Source: an uncultured Clostridia bacterium (GTDB lineage Bacteria > Bacillota > Clostridia > TANB77 > CAG-508). Taken from it: a stretch of 64,000 nt of DNA. The notes beneath the pieces were generated by a model. That model had not been told where the DNA came from and made no database searches. It saw nothing but the letters and a program-made list of their open reading frames with translations. The position numbers were made by a program, and so were the translations under genes. The stretch covers positions 332,299 to 396,298 of the forward strand of contig CAKOSX010000001.1 of assembly GCA_934119935.1 (NCBI GenBank). Reading direction: 5' to 3'. This document shows positions 1 to 64,000 of this stretch, in pieces (within the stretch, counting starts at the first letter, position 1; each line of letters begins with the position of its first letter).

Positions 1-69
1 AAATTTTAACTAGAAAATAAAATCGCTCTAAATAAGAAATCTTATTTGAGCGATTTTTATATCTATATT

Positions 70-522
70 TTAACGAATAAATTTTTTACTTTCGGCAACA
101 GCCATTTCATCACATCTATTGTTGAATTCGTTGTCCGCATGTCCTTTTACTTTATTAAATGTTACATCGTGTGTCTTTGTTAGACCATACAATTCTTGCC
201 ATAATTCTTTGTTTTTTACTGGATCTCCACCAGCGGTTTTCCAGCCTTTTTTCATCCAACCATAAATCCATTTTTGTAAAAAGGCATTTACAACATAGGC
301 ACTATCGCTGTAGATGTTTACTTTGCAAGGTCGTTTTAATATTTTTAAAGCTTCAATAACAGCTGTTAATTCCATAATATTGTTTGTGGTGTCTGCAGAA
401 CCGCCAGATATTTCTTTTCTATTTTCTCCTAACATTAATATGGCACCCCATCCGCCAGGACCAGGATTTCCAGAACATGCACCGTCTGTATATATTGTAA
501 CTTCTTCCATTATATTCACCAT
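70..522 (-). CDS. rnhA: Ribonuclease HI
   Basis: 150 aa; [21 protein letters not shown] and [15 protein letters not shown] motifs typical of RNase H catalytic core. Confidence 0.9.
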
Positions 523-644
523 ATAATTGCTTAAAAAACAATTATAATCCTTTCCTATTTAATTGTAAATATTTATAATTTATGATATTATATCAATAAA
601 TATTTTAAAGTGCAATAAAAACACAAGCAAAAGGAGGAAGTTTT

Positions 645-1880
645 ATGGCTAGAGTTGTTGGCATAATCGCAGAGTATAACCCATTTCATAATGGACATTA
701 CTATCACTTACAAAAAGCAAAGCAAGAAGCTAATGCCGATTATTGCATTGCTGTAATATCTGGTAATTTCACTCAGAGAGGGGATGTGTCGATTGTAAAC
801 AAATGGGCGAAGGCCTATATGGCAATATGTGGTGGAGCAGACTTAGTTATTGAACTTCCAACGATATATAGTGTTTCTAGTGCAGAAAATTTTGCAAATG
901 GAGCCATAAAAATATTAGATAGCCTAAAAATAGTTGATAGCTTTGCTTTTGGTGCAGAAGCAAATGATCTTGCTACATTAAACAACATAGCAAATGTGCT
1001 TAACGAGGAACCTAAGGGATATACCAATATATTAAATCACGAACTAAAAAAAGGAATATCATACCCTGCGGCGAGAGAAAATGCGATAATGATGTATTTA
1101 AATGATATAAAGAGATATGCGAACGTAATGGGAAATCCTAATAATATACTTGCTGTTGAATATTTGAAGGCATTAAAAAATCAAAAAAGCAAGCTAACAC
1201 CGATAATGATAAAAAGACAAAAGGTGTATTATAATGAACATAGAATTGTTGATGGATATGCGAGTGCAACCGGGATACGAGAATTACTAAAAAATAAAGA
1301 ATATTCTGATGTTTCAAAAGTTGTTCCAAGGAGTACGTATCAAATATTGGGGCAACAGGCAAATAATGGGAGAATGATTTTAAGTCTAGAAAAATATCAA
1401 AAAGAGATAATATATGCACTAAGAAAAATGACAGTAGAGGAGATTGCAGAATTACCTGATGTATCTGAAGGATTAGAAAATTCTATAAAAAATGCTGCTA
1501 ACAATTGCAACAATTTAACAGAATTAATAAATGGAATAAAATCTAAAAGATACACGCAAACCAGAATCCAAAGAATATTAATATATGCTCTATTAGGAAT
1601 AAATAAAAGAATGATGGAAAATTCAAAAAAGATAATTCCATATACTAGGATATTGGGATTCAATTCGAAGGGAAAAATGCTTATATCCGAAATTATGAAC
1701 AAAAATCCAAAGATAAACATGATTACGTCGGTAAAAAAATATATGGATCAGAATAAAAATAAACAATTGGCAGAGATGCTCGATGTAGACATATTTGCCA
1801 CAGATGTATACACACTGGGATATGACTATGATTCAAAGGCAAATCTAGATTTTACAAACAATATGATAATTACTAATTAG
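645..1880 (+). CDS. tmcAL: tRNA(Met) cytidine acetate ligase TmcAL (YlbM/UPF0348 nucleotidyltransferase)
   Basis: 411 aa; N-terminal EYNPFHNGHYYHL HxGH nucleotidyltransferase motif; matches YlbM-family architecture. Confidence 0.8.
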   Translation: MARVVGIIAEYNPFHNGHYYHLQKAKQEANADYCIAVISGNFTQRGDVSIVNKWAKAYMAICGGADLVIELPTIYSVSSAENFANGAIKILDSLKIVDSFAFGAEANDLATLNNIANVLNEEPKGYTNILNHELKKGISYPAARENAIMMYLNDIKRYANVMGNPNNILAVEYLKALKNQKSKLTPIMIKRQKVYYNEHRIVDGYASATGIRELLKNKEYSDVSKVVPRSTYQILGQQANNGRMILSLEKYQKEIIYALRKMTVEEIAELPDVSEGLENSIKNAANNCNNLTELINGIKSKRYTQTRIQRILIYALLGINKRMMENSKKIIPYTRILGFNSKGKMLISEIMNKNPKINMITSVKKYMDQNKNKQLAEMLDVDIFATDVYTLGYDYDSKANLDFTNNMIITN

Positions 1881-1955
1881 GGTAAAACATCAGAATTAAA
1901 AGAAAGGAATTAATCATTTAAGTAGACTAGTTTCTTATATGATTAAATAGAAAAA

Positions 1956-2660
1956 ATGAAAGTAATTGGAATAACAGGAAACACTGGAAGTGGAAAATCT
2001 ACTATCTCAAAAATAATAGAGAAAAACTATAATGGAATTATAATAGATGCGGACAGAATTGCAAGAGAGATGTCAGAAAATCAGAGTGAATATCTAAAAG
2101 AAATAGAAAATCAATTTGGAAAAGAGATTATAGAATATAGCAGGCAAGATAAAAAACAAGAAAAAAAGTTAAATAGAAAGAAGTTAGCAGATATTGTATT
2201 TTGTGATAAAACAGCAAAAGCAAGACTAGACAAAATAACATTTAAATATGTGGTAAAAGAAATAGAGAAAAGGCTAGAAGACGCTAAAAATGAAAATAAA
2301 TACTCATATATAGTGCTGGACGTTCCGCTTTTGTTCGAGAGCAAACTAAATGAAGAATGTGATTATACAATAGGCGTTATTGCTAAGAAAGAAGAAAAGA
2401 TAGATAGAATATGCAAAAGAGATAATATAAGTAGGAAAAAAGCATTAGAGAGGCTAAGCAGTCAACCTGAAAACGAATTTTATATAAAAAATTGTAATTT
2501 TATAATAGAAAATCCAGGGAACCAAACAAGTGAACTAACAAGTGAACAGCTAAATGAACAGCCGAGCGACCAAGCAAATGATCAATTAAGTGAGCAAATA
2601 AGTAAACAAGAAGAATCGATTCTAAGAAAAGTGAATGAAATAATGCTAAAATTACAATAA
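1956..2660 (+). CDS. coaE: Dephospho-CoA kinase with Q/S/E-rich C-terminal extension
   Basis: MKVIGITGNTGSGKSTISKII P-loop and DADRIAREM motif; about 40 aa low-complexity tail (ELTSEQLNEQPSDQANDQLSEQ). Confidence 0.85.
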   Translation: MKVIGITGNTGSGKSTISKIIEKNYNGIIIDADRIAREMSENQSEYLKEIENQFGKEIIEYSRQDKKQEKKLNRKKLADIVFCDKTAKARLDKITFKYVVKEIEKRLEDAKNENKYSYIVLDVPLLFESKLNEECDYTIGVIAKKEEKIDRICKRDNISRKKALERLSSQPENEFYIKNCNFIIENPGNQTSELTSEQLNEQPSDQANDQLSEQISKQEESILRKVNEIMLKLQ

Positions 2661-2725
2661 TATTACAATAGAGTTACATTTATGTATCTTTATTGAAAAA
2701 GTGCCTTAGTTATCATATAATCTAG

Positions 2726-3304
2726 GTGAAGATTATAAACCATAGGAGAAAGAATATGGAGAACCAAACTTTTGCAGAATATATATTATCAGAGAAAGAC
2801 TGGATAAAAAAGATGGAGATAATGTATTACTTAAATAAAAGAGGAAACATTTTCTTCGATAATTCTGTTGTGTTTAAAACACAGTTATTAAAGTTGTTTT
2901 TAGACAATACGCCAGAGTTGAACTTTGACAACAACATATTGATAACTGCTTGTTTATTATGCAACTGTAAAAAGGTAGATAATTTTACAGACATGAATAA
3001 AATTAGGGCATATGCAAAAGAAGGAGCCGAATATTTATCAACACTTGGTTTTGACGATAGATTTTGCAGGATATGTGAGCAAATAAATAGATATAGTGGC
3101 TCAGAGCCAAGAGAACCAGAAGCAGACATATTAGAATTAATAGATCAGTTTGGTGGTATGCTTTTAGATAGACCAGAAAGAATAGGATTCAAGGTAGACG
3201 AAGCACTAGTTCTATTAGAGTACAGAAATTTAAAGGGAAAAGACAATAGATATATTGAAGTCTTTAAAAACTTTGTAAATAGAATGGAGGCAATAAAAGT
3301 ATGA
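2726..3304 (+). CDS. Hypothetical protein (Cys-containing, 192 aa)
   Basis: Intact ORF with RBS; stop overlaps next start (ATGA at 3301); no recognisable motif. Confidence 0.5.
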   Translation: MKIINHRRKNMENQTFAEYILSEKDWIKKMEIMYYLNKRGNIFFDNSVVFKTQLLKLFLDNTPELNFDNNILITACLLCNCKKVDNFTDMNKIRAYAKEGAEYLSTLGFDDRFCRICEQINRYSGSEPREPEADILELIDQFGGMLLDRPERIGFKVDEALVLLEYRNLKGKDNRYIEVFKNFVNRMEAIKV

Positions 3305-3639
3305 GTCTAGTAAACGAAAACGATTTGATAATACCTGGAACAGTCGGAATCATATCCGCAGCAGTAAAAGAGGCAAATAGACACTTAGACCAAAGAAGAG
3401 AACATGCAGAATTCGAAGAAAGCAAAAATAAAAACATAGCTGAATATATAAGAGAGACTCCTAAAATACAATTCATATTACAAAACAGAGTAAATGGAAT
3501 CCCTTTAGAACAACTAGTAAACCCTGCAAGAATATCAAACGACAGAACAAGAGTAAGTGTAAGCAAACAAGAAACTATTGAAGAACAATCAGAAAAAAGG
3601 CCAACTCAGAGGGCATATGAGGACTGGTTTAGAGGATAA
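3301..3639 (+). CDS. Hypothetical protein (112 aa), translationally coupled to upstream ORF
   Basis: ATGA overlap with 2726..3304; charged hydrophilic protein. Confidence 0.45.
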   Translation: MSLVNENDLIIPGTVGIISAAVKEANRHLDQRREHAEFEESKNKNIAEYIRETPKIQFILQNRVNGIPLEQLVNPARISNDRTRVSVSKQETIEEQSEKRPTQRAYEDWFRG

Positions 3640-3640
3640 A

Positions 3641-3720
3641 TTGTACAGCTCGTGTACAAACCGGTACAAAACGGGGACGGAGAAAAAAATGTACAGTTTG
3701 GGGACGAATAATGTCCCCTA
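3641..3720. repeat. GGGGACGGAG / TGTACA dispersed repeat unit plus GGGGAC-N7-GTCCCC hairpin
   Basis: gtacaaaccggtacaaaacGGGGACGGAGaaaaaaaTGTACAgtttGGGGACgaataatGTCCCC; same unit recurs at 19.5k, 23.9k, 43.5k, 51.7k, 53.9k. Confidence 0.7.
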
Positions 3721-3767
3721 ATTTTTTTGTAAAAGATCATAGTAAAATTTTAGAAAGAGGAAAAATT

Positions 3768-4961
3768 ATGGAAGAAATATTTGCAGATTTACACGTACAC
3801 ATAGGAAGAAGCGAAAACGGTAAACCAATAAAAATTACAGCCGCAAGAAGCCTTAATTTTGCAAACATTGCAAAAGAATGTGCCGACAGAAAAGGAATAA
3901 ATATAGTAGGAATTATAGACTGTGCATCACCATATGTTATTGAGGATATTGAGAATTTTCTAAAAACGGGAGATGCATATGAAATTGAAGATGGAGGAAT
4001 AATTTATAAAGACAAGGTTTGTATTTTACTAGGTAGCGAAGTAGAAACATCAGAAGTTGGAAGAAACGGAAAGTGTGGAGCAGCACATAATGTATGCTTT
4101 TTCCCTCATCTGGCAGACATAAAGGGGTTCTCACAAGAAATGAGCCATCATATAAAAAATATAACACTAAGCACGCAACGTTCTAATGTTTCAGGTTATG
4201 AGCTAATTGATATAGTCGAAAAATATAATGGAATTTTAATTCCAGCACACTGTTTTACGCCGTTCAAAAGCTATTATGGCAATTGTGTTGATAGAATGAA
4301 AGACATTTTCAAAGAAAAATTCGATAAGATTTTTGCGATTGAGTTAGGTCTAAGTGCAGATACATATCTTGCAGACATGATATCAGAATTAGAAAATAAG
4401 ACATTTGTTACAAATTCTGATGCACATTCACTACCTAAAATTGCGAGAGAATATAATAAAATGTTGGTAAATGATATAAGCTTTAAAGAAGTTGTAAAGG
4501 CACTAAAGGGAGAGGACGGAAGAAAGGTGTTATGCAACTATGGATTAGATCCTAAATTAGGAAAATACCATAGAACATTCTGCGACAATTGTAATCAAGT
4601 AATAGAAACTAAGGAACCAGTTTCAGAGTGCCCATACTGTGGAAGCAATAAAGTTACATTTGGTGTGTTTGACAGAATAGAACTAATAAAGGACAAAAAA
4701 GACAGCAAAAGTCCAGAAAATAGACCACCATACATATATCAAGTCCCACTAACTTTTATACCTGGAATTGGAAGCAAAACGATAGATAAATTACTAGATA
4801 ATTTTGGTACAGAGATGACCATATTACATAAATTATCAAAAGATGATATAGAAGCGGTAGTTGGCGAAAAAGTAGCAAATGAAATAATTGCTTCGAGAGA
4901 AGGAAAAATGAAAATTCATGCTGGTGGTGGCGGAGTTTACGGAAAAGTGACAGCCGAATAA
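3768..4961 (+). CDS. endoQ: Endonuclease Q (PHP-domain deaminated-base endonuclease, TIGR00375 family)
   Basis: DLHVHIGRS PHP motif; GLDPKLGKYHRTFCDNC Zn ribbon; RPPYIYQVPL; C-terminal HAGGGGVYGK. These are the recalled hallmarks of archaeal/Bacillus EndoQ. Start placed at ATG 3768 with RBS agaaagagg. Confidence 0.75.
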   Translation: MEEIFADLHVHIGRSENGKPIKITAARSLNFANIAKECADRKGINIVGIIDCASPYVIEDIENFLKTGDAYEIEDGGIIYKDKVCILLGSEVETSEVGRNGKCGAAHNVCFFPHLADIKGFSQEMSHHIKNITLSTQRSNVSGYELIDIVEKYNGILIPAHCFTPFKSYYGNCVDRMKDIFKEKFDKIFAIELGLSADTYLADMISELENKTFVTNSDAHSLPKIAREYNKMLVNDISFKEVVKALKGEDGRKVLCNYGLDPKLGKYHRTFCDNCNQVIETKEPVSECPYCGSNKVTFGVFDRIELIKDKKDSKSPENRPPYIYQVPLTFIPGIGSKTIDKLLDNFGTEMTILHKLSKDDIEAVVGEKVANEIIASREGKMKIHAGGGGVYGKVTAE

Positions 4962-5028
4962 AAAAATGTTCTAATTTTAAGATTATTGAATAGACATTAT
5001 GTATAAACAATAATCTTAGGAGGAGAGC

Positions 5029-5676
5029 ATGAACAACCACAGAAAAAACCATTCATATAGAATAAAAAACATAATTTTAAATTATATAAAAGAAAATATA
5101 AAAACATATTTAATTCTACTTATAATATTTTTTATAGGGTTAATACTTGGGGTGATATTCGTCGATAATGCGAGTGAACCCCAAGCAAATCAAATAAGCA
5201 GTTACATAAATAACTTTATAAACTCTATAAAAGAAAATTATCAAATTTCAACAAAAGATTTATTAAAAGAAACAGTAATAAACAATGTAAGCATTGCAGT
5301 AATTTTATGGTTTTTAGGTTCTACAGTTATAGGATTTCCACTGATATATGTAGTTATATGTTACAAAGGATATTGCATAGGGTATACGATATCATCGGTA
5401 ATAGCAACAATAGGAACAGCCAAAGGCATAGTCTTTATACTAGCTACAATGCTATTGCAAAACATAATATACATTCCAGTCATACTGACGTTAGGCGTAA
5501 GCGGAGTAAAACTATATAGGCTTATAATGGAAGACAGAAGAAGAGAAAATATAAAAATACAAATTGCAAAACACACTATATTTTCAATCTTAATGTTAAT
5601 TCTGTTAATAATTTCCGCTTTGATAGAAACATATATTTCGGGGAACTTACTAGAAGTGGTGATTAAATACTGCTAA
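5029..5676 (+). CDS. SpoIIM-like polytopic membrane protein
   Basis: 215 aa, about 5 TM segments, size and position immediately upstream of xerD as in many Clostridia. Confidence 0.45.
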   Translation: MNNHRKNHSYRIKNIILNYIKENIKTYLILLIIFFIGLILGVIFVDNASEPQANQISSYINNFINSIKENYQISTKDLLKETVINNVSIAVILWFLGSTVIGFPLIYVVICYKGYCIGYTISSVIATIGTAKGIVFILATMLLQNIIYIPVILTLGVSGVKLYRLIMEDRRRENIKIQIAKHTIFSILMLILLIISALIETYISGNLLEVVIKYC

Positions 5677-5797
5677 TAAAAAATTATTTCACAATTTTGC
5701 TAAAATGTATTTACAATTTGCAAATATTTTGATATAACATGTATAAGTTATGTAAATTAAATTGCACATATAAAATAAATAGAATAGGGGAGCGCAA

Positions 5798-6679
5798 ATG
5801 GAAAAACAAGTTAAACTTTTTTTAGATTTTCTTAAAGATGATAAAAAATTATCAGACAATACACTTCAATCATACAGAAGAGATATAGAGCAATATGAAA
5901 AATACGTTTCAGAAAATAAAATAAATTATCTAAAAGCAACTGAAGAGACAATACTAGAATATATGGAATATTTAAGAGAAGAAAACAAAAAAGAGTCGAC
6001 CATTTCAAGAAGTTTAGCATCAATAAGATCTTTTTATCAATATTTAATTCGTATAAAAAAGATAAAAAAAGATCCAACGATGACAATAGAATCACCAAAA
6101 ATAAATAAAAGAACACCAAACATATTAACATCAAAGGAAGTTGAATTATTATTAGATCAACCTAAGGATGTTGATTTAAAAGGAACAAGAGATAAGGCAA
6201 TGCTTGAATTTGCATATGCAACAGGCATGAGAGTAACAGAAATGATATCGTTAAATATAGATGATGTAAGATTAGATGAAGGATATGTTGTATGCAGAGG
6301 CAGAACAAAATCTAGAAACATTCCTTTAGGTTCAATGTCATTAAAAGCATTAAAAGAATATATTGATGATGCAAGACCATATTTAATAAGAGACGAAGAA
6401 GAAGATGCTTTATTTGTCAATGTTAATGGAACAAGATTAACAAGACAAGGATTCTGGAAAATAGTAAAATACTATAAAGAACAAGCACACATAGAAAAAG
6501 ACATAACACCACACGTATTAAGACACTCTTTTGCAACACATTTATTACAAAATGGTGCTGACTTAAAAGCAATACAAACAATGCTTGGACACTCTGACAT
6601 ATCTTCAACACAAGTATACATGCAATTCCAAGATCCTGGAATAAAAAACGAATATAAAAAAGCTCATCCAAGAGCATAA
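5798..6679 (+). CDS. xerD: Tyrosine site-specific recombinase XerD/XerC family
   Basis: 293 aa; N-terminal SAM-like domain (LSDNTLQSYRRDIEQY); catalytic R..HVLRHSFATHLL..GHSDISSTQVY. Confidence 0.8.
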   Translation: MEKQVKLFLDFLKDDKKLSDNTLQSYRRDIEQYEKYVSENKINYLKATEETILEYMEYLREENKKESTISRSLASIRSFYQYLIRIKKIKKDPTMTIESPKINKRTPNILTSKEVELLLDQPKDVDLKGTRDKAMLEFAYATGMRVTEMISLNIDDVRLDEGYVVCRGRTKSRNIPLGSMSLKALKEYIDDARPYLIRDEEEDALFVNVNGTRLTRQGFWKIVKYYKEQAHIEKDITPHVLRHSFATHLLQNGADLKAIQTMLGHSDISSTQVYMQFQDPGIKNEYKKAHPRA

Positions 6680-6709
6680 CATAAAAAAATGAAGATTTTA
6701 CTCAAGATT

Positions 6710-6738
6710 CCTCGTCCAATAGGGACGGGGGATTTTGG
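6710..6738 (+). terminator. Rho-independent terminator of xerD
   Basis: cctcgtcc-aatag-ggacgggg hairpin followed by gattttggg. Confidence 0.55.
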
Positions 6739-6825
6739 GCGAAAACTAAATATGATTGTAAAATTAGTTACTATACTAACATGTGGCTAAACAAGAAAAA
6801 AATTTAAAAAATTTAAAAATTAGTA

Positions 6826-6854
6826 TTGACAAAAATATTAACCTATGGTATTAT
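6826..6854 (+). promoter_or_regulatory. Sigma-A type promoter for tRNA-Gly
   Basis: TTGACA-17 nt-TATTAT about 30 nt upstream of tRNA. Confidence 0.5.
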
Positions 6855-6883
6855 AATAACTGTCGTTAGGAAATACATAAAAT

Positions 6884-6957
<74 letters not shown>

Positions 6958-6972
6958 TAGCAAAATAAAATA

Positions 6973-6997
6973 GAGTCTCATAAGACTCTGTTTTTTC
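6973..6997 (+). terminator. tRNA terminator
   Basis: gagtctc-ataa-gagactc hairpin plus TGTTTTTT. Confidence 0.7.
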
Positions 6998-7004
6998 GTA
7001 TAAA

Positions 7005-7085
7005 GGGAATCGAAAAGGAGGAATAGAAATTAGTCCAGTGGACTAATTTCCCGACGCGGCTCGGCGATTCCCGCTACCTGCTCCA
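7005..7085 (+). other. tRNA 3'-end mimic element, copy 1 (Gly-UCC type)
   Basis: gggaatcg-aaaaggaggaatagaaattaGTCCagtGGACtaatttcccgacgcggctcgg-CGATTCCCGCTACCTGCTCCA. The last 21 nt are identical to the 3' end of the adjacent tRNA including CCA. The 5' gggaatcg is the reverse complement of cgattccc. Confidence 0.7.
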
Positions 7086-7253
7086 AGATTGCGAACCCAT
7101 ATTGATATAGAGATATTTCAATATGGTGTTCTTTTTTTGTTAAAAGTAATAGTGCTAATAAATGTTTTTATTAGCTTTAGATAATGCATACGTATTAAAG
7201 TTATTCTAAACACAAGGGGGTACCAGGAAATTCCTGATACCTCCATTGTGTTG

Positions 7254-7568
7254 TTAATAACAACGAATATGCTCAGAGCAATTGTTGCACCCTAAAGCGC
7301 AACCAACACTTTCTTTTTGCAAAATTTCCAGACTGCATCTTTCGTTGGAAGCCTTTGATTCCTGACAGCTTCTGCAACGACATTTTTCTTTGCAGTAGCA
7401 CAGTTTACCTTCGGACAGAACCTGTTTTTTACACTGTTCTACAGCGCTTTCGGTATTACATGTGGGAAGAGAATAGTGCTGCTCGGAAATGCTGCTCTTA
7501 GGTGTTTTTTCCGGATTTTTCCGGGTTCCTACCTGTTGAACTTTGTTACGTTTTTTGTGCATAGACAT
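7254..7568 (-). CDS. Cys-rich small protein (104 aa) in GC-rich cassette
   Basis: Good RBS aaggagg; motifs CYCKEKCRCRSC and GCALGCNNC; locally high GC. Confidence 0.5.
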   Translation of the reverse strand: MSMHKKRNKVQQVGTRKNPEKTPKSSISEQHYSLPTCNTESAVEQCKKQVLSEGKLCYCKEKCRCRSCQESKASNERCSLEILQKESVGCALGCNNCSEHIRCY

Positions 7569-7794
7569 TGTTAAGCCTCCTTAAAAATTATTTTTTGGAT
7601 GTCTAGCTAAAAATGCCACATTAAGAGTATTGGCAAAAATTAACGGAATAATTGTATCACAGTTTTATGCCAAAATCAATATGCGAAAGTTATAGCAGGT
7701 AAATAATAAGGAAAATTAGAATAGAATAACAAAAAGCGCAACTGCGTTACACAGTTGCGCTTTTGCTTGTCCAAAGTATTGTTTACTTGGGCAC

Positions 7795-8256
7795 TTACTT
7801 CGCGGCGATATACATCTCCGTGAAGAGAAGGTTGCTCCGCAGCCAGACGACATAATTGTCGTCCTGCAGGAGGTGGATGCCCTTGTCGGCATCCTTTTTC
7901 AGCATATAGCTGTTGTCTGCCGTCACCCCCACATAGGGGATTTCAGAAGGAGCGTTCATATCATGCACCAAAATCACACGACCGGTGTCGTGGATCGGTT
8001 CATTGCTTACCATCTTATTCAGAAGATAGGCAAGCTTCATACCGAGATCCCCGGTGCTTAGCAGAACAGCGCTGATATAGCAACCGCCCTCGTGAACCTC
8101 GTTAGGTGCGTACCGCATATAGCGTGCACGTTTTCCAAACACTTCAAGGACTTCAGCTGCATTGTCTGCGACTTCTTCAGGAAAATTCTGAGTGAAACCC
8201 ATAATTTCCCGTTCGGGGCAAATGTCTGCTTTTGCAGACGTTTTGAATTTTGTCAT
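7795..8256 (-). CDS. Hypothetical protein (153 aa) in GC-rich cassette
   Basis: Intact ORF, GC about 50% versus about 30% background. Confidence 0.5.
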   Translation of the reverse strand: MTKFKTSAKADICPEREIMGFTQNFPEEVADNAAEVLEVFGKRARYMRYAPNEVHEGGCYISAVLLSTGDLGMKLAYLLNKMVSNEPIHDTGRVILVHDMNAPSEIPYVGVTADNSYMLKKDADKGIHLLQDDNYVVWLRSNLLFTEMYIAAK

Positions 8257-8462
8257 TTTTTTTGACCTCCTTGTGGTCTTTTTTGTGTGTTATACGGAGC
8301 AAACTTCTTGAAATAATAATGTTTGCAAATTTTAGTATACCACACTTTACATAAAATGTAAAGCACTGCAAATAAAAACGGTGTATAATGGTAAATTTGT
8401 ATGTTTAAATAAAAAATACTTGCAAAAATTTATTAAAGTGATAAAATATAGACATGAAAAAT

Positions 8463-8536
8463 GCAGATGTAGTTTAGTGGTAGAACTTTGCCTTCCCAAG
8501 GCAATAGTGTGGGTTCGATTCCCATCATCTGCTCCA
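8463..8536 (+). tRNA. tRNA-Gly (anticodon CCC), CCA encoded
   Basis: Acceptor GCAGATG/CATCTGC; anticodon stem TTGCC/GGCAA; loop TTCCCAA. Confidence 0.9.
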
Positions 8537-8590
8537 GAATGAAAAGAGAAATTGGAGTTTTATATAACTTTAATTTTTTTCTTTTTATAA

Positions 8591-8671
8591 GGGAATCGAA
8601 AAGGAGGAGCAGAAATTAGTCCTGAGGACTAATTTCCCGACGCGGCTCGACGATTCCCATCATCTGCTCCA
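8591..8671 (+). other. tRNA 3'-end mimic element, copy 2 (Gly-CCC type)
   Basis: Same core as copy 1, but the 3' part is cgattcccATCATCTGCTCCA, matching the 3' end of tRNA-Gly(CCC) rather than Gly(UCC). Confidence 0.7.
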
Positions 8672-8726
8672 TAAAGTAAAAGAAAAATTAGAGCTTTTTT
8701 AAAACTTTAATTTTTTATTTTTTTGA

Positions 8727-8795
8727 GGCAATCGAAAAGGTGTAATAGAAATTAGTTTGGAAAATTAAATTTTCGATGTGGCTTGGCGATTTTCA
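8727..8795 (+). other. Degenerate third copy of tRNA 3'-end mimic element
   Basis: ggcaatcgaaaaggtgtaatagaaattagtttgg...gatgtggcttggcgattttcat; recognisably the same core but decayed. Confidence 0.5.
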
Positions 8796-8813
8796 TAGCA
8801 TATTCTATAATAT

Positions 8814-8842
8814 TTGACATTTTATGTAAAGCGTAGTATAAT
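8814..8842 (+). promoter_or_regulatory. Consensus sigma-A promoter of GC-rich cassette
   Basis: TTGACA-17 nt-TATAAT exactly. Confidence 0.65.
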
Positions 8843-8919
8843 ATAAATAGTCCGAAAATTTTTTTTGTGAAACTCGGTAAGTCCTCCGAATTGAGAGGCA
8901 CGAGAAAAGGAGAGAGTAT

Positions 8920-9328
8920 TATGGCACACATTCTCGTAAACGCGTTCGCATTATCGATGCTTCCTCTGGAGGCTATGAATTTTGTTCGGGTGAAGAAGAT
9001 CAACCCGAATGAAGTTCCGGCAGACGTTGAATCTGCCATCGGCCATACGGACACTGCGAAAGTGGTGTCTGGCATCTTGGGTTTCGAGGTGAAGCCTAAC
9101 CGGGTTAGCATTAAGCTGACCGAGAGCGACGTCTTGTACGTTGCTCAGTACACTGGGCCGAGGCTGCCGGAGGGTGCAACCACCTTGCCGGAAGGCGCAA
9201 GCCTCGAGTTCTTCGAGGTCACCTTCCACAAGGAAGGATGCCGTGGATGCCATGGCTACGATTCTGGCACTTGCCAGAATTGTATCTTCAGCTTCTGGCT
9301 GAGCGGCGCTCCCATCATGGAGCGATAA
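8920..9328 (+). CDS. Hypothetical protein (136 aa) in high-GC (about 55%) cassette; possibly DUF1874-like
   Basis: ATG at 8920 with RBS aaaaggagagag preferred over the GTG at 8867 used by the ORF track; starts MAHILVNAFALSMLPLE. Confidence 0.55.
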
Positions 9329-9337
9329 TATCTCCTA

Positions 9338-9399
9338 AACACTCTGTCTCTTGTTGCAATGCAACTTGAGGCAGGGTGTTTTTTTATTCTGTAAAGAGT
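9338..9399 (+). terminator. Strong rho-independent terminator of GC-rich cassette
   Basis: 11-bp stem cactctgtctc/gaggcagggtg (G-U wobbles only on + strand RNA) with inner gttgca/tgcaac hairpin, then TTTTTTT. Confidence 0.7.
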
Positions 9400-9467
9400 T
9401 CTTAAAAACTATTGAAAATTTCCCCATATTTTGATATAAATATAAAAAACAAACAGGGGAGAATATC

Positions 9468-10991
9468 GTGAAAAAATTAATTCAAATTTTAGGAATAGTC
9501 GTACTAGCAATAGTAGTAATTTTAAATATAGTTTATACGGCGGACATGAATTCTGGAGAGCAAATCTCAATCAATTTTAACAGCTTTATTTATATAATAG
9601 GACTTATTATAACGGCAATTTTAATTTATTTTATAACTGAAGTAATAAATAAACATTTATATAATGGAATAAATGAAGAGAAAAAACGCAAATTGCGCAA
9701 ATGGATGGTCGCAATTGCTATTGTTTTATATTTGATTTTTAATGTAGTGTGGCTAATTTTCGTAAGACCAGGAATAGTAGCAGATTCTATACATGTTTTA
9801 AATTTGGCACAAACATATTACGAGAACAATCCAGATAGATACTTACCAAATTTGACATATGCAGGAATACCACTAATTCAATATATGCAAGCGTATCCAC
9901 ACCAAATTACGTTGGCATTTGTTTATAACATGTTATTTAGTATATTACATTGTGACCTGATAATTTTACCAAGAATATTTAATGTATTCTTTAATTTGTT
10001 AATTATTTTGGCATTATATAAAATAACAAAACAATTAGCGAAAAATTATAAAACGAATAATACGAGAATGTTTATATTAATTCTAACATTCTTTACAATA
10101 CCAATGCTTGCAACATTTATGTATGGGGATATTCCAGCGCTTTCATTAAGTTTGTTTTCTGTATATTTTATGATGAAATTCACAGATACAAAACAGGTTA
10201 GATATGGAGTTTTTGCTTCAATTCTTACGATGATAGCATATTTGATGAGAATGAATACGCTAATATTCGTAATTGCAACTGTAATTTATTTGGTATTAAA
10301 TATATTCAAAGACTTTAAAGCAAAAGCTGTAAAAGAAAAGTTAATAAATGTTGCTGTAATTGCAATGTTTTTAGTATTAACATTTGTACCATCATCACTT
10401 GTAAAAACATATTATTTTAGTAAATACAACCTAGAAAAAGGCAAAACATATCCAAGTATTAGTTATATTTTAATGGCTATGGAAGAGGGACCTAGAGCAA
10501 ATGGATGGTATAATGAATCGATTGCAGAACCTGCATTAAGAAGCTTGAAAACAGGTGAGAATATTTCTGATGAATACAAAGAAAAAATAAAGGATAGATT
10601 AGAATATTTTGCAAAACACCCTGCTTACACAGTAGATTTTTACAGACAAAAGCTTACGACTACTTGGGCAGAAAGTACATATTCTACAATGTTTAACAAT
10701 GGAATAACAGAAGAGAGTAATCTAAGCTGGATAAAGAGTCCTTTAACATTCTATCAGAAAGCTTGGATAATACTAACTTTCACATTGGTGATAATAGTGC
10801 TAATTCAAAATAGAAAAAATTTAACAATAGAACTAATATTCTTGGTAACAATATTCTTAGGAGGATTTTGTTTCCATATATTATGGGAGGCAAAATCTAG
10901 GTACATAATTCCTTATATAGTAGCATTAATACCGGTCGCAAGCATTATGCTAAACATAAAACCTTTGAAAATAAAGAAGCTGAATCCTTGA
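9468..10991 (+). CDS. Polytopic membrane protein, GT-C fold glycosyltransferase-like (PMT_2/ArnT-like)
   Basis: 507 aa, about 12 TM helices with extracytoplasmic loops; adjacent to flippase gene. Confidence 0.5.
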   Translation: MKKLIQILGIVVLAIVVILNIVYTADMNSGEQISINFNSFIYIIGLIITAILIYFITEVINKHLYNGINEEKKRKLRKWMVAIAIVLYLIFNVVWLIFVRPGIVADSIHVLNLAQTYYENNPDRYLPNLTYAGIPLIQYMQAYPHQITLAFVYNMLFSILHCDLIILPRIFNVFFNLLIILALYKITKQLAKNYKTNNTRMFILILTFFTIPMLATFMYGDIPALSLSLFSVYFMMKFTDTKQVRYGVFASILTMIAYLMRMNTLIFVIATVIYLVLNIFKDFKAKAVKEKLINVAVIAMFLVLTFVPSSLVKTYYFSKYNLEKGKTYPSISYILMAMEEGPRANGWYNESIAEPALRSLKTGENISDEYKEKIKDRLEYFAKHPAYTVDFYRQKLTTTWAESTYSTMFNNGITEESNLSWIKSPLTFYQKAWIILTFTLVIIVLIQNRKNLTIELIFLVTIFLGGFCFHILWEAKSRYIIPYIVALIPVASIMLNIKPLKIKKLNP

Positions 10992-11048
10992 CATACACCG
11001 ATTGTATGATAAAATATTAAAGGAAAATTTATAAATTGGAAGTGCAAA

Positions 11049-12446
11049 ATGAATCAAAAGAAACAATTATTAGTTAACACTATAATAATAGCAATAGGCA
11101 AGCTAAGCACACAAGTTGTGTCTTTCTTGCTTTTGCCTCTATATACATCAAAATTAAGCCCGGCAGAATATGGAACATATGACTTCTTGGTAACTCTATC
11201 AACATTTTTGTTGCCAATAATAACATTGCTTATGGAAGAGTCTATGTTTAGATTTTTGATCGATGCTAATGACTTAAAGAGTAAAAAAAGAGTTATAACG
11301 GCTACAATTGCATACACTTTAGTTGGAACTATTATATTTACTGCCATTGCTGGAATAGTTATGGGAGTAATGCATTACGAATATACATTTGTATTTATAT
11401 TGTTTATAATTTCAAATATCTTATTGGGATTGAGCAATGCCTTGGCTAGAGGAACCGGAAAGATAAAATTATATTCTTTCTCAAACTTTATATTGGGAGC
11501 CTCTACAATCGTATTAAACATAATATTCATAGTAAGCTTAAAACTTGGCGTTAGTGGACTTTTATGGGCAAATACAGTCGCAAACAGTGCAACAGCAATA
11601 ATAATTTTATTAAAATTACATTTACCACAGTTCGTAAGCAGAAAAGACTTTCATAAGTCTACTTTAAGAGAAATGCTTAGATATTCAGTACCACTTGTAC
11701 CAAACAATTTATCTTGGATAATCATAAGCTTATCAGATAGACTTATGCTTACAGCAATGAGTGGTACAGAAGCAAATGGAATTTATTCTATTGCAAATAA
11801 ATTTCCAAATATAATTTATACATGTTATGGATTTTTTTCTACTGCATGGAAAGAATCGGCTGCAAAAATATTAAAAGATGATAACAAAGTAAAATATTAT
11901 AATAGCATTTATAAAGATATAAAATTCTTTTTAAAGGCAATCGTATTAGGACTAATCGCAATAATGCCATTCGTATTTTCGCTATTTGTAGACGAAAGCT
12001 ATAACGATGCATATATGTACATTCCAATCCTTGTAATATCAATTTATTACACAAACATGTCAAACTTCTATGGGGGAATATTTACAGCATATAAAAATAC
12101 TAAAATAATGGGCTCAACAACAGTTGCGGCAGCAATTATCAACATAGTAATAAACATAATATTCATACCAAAATTCGGAATATATGCAGCATCATTTTCA
12201 ACATTAATTTCAAATTTGATTGTATTTTTATACAGAAGATACAAATTAAAAGAATACATAGTTTTAAAAGAAAAATTTAACTATGTGTTTTGGATATTGC
12301 TAGTAGCAACACTAATCACATATTACAAAAACAATCTAATTGCAAACATAATAATGTTTATAATAGTGCTTGCGTACTGTATATTTACAAATATGGGATT
12401 CTTAAAGAAAATAGCAGAACCAGTAATAAATAAATTTAAGAAATAA
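11049..12446 (+). CDS. Oligosaccharide/polysaccharide flippase (Wzx, MOP superfamily)
   Basis: 465 aa, 12-14 TM; N-terminal LLVNTIIIAIGKLSTQVVSFLLLPLYT typical of Wzx family. Confidence 0.7.
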   Translation: MNQKKQLLVNTIIIAIGKLSTQVVSFLLLPLYTSKLSPAEYGTYDFLVTLSTFLLPIITLLMEESMFRFLIDANDLKSKKRVITATIAYTLVGTIIFTAIAGIVMGVMHYEYTFVFILFIISNILLGLSNALARGTGKIKLYSFSNFILGASTIVLNIIFIVSLKLGVSGLLWANTVANSATAIIILLKLHLPQFVSRKDFHKSTLREMLRYSVPLVPNNLSWIIISLSDRLMLTAMSGTEANGIYSIANKFPNIIYTCYGFFSTAWKESAAKILKDDNKVKYYNSIYKDIKFFLKAIVLGLIAIMPFVFSLFVDESYNDAYMYIPILVISIYYTNMSNFYGGIFTAYKNTKIMGSTTVAAAIINIVINIIFIPKFGIYAASFSTLISNLIVFLYRRYKLKEYIVLKEKFNYVFWILLVATLITYYKNNLIANIIMFIIVLAYCIFTNMGFLKKIAEPVINKFKK

Positions 12447-12511
12447 GGAATATATCTATAATAAGTGAACTTCTTTGGAAAAGAAAACACTTAGAAGGAG
12501 GACGCAAAAAT

Positions 12512-13432
12512 ATGGACAATGAAAGAATAATGGAAACATATGATGTACTGAAAATATTTATACCAAAAGAAGATATTTACTTAAATGAACCAATGAGCAA
12601 GCATACTACTTTTAAGATAGGTGGAAATGCAGATATATTCGTTAAGCTAAAGAGTGTGGAACAAATTGAAAAAATAATAGAAACAGCACGAAAAATAGGA
12701 GTGCCATTAAAATTTATAGGAAATGGTAGCAATATTTTAGTAAAAGACGAAGGAATTAGAGGAGTTGTGGCGAAGATATGTACTAGTACATATGATTTTA
12801 TAGACGAAACTACATTAAGACTTGACAGTGGATTGTTAAATGCGAAAGTCGCAAGAATTCTATTAGATCATAGTCTTGCTGGTTTCGAATTTGCATCTGG
12901 AATTCCGGGAACACTTGGGGGAGCTGTGAAGATGAATGCTGGTGCTTATGGTAGTGAGATGAAAAACATAGTTGTAAGTACAAGGTACATAGATTTAGAC
13001 AGTGACGAGATTGAAATAAAGGAAATTAACAATGCAGAGCATGAGTTTAGTTATAGACACAGTATATTTTCAAATAAAAATGCCGTAATAATAGATACAA
13101 CTCTAAAGCTTCAAGCTGGAGATAAGGATGAAATAGAAGAAAAACTATGTCAAAATCTTGATAACAGAAGAGAAAAACAGCCAATAGATAAGCCAAGTGC
13201 AGGAAGTACTTTCAAAAGAGGAGAAGATTTTATAACTGCACAATTAATAGACGAGTGTGGATTAAAAGGCTACACAGTCGGAGGCGCACAGGTGTCGGAA
13301 AAACATGCAGGTTTTGTGGTGAACATCGGAAATGCAACTGCAAAAGACGTTATAGAACTTACAGAGTACGTGAAGAAAAAAGTTTATGATAAATTTAATA
13401 AGGAAATAGAATTAGAAATAGAAGTATTATAG
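12512..13432 (+). CDS. murB: UDP-N-acetylenolpyruvoylglucosamine reductase
   Basis: FAD-binding FKIGGNAD...GNGSNILV; C-terminal MurB domain SAGSTFKRG. Confidence 0.9.
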   Translation: MDNERIMETYDVLKIFIPKEDIYLNEPMSKHTTFKIGGNADIFVKLKSVEQIEKIIETARKIGVPLKFIGNGSNILVKDEGIRGVVAKICTSTYDFIDETTLRLDSGLLNAKVARILLDHSLAGFEFASGIPGTLGGAVKMNAGAYGSEMKNIVVSTRYIDLDSDEIEIKEINNAEHEFSYRHSIFSNKNAVIIDTTLKLQAGDKDEIEEKLCQNLDNRREKQPIDKPSAGSTFKRGEDFITAQLIDECGLKGYTVGGAQVSEKHAGFVVNIGNATAKDVIELTEYVKKKVYDKFNKEIELEIEVL

Positions 13433-13468
13433 TAAAAAGCTATACGAGTAAAAAAAGGAAGGTTAAAA

Positions 13469-15037
13469 ATGAACGGTTTTTTTAAATGGTTTAAATCAGG
13501 AGCCAAAATAAAAAGATGGATTCTTTTAATGTTAATAGGAATGGTTCTTGTATGTTATGGAATTTCAAAAGTACTAGTAACAGATGTGATGGGATTTAGA
13601 GAACTTGCAAAAATAATATTTGTGTTTGTTTTGGGATTTACATTCACAATAGTTAGTATAATATGCATTCAGAAAAGAACATTAGAGATACTGGTAGAAG
13701 AATCTGATACAAGAGATCTAGATGATAAGAGCAAAGTTAAATCTTTAATATTCAACAGAAAAATATATAATCAAGGTCCAAAAGTTGTTGTAATTGGTGG
13801 TGGCTCTGGACTTAACACAGTGCTTAGAGGATTAAAAAACTACACAGACAATATAACAGCAATTGTTACAGTATCAGACTATGGAGAGCAGAGAAGTAAA
13901 TCAAAACAAGATTTAGGAACACTTCCATTAGATGATGTAAAAGATAGTTATATTGCTTTAGCAGCAAATGAAAATGAGATGGGCTGTCTAATGAATTTAA
14001 CATTTAAAAATCCTAAATTAGAAGGATTAAAGTTTGGAGACATATATCTAACAGCAATGAAGGAGGCTGTTGGAGACTTTTCTTCATCAGTAGAAGAAAG
14101 TTCAAAGATACTTAATATGACCGGAAAAGTTCTTCCAGTAACACTTGATCAAATTAAGATATGTGCTGAATTAGAAGATGGAACTGTGGTAGAATGTAAA
14201 GATAAAATTCCAGAAATGGTTAGTCAAAAAATAAGCAAAATCAGTAGAATTTACATATCTCCAACCAATATTAGAGTTGCACCAGGTGTTATAGAGGCAA
14301 TAGAAGAGGCTGATGCAATAGTAATTGGACCTGGAAGCCTATATACAAATGTAATTCCAAATCTATTGGTACCGGGAGTATCGAAGACAATAAGAGAATC
14401 AAGTGCATTTAAGATTTACGTAAGTAATATAATGACAGAATATGGTCAAACTGATAGTTATACCCTATACGACCATATAAAGGCTATAATAGACCATGCT
14501 GGAAAAGGAATAATAGACTATTGTATTTATGATACAGGTGAGATAGTGCCAGAATACATAAGGCAGTATAATAAAGAAGGCTCAGAGCTTGTAGAACAAG
14601 ATGTTTCTAAGGTAAAAGACGCAGGAATCAAGTTGATTCAAAGAAATATGTCCACAATCGAGAATGGAAGAATAAGACATAACTCTGATGCAATAGCAAC
14701 AAGCATTATTCAATTAATTTGTGATGATTTGAAATTTAGAGACATGCAAAATGACACAAGATACATAATGCTGGATTCAAAAATAAAAGATACTAAAAAG
14801 AAGATGAAGAAGAACAAAAAGAAAACAAATAACCAAAAGGCAAATTCAAAACATCCAGAAAGCAAGTTCTTTGAAAAGTATAATGATAGAATACAGTCAA
14901 TACAGGAAAGTTCAAAAAGAAAGGTACCTGCAAATAAAAAGCCTGCAGAGAAAAGAACAATAGAAGACGACAAAGCCTTAAAAAATAAAATGGAAGAGAC
15001 ATTAAAGAAAATGAAGGCATCCAACAAGAAAAAATAA
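13469..15037 (+). CDS. yvcK: YvcK/CofD-like (UPF0052) protein with N-terminal 2-TM segment and Lys-rich C-terminal tail
   Basis: VVVIGGGSGLNTVLRGLK..AIVTVSDYGE core of YvcK family; N-terminal hydrophobic segments; C-terminal KKKMKKNKKKTNNQK. Confidence 0.75.
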   Translation: MNGFFKWFKSGAKIKRWILLMLIGMVLVCYGISKVLVTDVMGFRELAKIIFVFVLGFTFTIVSIICIQKRTLEILVEESDTRDLDDKSKVKSLIFNRKIYNQGPKVVVIGGGSGLNTVLRGLKNYTDNITAIVTVSDYGEQRSKSKQDLGTLPLDDVKDSYIALAANENEMGCLMNLTFKNPKLEGLKFGDIYLTAMKEAVGDFSSSVEESSKILNMTGKVLPVTLDQIKICAELEDGTVVECKDKIPEMVSQKISKISRIYISPTNIRVAPGVIEAIEEADAIVIGPGSLYTNVIPNLLVPGVSKTIRESSAFKIYVSNIMTEYGQTDSYTLYDHIKAIIDHAGKGIIDYCIYDTGEIVPEYIRQYNKEGSELVEQDVSKVKDAGIKLIQRNMSTIENGRIRHNSDAIATSIIQLICDDLKFRDMQNDTRYIMLDSKIKDTKKKMKKNKKKTNNQKANSKHPESKFFEKYNDRIQSIQESSKRKVPANKKPAEKRTIEDDKALKNKMEETLKKMKASNKKK

Positions 15038-15056
15038 AAAAAGAGGTAAACGGTAG

Positions 15057-17081
15057 ATGAAGTATAGTGAAATTGATGAAAATGTAAAGAAAGCTTTAAA
15101 AAGAGATTGGATTATTACCAATGGAATAGGTGGATTTTGTAGTGAGAGTGAATTAGGGTGTAACACTAGAAAATATCATGGCTTACTAGTTGCACCACTT
15201 ACGCCTCCTGCAAGAAGATTTTTAGTATTGTCTAAACTAGACGAAAGTGTAGAAATAGATGGGAATAAATACAACTTATTCACCAACATAGCAAATGAAA
15301 CAATTTCAGAAGGTTATAAATACATTACTGAATTTAAAAAAGAATATATACCAATTTATACATATAAAGTTGAAAATGTAATTATAAAAAAATTTATCTG
15401 CATGGAATATGGCAAAAATACAGTTGTTGTATATTATAAGGTAAAAAATCAAAATTCAGATACAAGGCTGACTCTTGCACCTGTTATGAATTTTAGAGAT
15501 TTTCATTCAATGAATCAAAATCATCAATTTGATGTAAAACAGATGCACAATAATAATAAAGTTAAGGTAGTAATAGATGGTAATTCAGCAACACCAATTT
15601 ATATGAACTGCTCGGAAGGCAGGTATTTTAAACATATTGACGATACTTTTTATAATATGTTTTATCCAAGAGAAGAAGAAAGAGGATTTGAGGCTGAAGA
15701 AAACCATTGCGTTCCAGGAATTTATAATATCAATCTAGAACCTAACGAGGAAAAGGAAATTACCTTTGTCTGCTCTTTAGAAGAAAACATAGAAGAGATT
15801 GATGGATTAAATGCTATCAATAAAGAGCTTTTAAGAATGACAGGACTTATTTATGATACAGGAATTTTGCAGAATAGCAAAATGAATGACAAAAAACTTG
15901 ATGTGCTTAAAACTTTAATACTTGCAACAGATAATTTTGTAGTAAATAGACCATCATTTGGATTACATACTATAATTGCAGGTTATCCATGGTTTCTAGA
16001 TTGGGGAAGGGATTCATTAATATCGTTCGAAGGATTACTGCTACTTACAAAAAGGTATGATATTGCAAAAGAAGTATTATTAACAAATATAAGAGACATG
16101 AAATTTGGATTAGTTCCAAATGGATATTCTGGATATGATAATAGACCACTATATAATAGTGCAGATAGCTCGTTGTTGTTAATCGAGCAAGTATACAAAT
16201 ATTTGAAATATACAAATGATAACGAATTTGTTAGAGAAAAAATGTACCCAAGTCTCATAAAAATAATTGATGCATATTCAGATAGAATAGAAGTAGATGG
16301 AGATAATATATACCTAGATAAAGAAGATAATTTGTTATCTGCCGGAACAGAAAATACACAAATAACCTGGATGGATGTAAAAATAGATAATAAAGCAATC
16401 ACCCCAAGAAATGGTAAAACAGTTGAATTAAATGCTTTATGGTATAATGCGTTAAAAATAATGGCGAGATTAGCCGAAAAGTATGAGGACAAACAATTAT
16501 GCAAAAAATATTTGGAAATGGCAAATGCAACAAAAGAATCATTCGACAAAAAGTTCTATAATAAAGACAAAAAGTGCTTATTTGACGTATTAGGAGACGA
16601 AAAGATTAGACCAAATCAGTTATTTGCTTTGAGTCTATCACATCCTATTGTGGATTCTATAGAGATAGCAGAAAACGTGTTAAATGTTGTAGAGAGTAAG
16701 TTATTAAACGATTATGGATTAAAGACTCTATCATCAGATGACAAAGAGTACGTAGATGTTTATGAAGGAGCTCCTTACAAGAGAGATTCAAGTTATCATC
16801 AAGGAATAACTTGGCCATGGCTTCTAGGTTTATATTATGATGCGATAAAAAATACAATTAAAATTGAAAAAGATAATGGCAAAAGAGAAAAGCTAGAGAA
16901 AAAACTATTAAAATTAGTCGAGAAAACTAAAAATACATTTAAAACAGAAATGTTTGAAAGATCAAGTATTGGTACAATAAGTGAAATATATGATTCTAAA
17001 GAACCATATGAAGAAAGAGGAGCATTTGCACAGGCATGGAGTGTAGCAGAAATCTTCAGAATAGTCTCAAATAGATCATAA
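15057..17081 (+). CDS. Glycogen debranching enzyme (amylo-alpha-1,6-glucosidase, archaeal-type GDE_N + GDE_C)
   Basis: 674 aa; GYPWFLDWGRDSLISFEGLLL, the recalled GDE_C signature. Confidence 0.8.
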   Translation: MKYSEIDENVKKALKRDWIITNGIGGFCSESELGCNTRKYHGLLVAPLTPPARRFLVLSKLDESVEIDGNKYNLFTNIANETISEGYKYITEFKKEYIPIYTYKVENVIIKKFICMEYGKNTVVVYYKVKNQNSDTRLTLAPVMNFRDFHSMNQNHQFDVKQMHNNNKVKVVIDGNSATPIYMNCSEGRYFKHIDDTFYNMFYPREEERGFEAEENHCVPGIYNINLEPNEEKEITFVCSLEENIEEIDGLNAINKELLRMTGLIYDTGILQNSKMNDKKLDVLKTLILATDNFVVNRPSFGLHTIIAGYPWFLDWGRDSLISFEGLLLLTKRYDIAKEVLLTNIRDMKFGLVPNGYSGYDNRPLYNSADSSLLLIEQVYKYLKYTNDNEFVREKMYPSLIKIIDAYSDRIEVDGDNIYLDKEDNLLSAGTENTQITWMDVKIDNKAITPRNGKTVELNALWYNALKIMARLAEKYEDKQLCKKYLEMANATKESFDKKFYNKDKKCLFDVLGDEKIRPNQLFALSLSHPIVDSIEIAENVLNVVESKLLNDYGLKTLSSDDKEYVDVYEGAPYKRDSSYHQGITWPWLLGLYYDAIKNTIKIEKDNGKREKLEKKLLKLVEKTKNTFKTEMFERSSIGTISEIYDSKEPYEERGAFAQAWSVAEIFRIVSNRS

Positions 17082-17168
17082 GAATATACTATGCGAGCAA
17101 TATCAGAAATACATAATATAGAGTAAAATTTAGAAAAATTACTAAAAATATATCATAGGAGGCAAATA

Positions 17169-18218
17169 GTGGATATCACGGTATTAGAAAACAATTTGAA
17201 ATCGGGAAAACTTAATAGTGTGTATTTATTATACGGAGAAGAACGTTTTTTATTGGATAATAGCGTAAAAAAAATAAAAAAACTATTTGGCGAAATGATT
17301 AATGGAATAAACTATATACAAATAGATAGCTCGAATGTATCGGAAATAGTAGCAGATATCGAGACTCCGGCATTCGGATATCCAAAGAAACTTATAATAG
17401 CAAAAGACACTGGGCTATTCCAAAAGGCAAAGAGAGGTAAAAGTACGGCTACTCAAGCCGAGACAAAAAGCAAAAAGGATGAGAACAAGCTAGAAAATAA
17501 ACTTGCTGCTTATTTAGAAGAAAACATAGATCTAATAAACGATTCTGTAATATTGATATTTATAGAGAATGAAGCAGAAAAGAATAATCTATATAAGGAA
17601 ATAGACAAGCTTGGTGGGGTATGCAATTTTGAAAGGCAAAAACCAGCTGAACTTGCAAGAAGAATAAAGCAAATATGTAATGCATATAAAGTAAATATTG
17701 ATTCAGTAACACTAAATTACTTTATTGAAACATGTGGAACTTCATTACAAGATTTGATAAATGAAATAAGAAAGCAAATAGAATATGTTGGAGAGAATGG
17801 CACAATCACAAAGCAAAGTATAGATTTATTAGCAATAAAACAATTCGAAAGCATAATATTTGATTTAACGGATAGTCTTGGCAGAAAAAATATTGCAGAG
17901 GCACTTCAGGTACTAAAAAATTTACTATATGCAAAAGAGCCAATACAGAAAATATTCATAACATTGTATGGTCACTTTAAGAAATTATACATTACAAAAG
18001 TTGCAATTAACGAAAAATTAAATGTAGCAGAAAGCTTAAACTTAAAGCCAAATCAAACATTCTTAGTAAATAAGTACACGATGCAATCAAAATATTTTAA
18101 AGAAGCGGAATTAAGAAAATTATTACAAGAATTTATAGACCTAGATTACAAAGCAAAGAGTGGAGCAATAGACCTAAATGTGGGGCTAGAAGCGGTACTT
18201 TGCAGATATTGCTCATAA
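17169..18218 (+). CDS. holA: DNA polymerase III delta subunit
   Basis: 349 aa; N-terminal LLYGEERFL motif; synteny holA-(rpsT)-gpr as in Bacillus/Clostridium. Confidence 0.75.
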   Translation: MDITVLENNLKSGKLNSVYLLYGEERFLLDNSVKKIKKLFGEMINGINYIQIDSSNVSEIVADIETPAFGYPKKLIIAKDTGLFQKAKRGKSTATQAETKSKKDENKLENKLAAYLEENIDLINDSVILIFIENEAEKNNLYKEIDKLGGVCNFERQKPAELARRIKQICNAYKVNIDSVTLNYFIETCGTSLQDLINEIRKQIEYVGENGTITKQSIDLLAIKQFESIIFDLTDSLGRKNIAEALQVLKNLLYAKEPIQKIFITLYGHFKKLYITKVAINEKLNVAESLNLKPNQTFLVNKYTMQSKYFKEAELRKLLQEFIDLDYKAKSGAIDLNVGLEAVLCRYCS

Positions 18219-18219
18219 A

Positions 18220-18370
18220 TATACAACATAAAGTAAAAAATAAAGAATATAAAATAAAAATAAAGAATATAAAATAAAAATATAAAATATAAAATGTAAA
18301 ATGTAAAATAAAGATATTTAAATAAAAATATTCAAATAAAAACATTCAAATAAAAACATTCAAATGAGAT
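18220..18370. repeat. AT-rich short tandem repeats
   Basis: aaagaatataaaataaaaat x2; gtaaaat x2; (aaaaacattcaaat) x3. Confidence 0.8.
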
Positions 18371-18393
18371 ATAAAAAAGATTAAACAAAAAAC

Positions 18394-18428
18394 AGTTATT
18401 AGAAATAATAGCTGTTTTTTGTGTATAA
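18394..18428 (+). terminator. Rho-independent terminator after holA
   Basis: acagttatt-aga-aataatagctgt hairpin plus TTTTTTGTG. Confidence 0.6.
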
Positions 18429-18555
18429 TTTCAGATTAAAAAGAGAAACTAAGAAAAAATACAATGCAAAAGTTAAGAGCATAAGATAAAATTTAAGAAA
18501 AATAGTAGAATATAGAATTTAAACAATCAAAGATTAAATAAGGGGAGATTTTAAA

Positions 18556-19485
18556 TTGATAAATTTTAGAACCGATTTGGCATTAGAAAGAAATGAAGTA
18601 TATAAAGAAAAAAATAAATTAAACGAAATTGATGGAGTATCTGTAAACAACGAAACAATAAACGAAGTAGAAATTTCGAGGATAAAAATATTAAACGAAG
18701 AAGGTGAAAAGATTCTTCAAAAACCAGCAGGAAATTATATCACGTTAGATGTAAAAAAATTAAAAATTGCAGACGAAGAAAGATTAAGCAAGATAGCAGA
18801 AACAGTAGCAGATGAATTAAGAAAAATAGTTGGAGAACATGTAAATGAAACAGAAGACATACTTGTAGTGGGACTCGGCAATTTATATGTAACGCCAGAT
18901 GCATTAGGCCCAAAAGTAGTTCCAGAGATAGAAGTAACGAGGCACATTTTAGAATATATGCCAAGCATAATGCCAGAAGACACAAGGCCAGTATCAGCAA
19001 TATCACCAGGAGTATTAGGAGTAACAGGAATAGAAACAATGGAAATACTAAAAGGCGTTGTACAAAACGTAAAGCCAAAGTTACTAATAGTAATAGATGC
19101 CCTAGCAACCAAAAGCATAGAAAGAATAAGCAGTAGTATACAAATTGCAGACACAGGAATAGTACCAGGTGCAGGAGTAGAAAATACAAGAAAAGAAATA
19201 AGTAAAAGAACACTAGGAATTCCAGTAATAGCAATAGGAATACCTACAGTAGTAGACTTAGCCACTATAACAAATGAATGCATAGACATATTTATAGAAA
19301 ACTTGCAAGAAAAAGCAATGTCAAACGACTATCTAAACAAACTAAAAGAAAACGACAACTACGAAGAAATAAAAGAAGCACTAGTTCCAAAAGACTACAA
19401 CATGATAGTAACACCGAAAGAAATAGACAAACTAATCGAAAACATGAGCAAAATTGTATCAAGTGCCATAAACATGGCCATGTAA
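18556..19485 (+). CDS. gpr: Germination protease (spore endopeptidase GPR)
   Basis: N-terminal RTDLALE signature; 309 aa; position after holA. Confidence 0.8.
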   Translation: MINFRTDLALERNEVYKEKNKLNEIDGVSVNNETINEVEISRIKILNEEGEKILQKPAGNYITLDVKKLKIADEERLSKIAETVADELRKIVGEHVNETEDILVVGLGNLYVTPDALGPKVVPEIEVTRHILEYMPSIMPEDTRPVSAISPGVLGVTGIETMEILKGVVQNVKPKLLIVIDALATKSIERISSSIQIADTGIVPGAGVENTRKEISKRTLGIPVIAIGIPTVVDLATITNECIDIFIENLQEKAMSNDYLNKLKENDNYEEIKEALVPKDYNMIVTPKEIDKLIENMSKIVSSAINMAM

Positions 19486-19494
19486 TACAATTTT

Positions 19495-19610
19495 GTACAT
19501 TTTGTACATTTTGGGGACGGAGAAAAAAATGTACAAGATTCTTATGCAGCTTGGGAACTGTGCAGTTTGGTGCAGTTTGGGGACGGAGAAAAAATTGTAC
19601 AAAATCTTAT
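19495..19610. repeat. Two GGGGACGGAG-N7-TGTACA units (period 66) in convergent intergenic region
   Basis: ttttGGGGACGGAGaaaaaaaTGTACAa ... gtttGGGGACGGAGaaaaaatTGTACAa. Confidence 0.8.
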
Positions 19611-19667
19611 AACAAAAAATTTCGTCCAGAAAAAAGTATTCTGGACGAAAGTATAGTAAAGCAATAT

Positions 19668-20600
19668 TTAAAATAAAGTTTTTGCCCAAGAAGGGATATC
19701 ATCAATGGGAGAAGAAGCACTTCCAATTGGAAAAATTGAGAATTCCTTGCCGTTAAGGTAATTTAGATGCCCTGCTGGTGTTAAAAATTTAAATTTTATC
19801 TTAAAGCTACAAAGATTTTGTGTTTTGCATTTGAATCTTTTGTTTATCTCATTAGAGCCATATTTTCCGTCTCCTATAATTGGGTATCCAATGTGAGCAA
19901 GATGAGCACGAATTTGGTGGGTTCTTCCTGTATGAAGAATCACTTCTAAAACGCTCGTGTTATTTTGTCTGTCAGACGAGCGAACGAAGTATTCGGTAAT
20001 TATTGTCTGGCATCCTTTTTTACATGAGTCGCTTATATATACTCGTGACTTCTTAGTATCTTTAAACAAAAAAGCATTCAAAGTCTGATGCTTTATTTTG
20101 GGAATGCCGTATACTTGGCAAATATAGTGCTTTTCTATTTCATGATTTTTGAACTTTTCAAAAAGGATGTCTTGAGAAGCCTTATTTTTTGCGAAAATCA
20201 CTAGTCCAGTAGTATTTCTATCTAATCTGTGGCATGGCAATACTGGAAAACCGTATTTATTTGATAGCATAGCAGTAAGCGATTTTTCATCACCTGTTAC
20301 CTCGACCTCTGCAGGTTTATTTACGATAATTATATTTGAGTCTTCGTAAACAGTGGAAATTGCAAGAGGAGCATACGCTTTTGCAACAGAAGAAAACAGT
20401 TCATCATCCTTTATAAATATTTTCACTTCGTCGCCTTCATGCAAGGTGACATTCTGATTCACCTTAACATCATTTACACGAATATCCTTTTTTCGCAAAG
20501 CTTTATAGATAGAATTTATGCTCAAATCAGGAAATTCCTTTAACAAAACAGTATTCAATTTTTTATTATCATTTTTCTTATCAATATTAATCGTTTTCAT
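19668..20600 (-). CDS. RluA/RluD-family pseudouridine synthase with N-terminal S4 domain
   Basis: HRLDRNTTGLVIFAKN catalytic Asp motif; start moved to MKTINIDKK (ATG 20600). Confidence 0.8.
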   Translation of the reverse strand: MKTINIDKKNDNKKLNTVLLKEFPDLSINSIYKALRKKDIRVNDVKVNQNVTLHEGDEVKIFIKDDELFSSVAKAYAPLAISTVYEDSNIIIVNKPAEVEVTGDEKSLTAMLSNKYGFPVLPCHRLDRNTTGLVIFAKNKASQDILFEKFKNHEIEKHYICQVYGIPKIKHQTLNAFLFKDTKKSRVYISDSCKKGCQTIITEYFVRSSDRQNNTSVLEVILHTGRTHQIRAHLAHIGYPIIGDGKYGSNEINKRFKCKTQNLCSFKIKFKFLTPAGHLNYLNGKEFSIFPIGSASSPIDDIPSWAKTLF

Positions 20601-20673
20601 AGATAAAATTATATAGTAAATATCACGAAAAATCAATAGGTAAGAGGATTGGAACAAGACAATCTGCGTTGAT

Positions 20674-21819
20674 TTACTCATTTTGCATCATGTTAAGCTT
20701 TCTTTCGTAGTCTTTCGAATCGGGATACGCCATGTAAACTTGAGAACTATTTTTTCTCAAAAATTCTATAATCTCATAAACATCAATCCAAATTTGATTA
20801 TAGCCATCCTTTTGAACTTCATTAAAAATCAATTGAATACCAAAGTGTAAATGGGGGATGTTGATGTTATTTACATTTTCGTGACTGCTATAGCCAGTCA
20901 TTCCTAAGTACCCAATAACATCACCTGCAGTTACAATTTGCCCTTCGGATAAATCCTTGGCATAAGGATGATCTTTTCTTAAGTGAGCGTAGTAATAGTA
21001 TCTTTTTCCATCAAAACTGCGGATTCCAACTCGCCAACCACCATACTGATTCCAACCAAGTGACTCAACATAGCCAGATTCAACTGCAATAATAGGAGTT
21101 CCAATGCTTCCAAGCAAATCATTACCAAGATGGACTCTGCGGTACCCATAAGATCTAGCAGATCCAAAATCCTTATAATGACTGAAACTATAATTTTTGG
21201 CGATAGGCAAGAATGCTTTCAACCCATATTTTTTTACATATGTTTTATTTCCAAGATCATCCGATGTCTCAATTTCATATTCACCAATGTACTCGTGAAA
21301 AATTGCATCATAACTCTGAAAAAAATAATTGTACAATTTCATGTTCGAAGTTATATCAGCCATTTTTTCGCCAGAACGCAACTTTTCCAATAGTTTGTCG
21401 AGGTCCGATTGCTTAAACATTGCCAAATTTCCGCCATATTTACAGCCTAAATAAGCCATCAACTCGATCCAATTAAATTTGATTGATTCATCTTTTTCGT
21501 GAGAAGAGATGTCTACTTTTGCTAAAATACTCAGAACAGAAGAGGTTCCCTTAAAATCTACCCATTTAATATATGAATCACTCTTTAAGTTTTCTGCAAG
21601 CTCATCTGTTGAAATGTTAGAAATTTCATTTAGAAATTCTTCTCCTTCTAAATTTGAATTAATTATATTGTCTAAAGTATTAGTTTTAGAAATGTTGAGC
21701 ATAAAATCATATCCATTGAAGGCAAAAAAAATTGTAATAGAAATTAATAAAAATACTATAGTCAAAATTAAAATTTTCTTTACTTTTATAGGTTTTATCA
21801 GCATGAAACGAACCTCCAA
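20674..21819 (-). CDS. M23 family metallopeptidase with N-terminal membrane anchor
   Basis: HLGNDLLGSIGTPIIAVESGYV ... HLHFGIQ: LytM/M23 HxxxD and HxH motifs. Confidence 0.8.
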   Translation of the reverse strand: MEVRFMLIKPIKVKKILILTIVFLLISITIFFAFNGYDFMLNISKTNTLDNIINSNLEGEEFLNEISNISTDELAENLKSDSYIKWVDFKGTSSVLSILAKVDISSHEKDESIKFNWIELMAYLGCKYGGNLAMFKQSDLDKLLEKLRSGEKMADITSNMKLYNYFFQSYDAIFHEYIGEYEIETSDDLGNKTYVKKYGLKAFLPIAKNYSFSHYKDFGSARSYGYRRVHLGNDLLGSIGTPIIAVESGYVESLGWNQYGGWRVGIRSFDGKRYYYYAHLRKDHPYAKDLSEGQIVTAGDVIGYLGMTGYSSHENVNNINIPHLHFGIQLIFNEVQKDGYNQIWIDVYEIIEFLRKNSSQVYMAYPDSKDYERKLNMMQNE

Positions 21820-21875
21820 TAATCATAATAATAAATATATTAAGAAAATTTAAGTTTTATTACAATTATTATAAA

Positions 21876-21912
21876 GCAAAAGGGCCCCGCTAAGCAGGGC
21901 CCCAGCTTGAAT
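21876..21912 (-). terminator. GC-rich hairpin terminator of high-GC gene
   Basis: gggccccgct-aagc-agggcccc hairpin immediately 3' of 21921..22622. Confidence 0.5.
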
Positions 21913-21920
21913 GCTGAGCT

Positions 21921-22622
21921 TTAATGAAGGGTTTGCAGAGCGGCATAAACGCCATCGTTAACCACGATGAAATTGCTACCACAGTTAGGGTCGTACTCCG
22001 GCATGTCCGAGGCGTCTCCACTGTACGTAACTAGGTACTTGCCATCAAGGCGATACTGAAACTGGAATGGGTTTAAAAAGTAGTCCCAGTTTCTCCAGAC
22101 ATCCTGAGTAAGTACATTGGTAACAGTTGTGGTGACGCCTGCAGATTCTGCAAGTGCGTGGAACTTGTTGCTGTAGCCAGCAGTGAATCCAAAAACGAAC
22201 TTGTGGATTCCGCTTGGGAAATAGGTTTCCAAAACCTTCAAATTGAATTCGGGGTCGTAGTAGCTTCCATAGATAATGTTCGAAAGCTTGCGATACCGTT
22301 CTTCGAAGATTTCATACCTGTCCTGAGGGTATATACTCATAAGTTTGTTCGTAACGAACTCGTTAACCTGGAATCTAATCCAAAGGTCAAGTTTAATGTC
22401 GTTAAGAGTCTGCTCATGAGCAACGTCCTGGGGAAGAAGGTCAAGGCTTGCCTTGGTCTCTCCTAGCATGTAGCCAATCTGGTAACCAAGAGCATCATTG
22501 TTGTGTTCTGAGATGAACTCAGAAGATTTCAACTTGGTACGTGACAATTCACTGATTGCATCACGAACATTATACGTTGGATGCGTTATCTGTGTCGTGC
22601 CAGACCGTTTGTCCTCTTTCAT
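21921..22622 (-). CDS. Hypothetical protein (233 aa), high-GC foreign-looking gene next to tRNA-Gly
   Basis: Intact ORF, GC about 47%. Confidence 0.5.
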   Translation of the reverse strand: MKEDKRSGTTQITHPTYNVRDAISELSRTKLKSSEFISEHNNDALGYQIGYMLGETKASLDLLPQDVAHEQTLNDIKLDLWIRFQVNEFVTNKLMSIYPQDRYEIFEERYRKLSNIIYGSYYDPEFNLKVLETYFPSGIHKFVFGFTAGYSNKFHALAESAGVTTTVTNVLTQDVWRNWDYFLNPFQFQYRLDGKYLVTYSGDASDMPEYDPNCGSNFIVVNDGVYAALQTLH

Positions 22623-22755
22623 AAAAACTCTCCTTTATAAAAAAATATTTAGAATTAGCATTCAATTCGAACAATCTAAATAAAGACTGCTCAAAGTGCA
22701 CAAATTCTAAATATACTATACCATAAAAAGGTAAAAAATTCAATTAACAAAGACC

Positions 22756-22830
<75 letters not shown>

Positions 22831-22999
22831 AAATATGTTTATATTATAATAAAAATAGACAAGAAATACAATAGAAAAATTAAAATTTTGTAAATGTGTA
22901 ATTACTTATTAAAAGCAAAAAGGCCAACTGAAATAGCTGACCTCCTTGCCCACAAGCTAGGTATTTGCCTGTCCTGTGAATGACAATACTAAGTTGCGA

Positions 23000-23737
23000 T
23001 TACCGCCACTTGCGGATAGATTCCCACTTTTTGCGGTACTCCTCATGCATAATCTTTTCGCCGCTAGAGAGAGGCACACGCATGCATTTCTCGTGGTATC
23101 CAGCGTCACGGAGATACTGGACAACTTTGTAGCCTCTGGTTACGTACGTATGACCATCACGGTATACGAACACTATAACGCCGTTGCTCATGTAATAGGT
23201 ACCAAGGTTTTCCTTGGTAAAGCCATCCATGCGGAAATTAACCAGCACGGGGTATGTGATACTTTCGTAACAAGTATACTTTACCCGAAGCCCTTCCATC
23301 GGAATCATGAGACTTTTTCTCATAACGACGGGACTCAAGGCTCCGATATGGTGTTCGTTGCAGAACTTTTCACATTCTGCCGAGAAGTTTTCTTCAGGAG
23401 TTTTTTTAGCCTTTTCCTGAAGATATTTCCAACGTTTTGCTTCACGCTTCGGACAATCCGAGGCAGAGAAGGGAACATAGAAATTAGCCTCTTTGAACGA
23501 ATTTTCCACGAGAGTAGCAATAGCCCGAGTTGTGTACGGAGCTACATAGTACTTGCTTTGGTGGATAAAACCTATAACCGTTGAGTTACTTACTGCGTAA
23601 CAGCCGTTGAATTTTTGTACAAAGAAATCCACGCTGAGTGTTACCTCATGCTTGGTGTCCTGGAAAACTGCTATCATTCCATGTGTGACACGGAATGAAT
23701 CGTGGATGAGATCGCCCAATGAATAAGTATTTGTCAT
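23000..23737 (-). CDS. Hypothetical protein (245 aa), high-GC
   Basis: Longer and more protein-like than the overlapping + strand ORF 22976..23584. Confidence 0.45.
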   Translation of the reverse strand: MTNTYSLGDLIHDSFRVTHGMIAVFQDTKHEVTLSVDFFVQKFNGCYAVSNSTVIGFIHQSKYYVAPYTTRAIATLVENSFKEANFYVPFSASDCPKREAKRWKYLQEKAKKTPEENFSAECEKFCNEHHIGALSPVVMRKSLMIPMEGLRVKYTCYESITYPVLVNFRMDGFTKENLGTYYMSNGVIVFVYRDGHTYVTRGYKVVQYLRDAGYHEKCMRVPLSSGEKIMHEEYRKKWESIRKWR

Positions 23738-23839
23738 TGTTTGTTACTCCTTTTAACAAAAAGTTTATAGGGTGTATTTAATTATGCACCGAAGCACATA
23801 ATTAATAAACGGACTATGACAATTTTACCATATTTACAT

Positions 23840-24060
23840 AAAATAGTCAAACCAAAGGTGGCGAAAATAGAGTACAATTTTTCTCTTTCCACACAATATA
23901 CTTAAGGTGGCGAAAATAGAGTACGTTTTTTCCTCCGTCCCCAAAATGCAAAAATGCACTGTACATTTTTTCCTCCGTCCCCAAAATGAAGTCCCCAAAA
24001 TGAACGAACGAAATGAACGAGATGAACGAAATGTACGAAATACAAAATGGTACTTGATTT
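23840..24060. repeat. Repeat cluster: aaggtggcgaaaatagagtac x2, inverted GGGGACGGAG units x2, (a)tgaacga x3
   Basis: Direct reading of sequence. Confidence 0.75.
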
Positions 24061-24317
24061 TTAATGATAAAAATGATAAGATATCCGTAAGTTAAAAGGG
24101 AGTAGCTTGAAAACTACTAGTCAACATCACGGCGTTTCGCATGGCTAGTAACCACAAGTGGGTAAGCAAGACTTTTAAAGAAATTTACAATGTTTTAGGG
24201 CAAATTTCTTTTAGAGTCTTGTTTTTTGTACATAATAAGTAAAAAAAAGATTGAATCAGCTAAGTAAAAAAGATTGAATCAACATATGAAATTATTGCCC
24301 TTGGAAAGGATGAGATT

Positions 24318-27050
24318 ATGGAAAAAGAAAATTGGTTTAACAAATCGGTTGAAGAAACTACCAAAAAGCTTAACACGAATAATACGTTAGGCTTGACTGC
24401 AGAAGAGGTGGAAAAGAGAAAACAAAAATATGGATTAAATGAGCTGGAAAAAGGCAAGAAAACGCCATTAATTGTCAAGTTTTTAGAGCAATTTAAAGAT
24501 TTTATGATAATTGTTTTAATTATTGCAGCCGTTGTTTCAGGTATTGTAGGGCACATTAATGGAGAAGGCATAACAGATTCAATAATCATAATGGTTGTTG
24601 TAATTGTTAATGCAATAATCGGTGTGGCTCAAGAAGATAAAGCGGAAAAATCACTCGAGGCACTTAAAAAATTAAGTAGTTATTCTGCCAAAGTAATAAG
24701 AAATGGGAAAATAACAGTTGTGCCATCAAAGGAATTGGTTCCAGGAGATGTAGTTGTACTAGAAACAGGCGATTATGTTCCAGCTGATATGAGAATAACA
24801 GAAGCTGTAAATTTAAGGGCTCAAGAGACATCATTAACTGGAGAATCTGTACCAGTTGATAAATATGTAACTACAATAAGTAGCGAAGATGTTGGAATTG
24901 GAGATAGAACCAACATGGTATTTTCTTCTAGCTTGATTACGTACGGTAGAGGTCAAGGAATTGTTGTTGAAACTGGAATGAATACAGAAGTTGGAAAGAT
25001 TGCTGGAATTTTAAATAATACAGAAAAATCTGACACACCTTTACAACGCAGATTAAACAAGTTAGGAAAGACTCTTGGAATTGCTTCGCTTGCAATTTGT
25101 GTGGTAATTTTTATTATTGGATTGTTACAAGGAAAAGAACCACTAGATATGTTTATGACGGCTGTAAGCTTAGCTGTTGCAGTAATTCCAGAAGGACTTG
25201 CAGCAATTTCTACAATAGTTTTAGCAATTGGTGTTCAAAGAATGGTAAAGAAAAATGCAATAGTAAAGAAATTACCAGCTGTTGAAACGCTTGGAAGTGC
25301 TACTGTTATATGTTCTGATAAAACAGGAACTCTTACACAAAATAAGATGACTGTACAAAAATTATTTTATAATAACAGAATAATAGACATCGATAAAGTA
25401 GATACTAATAAAGAAAATGAAGAGCTTGGAAGACTTGTTTATATTTCGATGCTATGTAATGATACAAAAATAGGAGAAAACAAGCAATTAACAGGAGACC
25501 CAACAGAGACAGCTCTTATTGATATGGGATTTAAATTGGATTTTACTCCAGCTGTGTTTGATCAAATGCCAAGAGTTGAAGAAGTTCCATTTGATTCAGA
25601 CAGAAAATTGATGACAACGGTTCATAAAGTAAATGACAATCAATACATGGTTTACACAAAAGGCGGAGTTGATGAATTACTAGCAAGATGTAGCAAATAT
25701 CAAATTAATAATGAGGTTAAAGAAAATCTTGAAGAATACAAGAAAACAATAGAAGATTTCAACGACCAAATGGCTGAAAATGCTTTAAGAGTTCTTGCAA
25801 TGGCGTATAAACAAATAGACCACATGCCATCAAAAGAAGAAATGGAAACAGTCGAGAAAGACCTAATTTATATAGGTATGGTAGGAATGATTGATCCTCC
25901 AAGAGAAGAAGCAAAGGTCGCTGTTGCAAAGTGTAAATCGGCAGGAATAAAAACAGTAATGATAACAGGAGACCATAAGGTGACTGCTGTTGCAATAGCA
26001 AAAGAACTTGGAATTTTAGAAGACGGCGAAGATGCTATAACAGGAAGCCAACTTGAAGCAATGTCGCAAGAAGAATTAATTCAAAGAGTAGAAAATATAA
26101 GAGTGTATGCGAGAGTTTCTCCAGAACATAAAGTGCGTATAGTAAAGGCATGGCAGGCACATGGAGAAATAGTTGCGATGACTGGGGACGGAGTAAATGA
26201 TGCACCAGCCCTAAAAACAGCAGATATAGGTTGTGCAATGGGAATTGTAGGAACAGATGTTGCTAAAGAAGCAGCAGACGTAATTTTAACAGATGACAAC
26301 TTTGCAACAGTTGTTTCAGCAGTTGAAGAAGGCAGACGTATTTATGACAACATAATAAAGGCAATACAGTTCTTATTATCTAGCAACGTCGGAGAGGTAA
26401 TAGTATTGTTCTTAGCAATCTTACTAACACCATTCTTAGCAACAAAATTTGGAATTCCAATTGGATTAATAGAACCATTACTACCAATACACATATTATG
26501 GATAAACTTAGTAACGGATTCATTACCAGCTTTAGCACTTGCATTTGACCCAGCAAACAAAGATGTAATGAAGAGAAAACCAGTAAAAGCAAATTCTGGA
26601 ATATTCACAAAAGGTATGACATGGCGCATAATCTACCAAGGAATAATGATAGGACTTTTATCACTTGCTGCATTCGTAATTGGAATTTCTACTCCAAATC
26701 CACCAGTAATAGAAGGACTAACACCAGAACAAGTAAGAGTTGAAATTGGTCAGACAATGACATTTATTGTTCTAGCATTTTCTGAATTGATTCATGTATT
26801 TAATATAAGAAACAACAAAGAGTCAATATTCAAAACAGGAATAGGTGGAAACAAGCAATTATTCTGGGCTATTGGAGCATCTGCAATGCTTATGCTAGTA
26901 ATACTTGCAATTCCAGCTTTAAGAACAATATTCAGTATTCCGGTACTTCCAATGGATAGAATAGTTGAAACAATAGCATTAGTAATTGCACCAGTTGTAA
27001 TAGTCGAAATATTCAAATTACTAAAAATAAATACTTCTAAGGATGAATAA
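24318..27050 (+). CDS. Calcium-translocating P-type ATPase (PMCA/SERCA-type, P2A)
   Basis: 910 aa; DKTGTLT phosphorylation site, TGDGVNDAPALK, 10 TM topology. Confidence 0.9.
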   Translation: MEKENWFNKSVEETTKKLNTNNTLGLTAEEVEKRKQKYGLNELEKGKKTPLIVKFLEQFKDFMIIVLIIAAVVSGIVGHINGEGITDSIIIMVVVIVNAIIGVAQEDKAEKSLEALKKLSSYSAKVIRNGKITVVPSKELVPGDVVVLETGDYVPADMRITEAVNLRAQETSLTGESVPVDKYVTTISSEDVGIGDRTNMVFSSSLITYGRGQGIVVETGMNTEVGKIAGILNNTEKSDTPLQRRLNKLGKTLGIASLAICVVIFIIGLLQGKEPLDMFMTAVSLAVAVIPEGLAAISTIVLAIGVQRMVKKNAIVKKLPAVETLGSATVICSDKTGTLTQNKMTVQKLFYNNRIIDIDKVDTNKENEELGRLVYISMLCNDTKIGENKQLTGDPTETALIDMGFKLDFTPAVFDQMPRVEEVPFDSDRKLMTTVHKVNDNQYMVYTKGGVDELLARCSKYQINNEVKENLEEYKKTIEDFNDQMAENALRVLAMAYKQIDHMPSKEEMETVEKDLIYIGMVGMIDPPREEAKVAVAKCKSAGIKTVMITGDHKVTAVAIAKELGILEDGEDAITGSQLEAMSQEELIQRVENIRVYARVSPEHKVRIVKAWQAHGEIVAMTGDGVNDAPALKTADIGCAMGIVGTDVAKEAADVILTDDNFATVVSAVEEGRRIYDNIIKAIQFLLSSNVGEVIVLFLAILLTPFLATKFGIPIGLIEPLLPIHILWINLVTDSLPALALAFDPANKDVMKRKPVKANSGIFTKGMTWRIIYQGIMIGLLSLAAFVIGISTPNPPVIEGLTPEQVRVEIGQTMTFIVLAFSELIHVFNIRNNKESIFKTGIGGNKQLFWAIGASAMLMLVILAIPALRTIFSIPVLPMDRIVETIALVIAPVVIVEIFKLLKINTSKDE

Positions 27051-27077
27051 ATTAATCAATTAATTAAGCAATTAAGC

Positions 27078-27184
27078 AATAATTTATATTTTTTAAAACG
27101 AGACTGGAAGTGCGCCTTTTGAGGGGTCCGTTAGGAGCCCCGACCAAGCACGACATGTTGAGGCTTTATAAAAATATAAATTAT
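27078..27184 (+). repeat. Palindromic element with conserved about 66-nt GC-rich core (copy A, + orientation)
   Basis: aataatttatatttttt-[aaaacgagactggaagtgcgccttttgaggggtccgttaggagccccgaccaagcacgacatgttgaggctttataa]-aaaatataaattatt. Confidence 0.7.
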
Positions 27185-27324
27185 TGCTATTTGGTTTTAA
27201 CCTATTAGAAAAGTATGACGGATTCCTTAGTAAATTATTGCATACAAAATTTATAATAAAAATTGTAGAATATTGTAAATAAAAGTTGCATATGATAGAA
27301 TAAGAAAAAAATAAGAGGTAGAAA

Positions 27325-28239
27325 ATGTACGATTTAATTATTAGAAGAGGATTGAATAAGAAAAAGGTGACAGTTTGCATTATTTTATTAATTCTTCTTG
27401 TTACTTTAGCAACCATTTCTGGAATAAGGCTTGCAGAACATCATGAGGTCAAAAAGCAAGCTAAATTATATGAAGAGCAACAGGCTCAAATAAGAAGAGA
27501 AGAAGAGGAAAAACAGAGACAAGAAGAACTTGCAAAGCAAGCAGAAATTAATAAGAGAATAGAACAAACTAGCAGAGCTTTCACAGACGAAGAAAAAGAT
27601 AGAATAAAGCATATTTATCGTTCTACTGGTGAAAAAAGAGTATTTTTAACATTTGATGATGGTCCATCTGAGACGGTAACACCACTAATCTTAGACTTGC
27701 TAAAAAAGGAAAATGTTAAGGCAACTTTTTTTACGCTAGGAACGAATGTAAACAACTATCCAGATTTAGTGAAAAGAGAATTTGATGAAGGACACTATGT
27801 AGCAAATCACGGATATTCACACAAATATTCCACAGTATATGCATCACCAGAGGCTACATTAAACGAATATAATTATACAGAAGATGCAATAAGAAAAGCA
27901 TTAGGAAATAATTCATATATGTCAAAATTGTTTAGATTCCCAGGTGGTTCGAATGGCGGATATTATGATGAGGCAAAGCAAAATTCCAAAGCATTACTTC
28001 ATGAAAATGGAATTATGCATTTAGACTGGAATAGCTTGAGTTCAGACGCAGCAGGTGCAAAGACTAAAGAAGCCTTATTGCAAAACGTAAAAGATACTAT
28101 GGGAGAAAAAGACAGTGTTGTAATATTGATGCATGATTCAAGTGATAAAATACTGACATATGAAATGCTATCAGATTTGATATCGTATTTAAGAGAAAAA
28201 GGCTACAAATTTGAAAACATATATGATTTATTGGACTAG
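27325..28239 (+). CDS. Polysaccharide deacetylase (NodB homology) with N-terminal TM and coiled-coil
   Basis: VFLTFDDGPSETVTPLILDLLKKENVKATFF NodB motif 1-2; HDS motif later. Confidence 0.8.
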   Translation: MYDLIIRRGLNKKKVTVCIILLILLVTLATISGIRLAEHHEVKKQAKLYEEQQAQIRREEEEKQRQEELAKQAEINKRIEQTSRAFTDEEKDRIKHIYRSTGEKRVFLTFDDGPSETVTPLILDLLKKENVKATFFTLGTNVNNYPDLVKREFDEGHYVANHGYSHKYSTVYASPEATLNEYNYTEDAIRKALGNNSYMSKLFRFPGGSNGGYYDEAKQNSKALLHENGIMHLDWNSLSSDAAGAKTKEALLQNVKDTMGEKDSVVILMHDSSDKILTYEMLSDLISYLREKGYKFENIYDLLD

Positions 28240-28264
28240 ATAATGCGAGGAAGGAATACTTTTT

Positions 28265-29143
28265 ATGTATGATGTTATAATAATAGGAGGAGGTCCTGCT
28301 GGAATTACAGCCGGAATATATATTAAAAGAGCAGGTTTTAAAGTATTAATAATTTCTAAGGGAGAAGGAGCTCTGATTAGAACCGAGAAAATAGAAAATT
28401 ATTATGGATTCGAAACTCCTATTTCAGGAAAAGAATTGATAGAAAAAGGCGAGAAACAAGCTAGAAATCTAGGAATAGAATTAATAAAAAAAGAAGTAAT
28501 TGGTGTAAAATATACTGAAAGTGGATTTTCGGTAACGGTTGCAAATCAAGCTAAAGACGAAAAGTACATTACAAAAACAGTAGTAATCGCAACAGGAGTA
28601 AATAGAAACAAGCCAAACATGAAAGGACTGCAAGAATTTGATGGAAAAGGTGTAAGTTATTGTGCAGTATGTGACGCACCATTTTATAAAAATAAAGATG
28701 TTGCAGTATTGGGAGAAGGAGAATATGCAATTGGAGAAATTGAAGAGTTACAACCTATTGCAAAGTCTGTAACAATGCTTACAAATGGTAAAGAACCAAT
28801 AGAGAATAGAAGTGATGATGTACAGATAAACGAAAAAAAGATACGTGAATTTAGAGGCACAAATAAAATAGAAGAAATAGAATTTGAAGATGACTCATCA
28901 CAGAAAATAGATGGTGTATTTATTGCGCAAGGAACAGCAGGAAGTATAGAATTTGCAAAAAAAATAGGTGCGAAAATTGAAAACAACAATATTGTGGTAA
29001 ATGATGAAATGCAAACAAGCATAGAAAACATATATGCATGTGGAGATTGCACAGGGGGAATACTTCAAATATCAAAAGCTGTGTATGAAGGCACAAAAGC
29101 AGGATTAGCAATAATTAATAAATTGAGAAGAAAGGAAAATTAG
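28265..29143 (+). CDS. Thioredoxin reductase-like flavoprotein, probably NAD(P)H-independent (ferredoxin-dependent FFTR-like)
   Basis: IIIGGGPAG FAD motif and CAVCD redox motif present; second dinucleotide-binding motif degenerate (VAVLGEGEYA); 292 aa. Confidence 0.7.
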   Translation: MYDVIIIGGGPAGITAGIYIKRAGFKVLIISKGEGALIRTEKIENYYGFETPISGKELIEKGEKQARNLGIELIKKEVIGVKYTESGFSVTVANQAKDEKYITKTVVIATGVNRNKPNMKGLQEFDGKGVSYCAVCDAPFYKNKDVAVLGEGEYAIGEIEELQPIAKSVTMLTNGKEPIENRSDDVQINEKKIREFRGTNKIEEIEFEDDSSQKIDGVFIAQGTAGSIEFAKKIGAKIENNNIVVNDEMQTSIENIYACGDCTGGILQISKAVYEGTKAGLAIINKLRRKEN

Positions 29144-29145
29144 AT

Positions 29146-29460
29146 ATGAGTGAAGTAAATTTAACAAGTAAAAACTATAGTGAAGAAGTAGAAAAAACTA
29201 CTATTCCAGTACTTATAGACTTTTGGGCTACTTGGTGCGGACCATGTAGAGCGATGATGCCGGTAGTAGCAAAAATTGCAGACGAAAATGAAGGAAAGAT
29301 AAAAGTATGCAAAGTAAATGTAGATGAAGAGCCAGATTTAGCAGAAAAATTTGGAGTAATGAGCATACCAACATTTGTTGCAATAAAAAATGGTGAAGTA
29401 CTTGGAACAAGCATAGGAGTACAAGACAAAGAAGAAATATTGAAAATGTTTGATAAATAA
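29146..29460 (+). CDS. trxA: Thioredoxin
   Basis: WCGPC active site, 104 aa. Confidence 0.9.
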   Translation: MSEVNLTSKNYSEEVEKTTIPVLIDFWATWCGPCRAMMPVVAKIADENEGKIKVCKVNVDEEPDLAEKFGVMSIPTFVAIKNGEVLGTSIGVQDKEEILKMFDK

Positions 29461-29540
29461 AAATATAAAAATTAGATTTCAATGTGAGATCTAATTGTTT
29501 TTACAAATAAAGTATACATAAAATAAAAGAGCTAAAAACG

Positions 29541-29569
29541 TTGAAATATATGGAAAAATGTAGTATAAT
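29541..29569 (+). promoter_or_regulatory. Consensus sigma-A promoter of GC-rich cassette
   Basis: TTGAAA-17 nt-TATAAT. Confidence 0.6.
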
Positions 29570-29660
29570 TAAATAGATGGTACTTTTTTATGCCGTCCGA
29601 GATTTCGGGAGGCATGAGCCTCCGAAGTTTCGATATATTGAATATTAGGAGGCAATAAGT

Positions 29661-30686
29661 ATGAAAAACATTGAAAGAAGACGGATGAATATGGTGAAAA
29701 CAAGCACCGGAGAAAGGGGAAGCCTGTGGCTTGAAAAACTAGCCATTCCTGAAACGGTAAAAGTTACTGTGAACGGTGAAAAAGTTGTTCCGGCAGGTTT
29801 CGATATTTACGGTCAGCCTTTTTTTACCAAAGAGCAGTGCAAGATGTTCGAGTTTAAGGAAGAAGAACTCAGAAGAGAAAAGAACGATAACAACTTTGAA
29901 TTGAAAGCAGAGGTCACGTACGAAGAAAGAATGTTTGACGTACCGAGAACCAACTTTGATTCGGTTAATGGCATTCAGGAATCTCTCCAGAGTTTGGATA
30001 CCTTAAGTAAGATGATCAAAAACCGGAAGATCTACCACAAAGCATATCCGAAGATTATGCTGAACGAGTTCGTTTTGTTCGGTTATATAAAACTCGAATG
30101 TGCTGGTGGAGTATCTTTTACAACAGACAGGACTCAATTCACTGCGGATATTGAGATATTTCAATATTTCAAGAACCGCAACGAGCAGACCTGTATGTTT
30201 GGTCAGTCTGCTTACACCATTCCGGCACCCCATTCGGTTTGCCCGTGCTGTGGACAAACTATCACAATTCATGATGTGAAAAACAACCCTTGTGTGAAGG
30301 TGCATGGTAAAGTATATCATGAAAGGTGCTGGCAGGAGTTCAGGAAGCTTTCTGAAATCGATTTTTTCACCAGCGTGATAAGTGGTACCTATTCCTTTAC
30401 GGAATATAAGTTTGATTTCAGGGAGAAGGAAGGAAAGGAGCCTTATTATTCCGAGGCGGTGTTCCACACTGTCGACGGAGACATAAAAATCAGTCGGTAT
30501 GGTGAATTCACGGAGGTCGAATGGCTGGACAACTACAAGCCTTTTGACCTGCGTCGAGTCATGAGAGAGCTGAATAAGGGTATTGCCACTGATGGAGAAA
30601 GAAAGGTGTTCTTCATCGAGGATTGCTGGAACAATGCACATGCGTGCATTTATAAAGCAAGAAAGGCGACCACACACACTGCATAA
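29661..30686 (+). CDS. Hypothetical protein (341 aa) with CPCC...H..C zinc-ribbon-like motif, high-GC cassette
   Basis: Strong RBS taggagg; GC about 45%; no recognisable family. Confidence 0.55.
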   Translation: MKNIERRRMNMVKTSTGERGSLWLEKLAIPETVKVTVNGEKVVPAGFDIYGQPFFTKEQCKMFEFKEEELRREKNDNNFELKAEVTYEERMFDVPRTNFDSVNGIQESLQSLDTLSKMIKNRKIYHKAYPKIMLNEFVLFGYIKLECAGGVSFTTDRTQFTADIEIFQYFKNRNEQTCMFGQSAYTIPAPHSVCPCCGQTITIHDVKNNPCVKVHGKVYHERCWQEFRKLSEIDFFTSVISGTYSFTEYKFDFREKEGKEPYYSEAVFHTVDGDIKISRYGEFTEVEWLDNYKPFDLRRVMRELNKGIATDGERKVFFIEDCWNNAHACIYKARKATTHTA

Positions 30687-30710
30687 AATCTGACAACCAA
30701 TTCAATGTTA

Positions 30711-30750
30711 CCCCCGCCCGGGACTCGTTCCTGGGTGGGGGCTTTTTAAT
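30711..30750 (+). terminator. GC-rich rho-independent terminator
   Basis: cccccgcccggga-ctcgt-tcctgggtggggg then CTTTTT. Confidence 0.75.
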
Positions 30751-30814
30751 AAAATATAGAATATATTTATTAAGGACAACAAAAAAAGTACTAATTATAA
30801 TTAGTATCTTACTT

Positions 30815-30896
30815 TGGTGCGGATGAAGGGACTTGACGAGCCACGTCGGGAAAACCGTCCACCGGACGCTTTTCTAATCCTCCTTTTCAAGTCCAC
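30815..30896 (-). other. tRNA 3'-end mimic element, copy 4 (Leu type)
   Basis: Reverse complement: gtggacttga-aaaggaggattagaaaagcGTCCggtGGACggttttcccgacgtggctcg-TCAAGTCCCTTCATCCGCACCA. The 3' 22 nt equal the 3' end of the adjacent tRNA-Leu. The 5' ggacttga is complementary to tcaagtcc. Confidence 0.7.
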
Positions 30897-30951
30897 AAAA
30901 ATTCTCAAAGGTAACAAAAAAAGATACCAATTATAAATTAGTATCTCATTC

Positions 30952-31035
30952 TGGTGCGGATGAAGGGACTTGAACCCCCACGTCGTTGACACTGGTTCCT
31001 AAGACCAGCGCGTCTGCCAATTCCGCCACATCCGC
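30952..31035 (-). tRNA. tRNA-Leu (anticodon UAG), long variable arm, CCA encoded
   Basis: Reverse complement GCGGATGTGGCGGAATTGGCAGACGCGCTGGTCTTAGGAACCAG...CATCCGCACCA; anticodon loop CTTAGGA. Confidence 0.9.
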
Positions 31036-31170
31036 ATATGTTATTTTTAACACTTAATTATAATAGCACAATAATGTTTTGATTGTCAAGTATAAAATTA
31101 AAAAAATATAAAATTTTATAACAAAATTTTAAAAGGCTTTTAAAGAGTAAAGTTTTATGATATACTTTAT

Positions 31171-31374
31171 ATGAAATTTTTTTGTAAAACACGAAAGGGA
31201 TTAATCAGTATGAAAGAGAAAACATTTAAAGACTTAGGTTTGGATGATGGAGATAAATATTTAGAACAAATGGCAGGGGTACTAGATTTAGCAGGATTAG
31301 AAGATATTTTAAACGAAAAAGATGATGAAGAAAAATTAGAAAAGAAAATGAAAGATATAAAGGATAAAATATAA
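31171..31374 (+). CDS. Small acidic hypothetical protein
   Basis: 67 aa ORF; true start may be internal Met (MKEKTFKD). Confidence 0.3.
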   Translation: MKFFCKTRKGLISMKEKTFKDLGLDDGDKYLEQMAGVLDLAGLEDILNEKDDEEKLEKKMKDIKDKI

Positions 31375-31419
31375 GGATATGGGGGTTATAGGTAAAACCG
31401 TAAAAAACCTAAATATATT

Positions 31420-32841
31420 GTGCAAGGTAAAAAGATGAATCAAATTCCAGAAAAAAAGAGTAAAAAGTACATAGTAGATATTCCAGTAAAAAAGAATGAA
31501 AAATATATAGTAGATATAATTGATAATGGTTTTGGAGGAGAAGGGATTGCTAAAGTTGATGGTTTCACAATTTTTGTTCCGAATGCTTTAAAAGGCGAAA
31601 AATGTGAAGTACTAATTGTAAAAGTTTTATCATCACAAGCGTACGGAAAAGTAATCAAGATTCTAGAAACATCAGAAGATAGAGTGGAACCAGATTGTGC
31701 CACTTATCAAAGATGTGGTGGATGTGATTTAAGACACATGACATATGATGCAACTTTAAACTTAAAAAGAAATACAGTGCAAGGCCTAATAAATAAGAGT
31801 TTACAAAATAAAATTGAAGCAGAGAAAACAATGGGAATGGAAAATCCGTATAACTATAGAAATAAAGCACAATTTCCAGTTGGAGTTGATAAAGAAGGAA
31901 ATCCAACAGTTGGTGTATTTGCACAAAGAAGTCATACAATAATACCAATTCAAAACTGTAAAATTCAAACTGAGATATCGCAAGAAATTGCCAGAAGAAT
32001 AATAGAATTTATCAAAGAAAATAAAATATCAATATATGATGAAGAAATGCAAAGCGGAGCAATAAGACATATAGTGATAAAAGTTGGAAAATACACGAAT
32101 CAAATAATGTGTATATTAGTTGTAAACGAAGAAATTGGCAAAGTAAATGAAAACAAGTTAGTAGAAATGTTATGTACTAAATATAAAAATATAAAAACAA
32201 TAGTAAAAAACATAAACAATAAAAATACAAATGTTATACTAGGAAAACAAAATGTAAACCTATATGGTAACGGCTACATAGAGGATAAACTAGGAGAATA
32301 CACTTTCAAAATATCTCCGATGTCATTCTATCAAGTAAATCCTATACAAGCAGAGGTACTTTATAACACTGCGATAGAAGCAGCAAATTTGAGCAAAGAA
32401 GACACATTATTCGACCTATATTGTGGAATTGGAACGATAGGAATATTTGCATCAAAATATGTAAAACAGGTCTATGGTATTGAGATTGTTGAGCAAGCGA
32501 TTGAAGATGCAAAAGAAAATGCAAAAATAAATAAAGTGGAAAATGCAGAATTTATATGTGGAGATGTAGAATTCGCATTTGATGAATTAATAAATAAGAA
32601 AAAAATAATTCCAACGGCAATAATAGTAGATCCACCAAGAAAAGGACTGGACGAAAAAACAATACAAAACATATTAAAAATAAAACCAGAAAAATTAGTG
32701 TACATAAGTTGTAACCCAGCAACTATGGTAAGAGATATTTCAAAAATGGAAGAAGTGTATACTGCAGAAAAAATACAGCCAGTTGATATGTTCCCATATA
32801 CAAGCAGTGTGGAATGCGTAACAGTATTAAAGATTAAATAA
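31420..32841 (+). CDS. rlmD: 23S rRNA (uracil-C5)-methyltransferase RlmD/RumA (TRAM + Fe-S + SAM MTase)
   Basis: TRAM domain; CxxxxxxCxxC..C cluster (CATYQRCGGCDLRHM); C-terminal MTase with DPPRKG. Confidence 0.8.
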   Translation: MQGKKMNQIPEKKSKKYIVDIPVKKNEKYIVDIIDNGFGGEGIAKVDGFTIFVPNALKGEKCEVLIVKVLSSQAYGKVIKILETSEDRVEPDCATYQRCGGCDLRHMTYDATLNLKRNTVQGLINKSLQNKIEAEKTMGMENPYNYRNKAQFPVGVDKEGNPTVGVFAQRSHTIIPIQNCKIQTEISQEIARRIIEFIKENKISIYDEEMQSGAIRHIVIKVGKYTNQIMCILVVNEEIGKVNENKLVEMLCTKYKNIKTIVKNINNKNTNVILGKQNVNLYGNGYIEDKLGEYTFKISPMSFYQVNPIQAEVLYNTAIEAANLSKEDTLFDLYCGIGTIGIFASKYVKQVYGIEIVEQAIEDAKENAKINKVENAEFICGDVEFAFDELINKKKIIPTAIIVDPPRKGLDEKTIQNILKIKPEKLVYISCNPATMVRDISKMEEVYTAEKIQPVDMFPYTSSVECVTVLKIK

Positions 32842-32927
32842 AAGGGGAAAAATAAAAAATGGATATTTACTAGCAAGTGTGCCAAGTTTTTCAGAATTTA
32901 TAATATAAAACATAAGGAGAAAATTAC

Positions 32928-33719
32928 ATGGACATACCATTGTATACAACTAAACAATTGAAGAAAAAGGAGCATGACTTTTGTCTATGTATTCCAATAT
33001 ATAATGAAGGAAGAAAAATAACAAGTGAATTACAGAAGGCTAATAGCTTTGGTGTAACTAATGTAGTAGATATTGTACTGTTAGATGGTGGCTCTACGGA
33101 CGGCACAACAGATATTGAATTTCTACAAACTAACAATGTAAACACATTAATAGAGATGGAAGAAAAAGGATTATATAGACAATCAGAGGCGCTAAAAGCT
33201 GGATTCGATTTTGCAATTAAAAGAAATTATGCAGGCGTAGTAACAATAGATGGAAACAACAAAGATGGAATAAATAAAGTAATAGACTTTGTAGAAAAGC
33301 TAAAAGAAGGCTATGACTATATTCAAGGTTCCAGGTTTATTGAAGGAGGAACAGAAAGAAATACTCCTCCAATAAGATTGTTTGCCATCAAGTGTATTCA
33401 TGCGCCCATAATTTCTTTTATTTGTAAAAAGAAGTACACAGATACAACTAACTTATTTAGAGGATATTCGATGAAATATTTGCAAGATAATAGAGTGCAA
33501 CCGTTTAGAAAAGTATTCAAATCGTACGAGTTATCTACTTATTTGTCGACCAGAGCCGATCAACTTGGAATGAAAACATGCGAAATACCAGTCGATAGGG
33601 AATATCCCTATACTAAAAAGTATCCTACAAAGGTTGGAAAAGTAAAGGGAAATGCACTTATAATAAAATCGCTTATAGAGGATTTGTTTGGAAAATATAA
33701 TATTAATGGGGAAAAATGA
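32928..33719 (+). CDS. Family 2 glycosyltransferase
   Basis: CIPIYNEG...VLLDGGSTDGT GT2 DxD region; 4-nt overlap with downstream fkp-like gene. Confidence 0.75.
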   Translation: MDIPLYTTKQLKKKEHDFCLCIPIYNEGRKITSELQKANSFGVTNVVDIVLLDGGSTDGTTDIEFLQTNNVNTLIEMEEKGLYRQSEALKAGFDFAIKRNYAGVVTIDGNNKDGINKVIDFVEKLKEGYDYIQGSRFIEGGTERNTPPIRLFAIKCIHAPIISFICKKKYTDTTNLFRGYSMKYLQDNRVQPFRKVFKSYELSTYLSTRADQLGMKTCEIPVDREYPYTKKYPTKVGKVKGNALIIKSLIEDLFGKYNINGEK

Positions 33720-36697
33720 TGAAGAATTATAAAGAAACGTTTATGAGAGAAACTTATAAAGATTGCTGGATGTACTATAAGCAAACATTAGAAAAAAATT
33801 ACGAAAATGTGTGGGATTGGGTGGTTGTAACAGCTTCAAACGATGAGCAAGCCGAATTTTATGAGTCTGAAATAAGTAGCAGAAAAAATGCTGGATTACT
33901 GCCACAAAAAACGAAATTTATAGTAGTTGCAGACATCAAAGGGAAGAGAATTGGTTCTGGTGGTGCAACTTTAAATGTTATAAAGAGAATCAAGGAAGAA
34001 CAAGAAAAGATTGATAATCTAAAAATTTTGGTTTTGCATTCTGGAGGGGATAGCAAAAGAATTCCACAGTATTCTGCGTCAGGCAAGCTGTTTGCTCCAA
34101 TCCAGAGAACATTGCCAGATGGAAGAAGTTCCACCATTTTTGATGAGATATTGATATCGTATTCTGCTATTCCTAGTAGAATGCAGGCTGGAATGCTAAT
34201 ATTATCTGGTGATGTCCTGTTTTTGTTTAGTTGTTTTCAGGTGAATTTGCAATATGTTGATAGTGCAGCAATTTCTACGAAAGCAACAATTGCAGAAGGA
34301 ATTTGTCATGGCGTTTTTGTAACAGACAAAGACAATTACGTAAAAAAATTTTTGCATAAACAGCCAGAACAGGTATTAGAGAATCAGAATGCTATAGACA
34401 AAAATGGATTTGTTGATATAGATACAGGAGCTGTATATTTTAATTCTAAGATTGTTGAGGAGTTGTATAATCTAATTTCGGAAAACGGTGAAACGAATAA
34501 TGACAAATTTAATGAATTCGCAAATGAGAATGTTAGAATAAGTTTGTATAATGATTTTGTATATGTATTATCTAAAGAGGCAACCCTCGAATCTTATTTA
34601 AAAGAAAAGCCAGAAGGTAGATTTTCAAAAGAATTAATTGAATGCAGAAAAAAGATATGGGGTAGGTTGGGCAAATATACTATGAAAGTTATAAAAACAT
34701 ATCCATCAAAATTTATTCATCTTGGAACAAATGCTGAACTTCTTAAATTTTTAAATTCAGAAAAAGAGATATTTAATGACTGGAATTTAGAAAGAAATGT
34801 GTTGTGTAACATAAAAGGCAAAAGCTTCACAACAAATACTTCATACATAGATGAGAACACAATTGTTGGAGATGGATGTTATATAGAACATAGTAGAATA
34901 ATGAACTGCAAAATAGGTAAGAACTCCATAATTTCAAATACCGAGCTGGAAAATGTGGTTGTGCCAAGCAATGTATGCATCAACACATTAAAGCAGAAAG
35001 ATGGTAAGTATGTTACAAGAATATGGGGAATAGAAGATAATGCCAAGAAGAACATTAAAGAATCAACACTGTTTGGTAATTCTATTAAAGAGAAATTCCT
35101 TAATATTGACAACAATCAAAATATGGAACTATGGAATGCAAAACTCTATGTTCCATGTGATACTCGTAAGGATAGTGTATTTTATGCACTGCTATTGTAC
35201 AATATTTGTAATGGAAAAACGTCAAAAACAGATGAAGAAAAATATCTTTGCAGACCAAGAGTAAGTCTAAGTGAAAGCTTTGAAAACTGTGATATAAATT
35301 ACTTAGTTCAACAACATAAATTATTAGAAGTAGAAATAAGAAGCCTGCAGTTTATAAAAAAGATAATGGATAAACAACCACTAAAAAAGAATATAGATAT
35401 ATTGCTAAATAGTCCTGATGTAAATTTGCAAATAGAAAATTTGCAAACAAAGGCCATTGAAGAAGAACCGTATGTTAGGCTAAGAATATATATGGGACTG
35501 GAATTAATTAATAAAACAATAAAGAAGTATCAGTGTGGATATTTTGAAAATATGTGTTATGACGAAATCGAAAACATGATAAGTCAACATGATAGTGCAT
35601 GGATTAGCAACAAGCACCGAAAAGAAAGCACGGTAGAAATGCCAATAAGAGTCAACTTTGGAGGAGGATGGTCAGACACACCCCCATATTGTAACGAAAA
35701 TGGAGGAAGTGTGTTAAATGCCGCATTTTTGCTAAACGGTAAATTTCCTATAAGATGCAGTGTAAAAGAAATAAAAGATAGTAAAATAATACTAAGAAGT
35801 ATAGACTTAAATATCGAAAAAGAATTTACAAAGATAGAGCAGCTAAAAGATTGCGGCAACATAAACGATGAATTTATATTGCTAAAATCGGCACTTGTAA
35901 TTAGCGGAGTAATTCGAGAGAGTGACAAAAATATAGAAGACGTCATACAAAGAATCGGTTGTGGAATATGTTTAGAGACAGATGTGACACAGGTACCTAA
36001 GGGCTCTGGATTAGGAACGAGCAGTATACTTGCCGGTGCATGCATTAAAGCAATATATCAATTCTTTAATGTTGAAATATCGGATGAAGAAATATGTTAC
36101 AAAGTGCTAGAACAAGAACAGCTGATGGAAACTTGCGGTGGATGGCAGGATCAAATTGGCGGAATATTGCCGGGGGTAAAATATACTTGCACAGAAGCGG
36201 GAAATAAACAAAAATTTAACATAGAAAGCCTACAATTATCAGAAAAAATAATTAAACAAATTAATGAAAGAATGGTGCTAATTTATACTGGACAACAGAG
36301 AATAGCAAAAAATCTACTGCGAGAAATTATGAACGACTACATAATAAACAATGAAAACACTTGCAAAACAATAAGCAAAATAAAAATGATGGCAGGCAAA
36401 ATGAAGAAAAGCTTAGAAGAAAACAACTTACAAGAATTTTGCAAATTACTTAATGAACATTGGAAACTATCAAAAAAATTAGATGCAGGATGCACGAACA
36501 CATGCATAGACCAAATTTTAAATGCATGTGATGACTTAATAGATGGCAGGATGATTTGTGGAGCCGGTGGCGGAGGCTTTCTTCAAGTAGTGACGAAGCA
36601 AAATGTAAAGAAGGAAGAAATAGCAAATAGAATTAGCCAAGTATTTCAAGAGAGTGGAGTACAAGTTTACAATGTAGAAATATGGAAAAATAGATAA
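33716..36697 (+). CDS. fkp: Bifunctional L-fucokinase / fucose-1-phosphate guanylyltransferase (Fkp-like)
   Basis: 993 aa; N-terminal GDP-fucose pyrophosphorylase-like domain; C-terminal GHMP kinase ATP motif PKGSGLGTSSILAGA. Confidence 0.7.
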   Translation: MMKNYKETFMRETYKDCWMYYKQTLEKNYENVWDWVVVTASNDEQAEFYESEISSRKNAGLLPQKTKFIVVADIKGKRIGSGGATLNVIKRIKEEQEKIDNLKILVLHSGGDSKRIPQYSASGKLFAPIQRTLPDGRSSTIFDEILISYSAIPSRMQAGMLILSGDVLFLFSCFQVNLQYVDSAAISTKATIAEGICHGVFVTDKDNYVKKFLHKQPEQVLENQNAIDKNGFVDIDTGAVYFNSKIVEELYNLISENGETNNDKFNEFANENVRISLYNDFVYVLSKEATLESYLKEKPEGRFSKELIECRKKIWGRLGKYTMKVIKTYPSKFIHLGTNAELLKFLNSEKEIFNDWNLERNVLCNIKGKSFTTNTSYIDENTIVGDGCYIEHSRIMNCKIGKNSIISNTELENVVVPSNVCINTLKQKDGKYVTRIWGIEDNAKKNIKESTLFGNSIKEKFLNIDNNQNMELWNAKLYVPCDTRKDSVFYALLLYNICNGKTSKTDEEKYLCRPRVSLSESFENCDINYLVQQHKLLEVEIRSLQFIKKIMDKQPLKKNIDILLNSPDVNLQIENLQTKAIEEEPYVRLRIYMGLELINKTIKKYQCGYFENMCYDEIENMISQHDSAWISNKHRKESTVEMPIRVNFGGGWSDTPPYCNENGGSVLNAAFLLNGKFPIRCSVKEIKDSKIILRSIDLNIEKEFTKIEQLKDCGNINDEFILLKSALVISGVIRESDKNIEDVIQRIGCGICLETDVTQVPKGSGLGTSSILAGACIKAIYQFFNVEISDEEICYKVLEQEQLMETCGGWQDQIGGILPGVKYTCTEAGNKQKFNIESLQLSEKIIKQINERMVLIYTGQQRIAKNLLREIMNDYIINNENTCKTISKIKMMAGKMKKSLEENNLQEFCKLLNEHWKLSKKLDAGCTNTCIDQILNACDDLIDGRMICGAGGGGFLQVVTKQNVKKEEIANRISQVFQESGVQVYNVEIWKNR

Positions 36698-36778
36698 AAC
36701 ATTAGAACATTATGTTAGAAAAATAACAAAATGGTTGGTAAAAAATATGTTGAAAAAAGCTAAAAAATTGACAACTTT

Positions 36779-36810
36779 GTTGCATGGAAAATTTATTAAT
36801 GGTATACTTT
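36779..36810 (+). promoter_or_regulatory. Promoter of phase-variable surface protein gene
   Basis: TTGCAT-17 nt (ends TGg)-TATACT, extended -10. Confidence 0.5.
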
Positions 36811-36841
36811 AGGCAAAGTAAAAACTTAGGAGGAAAGAGGA

Positions 36842-38825
36842 ATGAATAAGAAAATAAAAGAGGCTGAAAACCTTATGGCTGTACACACACACACACACAC
36901 ACGGACATTTTAAAGAAAAGGGAATAACATTAATTGCATTAGTAATCACAATTGTTGTTCTACTAATTCTAGCAGGAATAAGTTTGAACTTAGTACTTGG
37001 TGAGAACGGCATTGTTACGAAGGCGAAAGATGCAAGAGAACAAACAATAATAGGGCATGAAAAAGAGCAAATAAACTTAGCATATTCAGCATGTAAAACA
37101 AGAGAAAACTTTGATGATTTAGTTACAGCAAGTGAACTCGAAACAGAAATGAAAAAGTCAAATGAAAATGTATCTGTAGCAGCAGACGGAGACAATCTTG
37201 TTATTACGTTTGAAGAGACGAAGCACCAATACAACATTGGACAAGATGGAAGTTTTAAAGAAAATACTAATCAAAATATTGATTGGAGCACATTAGAGCC
37301 AGGGTTATACAAGACGGGAACATCAGAGATGATAAAATCTTGGCAAGAATTGATTGATGATGGAGACATAACAGTAGAAGGAACAAAGCTTAATGAAATT
37401 AAGACGATTTTTAGTTATGGCCAAGATGTAACTATGCCTCTGGCAGGAGATTTGATTATATCAAATGATATGACAGAAATTGGTAGCCTTACAGGAGGAA
37501 AAGCAGCTTGCTATGTTGGAAAATCAGGCATTACAGGCGTATATGTTCCATCAAGTGTAAAAAAGTTGACAAGTAGTAGTCAGTATGGCTATGGTGGCTT
37601 TTTTGCTATGTTTGATATGAAGAAAATTGTTATTGAAGAAGGGCTGGAAGAAATAGGAGATTATTCGTTTGCTAGTTGTTACAATCTTATAGAGGTAGAA
37701 TTACCAGATAGTGTTACAACAGTTGGTGACTATGCTTTCGCATGGAGCAGTAATATAGTGAATGTAAAAATACCGGATAATGTTATACTTGGCAAAGCAT
37801 GCTTTATAAGTAATAGATTAACCCAAATTCCTCAAAACATAACATCGATTGGTGAAACTATGTTTGCTAACTGTGAAGAATTGAAGGTGGTCAATATTCC
37901 AAATGGTATTACATCAATTGGAGCTAGAGCTTTTTCCGGTTGTGGTAATATAACGAGTATTAATATTCCAAGTAGTGTAAAAGTAATAGGAGAAGGAGCC
38001 TTTTTATACTGTGGTAATATAACGAACATTAATATTCCAGCTAGTGTAAAAGTAATAGGAAGAGAAGCTTTTTCCCGTTGTGGTAATATAACGAGTATTA
38101 ATATCCCAAATAGTGTAAAGAAAATAGGAGCTGAGGCTTTCAAGGATTGTGTGAACCTATCTGACATAAATGGATTTGACAATGCAATTTCAGTTGGTCT
38201 AAGGTCTCTAGATGGAACAAAGTGGTATAATAGTCAACCAGATGGAGAGGTATATATAGGAAAGACATTGTATAATTATAAAGGAACAATGTCAGCCGAT
38301 ACTAGATTAAAAATAAAAGATGGGACAGAAAATATTGCTGATAGAGCTTTTGAAGACTGTACAGGGCTAATTGAAGTGACACTACCATCTAGTGTAAAGA
38401 ATGTAGGAGAATATTGTTTTTATAATTGCAAAAATTTATCTGATGTAAATGTAAATGAAAGCATTGAGAGAATTGGATGGTGTGCTTTCAGCGGAACAAA
38501 ATGGCAAGATAGTCAAAATGATGGGTATATATACATAGGAAATGTACTTTATTATTATAAAGGTAGTGAAAGACCAAAAGAAGTACAGGTCAAGGATGGG
38601 ACAATCAGTATTACGGAAAGTGCTATTTATCCAGATACTATAATCATACCTAAAAGCGTGAAATATATAGGAGAAGGAATATTAGGAAGTAGGTGGAGTT
38701 GGAGTACATCACATAATTGTGTTGTAAATTATATGGGAACAGAAGAGGAATGGAATTCAATTGAAATTGAAGAATCAAATTTTTCTGGCAATCTTACCAT
38801 AAACTACAATTATACTGGAGAATAA
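36842..38825 (+). CDS. Prepilin-like-leader BspA-type leucine-rich repeat surface protein, phase-variable, currently frameshifted OFF
   Basis: ATG 36842 with RBS aggagg reads MNKKIKEAENLMAVHTHTHTRTF-stop. The -1 frame continues GHFKEKGITLIALVITIVVLLILAGISLNLVLGENG and LRR_5 repeats (IP.SV.SIG..AF..C). No start codon in the long frame. Confidence 0.7.
36883..36902 (+). repeat. (AC)10 dinucleotide tract inside 5' coding region
   Basis: gtACACACACACACACACACACgg at codons 15-21 of the ORF starting at ATG 36842. Confidence 0.95.
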
Positions 38826-38831
38826 TTTAAA

Positions 38832-40532
38832 GTGAACAAACTAAAAAAATATCTAACTAAAGAAAATATTATAATAACTATAGTCCTACTAGTTGGAGCT
38901 ATTATATCTTCCGTTTTTATGTTCAAGCAGGTATACAACGGAATAGATACCGCATATCACATGTCAAGAATAATCGGCATAACAAACAGCTGGAAAGCTG
39001 GAGATTTACTAGCATACATACATTTGAACACTAGTGGATATGGCTATGCAATGGGTTTCTTTTATAGCAATTTATTTATTATTCTACCTAGCATTTTATA
39101 TATGCTAGGTATGAACATAATTTTAGTATATAAAATATTTATACTAATGTGCAGCATTGCAACTGCAATAACCATGTACATATGCACAAAACAAATAAGC
39201 AAAAGCAAGTATGCAGCAACTATATCAGCATTTTTATACACAACTTGTAGCTATAGAATAATTACTCTTGTTGTGAAGGCTTTTGTTGGCGAGATTCTAA
39301 GCTTCATTTTTATCCCACTAATAATTTTAGGATTGTACCAATTAATTTTTGGAGATTCAAAAAAGTGGTGGATTTTTACTATTGGATTTGTTGGAATTTT
39401 GAATTCTAATCTGGTAATGACGGAAATTATGATTTATATTTCTGCTGTTTTTGTATTGTGTAATATTAAAAAGATTATAAAGGATAAGGGCAGACTCAAG
39501 GGTTTCATAAAAGCGACTGTTTTAGCATTGTTAGTAAGTGCAATGTTTTGGATGCCTATGATTGAACAGCTTATAAAATCAACATTTCACATGAAAGATG
39601 GAATGAACATGTATAGGCCTACATGGTGGCTGTTAAGTTTTGGGGACTTATTTAACGGGCTGATGAAGCTCGGAACCCAAATTACGCCTGCTTATGGACT
39701 TGGTTTTATATTTATTGTGATAGCAATATTACGTTTAGCAATAAGAAATGTAGATGCACAAAAGCTAAAATTTTGCGATATATCAATTTTAGCAGGATTG
39801 GTGTTATTGCTATGCATGACAAAATTTTTTCCATGGAAATACTTAAAAACTTTAGGAGGAATGATTCAATTTCCAAGTAGACTAGAAGTGCCAGCGGCAG
39901 CATTTTTCTCAATTGCATCTGGAATGATCTGCCACTACTTAACGGAGAAAAAAACAATATTAAGAAGAATTATTTTTGGAATAATCATAATATATCAGAT
40001 TGGATTTGTGTTTATGTGCATAAAATCTTGTGAAGATGCTCTGATTGAAGTTGAGCTATACAGAGGACTTGATAGTGTATATATTGATGAGAATTTTGAG
40101 TACGATATTTGCGATGGCATGTATTTGCCGGAAGGCGCAAACGTACAAAGTAAACTGATAAGCCACGGAAGGCATGAAGAAAAAGAAGATAAATATAAGA
40201 CTAATAATAGCGAGTGTAATTTCAAATATGCAAAGAATGGACTTAAAGTAAACATATCATTTGAAAACAATAAAGAAGTCAATACTTATATAGAAGTTCC
40301 AATTTATTACTATTATGGTTATGTAGCAGAAAATCCAGAAAATAACACAAAATATAAAATCGAAAAAGGAGACGAAGGCGTAATTCGAGTATATTTGGAA
40401 AATTCGGAATCTGGAACAATACAAATATATTATAAAACTACAATAGTTCAGAAATTATCAATTATTATTACAATTGTAACATTATTGGGAATAATAATTT
40501 GCAAAAAAAATCAGCATAATGGGCATTTGTAA
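38832..40532 (+). CDS. Polytopic membrane protein, putative GT-C type glycosyltransferase (YfhO/O-antigen-ligase-like)
   Basis: 566 aa, 10+ TM with C-terminal extracytoplasmic domain; GTG start 6 nt after LRR gene stop. Confidence 0.5.
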   Translation: MNKLKKYLTKENIIITIVLLVGAIISSVFMFKQVYNGIDTAYHMSRIIGITNSWKAGDLLAYIHLNTSGYGYAMGFFYSNLFIILPSILYMLGMNIILVYKIFILMCSIATAITMYICTKQISKSKYAATISAFLYTTCSYRIITLVVKAFVGEILSFIFIPLIILGLYQLIFGDSKKWWIFTIGFVGILNSNLVMTEIMIYISAVFVLCNIKKIIKDKGRLKGFIKATVLALLVSAMFWMPMIEQLIKSTFHMKDGMNMYRPTWWLLSFGDLFNGLMKLGTQITPAYGLGFIFIVIAILRLAIRNVDAQKLKFCDISILAGLVLLLCMTKFFPWKYLKTLGGMIQFPSRLEVPAAAFFSIASGMICHYLTEKKTILRRIIFGIIIIYQIGFVFMCIKSCEDALIEVELYRGLDSVYIDENFEYDICDGMYLPEGANVQSKLISHGRHEEKEDKYKTNNSECNFKYAKNGLKVNISFENNKEVNTYIEVPIYYYYGYVAENPENNTKYKIEKGDEGVIRVYLENSESGTIQIYYKTTIVQKLSIIITIVTLLGIIICKKNQHNGHL

Positions 40533-40657
40533 GCCAGTACCTTGTATAGCCTATAAAATTGACATATTATGTTTAGTATAGTATAATAAAAAAAGGTCAT
40601 TTCAATTGTTGTGCACGGATGTAATTACATTTTATCACAAAGAAAGGAAGGGTTTTT

Positions 40658-42031
40658 ATGAAGCAACGGAGGCAAAGAAGGAGGGCCCACACAGATTTTT
40701 ATGTAGTGGGAATACTATTTTTGCTTGTAATTGTTGGAGTGTGGGTGTTTAGCAACACACACTTCCTAAGAGGTACGTTCATTGGAGGAGTTGACTGCTC
40801 GTATTTAACAGTCGACGATGCCTTGAACAAAGTTCAACAGGAGGCAGGAGAATACACAAATAAGCTGTACTTTATCGATGAAACGACATATGATGTGAAA
40901 AACTGCGAGATTGGAGTTGTTTTTGAACGGGATAAGTTCGAGAGCGTTTTCAAGAGACAGCATGATGACAAAAATGTTAACAGAGTTTATGGAGTTAGCG
41001 ATGTAACGTCGATTAACGAAGGACAAGTCGCAATGTATCTGACAACGATTCCGGAATTGCAGCAGGCGAATATGGTGGAGCCGAAAGATGCTCACATAAC
41101 TTGGGATGGTGCAAGTTTTGGAACCGAAAAAGAAACCATTGGCAACATGATTGATTTTAACGAAGCACTGGAATTCACGCTTCAAGAGCTTAGAGCCGAT
41201 GAAAACGAAATCTATCTTTCTGATATAACTCGGTCAGTACCTAGTGTGACTGAGGGAGATCTTGAAGGAAGAGTGGCGTATCTGAATAGACTTTTGAAGA
41301 GCTGTATTAACATTACTTTAAGCGATGGATCTGTTGTGACGCTTGACTATAACACGATAAAGTCGTGGATCGGGCAAGATGAGAATGGAGACTTCTCTAT
41401 TAATGTTAATGCTGGCGTTCCGAGTTTTGTTGAAGAATTGGCTACAAAGGTCGATAAGGCAAATGCAACAATGCGTTTTAAGGCTACCAACCGGAGCAAT
41501 CTTGTTAGCGTAAAGGTTCCCAAGAGCCGTAGAGCTAAGTTAAACAAGGAAGCCGAAGCAAATCAGCTGGAAGCATTGCTGGGGTCTACCGAACCTGTGG
41601 ATTGTACTCCAATCTATGAAGGAAATTTAATTTCCGAAGCCGATTTGTCAAATCGTGTCGAAATCGATATTACAAATCAGCATGTCTGGATGTATAAAGA
41701 CAATACGCTCATTGCAGACACAGACTGCGTCACTGGCAACGAAAGTGCTGGACACAGTACGCCTACGGGAGTGTACAAGTTGATATACAAAGAAAGGGAC
41801 AGATATCTCAGAGGCAAAAACGATGACGGAACTGACTATTGTTCGTTTGTGAAATACTGGATGCCGTTCAACGGAGGAGTCGGATTGCACGACGCATCGT
41901 GGCGCAGTAAATTTGGCGGAGACATTTACAAAAACGGTGGTTCACACGGTTGCGTAAATCTTCCCAGAAGCGTTGCGGAAACGATATATAACAACATCGA
42001 CAGTTCCTATTTCATAATCGTGTACAAGTAA
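40658..42031 (+). CDS. L,D-transpeptidase (YkuD domain) with N-terminal anchor and VanW-like region
   Basis: C-terminal HDASWRS...GGSHGCVNL catalytic His/Cys motif; locally elevated GC. Confidence 0.75.
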   Translation: MKQRRQRRRAHTDFYVVGILFLLVIVGVWVFSNTHFLRGTFIGGVDCSYLTVDDALNKVQQEAGEYTNKLYFIDETTYDVKNCEIGVVFERDKFESVFKRQHDDKNVNRVYGVSDVTSINEGQVAMYLTTIPELQQANMVEPKDAHITWDGASFGTEKETIGNMIDFNEALEFTLQELRADENEIYLSDITRSVPSVTEGDLEGRVAYLNRLLKSCINITLSDGSVVTLDYNTIKSWIGQDENGDFSINVNAGVPSFVEELATKVDKANATMRFKATNRSNLVSVKVPKSRRAKLNKEAEANQLEALLGSTEPVDCTPIYEGNLISEADLSNRVEIDITNQHVWMYKDNTLIADTDCVTGNESAGHSTPTGVYKLIYKERDRYLRGKNDDGTDYCSFVKYWMPFNGGVGLHDASWRSKFGGDIYKNGGSHGCVNLPRSVAETIYNNIDSSYFIIVYK

Positions 42032-42094
42032 TTGAAAAGTTAGGTGCAGTGAAAATTGCAAATAATTTAGAAATTACAAGTGCAACAGAGAACC

Positions 42095-42135
42095 CTATGC
42101 AGAGGCGAGCTCAATGAGCTCGTCTTTGCGTTTTG
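42095..42135 (+). terminator. Rho-independent terminator
   Basis: gcgagctc-aat-gagctcgtc hairpin then TTTGCGTTTTGTG. Confidence 0.5.
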
Positions 42136-42255
42136 TGTTAATTATTTCAGCTATATTTCAATTAGATTTTAGTTACATTACAATTTGGCTAAAATATTGA
42201 AACAACCCGTATCATGTGCTACAATATACTTTATAAACTGTATGTAGGGGGAAAA

Positions 42256-43392
42256 ATGATGATAAATTTAAACCAAGGAAGAAAATATAAACAACTAAAC
42301 AAAGGAATAACTCTGGTGGCTCTTGTTGTAACGATTGTAGTTTTGCTTATATTAGCAGGAATAAGCATTAATCTTTTATTGGGTGAGAATGGCATAATAA
42401 AAAAAGCGAAAGAAGCGAGAGAAAAAACAGCAGAGGGCAAAACAAATGATATGCTTGGAATGAACCAGCTTATACAAGATATGTATGACTTAGAAAATTC
42501 CGAGAACAAAAAAGAGAATGATAAGGGTGATGACAAATCTGACGAAGTAAAAAAGTATAAAGTTACTATTCAATTTATTAATAGAGAAAATCAAAGCATA
42601 GTAAATTTTGGTAGTATCGAAATCTATGAAGGAGAATCAATTGGTCAAGATGCGAAGCAAATTGCAACCATTAGTGGAAAAAATGAAACAGAAAATGTTA
42701 TTTCTTTAGCTAAAGGCACATATACTGTAAGATGTTTGAAAGCACCTGATGGATACAAAAAAACAGCAGAAGATATTACTTTTAATGTGGATGAAAATGA
42801 TGAAAATAAATGGAAGATTGAAGTTACAAACGGTTCTTCAATATTACCTTCGACTGGTTCTTCTAGTATATACAGTATAACAGTTGAAGACGGAAGTAGT
42901 AACATTTCTACAAAAGGTGTTCAGTCTTTAACAGTACAATATGAGGGGCGTGAAGGAGTTAGATTAGAAATTATACCAATTGGAGAATATGATGAAAATA
43001 CGAAAAAAATTGTTGTAGATGATGAAATCGCCTCAATACTCGGAATAGAAAAAGAATTTGATAATAGAATAGTTGACTCGTCAAAAGCTGAAGATGTATA
43101 TCAGTATGTTAAGAAAAAACAGTTAATTGGAATTTCTAGTATAACCGACAGTGATGGGCGTTCTACGTTTTCGGAACTTGTGCCAAATATATATTTTGTA
43201 AAAACATCGTTGAGTAGCAAGTGTGATTTTATAATTAGTATGCCACTTTATGTGAAGGTGCCCGATGAAGAAGTATGTTATTATAATAGTGTTACTTTAA
43301 CACACGAAAAAAGAGGTACAGATAAGGAAGATGATTACTTTCTTGGAATTACAGACAATATAGATCAACCAATACCACCAATAAAAAAATAA
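42256..43392 (+). CDS. Prepilin-like-leader protein with two CnaB/SpaA-type pilin-like domains
   Basis: Leader KGITLVALVVTIVVLLILAGISINLLLGENGII; CnaB signature GTYTVRCLKAPDGYKK...ITFNV; second domain DGRSTFSELVPNIYFVKT; internal LPSTG. Confidence 0.6.
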   Translation: MMINLNQGRKYKQLNKGITLVALVVTIVVLLILAGISINLLLGENGIIKKAKEAREKTAEGKTNDMLGMNQLIQDMYDLENSENKKENDKGDDKSDEVKKYKVTIQFINRENQSIVNFGSIEIYEGESIGQDAKQIATISGKNETENVISLAKGTYTVRCLKAPDGYKKTAEDITFNVDENDENKWKIEVTNGSSILPSTGSSSIYSITVEDGSSNISTKGVQSLTVQYEGREGVRLEIIPIGEYDENTKKIVVDDEIASILGIEKEFDNRIVDSSKAEDVYQYVKKKQLIGISSITDSDGRSTFSELVPNIYFVKTSLSSKCDFIISMPLYVKVPDEEVCYYNSVTLTHEKRGTDKEDDYFLGITDNIDQPIPPIKK

Positions 43393-43401
43393 AGTGAAAA
43401 A

Positions 43402-43432
43402 CAGACAGCATTTTATTACTGTCTGTTTTTCA
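43402..43432 (+). terminator. Rho-independent terminator
   Basis: acagacag-cattttattact-ctgtctgt hairpin plus TTTTT. Confidence 0.65.
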
Positions 43433-43482
43433 TTTTCAAATGAATAATTGCAATATGCCTTCGTGCCTATTATTTGGCAATT

Positions 43483-43530
43483 TGTACATTTTTTGCTCCG
43501 TCCCCGAAATGCTTTCCCGAAATGCTCTTT
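43483..43530. repeat. Inverted GGGGACGGAG/TGTACA unit
   Basis: TGTACAttttttgCTCCGTCCCCgaaatgctttcccgaaatgc. Confidence 0.7.
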
Positions 43531-43595
43531 TAAAATCTGGTTTTATGTGTTAGAATATATAGGAAAAATAATGTTTTAGAGAGGATTTTGCAATA

Positions 43596-44549
43596 ATGGC
43601 AGGGATAGTTGGAATTACAGAAATTAAGAACAGATTGCCACAAGATTTTGTAGATAATTTGTATGAATTGTTTACGCCTGGCGTGGTAGATAATATTTTT
43701 AGAGGAATAGCCGAAAAAAGGCTTACTACTCTAAGGGTAAATACACTGAAATATGATATTCAAAGTTTGATGAAGTATTTTAAAGAGATAAATATAAAGT
43801 TTGAGAGAGTGTTATGGTATAATGATGCTCTTATTATAAAGAATGCAAATGAGAAGGATATTCAAAAACTTGATATATACCAGAAAGGGTATATTTATTT
43901 GCAAAGTTTGTCGAGTATGGTTCCACCACTTGTTTTGAATCCGAAAGATGGCGAAAATGTACTTGATTTGACGGCAGCACCGGGAAGTAAAACTACTCAA
44001 ATTGCAGCTTTAATGAATGGAAAAGGCTATGTTTTAGCAAACGAATTGGATAAGCTAAGATGTGAAAGGCTAAAATACAATGTTCAAAGCCAAGGGGCAG
44101 ATATTGTTGAGGTTGTTAATGGTAGAGGAGAAAAAATTGGTGAGCAGTATCCAGAAAAATTTGACAAAGTTTTGCTAGATACGCCATGTAGTGGAGAAGG
44201 AAGATTTACAATATACAATGTACAAAGCTACAAAACATGGTCAACCAAAACAGTTAACGATTTAACAAAGATGCAAAGAAAATTATTCAAGAGTGCATTT
44301 AATAGCTTAAAGCCGAATGGAACTCTAGTTTATTCTACGTGTACACTAAACAAGCAGGAAAACGAAGAGATTTTGCAATGGGCACTAGATAATTTTAATG
44401 TAAAGTTGGCACCAATCAACATTGATATAAGAGAAGGTCTCCCAGCATTTAATGCAGGAATGAATAAAGACATAAAAAAAGCGATAAGAATACTACCATC
44501 TAAAAATATGGAAGGATTCTTCGTATCTAAATTTATAAAGGGAGAATGA
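43596..44549 (+). CDS. rRNA cytosine-C5 methyltransferase (NOL1/NOP2/Sun, RsmB/RsmF-like)
   Basis: LDLTAAPGSKT SAM motif; DTPCSGEG and TLVYSTCT catalytic Cys motifs. Confidence 0.75.
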   Translation: MAGIVGITEIKNRLPQDFVDNLYELFTPGVVDNIFRGIAEKRLTTLRVNTLKYDIQSLMKYFKEINIKFERVLWYNDALIIKNANEKDIQKLDIYQKGYIYLQSLSSMVPPLVLNPKDGENVLDLTAAPGSKTTQIAALMNGKGYVLANELDKLRCERLKYNVQSQGADIVEVVNGRGEKIGEQYPEKFDKVLLDTPCSGEGRFTIYNVQSYKTWSTKTVNDLTKMQRKLFKSAFNSLKPNGTLVYSTCTLNKQENEEILQWALDNFNVKLAPINIDIREGLPAFNAGMNKDIKKAIRILPSKNMEGFFVSKFIKGE

Positions 44550-44654
44550 AAAAACATAGAAATAAAAATCTAAAATAAAAGATAAAACTATAAGAGATGA
44601 AAAACTCGAAGCAACAAAGTAATGTAAAATAAAAAGAAAGGAATGAATTTTATA

Positions 44655-45533
44655 ATGAAAGACGAATTAATAGACTGCCTAGCCTACGACGGAAAGGTAA
44701 GCATAAAATGTATATCATCGAAAGAAATAGTAGAAACAGCAAGAAAGCTACACGACCTAAGCCCAACAGCATCAGCTGCATTGGGAAGATTACTTACAAT
44801 AACAAGCATAATGGGGTATGAGTTAAAGACAGATGAGGCTTCTGTAACAAACCAAATAAAAGGCGATGGCCCAATTGGAATTTTAACAGCAGTTGGTGCA
44901 TGCAATGGAAATGTAAAAGGATATGTTGGCAACAGCAAGATTGATCTACCAATAAGAGAATCAGATGGAAAAATTGATGTTGGTGAAGCCGTTGGAAAAC
45001 AAGGAATGTTATATATAATAAAAGACCTTGGAATAGGCAAGCCATATGTTGGAATGACTCAAATTGTGAGTGGTGAGATTACAGAAGATTTTACAAACTA
45101 TTTTGCAACATCTGAACAAACCCCAACAGTAATTGCACTTGGAGTATTAGTAGACAAAAACGGAATAAAATCTGCCGGAGGCTACAAACTTTCTTTAATG
45201 CCAGATGCTGGAGAAGACGAAATTTCAAAAATAGAAGAGCAAATAAAAAACATCGAACCTGTAAGCAAAATGTTAGACGAAAATAAAACATTAGAAGAAA
45301 TTGCAAGAGCTGTAACAGGAGACGAAAATTTACAGATCCTTGATAGAATAACACCAAAATTTGAATGCAATTGTTCAAGAGAAAAATGCGAAAAAGGATT
45401 AATCGCAATAGGAAAAAAAGAACTAGAAGACATCATAAAGGAAGAAGAAAAAATACAAATAGAATGCAACTTCTGTGATACAAAATATGAATTCACAAGA
45501 GAAGAATTACAAGAAATTGCAAATAAAATGTAA
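44655..45533 (+). CDS. hslO: Redox-regulated chaperone Hsp33
   Basis: C-terminal zinc centre CNCSREKC ... CNFCD; N-terminal YDGKVSIKCISS; start placed at MKDEL. Confidence 0.85.
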   Translation: MKDELIDCLAYDGKVSIKCISSKEIVETARKLHDLSPTASAALGRLLTITSIMGYELKTDEASVTNQIKGDGPIGILTAVGACNGNVKGYVGNSKIDLPIRESDGKIDVGEAVGKQGMLYIIKDLGIGKPYVGMTQIVSGEITEDFTNYFATSEQTPTVIALGVLVDKNGIKSAGGYKLSLMPDAGEDEISKIEEQIKNIEPVSKMLDENKTLEEIARAVTGDENLQILDRITPKFECNCSREKCEKGLIAIGKKELEDIIKEEEKIQIECNFCDTKYEFTREELQEIANKM

Positions 45534-45550
45534 AAAGTATAGAAGGTAAA

Positions 45551-46213
45551 ATGAAAAATTTATTAATAGATTCTAGAATTAGAAAAGAAGAAAATGAATA
45601 TTTGAGCCAATATTTCACTGTTATAAAAATCCCATTATCAAAAGATGTATACGAAGAAATCTCAGGGCATAGCGACATATTCTATTGCAAGCTACAAGAC
45701 AAAATAATATGTGCTCCTAATGCACCAATAAAAGAAAAAAACTTCATAATTGGAGATAGCAAAGTAGAAAAAACATATCCCAAAGACATTCCATATAACG
45801 CTTGTGAAATAGGCAGTTTAATTATTGGCAGTAAATACACAGACAAAAAAATAAATACAAACATAATTGTAAAACAAGGGTACACCAAATGTTCAATCTG
45901 CGTAACAAGTCCAAATTCATGCATTACAAGCGACTTTTCAATTGCAAAAAAACTTAAAGAAAATGGAATAGATTCAACTTATATAGAAGAAAATAATATA
46001 AGATTATTAAAAAAAGATGCAACATATTCAAAAATGAAAGGTTTTATTGGAGGCGCAAGCTTTGTGTTTGACAATAAATTCGTTCTATTTGGTGACATAG
46101 AAAAACTCGAAAGCAAAGAAAAAATTAAAGAACACATAAAAAAATACAATTTGCAACTAATAGATTTTAAAGGGCTTGAAGTACACGATTACGGAGGAGC
46201 AATTGAATATTAA
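45551..46213 (+). CDS. Hypothetical protein (220 aa)
   Basis: Intact ORF, no recognisable motif. Confidence 0.45.
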   Translation: MKNLLIDSRIRKEENEYLSQYFTVIKIPLSKDVYEEISGHSDIFYCKLQDKIICAPNAPIKEKNFIIGDSKVEKTYPKDIPYNACEIGSLIIGSKYTDKKINTNIIVKQGYTKCSICVTSPNSCITSDFSIAKKLKENGIDSTYIEENNIRLLKKDATYSKMKGFIGGASFVFDNKFVLFGDIEKLESKEKIKEHIKKYNLQLIDFKGLEVHDYGGAIEY

Positions 46214-46402
46214 GAATGAGCCAAAGTTGAAAGAATTAATATCAAAAAACGTAGAAATCAATAATAAGGTACATATCAAAAATCTGCAATAATCAACAGG
46301 GAAAGCAAGACTTATGCAAGTTTAAGAAAACACATAAAAAATATTGCAGTAAAAGGCCATTAATGATATACTATATCCGAAAAAAACTTAGGAGGAAGAG
46401 TG

Positions 46403-48016
46403 ATGAAAGAAAAAAATATGCAAAACAAAAGCATTGAGATTGGAAAATCACAAGAAAAGAAAACAAGAGCAAAAGGAATAACGCTAATTGCCTTAGTAAT
46501 AACAATAGTTATACTACTAATATTAGCAGGAATAAGCATAAACCTGGTATTAGGCGAAAACGGAATAATATCAAAAGCTCAAGAATCAAGGCTAAAGTCA
46601 GACAATGCAACAGTTTCAGACTCATTAAAAATGATGATAGCAAGATACTCAATAGACGACATGGGCGAAGGCAAAACAGACGTACTTGCAAGACTGAATT
46701 CTGATGGAATAACAGACGCAAACGATGTAATAAATGTACCAGTTTTAGTCGGGGAAAAACTTGGAACAGGAAATGGTAGTGGAACAAAAGATGTGTATGT
46801 TATAAAAGATAACAAATTATACTACTATGACAAAAAAGGCGAAAAAACAGACCTTGGAGATATAGCCAACTTGCAATTTAGCGGAGACAAACAAGAATCT
46901 GGAATATTTGTAATTACATCAGATGGAACAGTATACATGAAAGATAGGCAGTCTGGAGTTTATAGCGATGAATATGAGCGTTCTACAAAAGAGGTTATAA
47001 TTCCGAGTGAAATAAATGGAATTAAAGTAAAAAAACTTGGAAATTATATGTTCTGTAACTACATTGCTTTAGAAACTGTTGGAATTCCGGATGGAGTAAC
47101 TGAAATTGGAAATTATGCTTTTTATGGTTGTAGCAAAATTGACAATATTGTTATGCCAAACAGTGTTGAATGGATTGGAAAAGGTGCTTTTTGTGAATGT
47201 AGTGAAATTGCTAATATTATAATACCAGATGGTGTTACTAGCATAGGAGATCTTGCTTTCGCAGGGTGTTCTGGCTTGGAAAATATAAAAATGTCGGAAA
47301 ATATACAATATGTTGGAGATTTAGCTTTTGCAGGAACCAAATGGCTAAAAACACTTCCAGAAGGACTACTTTATTTTGGGAATATTCTTTATGCTTATAA
47401 TGGAGAAATACCACAAGGTACAACTATAGAAATTAAAGATGGAGTTACAAGAATTAATGGAGAGGCTTTTTCAAATCAAAAGGGGCTAATAGCCATAAAA
47501 ATACCAGATAGCGTTAAAAAAATTGGAGGAAGTGCTTTTAGTGGATGCAGTGAACTGACAAGCATAATAATACCTGATAGCGTAACAAGTATAGGAGAAG
47601 ATGCTTTTGAAGATTGTACTAAATTATCAAGTATAGATATTTCTGATAGTATAGAATATGTAGGATATGATGCTTTTCAAAGGACAGCATGGCTTAACAA
47701 TCAAAACGATGGAGTGGTTTATATTGGAAAAATATTATACTGCTATAAAGGAGAAATGCCAAGCAATACAACTATAACGGTAAAAGAGGGAACTACAAGT
47801 ATTGCTGGAATCTGTTTTGCAGAATGTACAAACCTTATAAGTATTACAATCCCAAAGAGCGTAACATATATAGGAATGGGAGCATTTTATATGTGTGATA
47901 ATTTAAAAACAATAAATTATAAAGGTTCAAAGGAAGATTGGAATAATATAACAATTGAAATACAGGCACCTGATGGATCTGGAATAACTGCAACTATCAA
48001 TTATAATTATAAATAA
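46403..48016 (+). CDS. Prepilin-like-leader BspA-type leucine-rich repeat surface protein
   Basis: RAKGITLIALVITIVILLILAGISINLVLGENGII leader; multiple IPDSVTSIGD.AF..C LRR_5 repeats; RBS ttaggagg. Confidence 0.65.
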   Translation: MKEKNMQNKSIEIGKSQEKKTRAKGITLIALVITIVILLILAGISINLVLGENGIISKAQESRLKSDNATVSDSLKMMIARYSIDDMGEGKTDVLARLNSDGITDANDVINVPVLVGEKLGTGNGSGTKDVYVIKDNKLYYYDKKGEKTDLGDIANLQFSGDKQESGIFVITSDGTVYMKDRQSGVYSDEYERSTKEVIIPSEINGIKVKKLGNYMFCNYIALETVGIPDGVTEIGNYAFYGCSKIDNIVMPNSVEWIGKGAFCECSEIANIIIPDGVTSIGDLAFAGCSGLENIKMSENIQYVGDLAFAGTKWLKTLPEGLLYFGNILYAYNGEIPQGTTIEIKDGVTRINGEAFSNQKGLIAIKIPDSVKKIGGSAFSGCSELTSIIIPDSVTSIGEDAFEDCTKLSSIDISDSIEYVGYDAFQRTAWLNNQNDGVVYIGKILYCYKGEMPSNTTITVKEGTTSIAGICFAECTNLISITIPKSVTYIGMGAFYMCDNLKTINYKGSKEDWNNITIEIQAPDGSGITATINYNYK

Positions 48017-48035
48017 ATTTTATAGGAGGTAAAAA

Positions 48036-49487
48036 ATGAACAAAAAGATTTGTTTATCAACCATTTTAATGACATTAATCATGCTAATTACAATGGTAAC
48101 AAGTGTATATGCTGCAAATGAAGATGTAACGCTTGTTAAAGTAAAGGACAACGTATGTACGATTAAGTTAGGAGATGACGGAGAAGTTATTAAACAACTT
48201 ATTTCTGTGGATAACGAGAAAAAAGAAGTTACTTTGCAAATTGATGTAAAGAATTTAAAGAGTAAGGAAGAAGAAATTCAACCAACAGAAATGTTTCTAG
48301 TTATCGATGATTCTAAGAGTATGTCTGATAATACTTTGTCAAGTGGAAAGACTAGAAAAGAGGCTGTGTTTACAGCTGCAAAGACTTTAGCAAAGCAAAT
48401 TTTAGAAGAACAACCAAGTACAAAGATTGGTGTTGTAAGTTTCTCATCAAACTCTGAAATTTCTAAAGAAGGAACACTAGAGGATGCAAAGCTTGTAATA
48501 GAGCCAAGTAGTAAAATCAGCGATATTACAACCGCAATAGATAATATCGAAACAACTGGTGGAAGAACTAATATTGATGCAGGTTTGCAAACTGCAAAAG
48601 CACATTTTTCAACAGATACAACACTTAATAAGTATTTAATATTGTTGACTGATGGAGTTCCAAATAACTCAGTTGGAACATCTTCAACATATTCTGGAGA
48701 CACTGCAAAAAATACAAAAGCTACTTTACAATCAATTAAAAATAGCGGAATAAATATTGTAACTGTTATGACAGGTGTTAACTCAACATATCAACCAGAC
48801 CCAACCGGAGCTGTATCTGCAGATGCCGCTGGAAAAACATATAAAGACCTAGCAGAAGAAATTTTCGGAACACAAGAAGCTCCAAGTTACGGAAAATTCT
48901 ATTATGTTTCAGATGATTCTGTTGAGGATACGATTACGAAAGTGGTTTATCAAGATGTAAGAACTGTAATAGAAAATGAAATTAAGGATATTACTGTTGT
49001 TGACTATTTCCCATTAGATATTGTTGAAAATTATGATTTTGAAATTTTTGAAGAAGCCAATATTGGAACTGTAACTCCAACAGTAGATACAGCCAATAAT
49101 ACCATCACATGGAAAATTACAACTTTAAAAGCTGGAGAGACAGCTTCGTTTAAATATAAATTAAAATTAAAAGAAAAATTTAATGAAAAAATTATAAATG
49201 TGGAGACTCCAACAAATCAAAAGCTTGATGTTAACTACACTGGAACAGATGGGAAAACTAAAAATGTATCATCTGATGTTTCTCCTTCGATAATGTTAAA
49301 GAAGGACGAAGTGCCAGAACCAACTCCAGAACCAACGCCGGAGCCAACACCAGAACCTAAGCCAGACAATACAATCGCACCAGATCCAATTCCACAAACA
49401 GGAGATAACACAGCATTTGTTGTATTCGGAATCGCTGTGGCAGGAATTGCGTTAGCAGTATGTATAAAGAATAGAAATAACAAATAA
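48036..49487 (+). CDS. Secreted von Willebrand factor A domain protein with Pro-rich linker and PQTG sortase cell-wall sorting signal
   Basis: Sec signal MNKKICLSTILMTLIMLITMVTSVYA; vWA LVIDDSKSMS..GGRTNIDAGL..LLTDGVPN; (EPTP)4; IPQTGDNT + hydrophobic + KNRNNK. Confidence 0.75.
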   Translation: MNKKICLSTILMTLIMLITMVTSVYAANEDVTLVKVKDNVCTIKLGDDGEVIKQLISVDNEKKEVTLQIDVKNLKSKEEEIQPTEMFLVIDDSKSMSDNTLSSGKTRKEAVFTAAKTLAKQILEEQPSTKIGVVSFSSNSEISKEGTLEDAKLVIEPSSKISDITTAIDNIETTGGRTNIDAGLQTAKAHFSTDTTLNKYLILLTDGVPNNSVGTSSTYSGDTAKNTKATLQSIKNSGINIVTVMTGVNSTYQPDPTGAVSADAAGKTYKDLAEEIFGTQEAPSYGKFYYVSDDSVEDTITKVVYQDVRTVIENEIKDITVVDYFPLDIVENYDFEIFEEANIGTVTPTVDTANNTITWKITTLKAGETASFKYKLKLKEKFNEKIINVETPTNQKLDVNYTGTDGKTKNVSSDVSPSIMLKKDEVPEPTPEPTPEPTPEPKPDNTIAPDPIPQTGDNTAFVVFGIAVAGIALAVCIKNRNNK

Positions 49488-49781
49488 TAAACAATAAATA
49501 AGAAATTTTATGTAATAAAATTCTTGAAAACGAGGGATGCTCTTAGTGAATAAGAGTGTCCTTTTTTTGTGGAAAAAAAGAATAAAAACAGTAACTTATA
49601 TTAAAACATAACTATTCGAAAAACTTTGATATTTTAATATATACAGGGCATGAAAAATATTGCATATTAAAGAAGTTTGTGATAATATATACACTAATTA
49701 TAGCAATAGAAATATTATATAATAACATATAAATAAAACAAGGAAAGGAGAGCATTGCCTTTTAGTGATGCACGAAAATAG

Positions 49782-51713
49782 ATGTACGATGAAAAGAAAT
49801 TAGCGAAGGCTAAAGATATATTAAAGAAAAACAATCAAGAGAAAATTTTGATGTTTTTGAATAAGCTGGACGACGATAAGAAGGAAAGCTTGGCAGAACA
49901 GATTCTGAATTTGGATTTTGAACAGTTGAATAGATTGTATGCAGAAACAAAGACAGAGCCAGAAATATTGGAAAAGAAAATTGAACATACGAAATATGTC
50001 GATGAATATAAAATATCAGAAGAGATAAGAGAAAAGTATACAAAATTAGGTGAAAATGTAATAAAAAATAATCAGTATGCTGTTGTTACAATGGCAGGAG
50101 GTCAGGGCACAAGACTTGGACACAAAGGTCCAAAGGGAACATTTTTGCTAGATGTAATTCCAGAGCCTAAATATTTGTTCCAAATATTGGCCGAAAATTT
50201 GGAGAAAGCAAACAGAAAATATGGTGTTACATTACCTTGGTTTGTAATGACAAGCACAGAGAACAATGAAGAAACAGTAAAATTCTTTAAAGAGCACAAT
50301 TACTTTGGATATCCAGAGGAAAGCATTGAATTTTTTGAACAGGGAAATTTACCATTGTTATCTTTCGATGGAAGTTTAATATTGGATAAAGATTGTTCTA
50401 TTAAAGAAGCTGCAGATGGCAATGGTTGCATATATGCTGCCATGGCAAAGGCTGGAGTAATTGAAAAAATGAAGAAAATGGGCATAAAGTGGATCTTTAT
50501 AGGCTCAGTTGATAATGCTTTGTTAAATATGGTAGATCCAATTTTAGTTGGATTAACAATAGATCAGAAACACGAAATCGCATCAAAATCAGTTGCTAAG
50601 GCAAATCCACATGAAAGAGTTGGAGTATTTTGCAAAATTAATTCTGTTCCATCAGTTATAGAGTACAGCGAGTTGCCAGAAAAAATGGCAGAGGAGACCG
50701 ATAAGGATGGAGAGCTATTGTATGGAGAAGCACACATCATGTGCAACTTATTTAGCATAGATGCACTAGAAAAAGTATCAAAAGTAAAATTGCCATACCA
50801 TGTTGCAGTAAAAAAATCTGGATATATGGACGAAAATCTTGAATTTGTTGAGGCGGGAGAACCAAATGCATATAAATTTGAAGCTTTTATATTCGATGCT
50901 TTCAACTTTTTCGACGACATATCAATATTGAGAGGAAAAAGAGAATTCGATTTTGCACCAGTAAAAAATAAGGCTGGAAACGACAGTCCAGACACTGCAA
51001 GGGCATTGTACAATAATCTGGCAAGATGCAAGATAGAAAACCTATACAATTTGGATGAAACAATAGCAAAAGAATTGTTGGCAAAATATACATATCCATG
51101 GGAAGTGCTACCACACATAAGTGACTTTATCTTAGAGCTTGGAGAAAAACTTCCAAAAGACGAATACAAAAAAATTGGCGACGATGTATGGATTCATAAA
51201 TCAGCTACAGTATTTGAAACAGCATATATCCATGGACCAGCAATAATTTGCAAAGATGCTGAAATAAGACATTGCGCATTCATACGTGGAAAAGCGATAG
51301 TAGGAGAAGGCGCCGTTGTTGGAAACTCAACAGAGCTAAAAAATGTAATATTATTCAACAAAGTACAAGTGCCACATTACAACTACGTTGGAGACTCAAT
51401 ACTTGGATACAAAGCACACATGGGAGCAGGTTCAATCACGTCAAACGTAAAATCAGACAAAAAACTCGTAAAAATAAAATGTGGGATAAAACAAGAAGCT
51501 GAACAAGAGACAGAGCAAATAGAAACAGGATTAAAGAAAATTGGAGCAATGCTTGGCGACAACGTAGAAGTAGGATGCGGAAGCGTACTAAATCCTGGCA
51601 CAATAATAGGAAAAAACACAAACATATATCCTTTGTCATCAGTAAGAGGAGTAGTTCCTGCAAACAGCATATACAAAAGCAAAACAGGAACAGAAATAGT
51701 AGAAAAGAAATAA
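49782..51713 (+). CDS. Fusion of eukaryotic-type UDP-sugar pyrophosphorylase (UDPGP/UAP1-like) with C-terminal left-handed beta-helix (hexapeptide) domain
   Basis: VVTMAGGQGTRLGHKGPKGTF UDPGP signature; C-terminal 200 aa of imperfect hexapeptide repeats (IHGPAIICKDAEIRHCAFIRGKAIVGEGAVVGNST). Confidence 0.7.
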   Translation: MYDEKKLAKAKDILKKNNQEKILMFLNKLDDDKKESLAEQILNLDFEQLNRLYAETKTEPEILEKKIEHTKYVDEYKISEEIREKYTKLGENVIKNNQYAVVTMAGGQGTRLGHKGPKGTFLLDVIPEPKYLFQILAENLEKANRKYGVTLPWFVMTSTENNEETVKFFKEHNYFGYPEESIEFFEQGNLPLLSFDGSLILDKDCSIKEAADGNGCIYAAMAKAGVIEKMKKMGIKWIFIGSVDNALLNMVDPILVGLTIDQKHEIASKSVAKANPHERVGVFCKINSVPSVIEYSELPEKMAEETDKDGELLYGEAHIMCNLFSIDALEKVSKVKLPYHVAVKKSGYMDENLEFVEAGEPNAYKFEAFIFDAFNFFDDISILRGKREFDFAPVKNKAGNDSPDTARALYNNLARCKIENLYNLDETIAKELLAKYTYPWEVLPHISDFILELGEKLPKDEYKKIGDDVWIHKSATVFETAYIHGPAIICKDAEIRHCAFIRGKAIVGEGAVVGNSTELKNVILFNKVQVPHYNYVGDSILGYKAHMGAGSITSNVKSDKKLVKIKCGIKQEAEQETEQIETGLKKIGAMLGDNVEVGCGSVLNPGTIIGKNTNIYPLSSVRGVVPANSIYKSKTGTEIVEKK

Positions 51714-52003
51714 GTACAAACCTGTACAAACCGGGGACGGAGCAGAAAATGTACACTCGGAAAATGTTAAATGTACAAACCGGGGACGGAGAAAAAATTG
51801 TACACATAGAATTTATTAAATAAAAAGTACTAATTCATATTTTTAAAGCAAAAACGGAAGCTCGCCTTTTGAGGAGTCCAAAGGAGCTCTGACCAAGAGC
51901 AACGTGTTGTGGCTTTATAAAATATGAATTAGTACTTAAATTTTAAGCAAAATGTACATTTTTTTCTCCGTCCCCGGTTTGTACCGGTTTGTACAGATTT
52001 GTA
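51714..52003. repeat. Composite about 290-bp repeat: 2 direct GGGGACGGAG/TGTACA units, 111-bp palindromic core element (+ orientation), 1 inverted unit
   Basis: Core 51826..51936 flanked by perfect 24-bp arms aagtactaattcatatttt; outer arms ccGGGGACGGAG x2 left, CTCCGTCCCC right. Confidence 0.8.
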
Positions 52004-52015
52004 TTAGCTTGTTGT

Positions 52016-52387
52016 TTAGTTTTGTTCTGGAATGAAGTAGTCTACGACTCCGTAGATTAATGCACCTATTATTGCTGCAATCCAAGATATTGAGTATCCT
52101 GCTACGAAGTATTGGGTTACATATAAAACAACAGCTGCTAATATAAAACCAACAAATCCTTTACCAAATGCACTTGCATGAAGTCCTGTGAATTTTACAA
52201 GTAAAAAATCTATAACAGTTAAAACGACTGCTGCTAATGCTAGTGTCCAGATGCTGCTTATTGTAAATCCAGGAGTAAAGAATGCTGTTATAGCAAGTAT
52301 TACTGCTGATGTTACAAATCTTAAAATTACCTGAACAAAGGCGTTAGGACGTGAAGAACTTCTAGACTCGATGTTATTGTTATCCAT
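52016..52387 (-). CDS. DUF360 / phage-holin-4-like small membrane protein
   Basis: 123 aa, 4 TM, G-rich helices typical of YvlD/DUF360. Confidence 0.55.
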   Translation of the reverse strand: MDNNNIESRSSSRPNAFVQVILRFVTSAVILAITAFFTPGFTISSIWTLALAAVVLTVIDFLLVKFTGLHASAFGKGFVGFILAAVVLYVTQYFVAGYSISWIAAIIGALIYGVVDYFIPEQN

Positions 52388-52695
52388 AAAAACCTCCCAT
52401 GATTAATTTTTTTGATTTTTAATCTTTAATTTTTGAAACTTGATCTAATTGTACTAAATATTATTTGATTTAATTTGAATTGTTCTAAAATTAATTTGCT
52501 TTATTTACTCATAGTATTTACAGAAAAATATATAATATTCAAAAAATGAATAAATCATGAAAAAATAGCAAAAATAAAACTGAAAAAGATTTTTTATATT
52601 GAATTATACAGTTTTAGCTAATTCTATATGAATTTTATAATTTTATATAGACTTAGCATTTTATATAGAGTTTATGAGATACAATAAGGTTCTAT

Positions 52696-53424
52696 ATGAA
52701 ATTTACAGCATGGAGAAAGGAAGAAGAGGTTATGCTAGCAACTTTTTTCAGATCAATTATTATTTATATAATCGTTCTAATTGTTATGAGACTAATGGGA
52801 AAACGAGAGATAGGTCAAATGCAACCGTTCGAACTTGCTATTTCGATAATGATTGCAGATTTAGCGTCAATTCCGATGACTGACATAGGAATACCGATTT
52901 CAAATGGAATAATTCCAATATTAGGGTTGCTAGTAATGCACCTAGTTATATCAATTTTAAATATAAAAAGCAGTATGATAAGAGAATTTATATGTGGAAA
53001 GCCAACTGTGTTAATTAATAAGGGAAAGATAGACGAAGTTCAAATGAGAAAAGAACGTTTTACACTCAATGAGCTAGAAGAAAAACTAAGAAGCAATAAT
53101 GTTATGAATATTGGAGATGTGGAGTTTGCTATATTAGAAACGAGCGGTGACATATCTGTAATACAAAAACCGAACAAGAGAACGACAACTCCGGAGGATT
53201 TCAACATAATGCCAGACTATGAGGGTATGACGTATAACCTAGTAATTGATGGAAAAGTGATGAATGAGAATCTAAAACTTATAGAAAAAAACTATGATTG
53301 GTTAAAAAAACAAACTCAAAAATTTCAGATGATGCCAGAAGAGGCACTGATTGTAACAATAAATGAAAAAGGCAATATATTTTGTCAAAGGAAAGAAAGA
53401 AAAGAAAATGAAGAAAGGAAATAA
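52696..53424 (+). CDS. DUF421 (YetF-like) membrane protein
   Basis: N-terminal 3 TM plus YetF C-terminal domain; true start may be MLATFF (52732). Confidence 0.65.
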   Translation: MKFTAWRKEEEVMLATFFRSIIIYIIVLIVMRLMGKREIGQMQPFELAISIMIADLASIPMTDIGIPISNGIIPILGLLVMHLVISILNIKSSMIREFICGKPTVLINKGKIDEVQMRKERFTLNELEEKLRSNNVMNIGDVEFAILETSGDISVIQKPNKRTTTPEDFNIMPDYEGMTYNLVIDGKVMNENLKLIEKNYDWLKKQTQKFQMMPEEALIVTINEKGNIFCQRKERKENEERK

Positions 53425-53432
53425 TCCTGAAT

Positions 53433-53834
53433 ATGAAAAAAGAACTTATTATAGTAATTATAATAGTGATAGCAATAATTATAATAGATACTGTAACCCA
53501 TAATTATACCACGTATAGCTTTGAAAAAATAAACAATGAATTAGAACAAATAAAAGAAATAAGCAAGAAAATCGATGATCAAGAAAAAAACTCACAACAA
53601 GAACTTCAAGAAAAAATAAAAACAATGGAAGAAGATTGGAAAATAATAAATAGAAAAACAGCATTTTACATTGAGCATGAAGAGCTAGAAAAAGTAAATG
53701 CGTCAATGATAAAATTCAAAAGCTATATACAGTTAGAAGAATACACAGAAGCAATACCCGAACTAGAAAATTGCAAGTACATTTTAGACCATATACGAGA
53801 AAAAGAAAAAATGCAAATAATAAATCTATTCTAG
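53433..53834 (+). CDS. DUF4363-like protein (usual partner of DUF421)
   Basis: 133 aa, N-terminal TM, coiled-coil; gene pair architecture. Confidence 0.5.
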   Translation: MKKELIIVIIIVIAIIIIDTVTHNYTTYSFEKINNELEQIKEISKKIDDQEKNSQQELQEKIKTMEEDWKIINRKTAFYIEHEELEKVNASMIKFKSYIQLEEYTEAIPELENCKYILDHIREKEKMQIINLF

Positions 53835-54130
53835 TACAAACCGGTACAATTCGGTACAATTTGGGGACGGAGCTAAAAATGTACAATTGGAAAATATTAA
53901 ATGTACAAACTGGGGACGGAGCTAAAAATGTACATTAAAAAACTGTAAATACAAAAGTACTAAGTCATTTCTTATAAAGCTACGACACGTCGTTCTTGGT
54001 CGGAGCTCTTTCGGGCTCATCAAGAAGCGAACTTCCGTTCTTACTTTATAAGAAATGACTTAGTACTTAAATTTTTGAAAAAATGTACAATTTTTTCTCC
54101 GTCCCCGAATTGTACGCCGAATTGTACAAA
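53835..54130. repeat. Composite about 295-bp repeat, second copy, core element inverted relative to copy at 51.7k
   Basis: Core 53956..54066 with perfect 24-bp arms agtactaagtcatttcttataaag; inner 66 nt is reverse complement of the 51.8k core; outer arms same polarity as first copy. Confidence 0.8.
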
Positions 54131-54138
54131 TTATATCA

Positions 54139-54795
54139 TTATGTGCATATTTTGAATATGAAGCTTGTTAAAAATATGTATGCGTATTTGTAGAATTTTG
54201 TGTTTGATAGTTGGGCTTTATTATATTCGAAAAATGATTTTAAAGCACTACGTTTATCCATAATTGTTATTAGAAAGCTTTCTTTATATTTAGGAAGGCT
54301 TAATAATGTTACTGGCCACATGTGCTTTATGATTATGTCTTTTTCTTTATCATTTAAATTAAATAATTTTTCTGCGTTATATAAGGCAATTTGTGGATGT
54401 ATAAAAGCATGAAAATGTTTTAAATGAAGTTTTTTCTTAGAACCTCTCCAATCATATAAAAATAAATCGTGTAGCATTGCGCCCCTCGCAGCAGAAACAT
54501 AATCCCAGCCGTATTTTTTGCAAAATAAATATGACCAATAGGCAACTTCTAAGCAATGATCATAGCAAGAACAATCGTAGTGTTGCCTGAAATTTTTCAT
54601 CTGCTTTACTGTAGGATTTTCTAAAATATCTTTTGTTATATCTAAAAATTCGATTATATTATCATAGTTATATGTATGGGTACGTAACGGCATATCGCCA
54701 TGTATGCGCACTGGCACGCTGTCACGTGTGCTCTCGGAAAAATTGCTATGTGATTGTACATTAATCTTTTTCTCTCTAACCTTTAAAGTTTGCAT
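54139..54795 (-). CDS. HD-domain phosphohydrolase
   Basis: H...HD (AMLHDLFLYDW) motif; 218 aa. Confidence 0.6.
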   Translation of the reverse strand: MQTLKVREKKINVQSHSNFSESTRDSVPVRIHGDMPLRTHTYNYDNIIEFLDITKDILENPTVKQMKNFRQHYDCSCYDHCLEVAYWSYLFCKKYGWDYVSAARGAMLHDLFLYDWRGSKKKLHLKHFHAFIHPQIALYNAEKLFNLNDKEKDIIIKHMWPVTLLSLPKYKESFLITIMDKRSALKSFFEYNKAQLSNTKFYKYAYIFLTSFIFKICT

Positions 54796-54973
54796 CTTAT
54801 GTTATTACCTCTATATTAATTTCTTAAATTTATTATAAGCACATTAAAAGACTATGTCAATAATAAAATTTGATGCTGAAATGGTATTTAAGATGAAAAA
54901 ATTACGAATATTTCTTGAAAATTGTACTATTTTATAGTATTCTATAGATGAAAAAAAGAAAGGGGGATTTTAT

Positions 54974-55384
54974 ATGTACGCATCATCATATGCAAGAAGT
55001 TCAGCAATTAATTCGCTTGCAGCTAGTGGAATATGGGTAATTGTATCTATTGTACTAGCTATTGTAGGAGGCATTGCCTTATATTTCACTTTTTTAAAAA
55101 AGGAGAACGAAGGCAAGTATACTGGATTTTTGGGATGGATGTATGACTTTTTAACATTTAAAAAGTTAACAATTGAGAGTGTATTAAAAATACTATACTT
55201 AATATGTGCTTTATTTGTTACATTATCTTCATTCTCAATAATTTCTACAAGTTTTATAGCATTCTTACTATACTTAGTTGTTGGAAATTTGGCTATAAGA
55301 ATAGCATACGAATTGATTTTGGTTAGACTTATTATTTGTAGAAACACAACAGAAATAAACAAAAAGTTAGATAAAAAAGACTAA
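54974..55384 (+). CDS. Small membrane protein (DUF4282-like)
   Basis: 136 aa, 3 TM, RBS agggggat. Confidence 0.4.
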   Translation: MYASSYARSSAINSLAASGIWVIVSIVLAIVGGIALYFTFLKKENEGKYTGFLGWMYDFLTFKKLTIESVLKILYLICALFVTLSSFSIISTSFIAFLLYLVVGNLAIRIAYELILVRLIICRNTTEINKKLDKKD

Positions 55385-55553
55385 TCTATATTCAAAAACT
55401 GAAAATCAATTAAAAGAAATTCCTTACTTATTAGAAAATATGTTTAATAAGTAAGGAATTTTCTATGTTTAACCATATTTTTATAATAATAGCTAGACAA
55501 AAACACCTGTTTGTGATATCATTATGCCAATGAAGTTTTCAGCACTATAGATT

Positions 55554-57659
55554 TTGGTAAAAATGTATACTATAAATAAATTTGAAAAGCAAGAAATGGA
55601 AGTACTTATGATAGATTTAAAACAGAGTGTTCAATATATTAAAGGTGTTGGACCAAGCAGAGCTAAGTTGTTAAGTCTGCTTGGTGTAAATACTGTTGAA
55701 GATTTGATTAACTATTATCCGAGAACATATGAGGATAGAACAAAAATAAAAAAAATAGAGGAGCTTCAAGATGGAGAAGAGGCTCTTATTGAGGCTGTGA
55801 CGGTAACTGCTGCAACGACTTTTAAACTAAGGAGAAATATGTCTGTTTCAAAGGTTATGGTGCAGGATGATACTGGAAGATGTTTAATAACCTGGTTCAA
55901 TCAAGATTATATAAGAAATGTAATTCATGCACACGAGAAATATAGATTTTTCGGAAAGGTTACTAAGAAACCAGGGCAGATAGAAATGGCGTCACCTGTT
56001 TTTGATGAGGAAGGAAAAAGCAAGAATACAGGTAAAATTGTGCCAGTTTATTCTACAACAAAAGGATTACCAGACTCAGCAATAAGACAAGCTGTTGACA
56101 ATGCACTTTCAATGGTAAATGAGAAATTGCAAGAAACCTTGCCAGAATATATAACTAAAGATTACCATCTAATGGAGCTGGATCAAGCGGTAAGAGAGAT
56201 TCACTTCCCAAGTAAAATGGAGAATTTAACGAGAGCAAGAAATAGGTTAGTATTCGAAGAATTGCTAACATTTCAACTTGCTTTATTAAGCTTGAAAGAA
56301 CAATATGACAATGAAATAAGAGGCATAAAATACAGTAAAGATGTACATATGTCAGATGTAATAAACACATTACCATTCAAGCTAACAAAAGCTCAACTAA
56401 GAGTCCTAGAAGAAATAGATAATGACATGGAATCGGAAAAGCCAATGAACAGACTTTTGCAAGGAGACGTTGGTTCTGGTAAGACAGTAGTTGCTATGAT
56501 TGCAGCATATAAGGCTGTAAAGAGTGGATATCAGGTTGCAGTAATGGCACCAACAACAATACTTGCAACACAGCACATAAATAACTTTAATAAAATATTA
56601 GAACCATTTGGAATACGCTGCGGTTTGCTAGTAAGCAGTCTAACCAAAAAACAAAAGGGCATACTCCTAGACAAATTAAAAAATGGTGAAATAGACATAT
56701 TAATTGGAACTCATGCTCTTTTACAAGAAAACGTAGAGTTTAAAAACTTAGGCTTAGTTGTAACTGATGAGCAACACAGATTCGGTGTAAAGCAAAGAAG
56801 TGTAATTGCAGGTAAAGGAAAAAATCCAGATGTACTGGTAATGACTGCAACGCCTATCCCAAGAACACTAGCAATAATAGTATATGGAGATTTGGATATT
56901 TCCATAATAGATGAACTGCCACCAAACAGGAAGAAAATAGACACATTAGCAGTAAAAGAAAACATGACAGATAGAATAATTCAATTTATAAAGAAAAATG
57001 TAGACGAAGGCAGGCAAGCATACATAGTATGTCCATTCGTAGATGAAAACGAAGAAATGATGGATGTAAAATCTGTAGAAAAACTGGCAGAAAGCTACAA
57101 GAACGAAGTGTTTAAAGATTACAAGGTAGAGATACTGCATGGAAAAATGAAACCAAAAGACAAAGAGCAAGTAATGCAAGATTTCAAAGAAAATAAAATA
57201 AGCATACTAATTTCTACAACTGTAATTGAAGTTGGCGTGGACGTGCCAAACGCAAACATAATGGTAATAGAAAATGCTGAAAGATTTGGTTTAGCGCAGT
57301 TACATCAATTAAGAGGAAGAGTTGGTAGAGGAGAATTTAAGTCATATTGTATACTAAAATATAACAGTAATTCTGCAATAGTAAGAGAAAGAATGAAAAC
57401 AATGACAACAACAGAAGATGGCTTTAAAATAGCAGAAAAAGACCTAGAATTAAGAGGTTCTGGTGAATTCTTCGGAACAAAACAACATGGACTACCAGAA
57501 TTCAGAATAGCAAACATATTTGAAGATGTTAAAATACTAAAACTGGTACAAGAACTTGCACTAAAAATAGAAATGAATGATCCGAAACTAGAAAAAGAAG
57601 AAAACAAAAAATTAAAGGCATTAGTAAATAGAGTGAGAGAAGAAAGAATAGAATTATAA
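55554..57659 (+). CDS. recG: ATP-dependent DNA helicase RecG
   Basis: Wedge domain plus GDVGSGKTVVA Walker A, DEQHRFG, helicase C motifs; true start possibly Met 55608. Confidence 0.85.
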   Translation: MVKMYTINKFEKQEMEVLMIDLKQSVQYIKGVGPSRAKLLSLLGVNTVEDLINYYPRTYEDRTKIKKIEELQDGEEALIEAVTVTAATTFKLRRNMSVSKVMVQDDTGRCLITWFNQDYIRNVIHAHEKYRFFGKVTKKPGQIEMASPVFDEEGKSKNTGKIVPVYSTTKGLPDSAIRQAVDNALSMVNEKLQETLPEYITKDYHLMELDQAVREIHFPSKMENLTRARNRLVFEELLTFQLALLSLKEQYDNEIRGIKYSKDVHMSDVINTLPFKLTKAQLRVLEEIDNDMESEKPMNRLLQGDVGSGKTVVAMIAAYKAVKSGYQVAVMAPTTILATQHINNFNKILEPFGIRCGLLVSSLTKKQKGILLDKLKNGEIDILIGTHALLQENVEFKNLGLVVTDEQHRFGVKQRSVIAGKGKNPDVLVMTATPIPRTLAIIVYGDLDISIIDELPPNRKKIDTLAVKENMTDRIIQFIKKNVDEGRQAYIVCPFVDENEEMMDVKSVEKLAESYKNEVFKDYKVEILHGKMKPKDKEQVMQDFKENKISILISTTVIEVGVDVPNANIMVIENAERFGLAQLHQLRGRVGRGEFKSYCILKYNSNSAIVRERMKTMTTTEDGFKIAEKDLELRGSGEFFGTKQHGLPEFRIANIFEDVKILKLVQELALKIEMNDPKLEKEENKKLKALVNRVREERIEL

Positions 57660-57683
57660 CATAGCTAAAGAAAAAACAATAAA

Positions 57684-57730
57684 AAGAAGATAAAGCCATA
57701 ATATTGAATTTAACTTTATCTTCTTTTTGC
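57684..57730. terminator. Bidirectional terminator between recG and convergent gene
   Basis: aagaagataaag-ccataatattgaatttaa-ctttatcttctt plus TTTT. Confidence 0.6.
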
Positions 57731-57775
57731 AAATTTCATTAATCTAAGTATTAGAAAGTTACCAGATTTTTATAT

Positions 57776-59386
57776 TTATTTTCCAGTATTTATGTTAAAC
57801 ACTAAATGCTTATTGAAGTCTGTATTTAATACAGGATATATTCTTACATTTTTCAATTTGCTTGTTCCATTTGACAATCTTAAATATTTAAATGCAGGAG
57901 TAACTTTAATGTATGATATTTCTGCTCCAATTTTTCCGATTTTGGGATTATACAAAATACCACCAGAGAAATTCAGCGTTCTTAAAAATTTTTTATTTTC
58001 ATCGTAAATTGCATTATACATACTATCATTATCAATTACAATAACACTATTGTAATTTGATAAATCTAAATAATCTGTTTCGGCCCAGCCCGAATAACTT
58101 ACTTCTTCGCCATTTGTCTCAATATAATGGTCTAGAGTTAATTGTTCACTATCAAGAATAGAATCTTCTATTTTTATATTTTGATATGTATAATTATTTG
58201 AAAGATTATTTTCTTGTATTGGAAAAACTTTGATAGTATTTAGTATTCCAGTAATTTGAGATAACCTTATATATTTTACGTTTTTAGGGATACTCAATAT
58301 AACAATTTTTCCTTTTTTCAAATCTAATGTATCCACATCAACAGACAAACCTGAAACATAATTTTTTTCGGCATCATACATTGCACTATATGAAGTTATT
58401 GGACTGGTTTTTTCATATGAAATAGCCACTCTTGTATAATTTTCTACATCTATAAAATCTGTGGAGTTCCATGTCGAATTATATTTTATTTCAGCTCCAT
58501 CTGTTGAAGAAATATATGTATTATCTATTATTTTTCCATTTTCAAATATGTTATCACCGAAAGGATATTCTTCAACAAGACTTTTATATAGGTCAAGTCC
58601 TATTACATCGTTATAATCTTCATTTAGTATAGGAAATATTTTTATATGATTTAATAATGAGCTTTTTTGTGAGATTCTTAAGTATCTTTCATTTTCTTGC
58701 AATTTTAATATGGTAAGAGAAACATTAACTTTTCCTAACACATCATTAGTTATTGTAGCTTTATTAATTCGTAATATTCTTTGCGTTTCCTTATTTTCAT
58801 TATATAGAGCATTATAGCTATCTAAGAATGAACTAGAATCGCTCACAATCAAAATATTTTTGCATGTTCCTAAATCTATATAATCAGATGCGCTCCAACC
58901 GTTATATGAAATTTCTGACCCATCACTATTAGAGATATAGGTGTTATTCTTTATGTCTGCTAAGTTAAATAAGTTATCTCCAAGTAAAATATTCTCTAAA
59001 TCTTTTTCAACATCAGAAGCATATCCTAAAAAAGTTACCTCTCCATTGCCCTTTACACTATAATACCTTTGACTTTTTACTATCTTGACTAAATAATCTG
59101 TTCCATCTTCTCTTAACTCAGTTTCGTCTTTGCCGATATTAGTTATTAAGTTTTGCTCTAGCTCGTTTTTCTTTATTTGTAATGTTTTATTATTTTGTAT
59201 CGTTTGAAGTACTGTTAACTGAATTTTTTCTTTTTCAGAGCCTATGTCCATAGCAGTTTTTGCTTCTTCAATTTTCTCCAATATTCCATTATCACCAATT
59301 AGAACCTGAGTAGATACTCCTGCAATAATTAAGATTACAATAATTGTAATTACAAGAGCTACAACTGTAATTCCCTTATTTTTCAT
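57776..59386 (-). CDS. Prepilin-like-leader surface protein with three about 130-aa internal repeats
   Basis: MKNKGITVVALVITIIVILIIAGVSTQVLIGDNGILEK leader; repeats containing NNTYIS.SDG.EI.YN..W...D(Y/F)ID. Confidence 0.6.
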   Translation of the reverse strand: MKNKGITVVALVITIIVILIIAGVSTQVLIGDNGILEKIEEAKTAMDIGSEKEKIQLTVLQTIQNNKTLQIKKNELEQNLITNIGKDETELREDGTDYLVKIVKSQRYYSVKGNGEVTFLGYASDVEKDLENILLGDNLFNLADIKNNTYISNSDGSEISYNGWSASDYIDLGTCKNILIVSDSSSFLDSYNALYNENKETQRILRINKATITNDVLGKVNVSLTILKLQENERYLRISQKSSLLNHIKIFPILNEDYNDVIGLDLYKSLVEEYPFGDNIFENGKIIDNTYISSTDGAEIKYNSTWNSTDFIDVENYTRVAISYEKTSPITSYSAMYDAEKNYVSGLSVDVDTLDLKKGKIVILSIPKNVKYIRLSQITGILNTIKVFPIQENNLSNNYTYQNIKIEDSILDSEQLTLDHYIETNGEEVSYSGWAETDYLDLSNYNSVIVIDNDSMYNAIYDENKKFLRTLNFSGGILYNPKIGKIGAEISYIKVTPAFKYLRLSNGTSKLKNVRIYPVLNTDFNKHLVFNINTGK

Positions 59387-59540
59387 TTGTTTCCTCCTTA
59401 GTGGTTGTCAAAATCAATTTTTATTAATTATTTATATATTATTATTAATATAATCTTTTGTCAATTTAAATTTGTATAAAATTATATGAAAAATTAGAAT
59501 TGTAATAATAGAGGTTAAATGGCATTTTAACCTTTATTTT

Positions 59541-60248
59541 TTGCCAAAAGTATGTTATCATGTTTTTGAAGTAAAGAAAGAGGTTAATTTTATGGAAAAT
59601 AAATATAATATGACGTTAGAACAAAATATATTTCTTGCAAAAAGAAATTTGGTTGATAACATATATGCAAATGCAAGAATGGAGGGAATAAATATAACTT
59701 TTCCTCAGACTAAAACAATTCTTGATGGCGTAAATGTTCCAAATTTAAAGATTGATGAAATTCAATGTGTTCTTAACTTAAGAGATGCATGGAAATTTGT
59801 AATTGCTAACATTGATGAAGAATTTAATACGGAATTTATATGCAAAATAAATGAATATGTTGCAAGGAATGAGAGTCTTGAATGGGGAAAATTAAGAACT
59901 GGAAGAGTAGAAATAACAGGGACAGAATATATTCCAGAAGTTCCAGATAAAAATAAAGTGGAGAAAGAAATTAATGATATTTTAAAAATAGAAAATGCAA
60001 CCGAGCGTGCAATTACATATATGTTATATGGAATGAGAAGCCAGTTGTTTTGGGACGGAAACAAAAGAACCAGTACTATTGCTGCTAATAAAATAATGAT
60101 AGAAAATGGAGCAGGAATTATTAAGGTACCAGATAATAAATTAGAAGAGTTTAATAAACTGCTAACAGAATTTTATAATACAAATGATATGAAGAAAATA
60201 AGAAAATTTATATACGAAAATTGTATAGATGGTATAAGAATGCAATAG
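59541..60248 (+). CDS. Fic/Doc (Fido) family protein with Doc-like motif variant
   Basis: QLFWDGNKRTS aligns with Doc HxFxDxNKRT motif but Gln replaces catalytic His; start may be MENKYNM (59592). Confidence 0.55.
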   Translation: MPKVCYHVFEVKKEVNFMENKYNMTLEQNIFLAKRNLVDNIYANARMEGINITFPQTKTILDGVNVPNLKIDEIQCVLNLRDAWKFVIANIDEEFNTEFICKINEYVARNESLEWGKLRTGRVEITGTEYIPEVPDKNKVEKEINDILKIENATERAITYMLYGMRSQLFWDGNKRTSTIAANKIMIENGAGIIKVPDNKLEEFNKLLTEFYNTNDMKKIRKFIYENCIDGIRMQ

Positions 60249-60454
60249 TGAAAAATGCAAGCTACAAACAAGTAATAAATTAAAAATGAAAAAAACTATG
60301 AATTTCTAAGAAAATTTCCGAAAACCCTTGCATTTTTTCCATAAAAAGGGTATAATAATATTGACATAAGAAGTACGGCAGAAGAGTGGAAGCAAGTTCC
60401 ACTCTTCTACAATGTTATAAGAGATTTTTAATATAAAATATTAGGAGGTATATC

Positions 60455-60913
60455 TTGTCTAAAATAGAGGAAAAGGTAGAAGAACTCGTTACAAAGCCAA
60501 TAAATGAACTTGGTTACAGAGTATACGATGTTATGTATGTAAAAGAGGGCAAAGACAATTATTTAAGAATATTCATAGATAATGATACAGGAATTAGCTT
60601 AGATGATTGTGAAAGGGTAAATAATGCAATTACAGATATGCTAGATGAAGCGGATTATATAAAAGATCAATATTTTCTTGAAATTTCGTCTTCTGGAGTA
60701 GAAAGACATATCAGAAAAGATTCGCAATTGCAAGAACATATTGGGAAAGATATAGATGTGAAATTGTTTAAACCATTGAACAAGCAAAAAGAGCTTGAAG
60801 GCAATCTTAAACAGTTTGACGAAACGACCATTACATTAATCATAGATGAAGAAGAAATCACAATAGAAAGAAGCAACATAAGCTCAATGAAAAGAGCTTT
60901 CAAATGGGAATAA
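60455..60913 (+). CDS. rimP: Ribosome maturation factor RimP
   Basis: 152 aa, TTG start with RBS taggaggt; position upstream of nusA. Confidence 0.8.
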   Translation: MSKIEEKVEELVTKPINELGYRVYDVMYVKEGKDNYLRIFIDNDTGISLDDCERVNNAITDMLDEADYIKDQYFLEISSSGVERHIRKDSQLQEHIGKDIDVKLFKPLNKQKELEGNLKQFDETTITLIIDEEEITIERSNISSMKRAFKWE

Positions 60914-60938
60914 TATAATTGAAAGGAATGATTGGAAA

Positions 60939-62174
60939 ATGAAGAAGAATGTAAAAAAAGTAGAAAACAAAGGAATTGATAGCACAGAATTAATAATAGC
61001 ACTAGATGAACTAGAAAAAGAAAGAGGAATAAAGAAAGAGTACGTTATAGAATCTATAGAAACAGCTTTGGTTACAGCATACAAGAGAAACTTTGATGTT
61101 ACATCTGACAACGTGAAGATTACTCTAAACCGTGAAACAGGTGAGACACACGTTTATGAAGAACTTAGCGTAGTAAATGAAGTTGAAGATGATAAGACAC
61201 AAATTTCGGTAGAAGCTGCAAGAAAAATTGACGCAAGATATAATGAGGGAGATGTTGTTGAGAAGGAATTAATGCCAAAGAACTTTGGTAGAATTGCAGC
61301 TCAAACAGCAAAACAAGTTATAGTTCAAAGAATAAGAGAAGCTTCAAGAGAAGTAATATTTAGCGAATTTAATGAGAAAAAAGGCGAAATAGTTTCTGGT
61401 ATAGTACAAAAGGTTGATAAGAACATAGTTGTATTAGACTTAGGAAAAATTGAAGGTATAATGCCAATTAAAGAGCAAATACCAACAGAACATTACTATG
61501 TAAATCAAAAACTAAGAGCCTGTGTTGCAAATGTTGAAAAAGGTGCCAAGGGATCAACACAAATAATAGTTTCAAGAGCAAATAACGATTTCTTAAGAAA
61601 ATTATTCGAGCTTGAAATTCCAGAAATTTATGAAGGATTAATCGAAATTAAGAGCATTTCAAGAGACCCAGGAAAGAGATGTAAAGTTGCAGTATATTCT
61701 CCAAATGAAAACATAGATCCAGTTGGTTCTTGTGTTGGACAAAAAGGAATTCGTATTCAAAATATAATAAACGAATTAAGCGGAGAAAAAATAGATGTAA
61801 TAGAATGGAACGAAGATCCATCTACATACATTGCAGAAGCTTTACTTCCAGCAAAAGTTATGGCTGTTGATATTAAAGATGAAGAAAGATTTGCCCAAGT
61901 AATAGTTCCAGATGATCAATTATCATTAGCTATTGGTAAAGCAGGACAAAATGCAAGACTTGCAGCTAAATTAACAAACTGGAAAATAGATATAAAGAGT
62001 GAATCTCAATTTAGAGAAATGATACAAGAGCTACAAGCAAATGGTGAAGAAAAAGAAGAAGCTGATAGCGAAGAAGTTACAGATGATGCAGAAAACGTTG
62101 ATGAAGCAAATGTAGAAGAGGCAAATGAAGTAGAAAATGTTGAAACATCAGAAGAAAATAAAGACGAAGAATAA
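60939..62174 (+). CDS. nusA: Transcription termination/antitermination factor NusA with acidic C-terminal tail
   Basis: S1 plus KH domains (GIVQKVDKNIVVLDLG; GQKGIRIQNI; AIGKAGQNARLAAKLT). Confidence 0.9.
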   Translation: MKKNVKKVENKGIDSTELIIALDELEKERGIKKEYVIESIETALVTAYKRNFDVTSDNVKITLNRETGETHVYEELSVVNEVEDDKTQISVEAARKIDARYNEGDVVEKELMPKNFGRIAAQTAKQVIVQRIREASREVIFSEFNEKKGEIVSGIVQKVDKNIVVLDLGKIEGIMPIKEQIPTEHYYVNQKLRACVANVEKGAKGSTQIIVSRANNDFLRKLFELEIPEIYEGLIEIKSISRDPGKRCKVAVYSPNENIDPVGSCVGQKGIRIQNIINELSGEKIDVIEWNEDPSTYIAEALLPAKVMAVDIKDEERFAQVIVPDDQLSLAIGKAGQNARLAAKLTNWKIDIKSESQFREMIQELQANGEEKEEADSEEVTDDAENVDEANVEEANEVENVETSEENKDEE

Positions 62175-62189
62175 AAGGAAGTGTGATAC

Positions 62190-62450
62190 TTGAAGAAAAT
62201 ACCACAAAGAACTTGTTTAGGTTGCAATGAAGCAAAACCTAAGAATGAATTGATAAGAATTGTAAAACAGAGTGATGGCAAAATATTCGTAGACAAAACA
62301 GGAAAGGCTGAAGGACGAGGTGCATATATATGTAATAATGTAGAATGCTTGGAAAAGGCCATAAAGTCAAAGAGATTGAGCAGAAGCTTTGAAACAGAAA
62401 TAAACAACGAAATTTATGAAAGCTTAAGAGGTGTAATTATTGATAAGTAG
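62190..62450 (+). CDS. ylxR: YlxR/RnpM (DUF448) RNA-binding protein
   Basis: RTCLGCNEAKPKNELIRIV motif; nusA-ylxR-infB synteny. Confidence 0.75.
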   Translation: MKKIPQRTCLGCNEAKPKNELIRIVKQSDGKIFVDKTGKAEGRGAYICNNVECLEKAIKSKRLSRSFETEINNEIYESLRGVIIDK

Positions 62451-62501
62451 AGAAAATAAAAAGGAATTAAGCACAAGAATAAATATAGGGGGGTGGAATT
62501 A

Positions 62502-64000
62502 TTGGGTAAAATAAAAATTCACGAACTAGCAAAAGAAATAGGAATGGCAAGCAAAGATGTACTTGAAAAAGCAAAGTCGCTAGGCATAGATGTGGCAAGC
62601 CATTTAAGCAATGTGACTGACGAACAAGCAACAGAAATTAGAAATGCATATTCAAAAAATAATAAAAATAATGTGAAAAAGGAAAATAAAGTGGAAAGTA
62701 AGAAAGAAGCAAAAAAAGAAACAAAGAAAGATAACAAAAAAGATACTCCAGTAATTATTAGAAGAGAAGTTATATTGAATGACGAAGAGGATCCTAAAAA
62801 GGAAACCAAAAAGTCAGAGGAAAGAAAAGATGTAGGTTTTGTAAAAAGAAGAAATAATAACGATTACAATATCGTTTACAGAAACAAGCCTAATAAGCCT
62901 CTTACAGTAAATGAATTATTTGGACTTGGCAAGAAGGAAGAAAAGCCAAAGGCAGATGTAAAAGTCGAAAGTGTAAAGAAAGAAGAAGTTAAAAAAGAAG
63001 AGAATACTGCAAAAACTACTGCAACTGCAAGCAAAGTAGAAACTGCTAAAACAGAAAAAGCTGAAACTCCAAAGTCAGAAGCAGTAAAGACTGAATCTGC
63101 TAAAGCTGAAAGTGTAAAAACAGAAACTGCAAAGCCAGAAGTTAAAGTAGAAGAAAAACAAGTAGCTGTAAAAGTTGAAAGTTCTAAACAAGAATTTGCT
63201 AAAAGCGATAGAACTGAAGCTCGTGATAGAAATGATAATTATAGAGGAGAAAATTCTAGAAACGATTCTTTCCAACGTAGAAACCAAAACAGCAACTTCA
63301 ACAATAACGGAAATAAAGACTTTAGCAATAACAGAAGTCAGTTCCAAAGAAATAATAACTTCAATAGAAATGATAGATTCCAAAACAACAATCAATCAAG
63401 AGACGGTTTCAAAAATAACCAAAATGGTCAAAATAATAGATTTAATAATGGCAATAATGGTTATAATAGAAATAACCGTGACAATAACGGATTTAACAGA
63501 AACAATCGTGATAACAACGGATTTAATAGAAATGGTAACCGTGATAACAATGGCTTTAATAGAAATAACAATGGTGGATTCAACAGAAAACCTTTAGATG
63601 ACAGAAAAATCGACAAGAAAATAAACGATATACTAGAAACAGAGATTGTTGAGAAAGAAAATCAAAGAGATTATTCTACAAGAGCAAGTTTCAAAGCAAA
63701 AAATAATAAATATGATGAGACAAAGCAAAACAAGAATAAGTCTAGAAGGTTCAATGAGGAAGAAGAATATGATGAGGGCAAATTAAAGAACTTAAAGCAA
63801 GTAGATAAGCTTTCTAACATGTTCGGAGACCAAGAAGGTGGAATGCTTGATTACTACGATTTATCAACAGAACGTGGTAAGAAGGGTAAACGTAAAAACC
63901 AAAAGAATACTGAGGAAAGAAATAAGCAAAAAATATTTAAGTTAACAGAAATAACAATTCCAGAGAACATAAGTGTTAAAGACCTAGCAACAGAGTTAAA
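62502..64000 (+). CDS. infB: Translation initiation factor IF-2, N-terminal part (continues beyond window)
   Basis: TTG start after RBS aggggggtgg; LGKIKIHELAKEIGMASKDVLEKAKSLGIDV IF-2 N-domain; long low-complexity K/E and N/R/G-rich linker; open to window end. Confidence 0.85.
   Translation, partial: MGKIKIHELAKEIGMASKDVLEKAKSLGIDVASHLSNVTDEQATEIRNAYSKNNKNNVKKENKVESKKEAKKETKKDNKKDTPVIIRREVILNDEEDPKKETKKSEERKDVGFVKRRNNNDYNIVYRNKPNKPLTVNELFGLGKKEEKPKADVKVESVKKEEVKKEENTAKTTATASKVETAKTEKAETPKSEAVKTESAKAESVKTETAKPEVKVEEKQVAVKVESSKQEFAKSDRTEARDRNDNYRGENSRNDSFQRRNQNSNFNNNGNKDFSNNRSQFQRNNNFNRNDRFQNNNQSRDGFKNNQNGQNNRFNNGNNGYNRNNRDNNGFNRNNRDNNGFNRNGNRDNNGFNRNNNGGFNRKPLDDRKIDKKINDILETEIVEKENQRDYSTRASFKAKNNKYDETKQNKNKSRRFNEEEEYDEGKLKNLKQVDKLSNMFGDQEGGMLDYYDLSTERGKKGKRKNQKNTEERNKQKIFKLTEITIPENISVKDLATEL

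Follow-up and report, generated by a model that had tools for sequence, protein, structure and literature searches.

Prepilin-like Leader, Sortase-Pilin-Type Ig Domains, and a Probable Relic LPSTG Motif in a Predicted Surface Protein of an Uncultured Gut Firmicute

The window analyzed here is the whole 64-kb stretch of DNA, and within it a stand-alone gene was confirmed as a single open reading frame. The features that surround and define this gene are listed below by position in the window.

42097-42131: terminator-like hairpin upstream of the target gene
42197..42225, + strand: promoter-like site (TTGAAA, 17-nt spacer, TG-extended TACAAT), 10/12 matches, with TG before the -10 hexamer
~42245-42250, + strand: ribosome-binding site GGGGGA, 5' of the target CDS
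42256..43392, + strand: target CDS, 378 aa plus stop, a pilin-like surface protein with LPSTG
43395..43432, no strand assigned: terminator-like hairpin just 3' of the stop, called on the - strand, with a T run following it on the + strand too

With a promoter-like site, an upstream hairpin, and a second hairpin after the stop, the target looks like a single-gene transcription unit. An identical ortholog architecture was found on >200 metagenome contigs, and the locus is always flanked by YkuD and RsmF genes. The same single open reading frame on more than 200 independent contigs rules out an assembly or frameshift artefact that fused two genes. A link with the neighboring YkuD L,D-transpeptidase was considered and set aside, as synteny is all that speaks for it and a terminator-like hairpin lies between the two genes. 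Scanning the GTDB species genomes with the protein and with the alignment returned no relative, and queries of the viral fold library and PHROGs produced no significant match to the target, so no phage link emerged.

The protein has five parts, namely a prepilin-like N-terminus, a helical/charged spacer, a SpaA/CnaB domain, an LPSTG linker, and a second Ig-like domain, which are resolved further in the following lines.

42256..42306, + strand, residues 1-17: basic leader peptide ending Lys-Gly, conserved in relatives, with a putative prepilin-peptidase site after Gly17
42307..42381, + strand, residues 18-42: hydrophobic helix ITLVALVVTIVVLLILAGISINLLL, resembling pilin alpha1N; Ala at +5 replaces Glu, and N_methyl is below cut-off
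42382..42513, + strand, residues 43-86: conserved GENGII motif and amphipathic helical segment (helices 47-58 and 67-86, low confidence)
42514..42552, + strand, residues 87-99: Lys/Asp/Glu-rich spacer by composition, pLDDT below 50
42553..42831, + strand, residues 100-192: domain 1, a SpaA/CnaB-type prealbumin-like Ig domain (PF17802); beta strands, pLDDT ~80
42832..42918, + strand, residues 193-221: inter-domain linker, the most polymorphic segment, disordered in the model (pLDDT below 50 at 193-203 and 212-220)
42844..42858, + strand, residues 197-201: LPSTG, directly after the SpaA domain and followed by SSSIYSITVEDGSS
42919..43305, + strand, residues 222-350: domain 2, a shaft-pilin-like Ig domain with a helical insertion according to the structure model; no Pfam family
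43306..43389, + strand, residues 351-378: C-terminal tail, with a conserved DD..LGI and then a Pro-rich end; no sorting signal, low model confidence

The original prediction had described just this architecture, a prepilin-like N-terminus joined to two sortase-pilin-type Ig domains with an internal LPSTG, and all of these elements are real.

The N-terminus reads …NKG/ITLVALVVTIVVLLILAGISI…, with the slash at the putative cleavage site, and the leader and helix together (MMINLNQGRKYKQLNKG/ITLVALVVTIVVLLILAGISINLLLGENGII) resemble a class III (prepilin) signal. A stretch of ~20 hydrophobic residues directly follows that site. The leader of the target, ending …KQLNKG/I, is 17 residues long and its relatives read MKKNKG/I; among the matches listed, the leader is mostly 5 residues long (MKKNK-G), and 119-120/120 of these relatives retain Lys(-2) and Gly(-1), the Gly being invariant there. 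Conservation in the leader family covers Thr(+2) and Leu(+3) as well as Gly(-1), and residues 43-86 are conserved across the family and nearly invariant among the orthologs. The mature protein would begin with Ile at +1, and position +5 is Ala instead of the pilin Glu5 both in the target and in 119/120 relatives among the matches listed. Pfam N_methyl (PF07963, IPR012902) reaches 15.9 bits on the target, below its cut-off of 21.2, and 19.9 on the sister-clade protein P0013; weak matches recur at E=5e-4 to 1e-2 in three leader-carrying proteins. A globular pilin module (beta-sheet packed on alpha1C) is absent from the model, which consists of helices and disorder up to residue 99 and has low confidence there. 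No N-terminal Sec signal peptide with a signal-peptidase-type site can be read in the target. The predicted type-IV-pilin-like leader survives in its Gly-ended leader and hydrophobic helix but not in Glu5 or the N_methyl score. With N_methyl below threshold and with neither Glu5 nor a globular pilin module, prepilin-type processing is only putative.

The leader is common to >6,900 database proteins with unrelated C-terminal modules (LRR_5, DGR-diversified, and others). Four genes in the 64-kb window carry it, the target and the three given here.

36843..38825, + strand: paralogue with the same leader (from 36918) and BspA LRR_5 repeats; the ATG is out of frame owing to an (AC)10 tract (36883-36902)
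46400..48016, + strand: paralogue with the same leader (from 46472) and BspA LRR_5 repeats
57776..59386, - strand: fourth leader gene, MKNKG/ITVVALVITIIVILIIAGVS…, 536 aa, without a Pfam domain

One leader relative outside the window is a DGR target, and one family member carries the JGI annotation PulG pseudopilin. Housekeeping genes surround the scattered leader genes, and five loci have no pil genes nearby; specifically, neither the 64-kb window nor the 20-kb neighborhoods of the five sampled leader genes contain a PilD, PilB, or PilC gene. This setting, together with the lack of Glu5, the subthreshold N_methyl score, the absence of a globular pilin domain, and a density of four leader genes per 64 kb, which is many for minor pilins, would suit an uncleaved Sec signal-anchor unrelated to the type IV pilus machinery, the protein then being a plain type II membrane-anchored surface protein. 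That account has to contend with a K-G/I-T-L junction that is strongly conserved and preceded by a very short basic leader, a layout that prepilin peptidases recognize, and with N_methyl matches that are weak yet repeated, as well as with the PulG annotation. Moreover, InterPro-based work counts N_methyl-LRR_5 (IPR026906) architectures as modular pilins, listing 18 + 6 proteins (PMC8179133), and Glu5-less pilins do exist as filament-tip subunits (PMC9934059). We regard the plain anchor as possible but rather unlikely.

The mixing of signatures from two pilus systems in one polypeptide had been considered unusual, but it is less so than supposed. SpaA/CnaB-fold domains are generic stalk modules in many surface proteins, and the leader itself is found on thousands of proteins. 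The pairing of N_methyl with SpaA (IPR012902-IPR041033) is already catalogued among the modular pilins in Dataset S1 of Raynaud 2021, with 2 proteins (PMC8179133), and the target is a mix of a known sort. In modular type IV pilins such as Streptococcus sanguinis PilB and PilC (PMC8179133), as in the target, a prepilin-like signal and helix carry non-pilin adhesive/Ig modules. The target departs from these proteins in having Ala at +5, Ile at +1, and an N_methyl match below threshold, in having its grafted domains follow the helix with no globular pilin module in between, and in being encoded alone, outside any pil operon; its incorporation into a filament is putative. The Glu5-less minor pilins of the tip (GspK or the 'K' subunit; S. 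sanguinis PilA; PMC9934059) share the missing Glu5, which fits only the very tip of a filament. The known ones have a pilin fold and belong to minor-pilin operons, whereas the target is likened to them by its leader alone.

Turning to the folded domains, Pfam SpaA (PF17802) matches residues 132-192 of domain 1 above its gathering threshold (E=4.8e-8, 33.5 bits vs a cut-off of 23.1), and profile matches to the SpaA-like protein 9vo5, the SpaC CnaB domains, and the SpyCatcher CnaB2 were also obtained for this domain. Domain 2 is modeled by AlphaFold with pLDDT 80-95 and pTM 0.75. Its Foldseek neighbors are mainly sortase-type shaft pilins (LrpA 8wb8, SpaD 4hss, SpaA 3htl, and CppA 6ixy/5xcc; E 8e-4 to ~1.5e-2, TMq 0.40-0.48). 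The structural neighbors of the full model are almost all Gram-positive pilins and adhesins, and both domains have Foldseek matches to shaft, basal, and tip pilins. No Pfam family, SpaA PF17802 included, matches domain 2, and its sequence profile returned nothing from the PDB even at E≤10. The prediction of two CnaB/SpaA domains is consequently borne out at the level of fold, by PF17802 in domain 1 and by sortase-pilin Foldseek matches for both; domain 2 is, in its model, a pilin-type Ig fold, but its membership in the SpaA family is not demonstrable by sequence. Domain 2 makes up just two 50%-identity clusters among 1.84 billion representatives, and an exhaustive profile-free search with it recovered the two known clades only, plus weak SdrD_B/SpaA matches; its DGxxxF…YxVK segment weakly matches SdrD_B/SpaA repeat proteins. 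Homology queries with residues 195-378 and 97-212 yielded almost nothing new, and these sub-region searches did not trace the SpaA and LPSTG piece to a particular sortase substrate. A thioester (TIE/TED) identity, prompted by the top Foldseek match 6fwv and the conserved Cys323, was rejected. Thioester domains have the motifs [YFL]C-hydrophobic-[DNE] and TQxxxW, and domain 2, at ~130 residues, has neither. Beyond it, the tail has a conserved Asp-Asp and Leu-Gly-Ile and ends …DQPIPPIKK.

Two further groups of proteins provide points of comparison for these domains. Domain 1 is a PF17802 member like the SpaA/CnaB/SdrD-B stalk repeats of non-pilus Gram-positive surface proteins (PF17802, PF05738, PF17210), and the solved SpaA-like protein 9vo5 also has an 'LPTT' at its inter-domain junction. 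In contrast to such stalks, the target has one copy and no tandem array, and an N-terminal anchor takes the place of the C-terminal wall anchor. The best structural neighbors of the full model and of domain 2 are the sortase-dependent shaft pilins, with C. diphtheriae SpaA/SpaD, L. ruminis LrpA, C. perfringens CppA, B. cereus BcpA, and L. rhamnosus SpaA in the comparison, and the target resembles them in having an LPxTG after a CnaB-type domain. It differs in that it has no Sec signal peptide, C-terminal sorting signal, YPKN, or neighboring sortase gene, and in that its LPxTG is internal and unconserved. The isopeptide residues of these pilins also appear, by sequence, to be absent from the target. 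In domain 1 the position of the E-box Glu is taken by Cys160 (YTVRCLKAPDGY), with Val in P0013, and in domain 2 by Thr (YFVKTSL); neither domain has a conserved first-strand Lys, and Asn192 varies with Lys. Judged from these positions, the residues of the isopeptide triad (Lys, E-box Glu) are missing from both domains.

If the protein were a true sortase-type pilus subunit, or a permuted form of one that retains covalent polymerization through LPSTG and a lysine of domain 2 (e.g., …LTHEK), this would account for the sortase-pilin folds of both domains and for the His-Glu-Lys or His-Lys-Lys stretch that ends domain 2. No YPK/YPKN pilin motif occurs in the target sequence, and the end of domain 2 reads LTHEK, LTHKK, or LYHER, presumably at the place of YPKN in shaft pilins. 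Set against this proposal are the lack of a Sec signal peptide, of a C-terminal sorting signal, and of YPKN, the missing E-box Glu and first-strand Lys of both domains, the absence of an adjacent sortase gene, an LPxTG that is dispensable, and an order of domain and motif that is reversed relative to a pilin. We find it scarcely credible.

The LPSTG motif deserves separate consideration. As predicted, it lies mid-protein and is not a conventional C-terminal signal, as it sits at 197-201 of 378 and the following SSSIYSITVEDGSS provides neither a hydrophobic segment nor a charged tail; the full C-terminal sorting signal (LPXTG, hydrophobic segment, and positive tail) is absent. It is the one LPxTG in the proteins of the window (16,559 residues), compared with 0.003 expected by chance in the target protein and 0.13 in the whole window. 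The low expectation, the position right after the SpaA domain, and an LPATG at the same place in a 39%-identical homologue make its presence by chance unlikely. Conservation in the orthologs, whose lack had been named in advance as refuting, proved to extend to Leu197 and Pro198 only, these two being invariant while diversity reaches 0.69 at Thr200 and 0.66 at Gly201. The alleles are LPSTG, LPSYG, LPSYN, LPTSN, LPDSV, and LPS with a 3-aa deletion, and the commonest, in which Thr-Gly-Ser is deleted, accounts for 216/254 contigs tallied. The mean diversity among orthologs is 0.32 at residues 193-206 vs 0.03 in domain 1, and overall polymorphism is found in the C-terminal half, with hardly any variation in the N-terminal one. 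The 39%-identical sister clade keeps LP[AS]TG, and the LPxTG is therefore probably ancestral and now decaying. It has been retained across this divergence despite an otherwise diverged linker, and given this retention the motif could have been, or could remain, functional in some lineages.

Whether a sortase is available to act on such a motif bears on its reading. No sortase domain was found in the window ORFs of ≥120 aa that were scanned or at the orthologous loci, so the suggested sortase search came back empty there. One protein of the window does carry a canonical sorting signal, the only one in it.

48036-49487: VWA protein with IPQTG, hydrophobic segment, and KNRNNK tail, and with an N-terminal Sec signal peptide

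Having at least one canonical substrate, the organism presumably has a sortase. A housekeeping or pilus sortase could then cleave the exposed linker at Thr200, releasing the head or else transferring the anchored stalk, either onto peptidoglycan or onto a lysine in another subunit, with the motif-less alleles serving as natural uncleavable variants. Such a working site would explain why a statistically unexpected motif occupies the very place after a SpaA domain at which a sorting motif would stand, why LPATG/LPSTG is kept in the distant clade, and why it falls in a linker predicted to be disordered and hence accessible. It would not explain why Thr and Gly rank with the least conserved residues and are deleted in the commonest allele, nor why neither hydrophobic segment nor charged tail follows, and cleavage would throw away the larger, folded C-terminal domain; in addition, no sortase gene was found in the window and a YPKN-type acceptor motif is absent. 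A working sortase site is on these grounds improbable. The original prediction had offered inter-domain sortase processing or cross-linking, or a fossil motif; the variable Thr200/Gly201 and their deletion in the dominant allele favor the fossil, and obligatory processing or cross-linking is also disfavored because the isopeptide-triad residues appear to be absent from both domains. The motif of the target is most likely a dispensable leftover and not a working sorting signal.

Taken together, we consider it probable that the protein combines a Glu5-less prepilin-like carrier (anchor or pilus tip) with a SpaA stalk and a variable head, that its LPSTG is a relic, and that it is not a sortase-assembled pilin. 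Most likely, the product is an adhesin stalk, anchored at its N-terminus or displayed at a pilus tip, that bears a variable head. The host is an uncultured, spore-forming, low-GC (~31%) human-gut Firmicute, which would display the product at the cell surface. The carrier module, made of the short basic leader ending in Gly, the ~25-residue hydrophobic helix, GENGII, and the amphipathic helix, would insert into the membrane and then either remain as an N-terminal anchor or undergo prepilin-peptidase cleavage after Gly17, in which case the protein would behave as a Glu5-less, tip-type modular pilin. The charged spacer and the nearly invariant SpaA/CnaB-type domain would form the stalk, and the polymorphic shaft-pilin-like Ig domain would be the distal head and likely the ligand-binding part. 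The LPSTG would have been inherited, the probable source being an ancestor of the SpaA module that was a sortase substrate, and would now lie in an unconstrained flexible linker that does not need it for function. In this picture the domains and their folds, the variation of the motif, the spread of the leader, and the synteny were observed, and the topology in the membrane, the prepilin-type processing, the division into stalk and head, and the source of the motif are proposed.

For annotation, the lesson is that an internal LPxTG beside a SpaA domain should not pass for a sorting signal, and the domains illustrate the reuse of pilin-type Ig folds outside sortase pili. That the LPxTG, where kept, is a live sortase site on a protein with a type-IV-pilin-like anchor, so that the head is shed or the stalk moved to the wall or another protein, strikes us as very improbable; if true, it would represent natural cross-talk of two Gram-positive pilus pathways, with a cleavable/non-cleavable polymorphism in the population. 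The wider point is the carrier, a Glu5-less prepilin-like leader on thousands of gut-Firmicute surface proteins. Its cargo includes BspA-type LRR proteins, pilin-like Ig proteins, and DGR-diversified receptors, some of which appear phase-variable. Whether this carrier leads to prepilin-peptidase processing and display on type IV filaments or is a mere membrane anchor is a question whose answer would explain the surface route of many gut-commensal adhesins.

An uninterrupted ORF of 378 codons occupies 42256-43392 (+), and its product had been described as a chimera of a type-IV-pilin-like leader and sortase-type pilin domains. A prepilin-like leader, a two-domain build, and an internal LPSTG are all found in the protein, and the interpretation placed on them is partly borne out. 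The protein is laid out as follows.

Segments of the target protein (residue numbers)
1-17, basic leader with a Lys-Gly end
18-42, hydrophobic stretch ITLVALVVTIVVLLILAGISINLLL
43-86, GENGII motif and helical segments
87-99, Lys/Asp/Glu-rich spacer
100-192, beta domain (domain 1), Pfam SpaA PF17802
193-221, linker, predicted to be disordered (pLDDT <50), with LPSTG at 197-201
222-350, domain 2, confidently modelled (pLDDT 80-95)
351-378, tail without a hydrophobic segment

Assignment of both domains to the CnaB/SpaA pilin type holds at the sequence level for domain 1, which scored 33.5 bits (E=4.8e-8) against Pfam SpaA PF17802, above the threshold of 23.1, and whose profile matched the SpaA-like/CnaB domains of 9vo5, L. 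rhamnosus SpaC, and the SpyCatcher parent CnaB2 in the PDB. For domain 2, neither a Pfam family nor, by sequence, a relative in the PDB was found, and a library with 1.84 billion representatives places it in just two 50%-identity clusters. Modelled alone, this domain reached a pTM of 0.75, and Foldseek ranked shaft pilins at the top (LrpA 8wb8, SpaD 4hss, SpaA 3htl, and CppA 6ixy/5xcc; E 8e-4 to ~1.5e-2, TMq 0.40-0.48); it is pilin-like by predicted fold only. With the full model, Foldseek matched almost exclusively Gram-positive sortase-type pilins and related adhesins (E ~1e-8 to 1e-5), among them B. anthracis TIE protein, RrgC, BcpA, L. rhamnosus SpaA, GBS52, and RrgB.

The leader is a common carrier and no peculiarity of this gene. 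When the full-length protein was used as query, sequences matching just its first 60 or so residues filled the results, with at least 6,930 hits at E<=1e-3 (8,000 candidates scored). The leader layout in the 120 best matches is MKKNKG/ITLVALVVTIVVLLILAGVSINLVLGDNGII.KAKEA (the slash marks the putative cleavage junction), with Gly(-1), Thr(+2), and Leu(+3) essentially invariant and Ala at position +5, where type IV pilins have Glu. Four genes of the window bear the leader, joined to different C-terminal modules.

Leader-bearing genes of the window
36843-38825 (+), BspA-type LRR_5 protein, leader from 36918
42256-43392 (+), target, leader at 42301
leader from 46472 (+), BspA-type LRR_5 protein
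57776-59386 (-), 536-residue protein, leader at 59377

The 536-residue protein has no Pfam domain, and its residues 278-475 match PHROG 19519, annotated 'neck protein' (E=7e-13). Pfam N_methyl gave 15.9, 16.9, and 19.9 bits for three leader-carrying proteins, all below the threshold of 21.2, and one family member carries a JGI annotation as a PulG-type pseudopilin. Genes for a prepilin peptidase, pilus ATPase, or platform protein were found neither in the window nor within 10 kb of the five leader genes examined from other genomes.

At a locus in another genome (L008, 10001-13700), a 447-residue protein with a KG/ITLVAL leader is the target of a diversity-generating retroelement (DGR) that diversifies its C-terminus, and the same arrangement occurs at a second locus (L009). 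The variable repeat (11201-11337) and template repeat (13561-13697) of L008, 137 nt each, have 37 mismatches, and template adenines account for 30 of these; close by are a bAvd gene and a YMDD reverse-transcriptase motif. In the window, an (AC)10 tract (36883-36902) sits between the ATG (36843) and the leader of the first LRR_5 gene, and with 10 AC units the frame from this ATG meets a TAA about 15 nt past the tract. A 94%-related strain (L010 2923-2950, 4635-4654) has one LRR_5 copy with 14 units, in frame and called as a gene from its ATG, and a second copy with 10 units, out of frame. The tract looks like a site of slipped-strand phase variation.

The original prediction considered such a chimera unusual; the chimerism is real, but the design is widespread and already catalogued. 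Raynaud et al. 2021 (PMC8179133) described 'modular pilins', in which a pilin N-terminus carries grafted, unrelated functional modules, and counted >1,200 such proteins in 264 architectures. Their Dataset S1 lists IPR012902-IPR026906 (LRR_5) with 18 + 6 proteins and IPR012902-IPR041033 (SpaA prealbumin-like domain) with 2, so a prepilin-type N-terminus joined to a SpaA-type domain is already on record, though unstudied. Unlike modular pilins, the target family is without Glu5, does not reach the profile threshold, and lacks a globular pilin module. We therefore do not file the target as a proven type IV pilin; it would work like a modular-pilin carrier or else as a plain N-terminal anchor. Glu5-less pilins have been interpreted as tip subunits, as in the K subunit of the HIJK complex and S. 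sanguinis PilA (PMC9934059). The target varies this known design in two respects: its carrier has neither Glu5 nor a globular pilin module, and its pilin-like head domain is rare and unclassified.

On the sortase side, the one canonical sorting signal of the window belongs to a different gene, located immediately after an LRR_5 gene that carries the leader.

48036-49487, canonical sortase substrate with a Sec signal peptide, VWA, GBS104-like tip-pilin Ig domain, PEPT repeats, and IPQTG followed by a hydrophobic segment and KNRNNK

Because of this substrate, a sortase is very likely present somewhere in the organism. The E-box of domain 1 in the target is YTVRCLKAPDGY, with Cys160 at the place of the catalytic Glu (Val in the sister clade); in its first strand, KVTIQFINRE, a hydrophobic residue takes the position of the CnaB Lys, and Asn192 of its last strand alternates with Lys in orthologs. 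In domain 2, the strand equivalent to the E-box (YFVKTSL) has Thr instead of Glu, and Lys is missing from the first strand (LTVQYEG). With the E-box Glu and first-strand Lys missing in each, both domains are, judged by sequence, most likely isopeptide-free. The YPKN pilin motif is also absent from the target sequence.

LPSTG lies mid-protein, as first described, and is followed by neither a hydrophobic segment nor a charged tail. It is unlikely to be a chance occurrence: the proteins of the window (16,559 residues in all) contain no other LPxTG (expectation in the target, 0.003), the motif directly follows the SpaA domain, and it is matched by LPATG or LPSTG at the corresponding site of the sole distant clade of the family (39-43% identity). 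The original prediction offered two readings, a working site of sortase processing or cross-linking and a fossil motif. Among 27 close-clade sequences, Leu197 and Pro198 are unchanged, and Thr200 (0.69) and Gly201 (0.66) belong to the positions that vary most; the surrounding segment, 193-206, is the most variable of the protein (mean diversity 0.32 versus 0.03 for domain 1 and 0.135 for domain 2). Linker alleles include LPSTG, LPSYG, LPSYN, LPTSN, LPDSV, and LPS with a 3-residue deletion, the last being the commonest (17 of 35 distinct sequences; 216 of the 254 contigs tallied). LPSTG is dispensable, and its lack of conservation in orthologs speaks against a functional site and for the fossil. 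'LPTT' also occurs where two domains meet in 9vo5, a SpaA-like multidomain protein of solved structure, so strings of this kind can persist in linkers. LPSTG is best read as what is left of an ancestral sorting motif, now in decay in the clade that includes the window.

The target gene is stand-alone, conserved, and syntenic, and it looks monocistronic because of its flanking signals.

42097-42131, terminator-like hairpin ending the upstream YkuD gene
42197-42225, promoter-like site, TTGAAA + 17 nt + TG-extended TACAAT
43395-43432, terminator-like hairpin after the target stop

A YfhO-family membrane protein gene and a TM + PG_binding_4 + YkuD L,D-transpeptidase gene (38832-42031) are always 5′ of the target in orthologous loci, with a terminator-like hairpin between this pair and the target. 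From the fucose-pyrophosphorylase gene to YfhO, LRR_5 and other genes vary among strains (L010, L011, L012, and L013) in number (one to four) and length; this interval corresponds to 36843-38825 of the window, and the remaining locus is syntenic. Elsewhere in the window, a tyrosine recombinase gene (5798-6679), tRNA genes (6884-6954, 8463-8533), and a STIV_B116-like ORF (8867-9328) occupy a region of raised G+C (0.355-0.367, 5798-9328) that could represent an integrated element or what remains of one. Overall G+C is ~31%, and SpoIIM and GPR, sporulation/germination genes, are present among housekeeping genes. Human-gut metagenomes (Hadza, Nepal, and others) contain identical or near-identical copies, and two scans of GTDB species genomes returned no relative.

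Across the 27 close orthologs, residues 1-192, the putative stalk, are nearly invariant (mean diversity <=0.03) and residues 193-378 are polymorphic (0.13-0.32), a pattern that suggests diversifying pressure on the distal domain. We picture a protein that would be exported and held by its N-terminal helix, with the SpaA domain spacing the head away from the membrane, the variable shaft-pilin-like domain 2 acting as the interacting head, and no required role for a sortase; we regard this overall picture as reasonably probable. Within it, the helix may stay uncleaved as an anchor, or cleavage after Gly17 may yield a subunit that lacks Glu5 and sits at a type IV filament tip, the cleaved pilin being about as probable as the plain anchor or slightly more so.

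What the first reader, a model, noticed from the sequence alone, without database searches (positions are those of the whole stretch)
51714..54130. Two about 300-bp composite repeats with oppositely oriented 111-bp cores bracket a DUF360-DUF421-DUF4363 gene block
**Shared layout.** Both composites are built as two direct GGGGACGGAG/TGTACA units, then a 111-bp palindromic core element, then one inverted unit. The outer arms have identical polarity in the two copies (two G-rich units left, one C-rich unit right).

**Core inversion.** The inner 66-nt conserved core is in + orientation at 51.8k and reverse-complemented at 54.0k.

**Perfect arms.** Each core is closed by perfect 24-bp inverted arms: aagtactaattcatatttt at 51.8k versus agtactaagtcatttcttataaag at 54.0k.

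**Interpretation.** A core flipped within a constant frame suggests site-specific inversion between the perfect arms (an invertible switch) or orientation-independent insertion of the core element. The two composites flank a three-gene membrane-protein block in direct orientation, which could allow deletion, duplication or mobilisation of the block. Both sit in convergent terminator positions.
Basis: seen in the sequence. Interest (0 to 1): 0.7.

Follow-up and report, generated by a model that had tools for sequence, protein, structure and literature searches.

The report
Nested hairpin repeats at terminator sites
The two 300-bp repeats are real. They are nested palindromes made from two dispersed repeat families, one of them an apparently undescribed structured hairpin common in gut Clostridia, and they sit where related species have plain terminators around an ancestral, non-mobile gene block.

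Summary
**Observation: confirmed.** Both composites have two direct GGGGACGGAG/TGTACA units, a 113-114-nt hairpin and one inverted unit. The frames are co-oriented and the hairpin interior is inverted.

**Two separate repeat families.**
- The unit is a dispersed intergenic repeat: 12 intergenic copies in this 64-kb window.
- The hairpin apex belongs to a conserved family with no Rfam 15 match. There are 3 copies in the window and 81 model hits across 68 sources (the window plus related human-gut Clostridia contigs).
- Two apical helices covary. The closing arms always pair but differ from locus to locus.

**Orientation does flip between relatives.** This is seen at site B, at site A and at one unrelated locus. 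It is fixed in at least 6 near-identical strains.

**No sign of a programmed switch.** I found no invertase, no promoter inside the segment and no conserved recombination site. The best reading is passive flipping or replacement between nested inverted repeats.

**The gene block is not mobile.** The order UDPGP, DUF360, DUF421, DUF4363, HD, RecG is conserved in related species. There, sites A and B hold plain terminator hairpins or overlapping stop codons.

**Inferred function.** A transcript 3'-end hairpin, acting in termination or RNA stability, with a possibly protein-binding apex. This is not shown.

The parts
51714..52005 (.). Composite A: a nested palindrome made of mini-repeats, 2 direct units, a spacer, the hairpin, a spacer, 1 inverted unit and mini-repeats.
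   Evidence: Repeats. It folds as one hairpin of about 290 nt, at -122.6 kcal/mol with z = -15.
51723..51755 (+). Unit A1: TGTACAAACC-GGGGACGGAG-CAGAAAA-TGTACA.
   Evidence: The 49-nt period is reported.
51772..51804 (+). Unit A2. It forms an inverted pair with A3 (32 nt, 97% complementary).
   Evidence: inverted repeat I5.
51825..51937 (+). Hairpin A, 113 nt. The arms are 51825-51849 and 51913-51937. The conserved apex is on the plus strand.
   Evidence: The covariance model hits 51836-51925 at 100 bits. The fold is -42.9 kcal/mol with z = -7.2.
51953..51985 (-). Unit A3, inverted.
53835..54130 (.). Composite B: the same layout as A, with the hairpin interior reversed.
   Evidence: It folds at -121.9 kcal/mol with z = -15.
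53853..53885 (+). Unit B1.
53902..53934 (+). Unit B2. It is absent in strains L003 and L005, which are 49 nt shorter at this site.
53955..54068 (-). Hairpin B, 114 nt. The perfect 25-bp arms are 53955-53979 and 54044-54068. The conserved apex is on the minus strand.
   Evidence: The covariance model hits 53967-54056 on the minus strand at 86 bits. Arms are inverted repeat I11.
54084..54116 (-). Unit B3, inverted.
27071..27188 (+). Hairpin C: a third member of the hairpin family in the window. It has no flanking units and lies just downstream of the P-type ATPase gene.
   Evidence: The covariance model hits 27086-27176 at 93 bits. Sequence. It carries double compensatory changes: GUGC/GCAC in P4 and GGGG/CCCC in P5.
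3663..3695 (+). Solo unit, followed by a plain terminator hairpin at 3700-3719.
19503..19601 (+). Two direct units, 19503-19535 and 19569-19601, followed by a plain terminator hairpin.
23921..23989 (-). Two direct units on the minus strand, in a divergent promoter region.
43483..43512 (-). Solo unit on the minus strand.
52016..53834 (.). The three-gene block: PF04020/DUF360 on the minus strand, DUF421 on the plus strand and DUF4363 on the plus strand. It is ancestral and not part of any mobile unit.
   Evidence: Pfam matches. Conserved gene order in related species.

Best explanation
**What is shown.**
- Each composite is a mosaic, nested palindrome. It occupies the gap between two convergent genes, where related species have a small bidirectional terminator hairpin.
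- It is built from two unrelated dispersed repeat families.
  1. A lineage-restricted unit of about 33 nt: TGTACA-N4-GGGGACGGAG-N7-TGTACA. It is preceded by 9-12-nt mini-repeats whose number varies between strains. Here there are two direct copies and one inverted copy.
  2. A long-stem hairpin of about 113 nt. Its apex of about 60 nt has the form P4 (GCUC), loop GCC-U(n)-GA, P5 (GGAGUCC...GGAGCUCC), loop GACCAA, P4' (GAGC). This apex is conserved across many human-gut Clostridia, while the AT-rich closing arms are specific to each locus but always complementary.
- The three-gene block is ancestral.

**What is inferred.**
- A and B are old paralogues of one whole composite. They are 78-84% identical over their full length.
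- The opposite apex orientation arose by passive flipping or replacement of the DNA between inverted arms. The likely routes are recombination, gene conversion or replication template switching at nested inverted repeats. The same process would keep the two arms of a hairpin identical to each other.
- It is not a dedicated invertase switch.
- When transcribed from either convergent gene, the composite forms a very stable 3'-end hairpin. This would act in termination or in RNA stability and processing. The conserved internal loop at the apex would be a binding site for an unknown factor.
For: **The unit is a dispersed family.**
- 13 copies in the window against 0.33 expected. Twelve are intergenic, at 7 loci.
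- Copy number differs between strains in 49-nt steps.

**The hairpin is a conserved structured family.**
- 62 metagenome loci and 3 genome-collection loci. The model gives 81 hits across 68 sources and exactly 3 in the window.
- In P4 and P5, 97.7% of cells form standard pairs and 8 of 10 pairs show changes on both sides. Controls with the partner slid by 1-3 columns give 29-58% paired.
- There are 23 distinct arm sets. A hairpin's own two arms pair at -20.0 kcal/mol on average, against -6.3 for arms taken from different loci. Arm identity between loci is 36%.

**The family has no Rfam 15 match.**

**Orientation flips between relatives.**

**Orientation is fixed in close strains.**

**No recombinase is associated.**

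**The hairpins sit in terminator positions.**
- No canonical terminator is found in 51400-54400.
- Related species have plain terminator hairpins at site A (L107, L102), site B (L107) and site C (L093, L096).

**The gene order is ancestral.**

**Each whole composite folds as one nested hairpin.** Energies are -111 to -123 kcal/mol, with z from -10.5 to -15.
Against: - No expression, 3'-end or termination data exist, so the terminator or RNA-stability role rests on position alone. The stems are AT-rich and long, unlike canonical terminators, and the U-tracts are interrupted.
- At site B the L071 hairpin is inverted but is also only about 80% identical to the window's copy. The flanks are 97-100% identical. 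This fits replacement or conversion from another copy, or re-insertion, better than a simple flip.
- Strand evidence for an RNA role rests on a single conserved U.G pair, present in 43 of 49 distinct sequences. Wobble pairs in the arms are symmetric between strands, 19 against 15. A role for folded DNA is therefore not excluded.
- The flips are seen in consensus metagenome assemblies. L026 and L071 are single contigs.
Confidence: 0.6

Rival explanations
1. **Non-autonomous mobile element.** The hairpin, or the whole segment from unit to unit, is a miniature inverted-repeat element of the Correia/ERIC/REPIN type. On this reading it inserted independently, in either orientation, preferentially at terminators. 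The opposite orientations would reflect separate insertions, not inversion.
For: - The family is multi-copy and shows no orientation bias relative to its neighbours: 10, 9, 9 and 7 for the four arrangements.
- Sites A, B and C are empty in related species.
- The site-B hairpin in L071 differs by about 20% from the window's copy inside a nearly identical frame.
- Chimeric left and right arms occur in L032, L013 and L068.
- The units could serve as terminal inverted repeats: 32 nt, 97% complementary. Solo units elsewhere resemble the solo Correia repeats described in PMC2649163.
Against: - The hairpin arms are locus-specific, with 36% identity. This is the opposite of the conserved terminal repeats a transposase recognises.
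- No target-site duplication is visible.
- No transposase or RAYT gene lies in the window or recurs near the 62 loci.
- Copies within one genome are more diverged from each other (about 80%) than copy A is from copies in other species (92-96%). That points to selection on the apex and against recent spread.
- No presence/absence polymorphism is seen within the species.
Confidence: 0.2
2. **Programmed invertible switch.** A site-specific recombinase flips the core between the perfect arms. This would change which convergent transcript carries the sense motif, or alter expression of neighbouring genes.
For: - Perfect 25-bp arms at B.
- Orientation polymorphism at three loci among relatives that are 96-98% identical.
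- A clean inversion in L022 against L045, with breakpoints in the outer 10 bp of the arms.
Against: - No invertase is nearby. The only recombinase is a XerD-like gene 45 kb away, and none recurs in related loci.
- Arm sequences are unrelated between loci, so there is no shared site.
- No promoter-like site lies inside the hairpins.
- Orientation is identical in at least 6 distinct near-identical strains at A and B, and in 8 strains at C.
- Inversion breakpoints fall at different levels: within the arms at B, within the units at A.
Confidence: 0.07
3. **Independently transcribed small RNA gene.** The hairpin is a small RNA with its own promoter, each copy has its proper orientation, and the flanking units are irrelevant.
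For: - Covariation in P4 and P5, and a conserved U.G pair on one strand.
- A conserved unpaired internal loop.
- The sense strand folds slightly better in 31 of 48 cases, by 2.4 kcal/mol on average.
Against: - No conserved promoter-like sequence lies upstream, because the arms and flanks are locus-specific.
- The element starts and ends as one closed hairpin.
- Orientation flips between strains at the same locus would repeatedly separate the RNA from any fixed external promoter.
- Its position coincides with terminators in related species.
Confidence: 0.1

Closest known systems
Correia repeat enclosed elements (CREE/nemis) of Neisseria
   Same: - They are intergenic elements of about 100-155 bp with inverted-repeat ends and a directional conserved core.
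- They are multi-copy and occur alongside solo repeats.
- When transcribed, the inverted repeats form hairpins that RNase III binds or cleaves, which affects neighbouring genes (PMC2649163).
   Different: - In CREE the 26-bp terminal repeats are the conserved part, and there is a target duplication.
- Here the apex is conserved and the arms are locus-specific. No duplication was found.
- RNase III cleavage was not tested.
REP / BIME / REPIN elements with RAYT transposases
   Same: - They are short extragenic repeats at high density.
- They occur as direct and inverted copies that form mosaic clusters. Inverted doublets fold into long hairpins (PMC3337134, PMC3116915).
- The GGGGACGGAG/TGTACA unit behaves like this: 12 intergenic copies in 64 kb, with inverted pairs at A and B.
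   Different: - The unit is only weakly palindromic: -3 to -8.7 kcal/mol.
- The spacer between the inverted units is about 148 nt and holds a second, unrelated repeat family.
- No RAYT gene is present in the window.
Hairpin-associated small inversions in chloroplast non-coding DNA
   Same: The loop or spacer between short inverted repeats flips recurrently between close relatives without any dedicated recombinase. This is attributed to the hairpin structure itself (PMC12371153, citing Kelchner and Wendel 1996).
   Different: - Those inversions are 4-50 bp long and sit in organelle genomes.
- Here the flipped segments are 64-200 bp in a bacterial chromosome, and they carry a conserved structured motif.
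Invertons (phase-variable invertible promoters of gut bacteria)
   Same: Inverted repeats flank a short intergenic segment whose orientation differs between genomes of human-gut bacteria (PMC11892184, PMC11602134).
   Different: No promoter lies inside the segment, there is no adjacent invertase, the inverted-repeat sequence is not conserved across loci, and no evidence of heterogeneity within a population is available.

Membership tests
Inverton / invertible promoter switch | Inverted repeats flank the invertible segment. | tested here: met
   25-bp perfect arms at B and 19+5 bp at A. A 32-nt inverted unit pair also flanks each hairpin.
Inverton / invertible promoter switch | A promoter or other directional regulatory element lies inside the segment. 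| tested here: not met
   No sigma-70-like site falls within 51825-51937 or 53955-54068. In 51400-54400 the scan found 14 sites against 15.0 expected.
Inverton / invertible promoter switch | A dedicated invertase (serine or tyrosine recombinase) is encoded nearby. | tested here: not met
   The only recombinase in the 64 kb is XerD-like, at 5798-6679. No recurrent recombinase was found in 62 related loci. Genes elsewhere in the genome cannot be seen.
Inverton / invertible promoter switch | Both orientations coexist within one population. | not testable with these tools
   Only consensus assemblies are available. Orientation is fixed in near-identical strains and differs only in relatives that are 96-98% identical.
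MITE (Correia/ERIC type) | Terminal inverted repeats are conserved among copies. | tested here: not met
   The hairpin arms are 36% identical between 23 loci. Only the unit pair at A and B could count as shared terminal repeats.
MITE (Correia/ERIC type) | A target-site duplication flanks the element. | tested here: inconclusive
   No consistent direct duplication appears next to the arms. The AT-rich flanks make short duplications hard to judge.
MITE (Correia/ERIC type) | Occupied and empty sites are both found. | tested here: met
   Sites A, B and C are empty in related species. No empty site was found within the species.
REP/REPIN-RAYT | The unit is an imperfect palindrome, and inverted doublets form hairpins. 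| tested here: inconclusive
   Single units fold weakly: -3.0 to -8.7 kcal/mol, with z from -1.3 to -4.4. Inverted doublets do exist at A and B.
REP/REPIN-RAYT | A cognate RAYT (Y1 transposase) gene is present in the genome. | not testable with these tools
   None was found among the window ORFs examined. The rest of the genome is not available.
Any Rfam 15 RNA family | The sequence scores against a curated covariance model. | tested here: not met
   No hit at any repeat, either at the gathering threshold or at E-values up to 1-10.
Canonical intrinsic terminator | A short G+C-rich stem, a small loop and a U-tract. | tested here: not met
   0 terminator-like sites in 51400-54400. The hairpins are 113-290 nt long and AT-rich, with interrupted U-runs.
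Canonical intrinsic terminator | It lies at the 3' end of a gene, in the place where orthologous loci have terminators. | tested here: met
   L107 and L102 have plain terminator hairpins at site A, L107 at site B, and L093 and L096 at site C.
Conserved structured nucleic-acid motif (candidate new family) | Base pairs are maintained through compensatory changes across independent loci. | tested here: met
   8 of 10 apical pairs show changes on both sides, and 97.7% of cells are paired. The locus-specific arms always pair.
Conserved structured nucleic-acid motif (candidate new family) | It functions as RNA of one defined strand. | tested here: inconclusive
   A U.G pair is conserved in 43 of 49 sequences, and the sense strand is more stable in 31 of 48 cases. 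However, arm wobbles are symmetric, 19 against 15. No expression data exist.

The most novel reading that the evidence does not exclude
The conserved apex would define a new class of structured RNA, or folded single-stranded DNA, element in human-gut Clostridia. This element would colonise or replace terminator hairpins. Its nested inverted repeats would let the cell switch heritably which of two convergent transcripts carries the sense motif. That would be a structure-driven, recombinase-independent form of strand switching with regulatory consequences.
Probability: 0.12. Interest if true: 0.8.

Novelty: new variant of a known kind. Interest (0 to 1): 0.55.

Why it matters
**A candidate new structured motif.** It is widespread in uncultured human-gut Clostridia, supported by covariation, and has no Rfam 15 match. 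It has a defined consensus and a conserved internal loop, so it can be tested directly by 3'-end mapping, RNase III cleavage assays and pull-downs.

**An unusual conservation pattern.** The apex is conserved and the arms are locus-specific. This is the reverse of classical miniature inverted-repeat elements. It raises the question of how such hairpins arise at terminator positions.

**A practical warning for inverton screens.** Nested inverted repeats at terminators flip between strains without any invertase. Screens of gut metagenomes that detect invertons from inverted repeats could flag them as false phase-variable switches.

**A possible cause of rearrangements or misassemblies.** In L026 the junction lies next to the OLE RNA locus.

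Tried and rejected
- **Hammerhead or other ribozyme.** The window-B copy contains a GAUGAG...GAAA stretch that recalls a hammerhead core. Most copies read GAGGAG and lack the GAAA junction, and no Rfam ribozyme model matches.
- **Alternative inner helix (CUUUUG with CAAGAG).** Many minimum-energy folds predict it. The sequences of window copy C, the second L038 copy and the second L010 copy cannot form it, whereas all of them keep P4.
- **Canonical k-turn at the tandem GA/GA next to P5.** The loop lengths do not fit. Judged by inspection only.
- **Core inserted into the loop of an ancestral terminator.** The L107 site-B terminator stem resembles the L071 arm (TACTAGATAAT against TACTAGGTAAT). 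This is not significant: 38 of 500 shuffles score at least as well.
- **U-tract enrichment after the hairpins.** 4.6 T in the 10 nt downstream, against about 3.3 expected. The hairpin boundaries were too noisy to rely on.
- **An associated gene.** All-against-all comparison of ORFs in 65 loci found only the same loci sampled repeatedly.
- **Phage or plasmid origin.** No matches in the viral contig collection, the phage records or the plasmid records.
- **Literature search by sequence strings.** Only unrelated primers were found.
- **Deletion of the block through the direct repeats.** No strain lacks the block, and the longest exact direct match is 17 nt.
Full report
**1.

- The left parts of the composites are direct repeats: 51714-51843 with 53844-53973, 78% identity.
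- The right parts are direct repeats: 51906-51984 with 54037-54115, 84% identity.
- The interiors match only as reverse complements: 51841-51937 with 53955-54051, 97 nt, 81%.
- Each composite has two direct units, a hairpin and one inverted unit.
- Arms are perfect over 25 bp at B. At A they are 19 bp, a one-base bulge, then about 5 bp.
- Tandem Repeats Finder adds a 49-nt period at A and 10-12-nt mini-repeats at both ends of both composites.
- Each whole composite folds as one nested hairpin of about 290 nt. Energies are -111 to -123 kcal/mol, with z from -10.5 to -15.
- The genes in between match PF04020 (formerly DUF360), DUF421 and DUF4363. Both composites lie between convergent genes.

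**2. The composites are built from two separate repeat families**

*The unit.*
- GGGGACGGAG occurs 13 times in the window against 0.33 expected.
- One copy is coding and is a chance match: it encodes the GDGVND motif of the P-type ATPase.
- The other 12 lie in seven intergenic loci as solo or tandem units. Each is preceded by locus-specific 9-12-nt mini-repeats.
- Several sit just before a plain terminator hairpin.
- The number of units and of mini-repeats varies between strains.
- A few copies occur in related contigs that do not carry the composites.

*The hairpin.*
- A scan for the inner core found it in 3 uncultured Clostridia MAGs and in 62 metagenome loci. Those whose record names give a source are human-gut assemblies. 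None was found in viral contigs.
- In those loci the apex of about 60 nt is 92-96% identical to copy A. The flanking arms are entirely different sequences that still pair.
- A covariance model finds exactly three copies in the window:
  - 51836-51925 on the plus strand;
  - 27086-27176 on the plus strand;
  - 53967-54056 on the minus strand.
- The model gives 81 hits over 68 sources. Several loci carry two copies 0.6-8 kb apart.

**3. Structure of the hairpin family**

- RNAalifold and explicit pair counts support two apical helices.
  - 97.7% of cells form standard pairs, and 8 of 10 pairs show changes on both sides.
  - None of 500 shuffles reaches the observed covariation score.
  - Controls with the partner slid by 1-3 columns give 29-58% paired.
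- Window copy C alone carries GUGC/GCAC in place of GCUC/GAGC, and GGGG/CCCC in place of GGAG/CUCC.
- Between the two helices lies a conserved unpaired internal loop: GCC-U(2-4)-GA on the 5' side and GACCAA on the 3' side.
- The outer stem covaries as a whole.
  - There are 23 distinct arm sets.
  - A hairpin's own arms pair at -20.0 kcal/mol on average, against -6.3 for arms from different loci.
  - Arm identity between loci is 36%.
- Evidence for a functional strand is thin.
  - One U.G pair is conserved in 43 of 49 distinct sequences.
  - The sense strand is slightly more stable in 31 of 48 cases.
  - Wobble pairs in the arms are symmetric, 19 against 15.
- Rfam 15 has no match at any threshold. 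Searching the literature for the sequence strings found nothing relevant.

**4. Context of the family**

- There is no orientation bias relative to neighbouring genes: 10, 9, 9 and 7 for the four arrangements.
- No protein family recurs nearby.
- The only recombinase in the window is a XerD-like gene at 5798-6679, 45 kb from the composites.
- There are no matches in plasmid or phage records.

**5. Orientation is labile over evolutionary time but not visibly switching**

*Fixed in close strains.*
- In at least 6 distinct near-identical strains, A is on the plus strand and B on the minus strand.
- Site C is identical in 8 strains.

*Different in relatives that are 96-98% identical.*
- **L071, site B.** The apex is on the plus strand inside a frame that is 97-100% identical. 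The hairpin itself is only about 80% identical to the window's copy and is closer to the A type. This looks like replacement or conversion, not a clean flip.
- **L026, site A.** The whole spacer-hairpin-spacer module is inverted between the inverted units. The breakpoints lie at the TTGTAC/GTACAA edges. Its far side joins an OLE RNA and a 224-aa gene that are absent from every other locus. This is either a rearrangement or a chimeric assembly at the composite.
- **L022 against L045 and L064, an unrelated locus.** The entire hairpin is cleanly inverted, including its imperfect arms. The breakpoints lie in the outer 10 bp.

*How I read this.*
- Flips therefore happen at two nested levels and at unrelated loci whose arms share no sequence.
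- That fits structure-driven events: recombination, conversion or template switching between inverted repeats.
- The closest precedent is the hairpin-associated small inversions of chloroplast DNA (PMC12371153).
- It fits a sequence-specific invertase poorly.
- The same process would explain why the two arms of one hairpin stay identical to each other while differing between A, B and L071-B at several positions on both arms.

**6. The block is ancestral and the composites sit where terminators belong**

- In species whose DUF421 protein is 83-86% identical, the gene order is UDPGP, hexapeptide protein, DUF360, DUF421, DUF4363, HD, RecG. UDPGP and the hexapeptide protein are two separate genes there and are fused in the window.
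- At site A, L107 has 34 nt containing a plain bidirectional terminator.
- At site B, L107 has 56 nt with a plain hairpin. In L103 the stop codons overlap.
- L102 (DUF421 94% identical) has a plain terminator at site A. At site B it has a degenerate family hairpin on the minus strand, scoring 32.5 bits, with no units.
- At site C, species whose deacetylase protein is 78% and 64% identical have 104 nt and 21 nt between the ATPase and deacetylase genes. L093 and L096 have canonical terminators just after the ATPase stop codon. None of these loci has a hairpin or a unit.
- In the window, no canonical terminator is found anywhere in 51400-54400.
- All three window hairpins therefore occupy positions where related species have an ordinary terminator.
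- The block is not bracketed because it is mobile. The longest exact direct match between A and B is 17 nt, and no contig lacks the block.

**7. Mechanism**

*Shown.*
- The nested-palindrome anatomy.
- Two dispersed repeat families.
- Covariation in the apex and in the arms.
- Orientation differences between strains.
- Empty sites with plain terminators in related species.
- Ancestral gene order.

*Inferred.*
- The elements act as very stable transcript 3'-end hairpins for both convergent genes, in termination or in RNA stability and processing.
- This would resemble the Correia elements of Neisseria, whose hairpins are RNase III substrates (PMC2649163).
- The conserved internal loop would be a binding site for an unknown factor.
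- Orientation would change passively through the inverted arms.

*The main rival.* A non-autonomous mobile element that targets terminators. It is weakened by the locus-specific arms, the lack of a visible target duplication, the lack of a transposase and the old divergence between copies within one genome.

**8. Verdict**

- The most valuable outcome is the hairpin family itself. It is an apparently undescribed structured motif with a conserved apex and variable stem, found at terminator positions in gut Clostridia.

Noticed in passing
window 27071-27188: A third copy of the conserved hairpin family lies downstream of the P-type ATPase gene. It has no flanking units. An 8-nt ATTAAGCA mini-repeat just upstream has 2 or 3 copies depending on the strain (L074).
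   Followed up: yes
L026:90-642: An OLE (Ornate Large Extremophilic) RNA, scoring 304 bits, is followed by a 224-aa membrane-protein gene. In this relative the pair directly abuts composite A. The window and all other strains have the DUF360 block there. This is either a rearrangement or an assembly chimera at the repeat.
   Followed up: partly
window 49782-51713, compared with L103:1667-3653 and L107:2003-3974: The 643-aa protein combining UDPGP and hexapeptide domains is a single fused gene in the window species. In related species it is two adjacent genes, of about 417-420 aa and 221-222 aa.
   Followed up: no
L103:3654-3942, and the same place in L104-L106: In a related species, site A holds a different species-specific repeat cluster. 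It has ATATTCGAGAC-type units and TAAGAATC mini-repeats. The architecture is analogous to the window's composites but the sequence is unrelated.
   Followed up: no
window 46400-48016, compared with L001:2971-4584, L002:2125-4581, L003:2827-4593 and L004:2657-4633: A pilin-like protein with LRR_5 repeats varies in length between strains, from 537 to 818 aa. Several other genes in the window have the same prepilin-like N-terminus, starting at 36984, 42214 and 57776.
   Followed up: no
window 23858-23925: The 21-nt sequence AAGGTGGCGAAAATAGAGTAC is directly repeated twice, next to two minus-strand units, in a divergent promoter region.
   Followed up: no
L011:5724-5813 and about 17 other loci: One hairpin-family locus lies about 490 nt upstream of the rpoB gene. 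It was recovered from many samples, always in the same orientation.
   Followed up: no
L032, L013 and L068 (core regions): These copies share the left flank and arm with one locus and the right flank and arm with another. This indicates recombination within the conserved apex, or assembly chimeras.
   Followed up: partly
L099:6916-8372: A reverse transcriptase gene lies next to a bAvd-like gene. This is a signature of a diversity-generating retroelement, seen here near the deacetylase locus of a related species.
   Followed up: no
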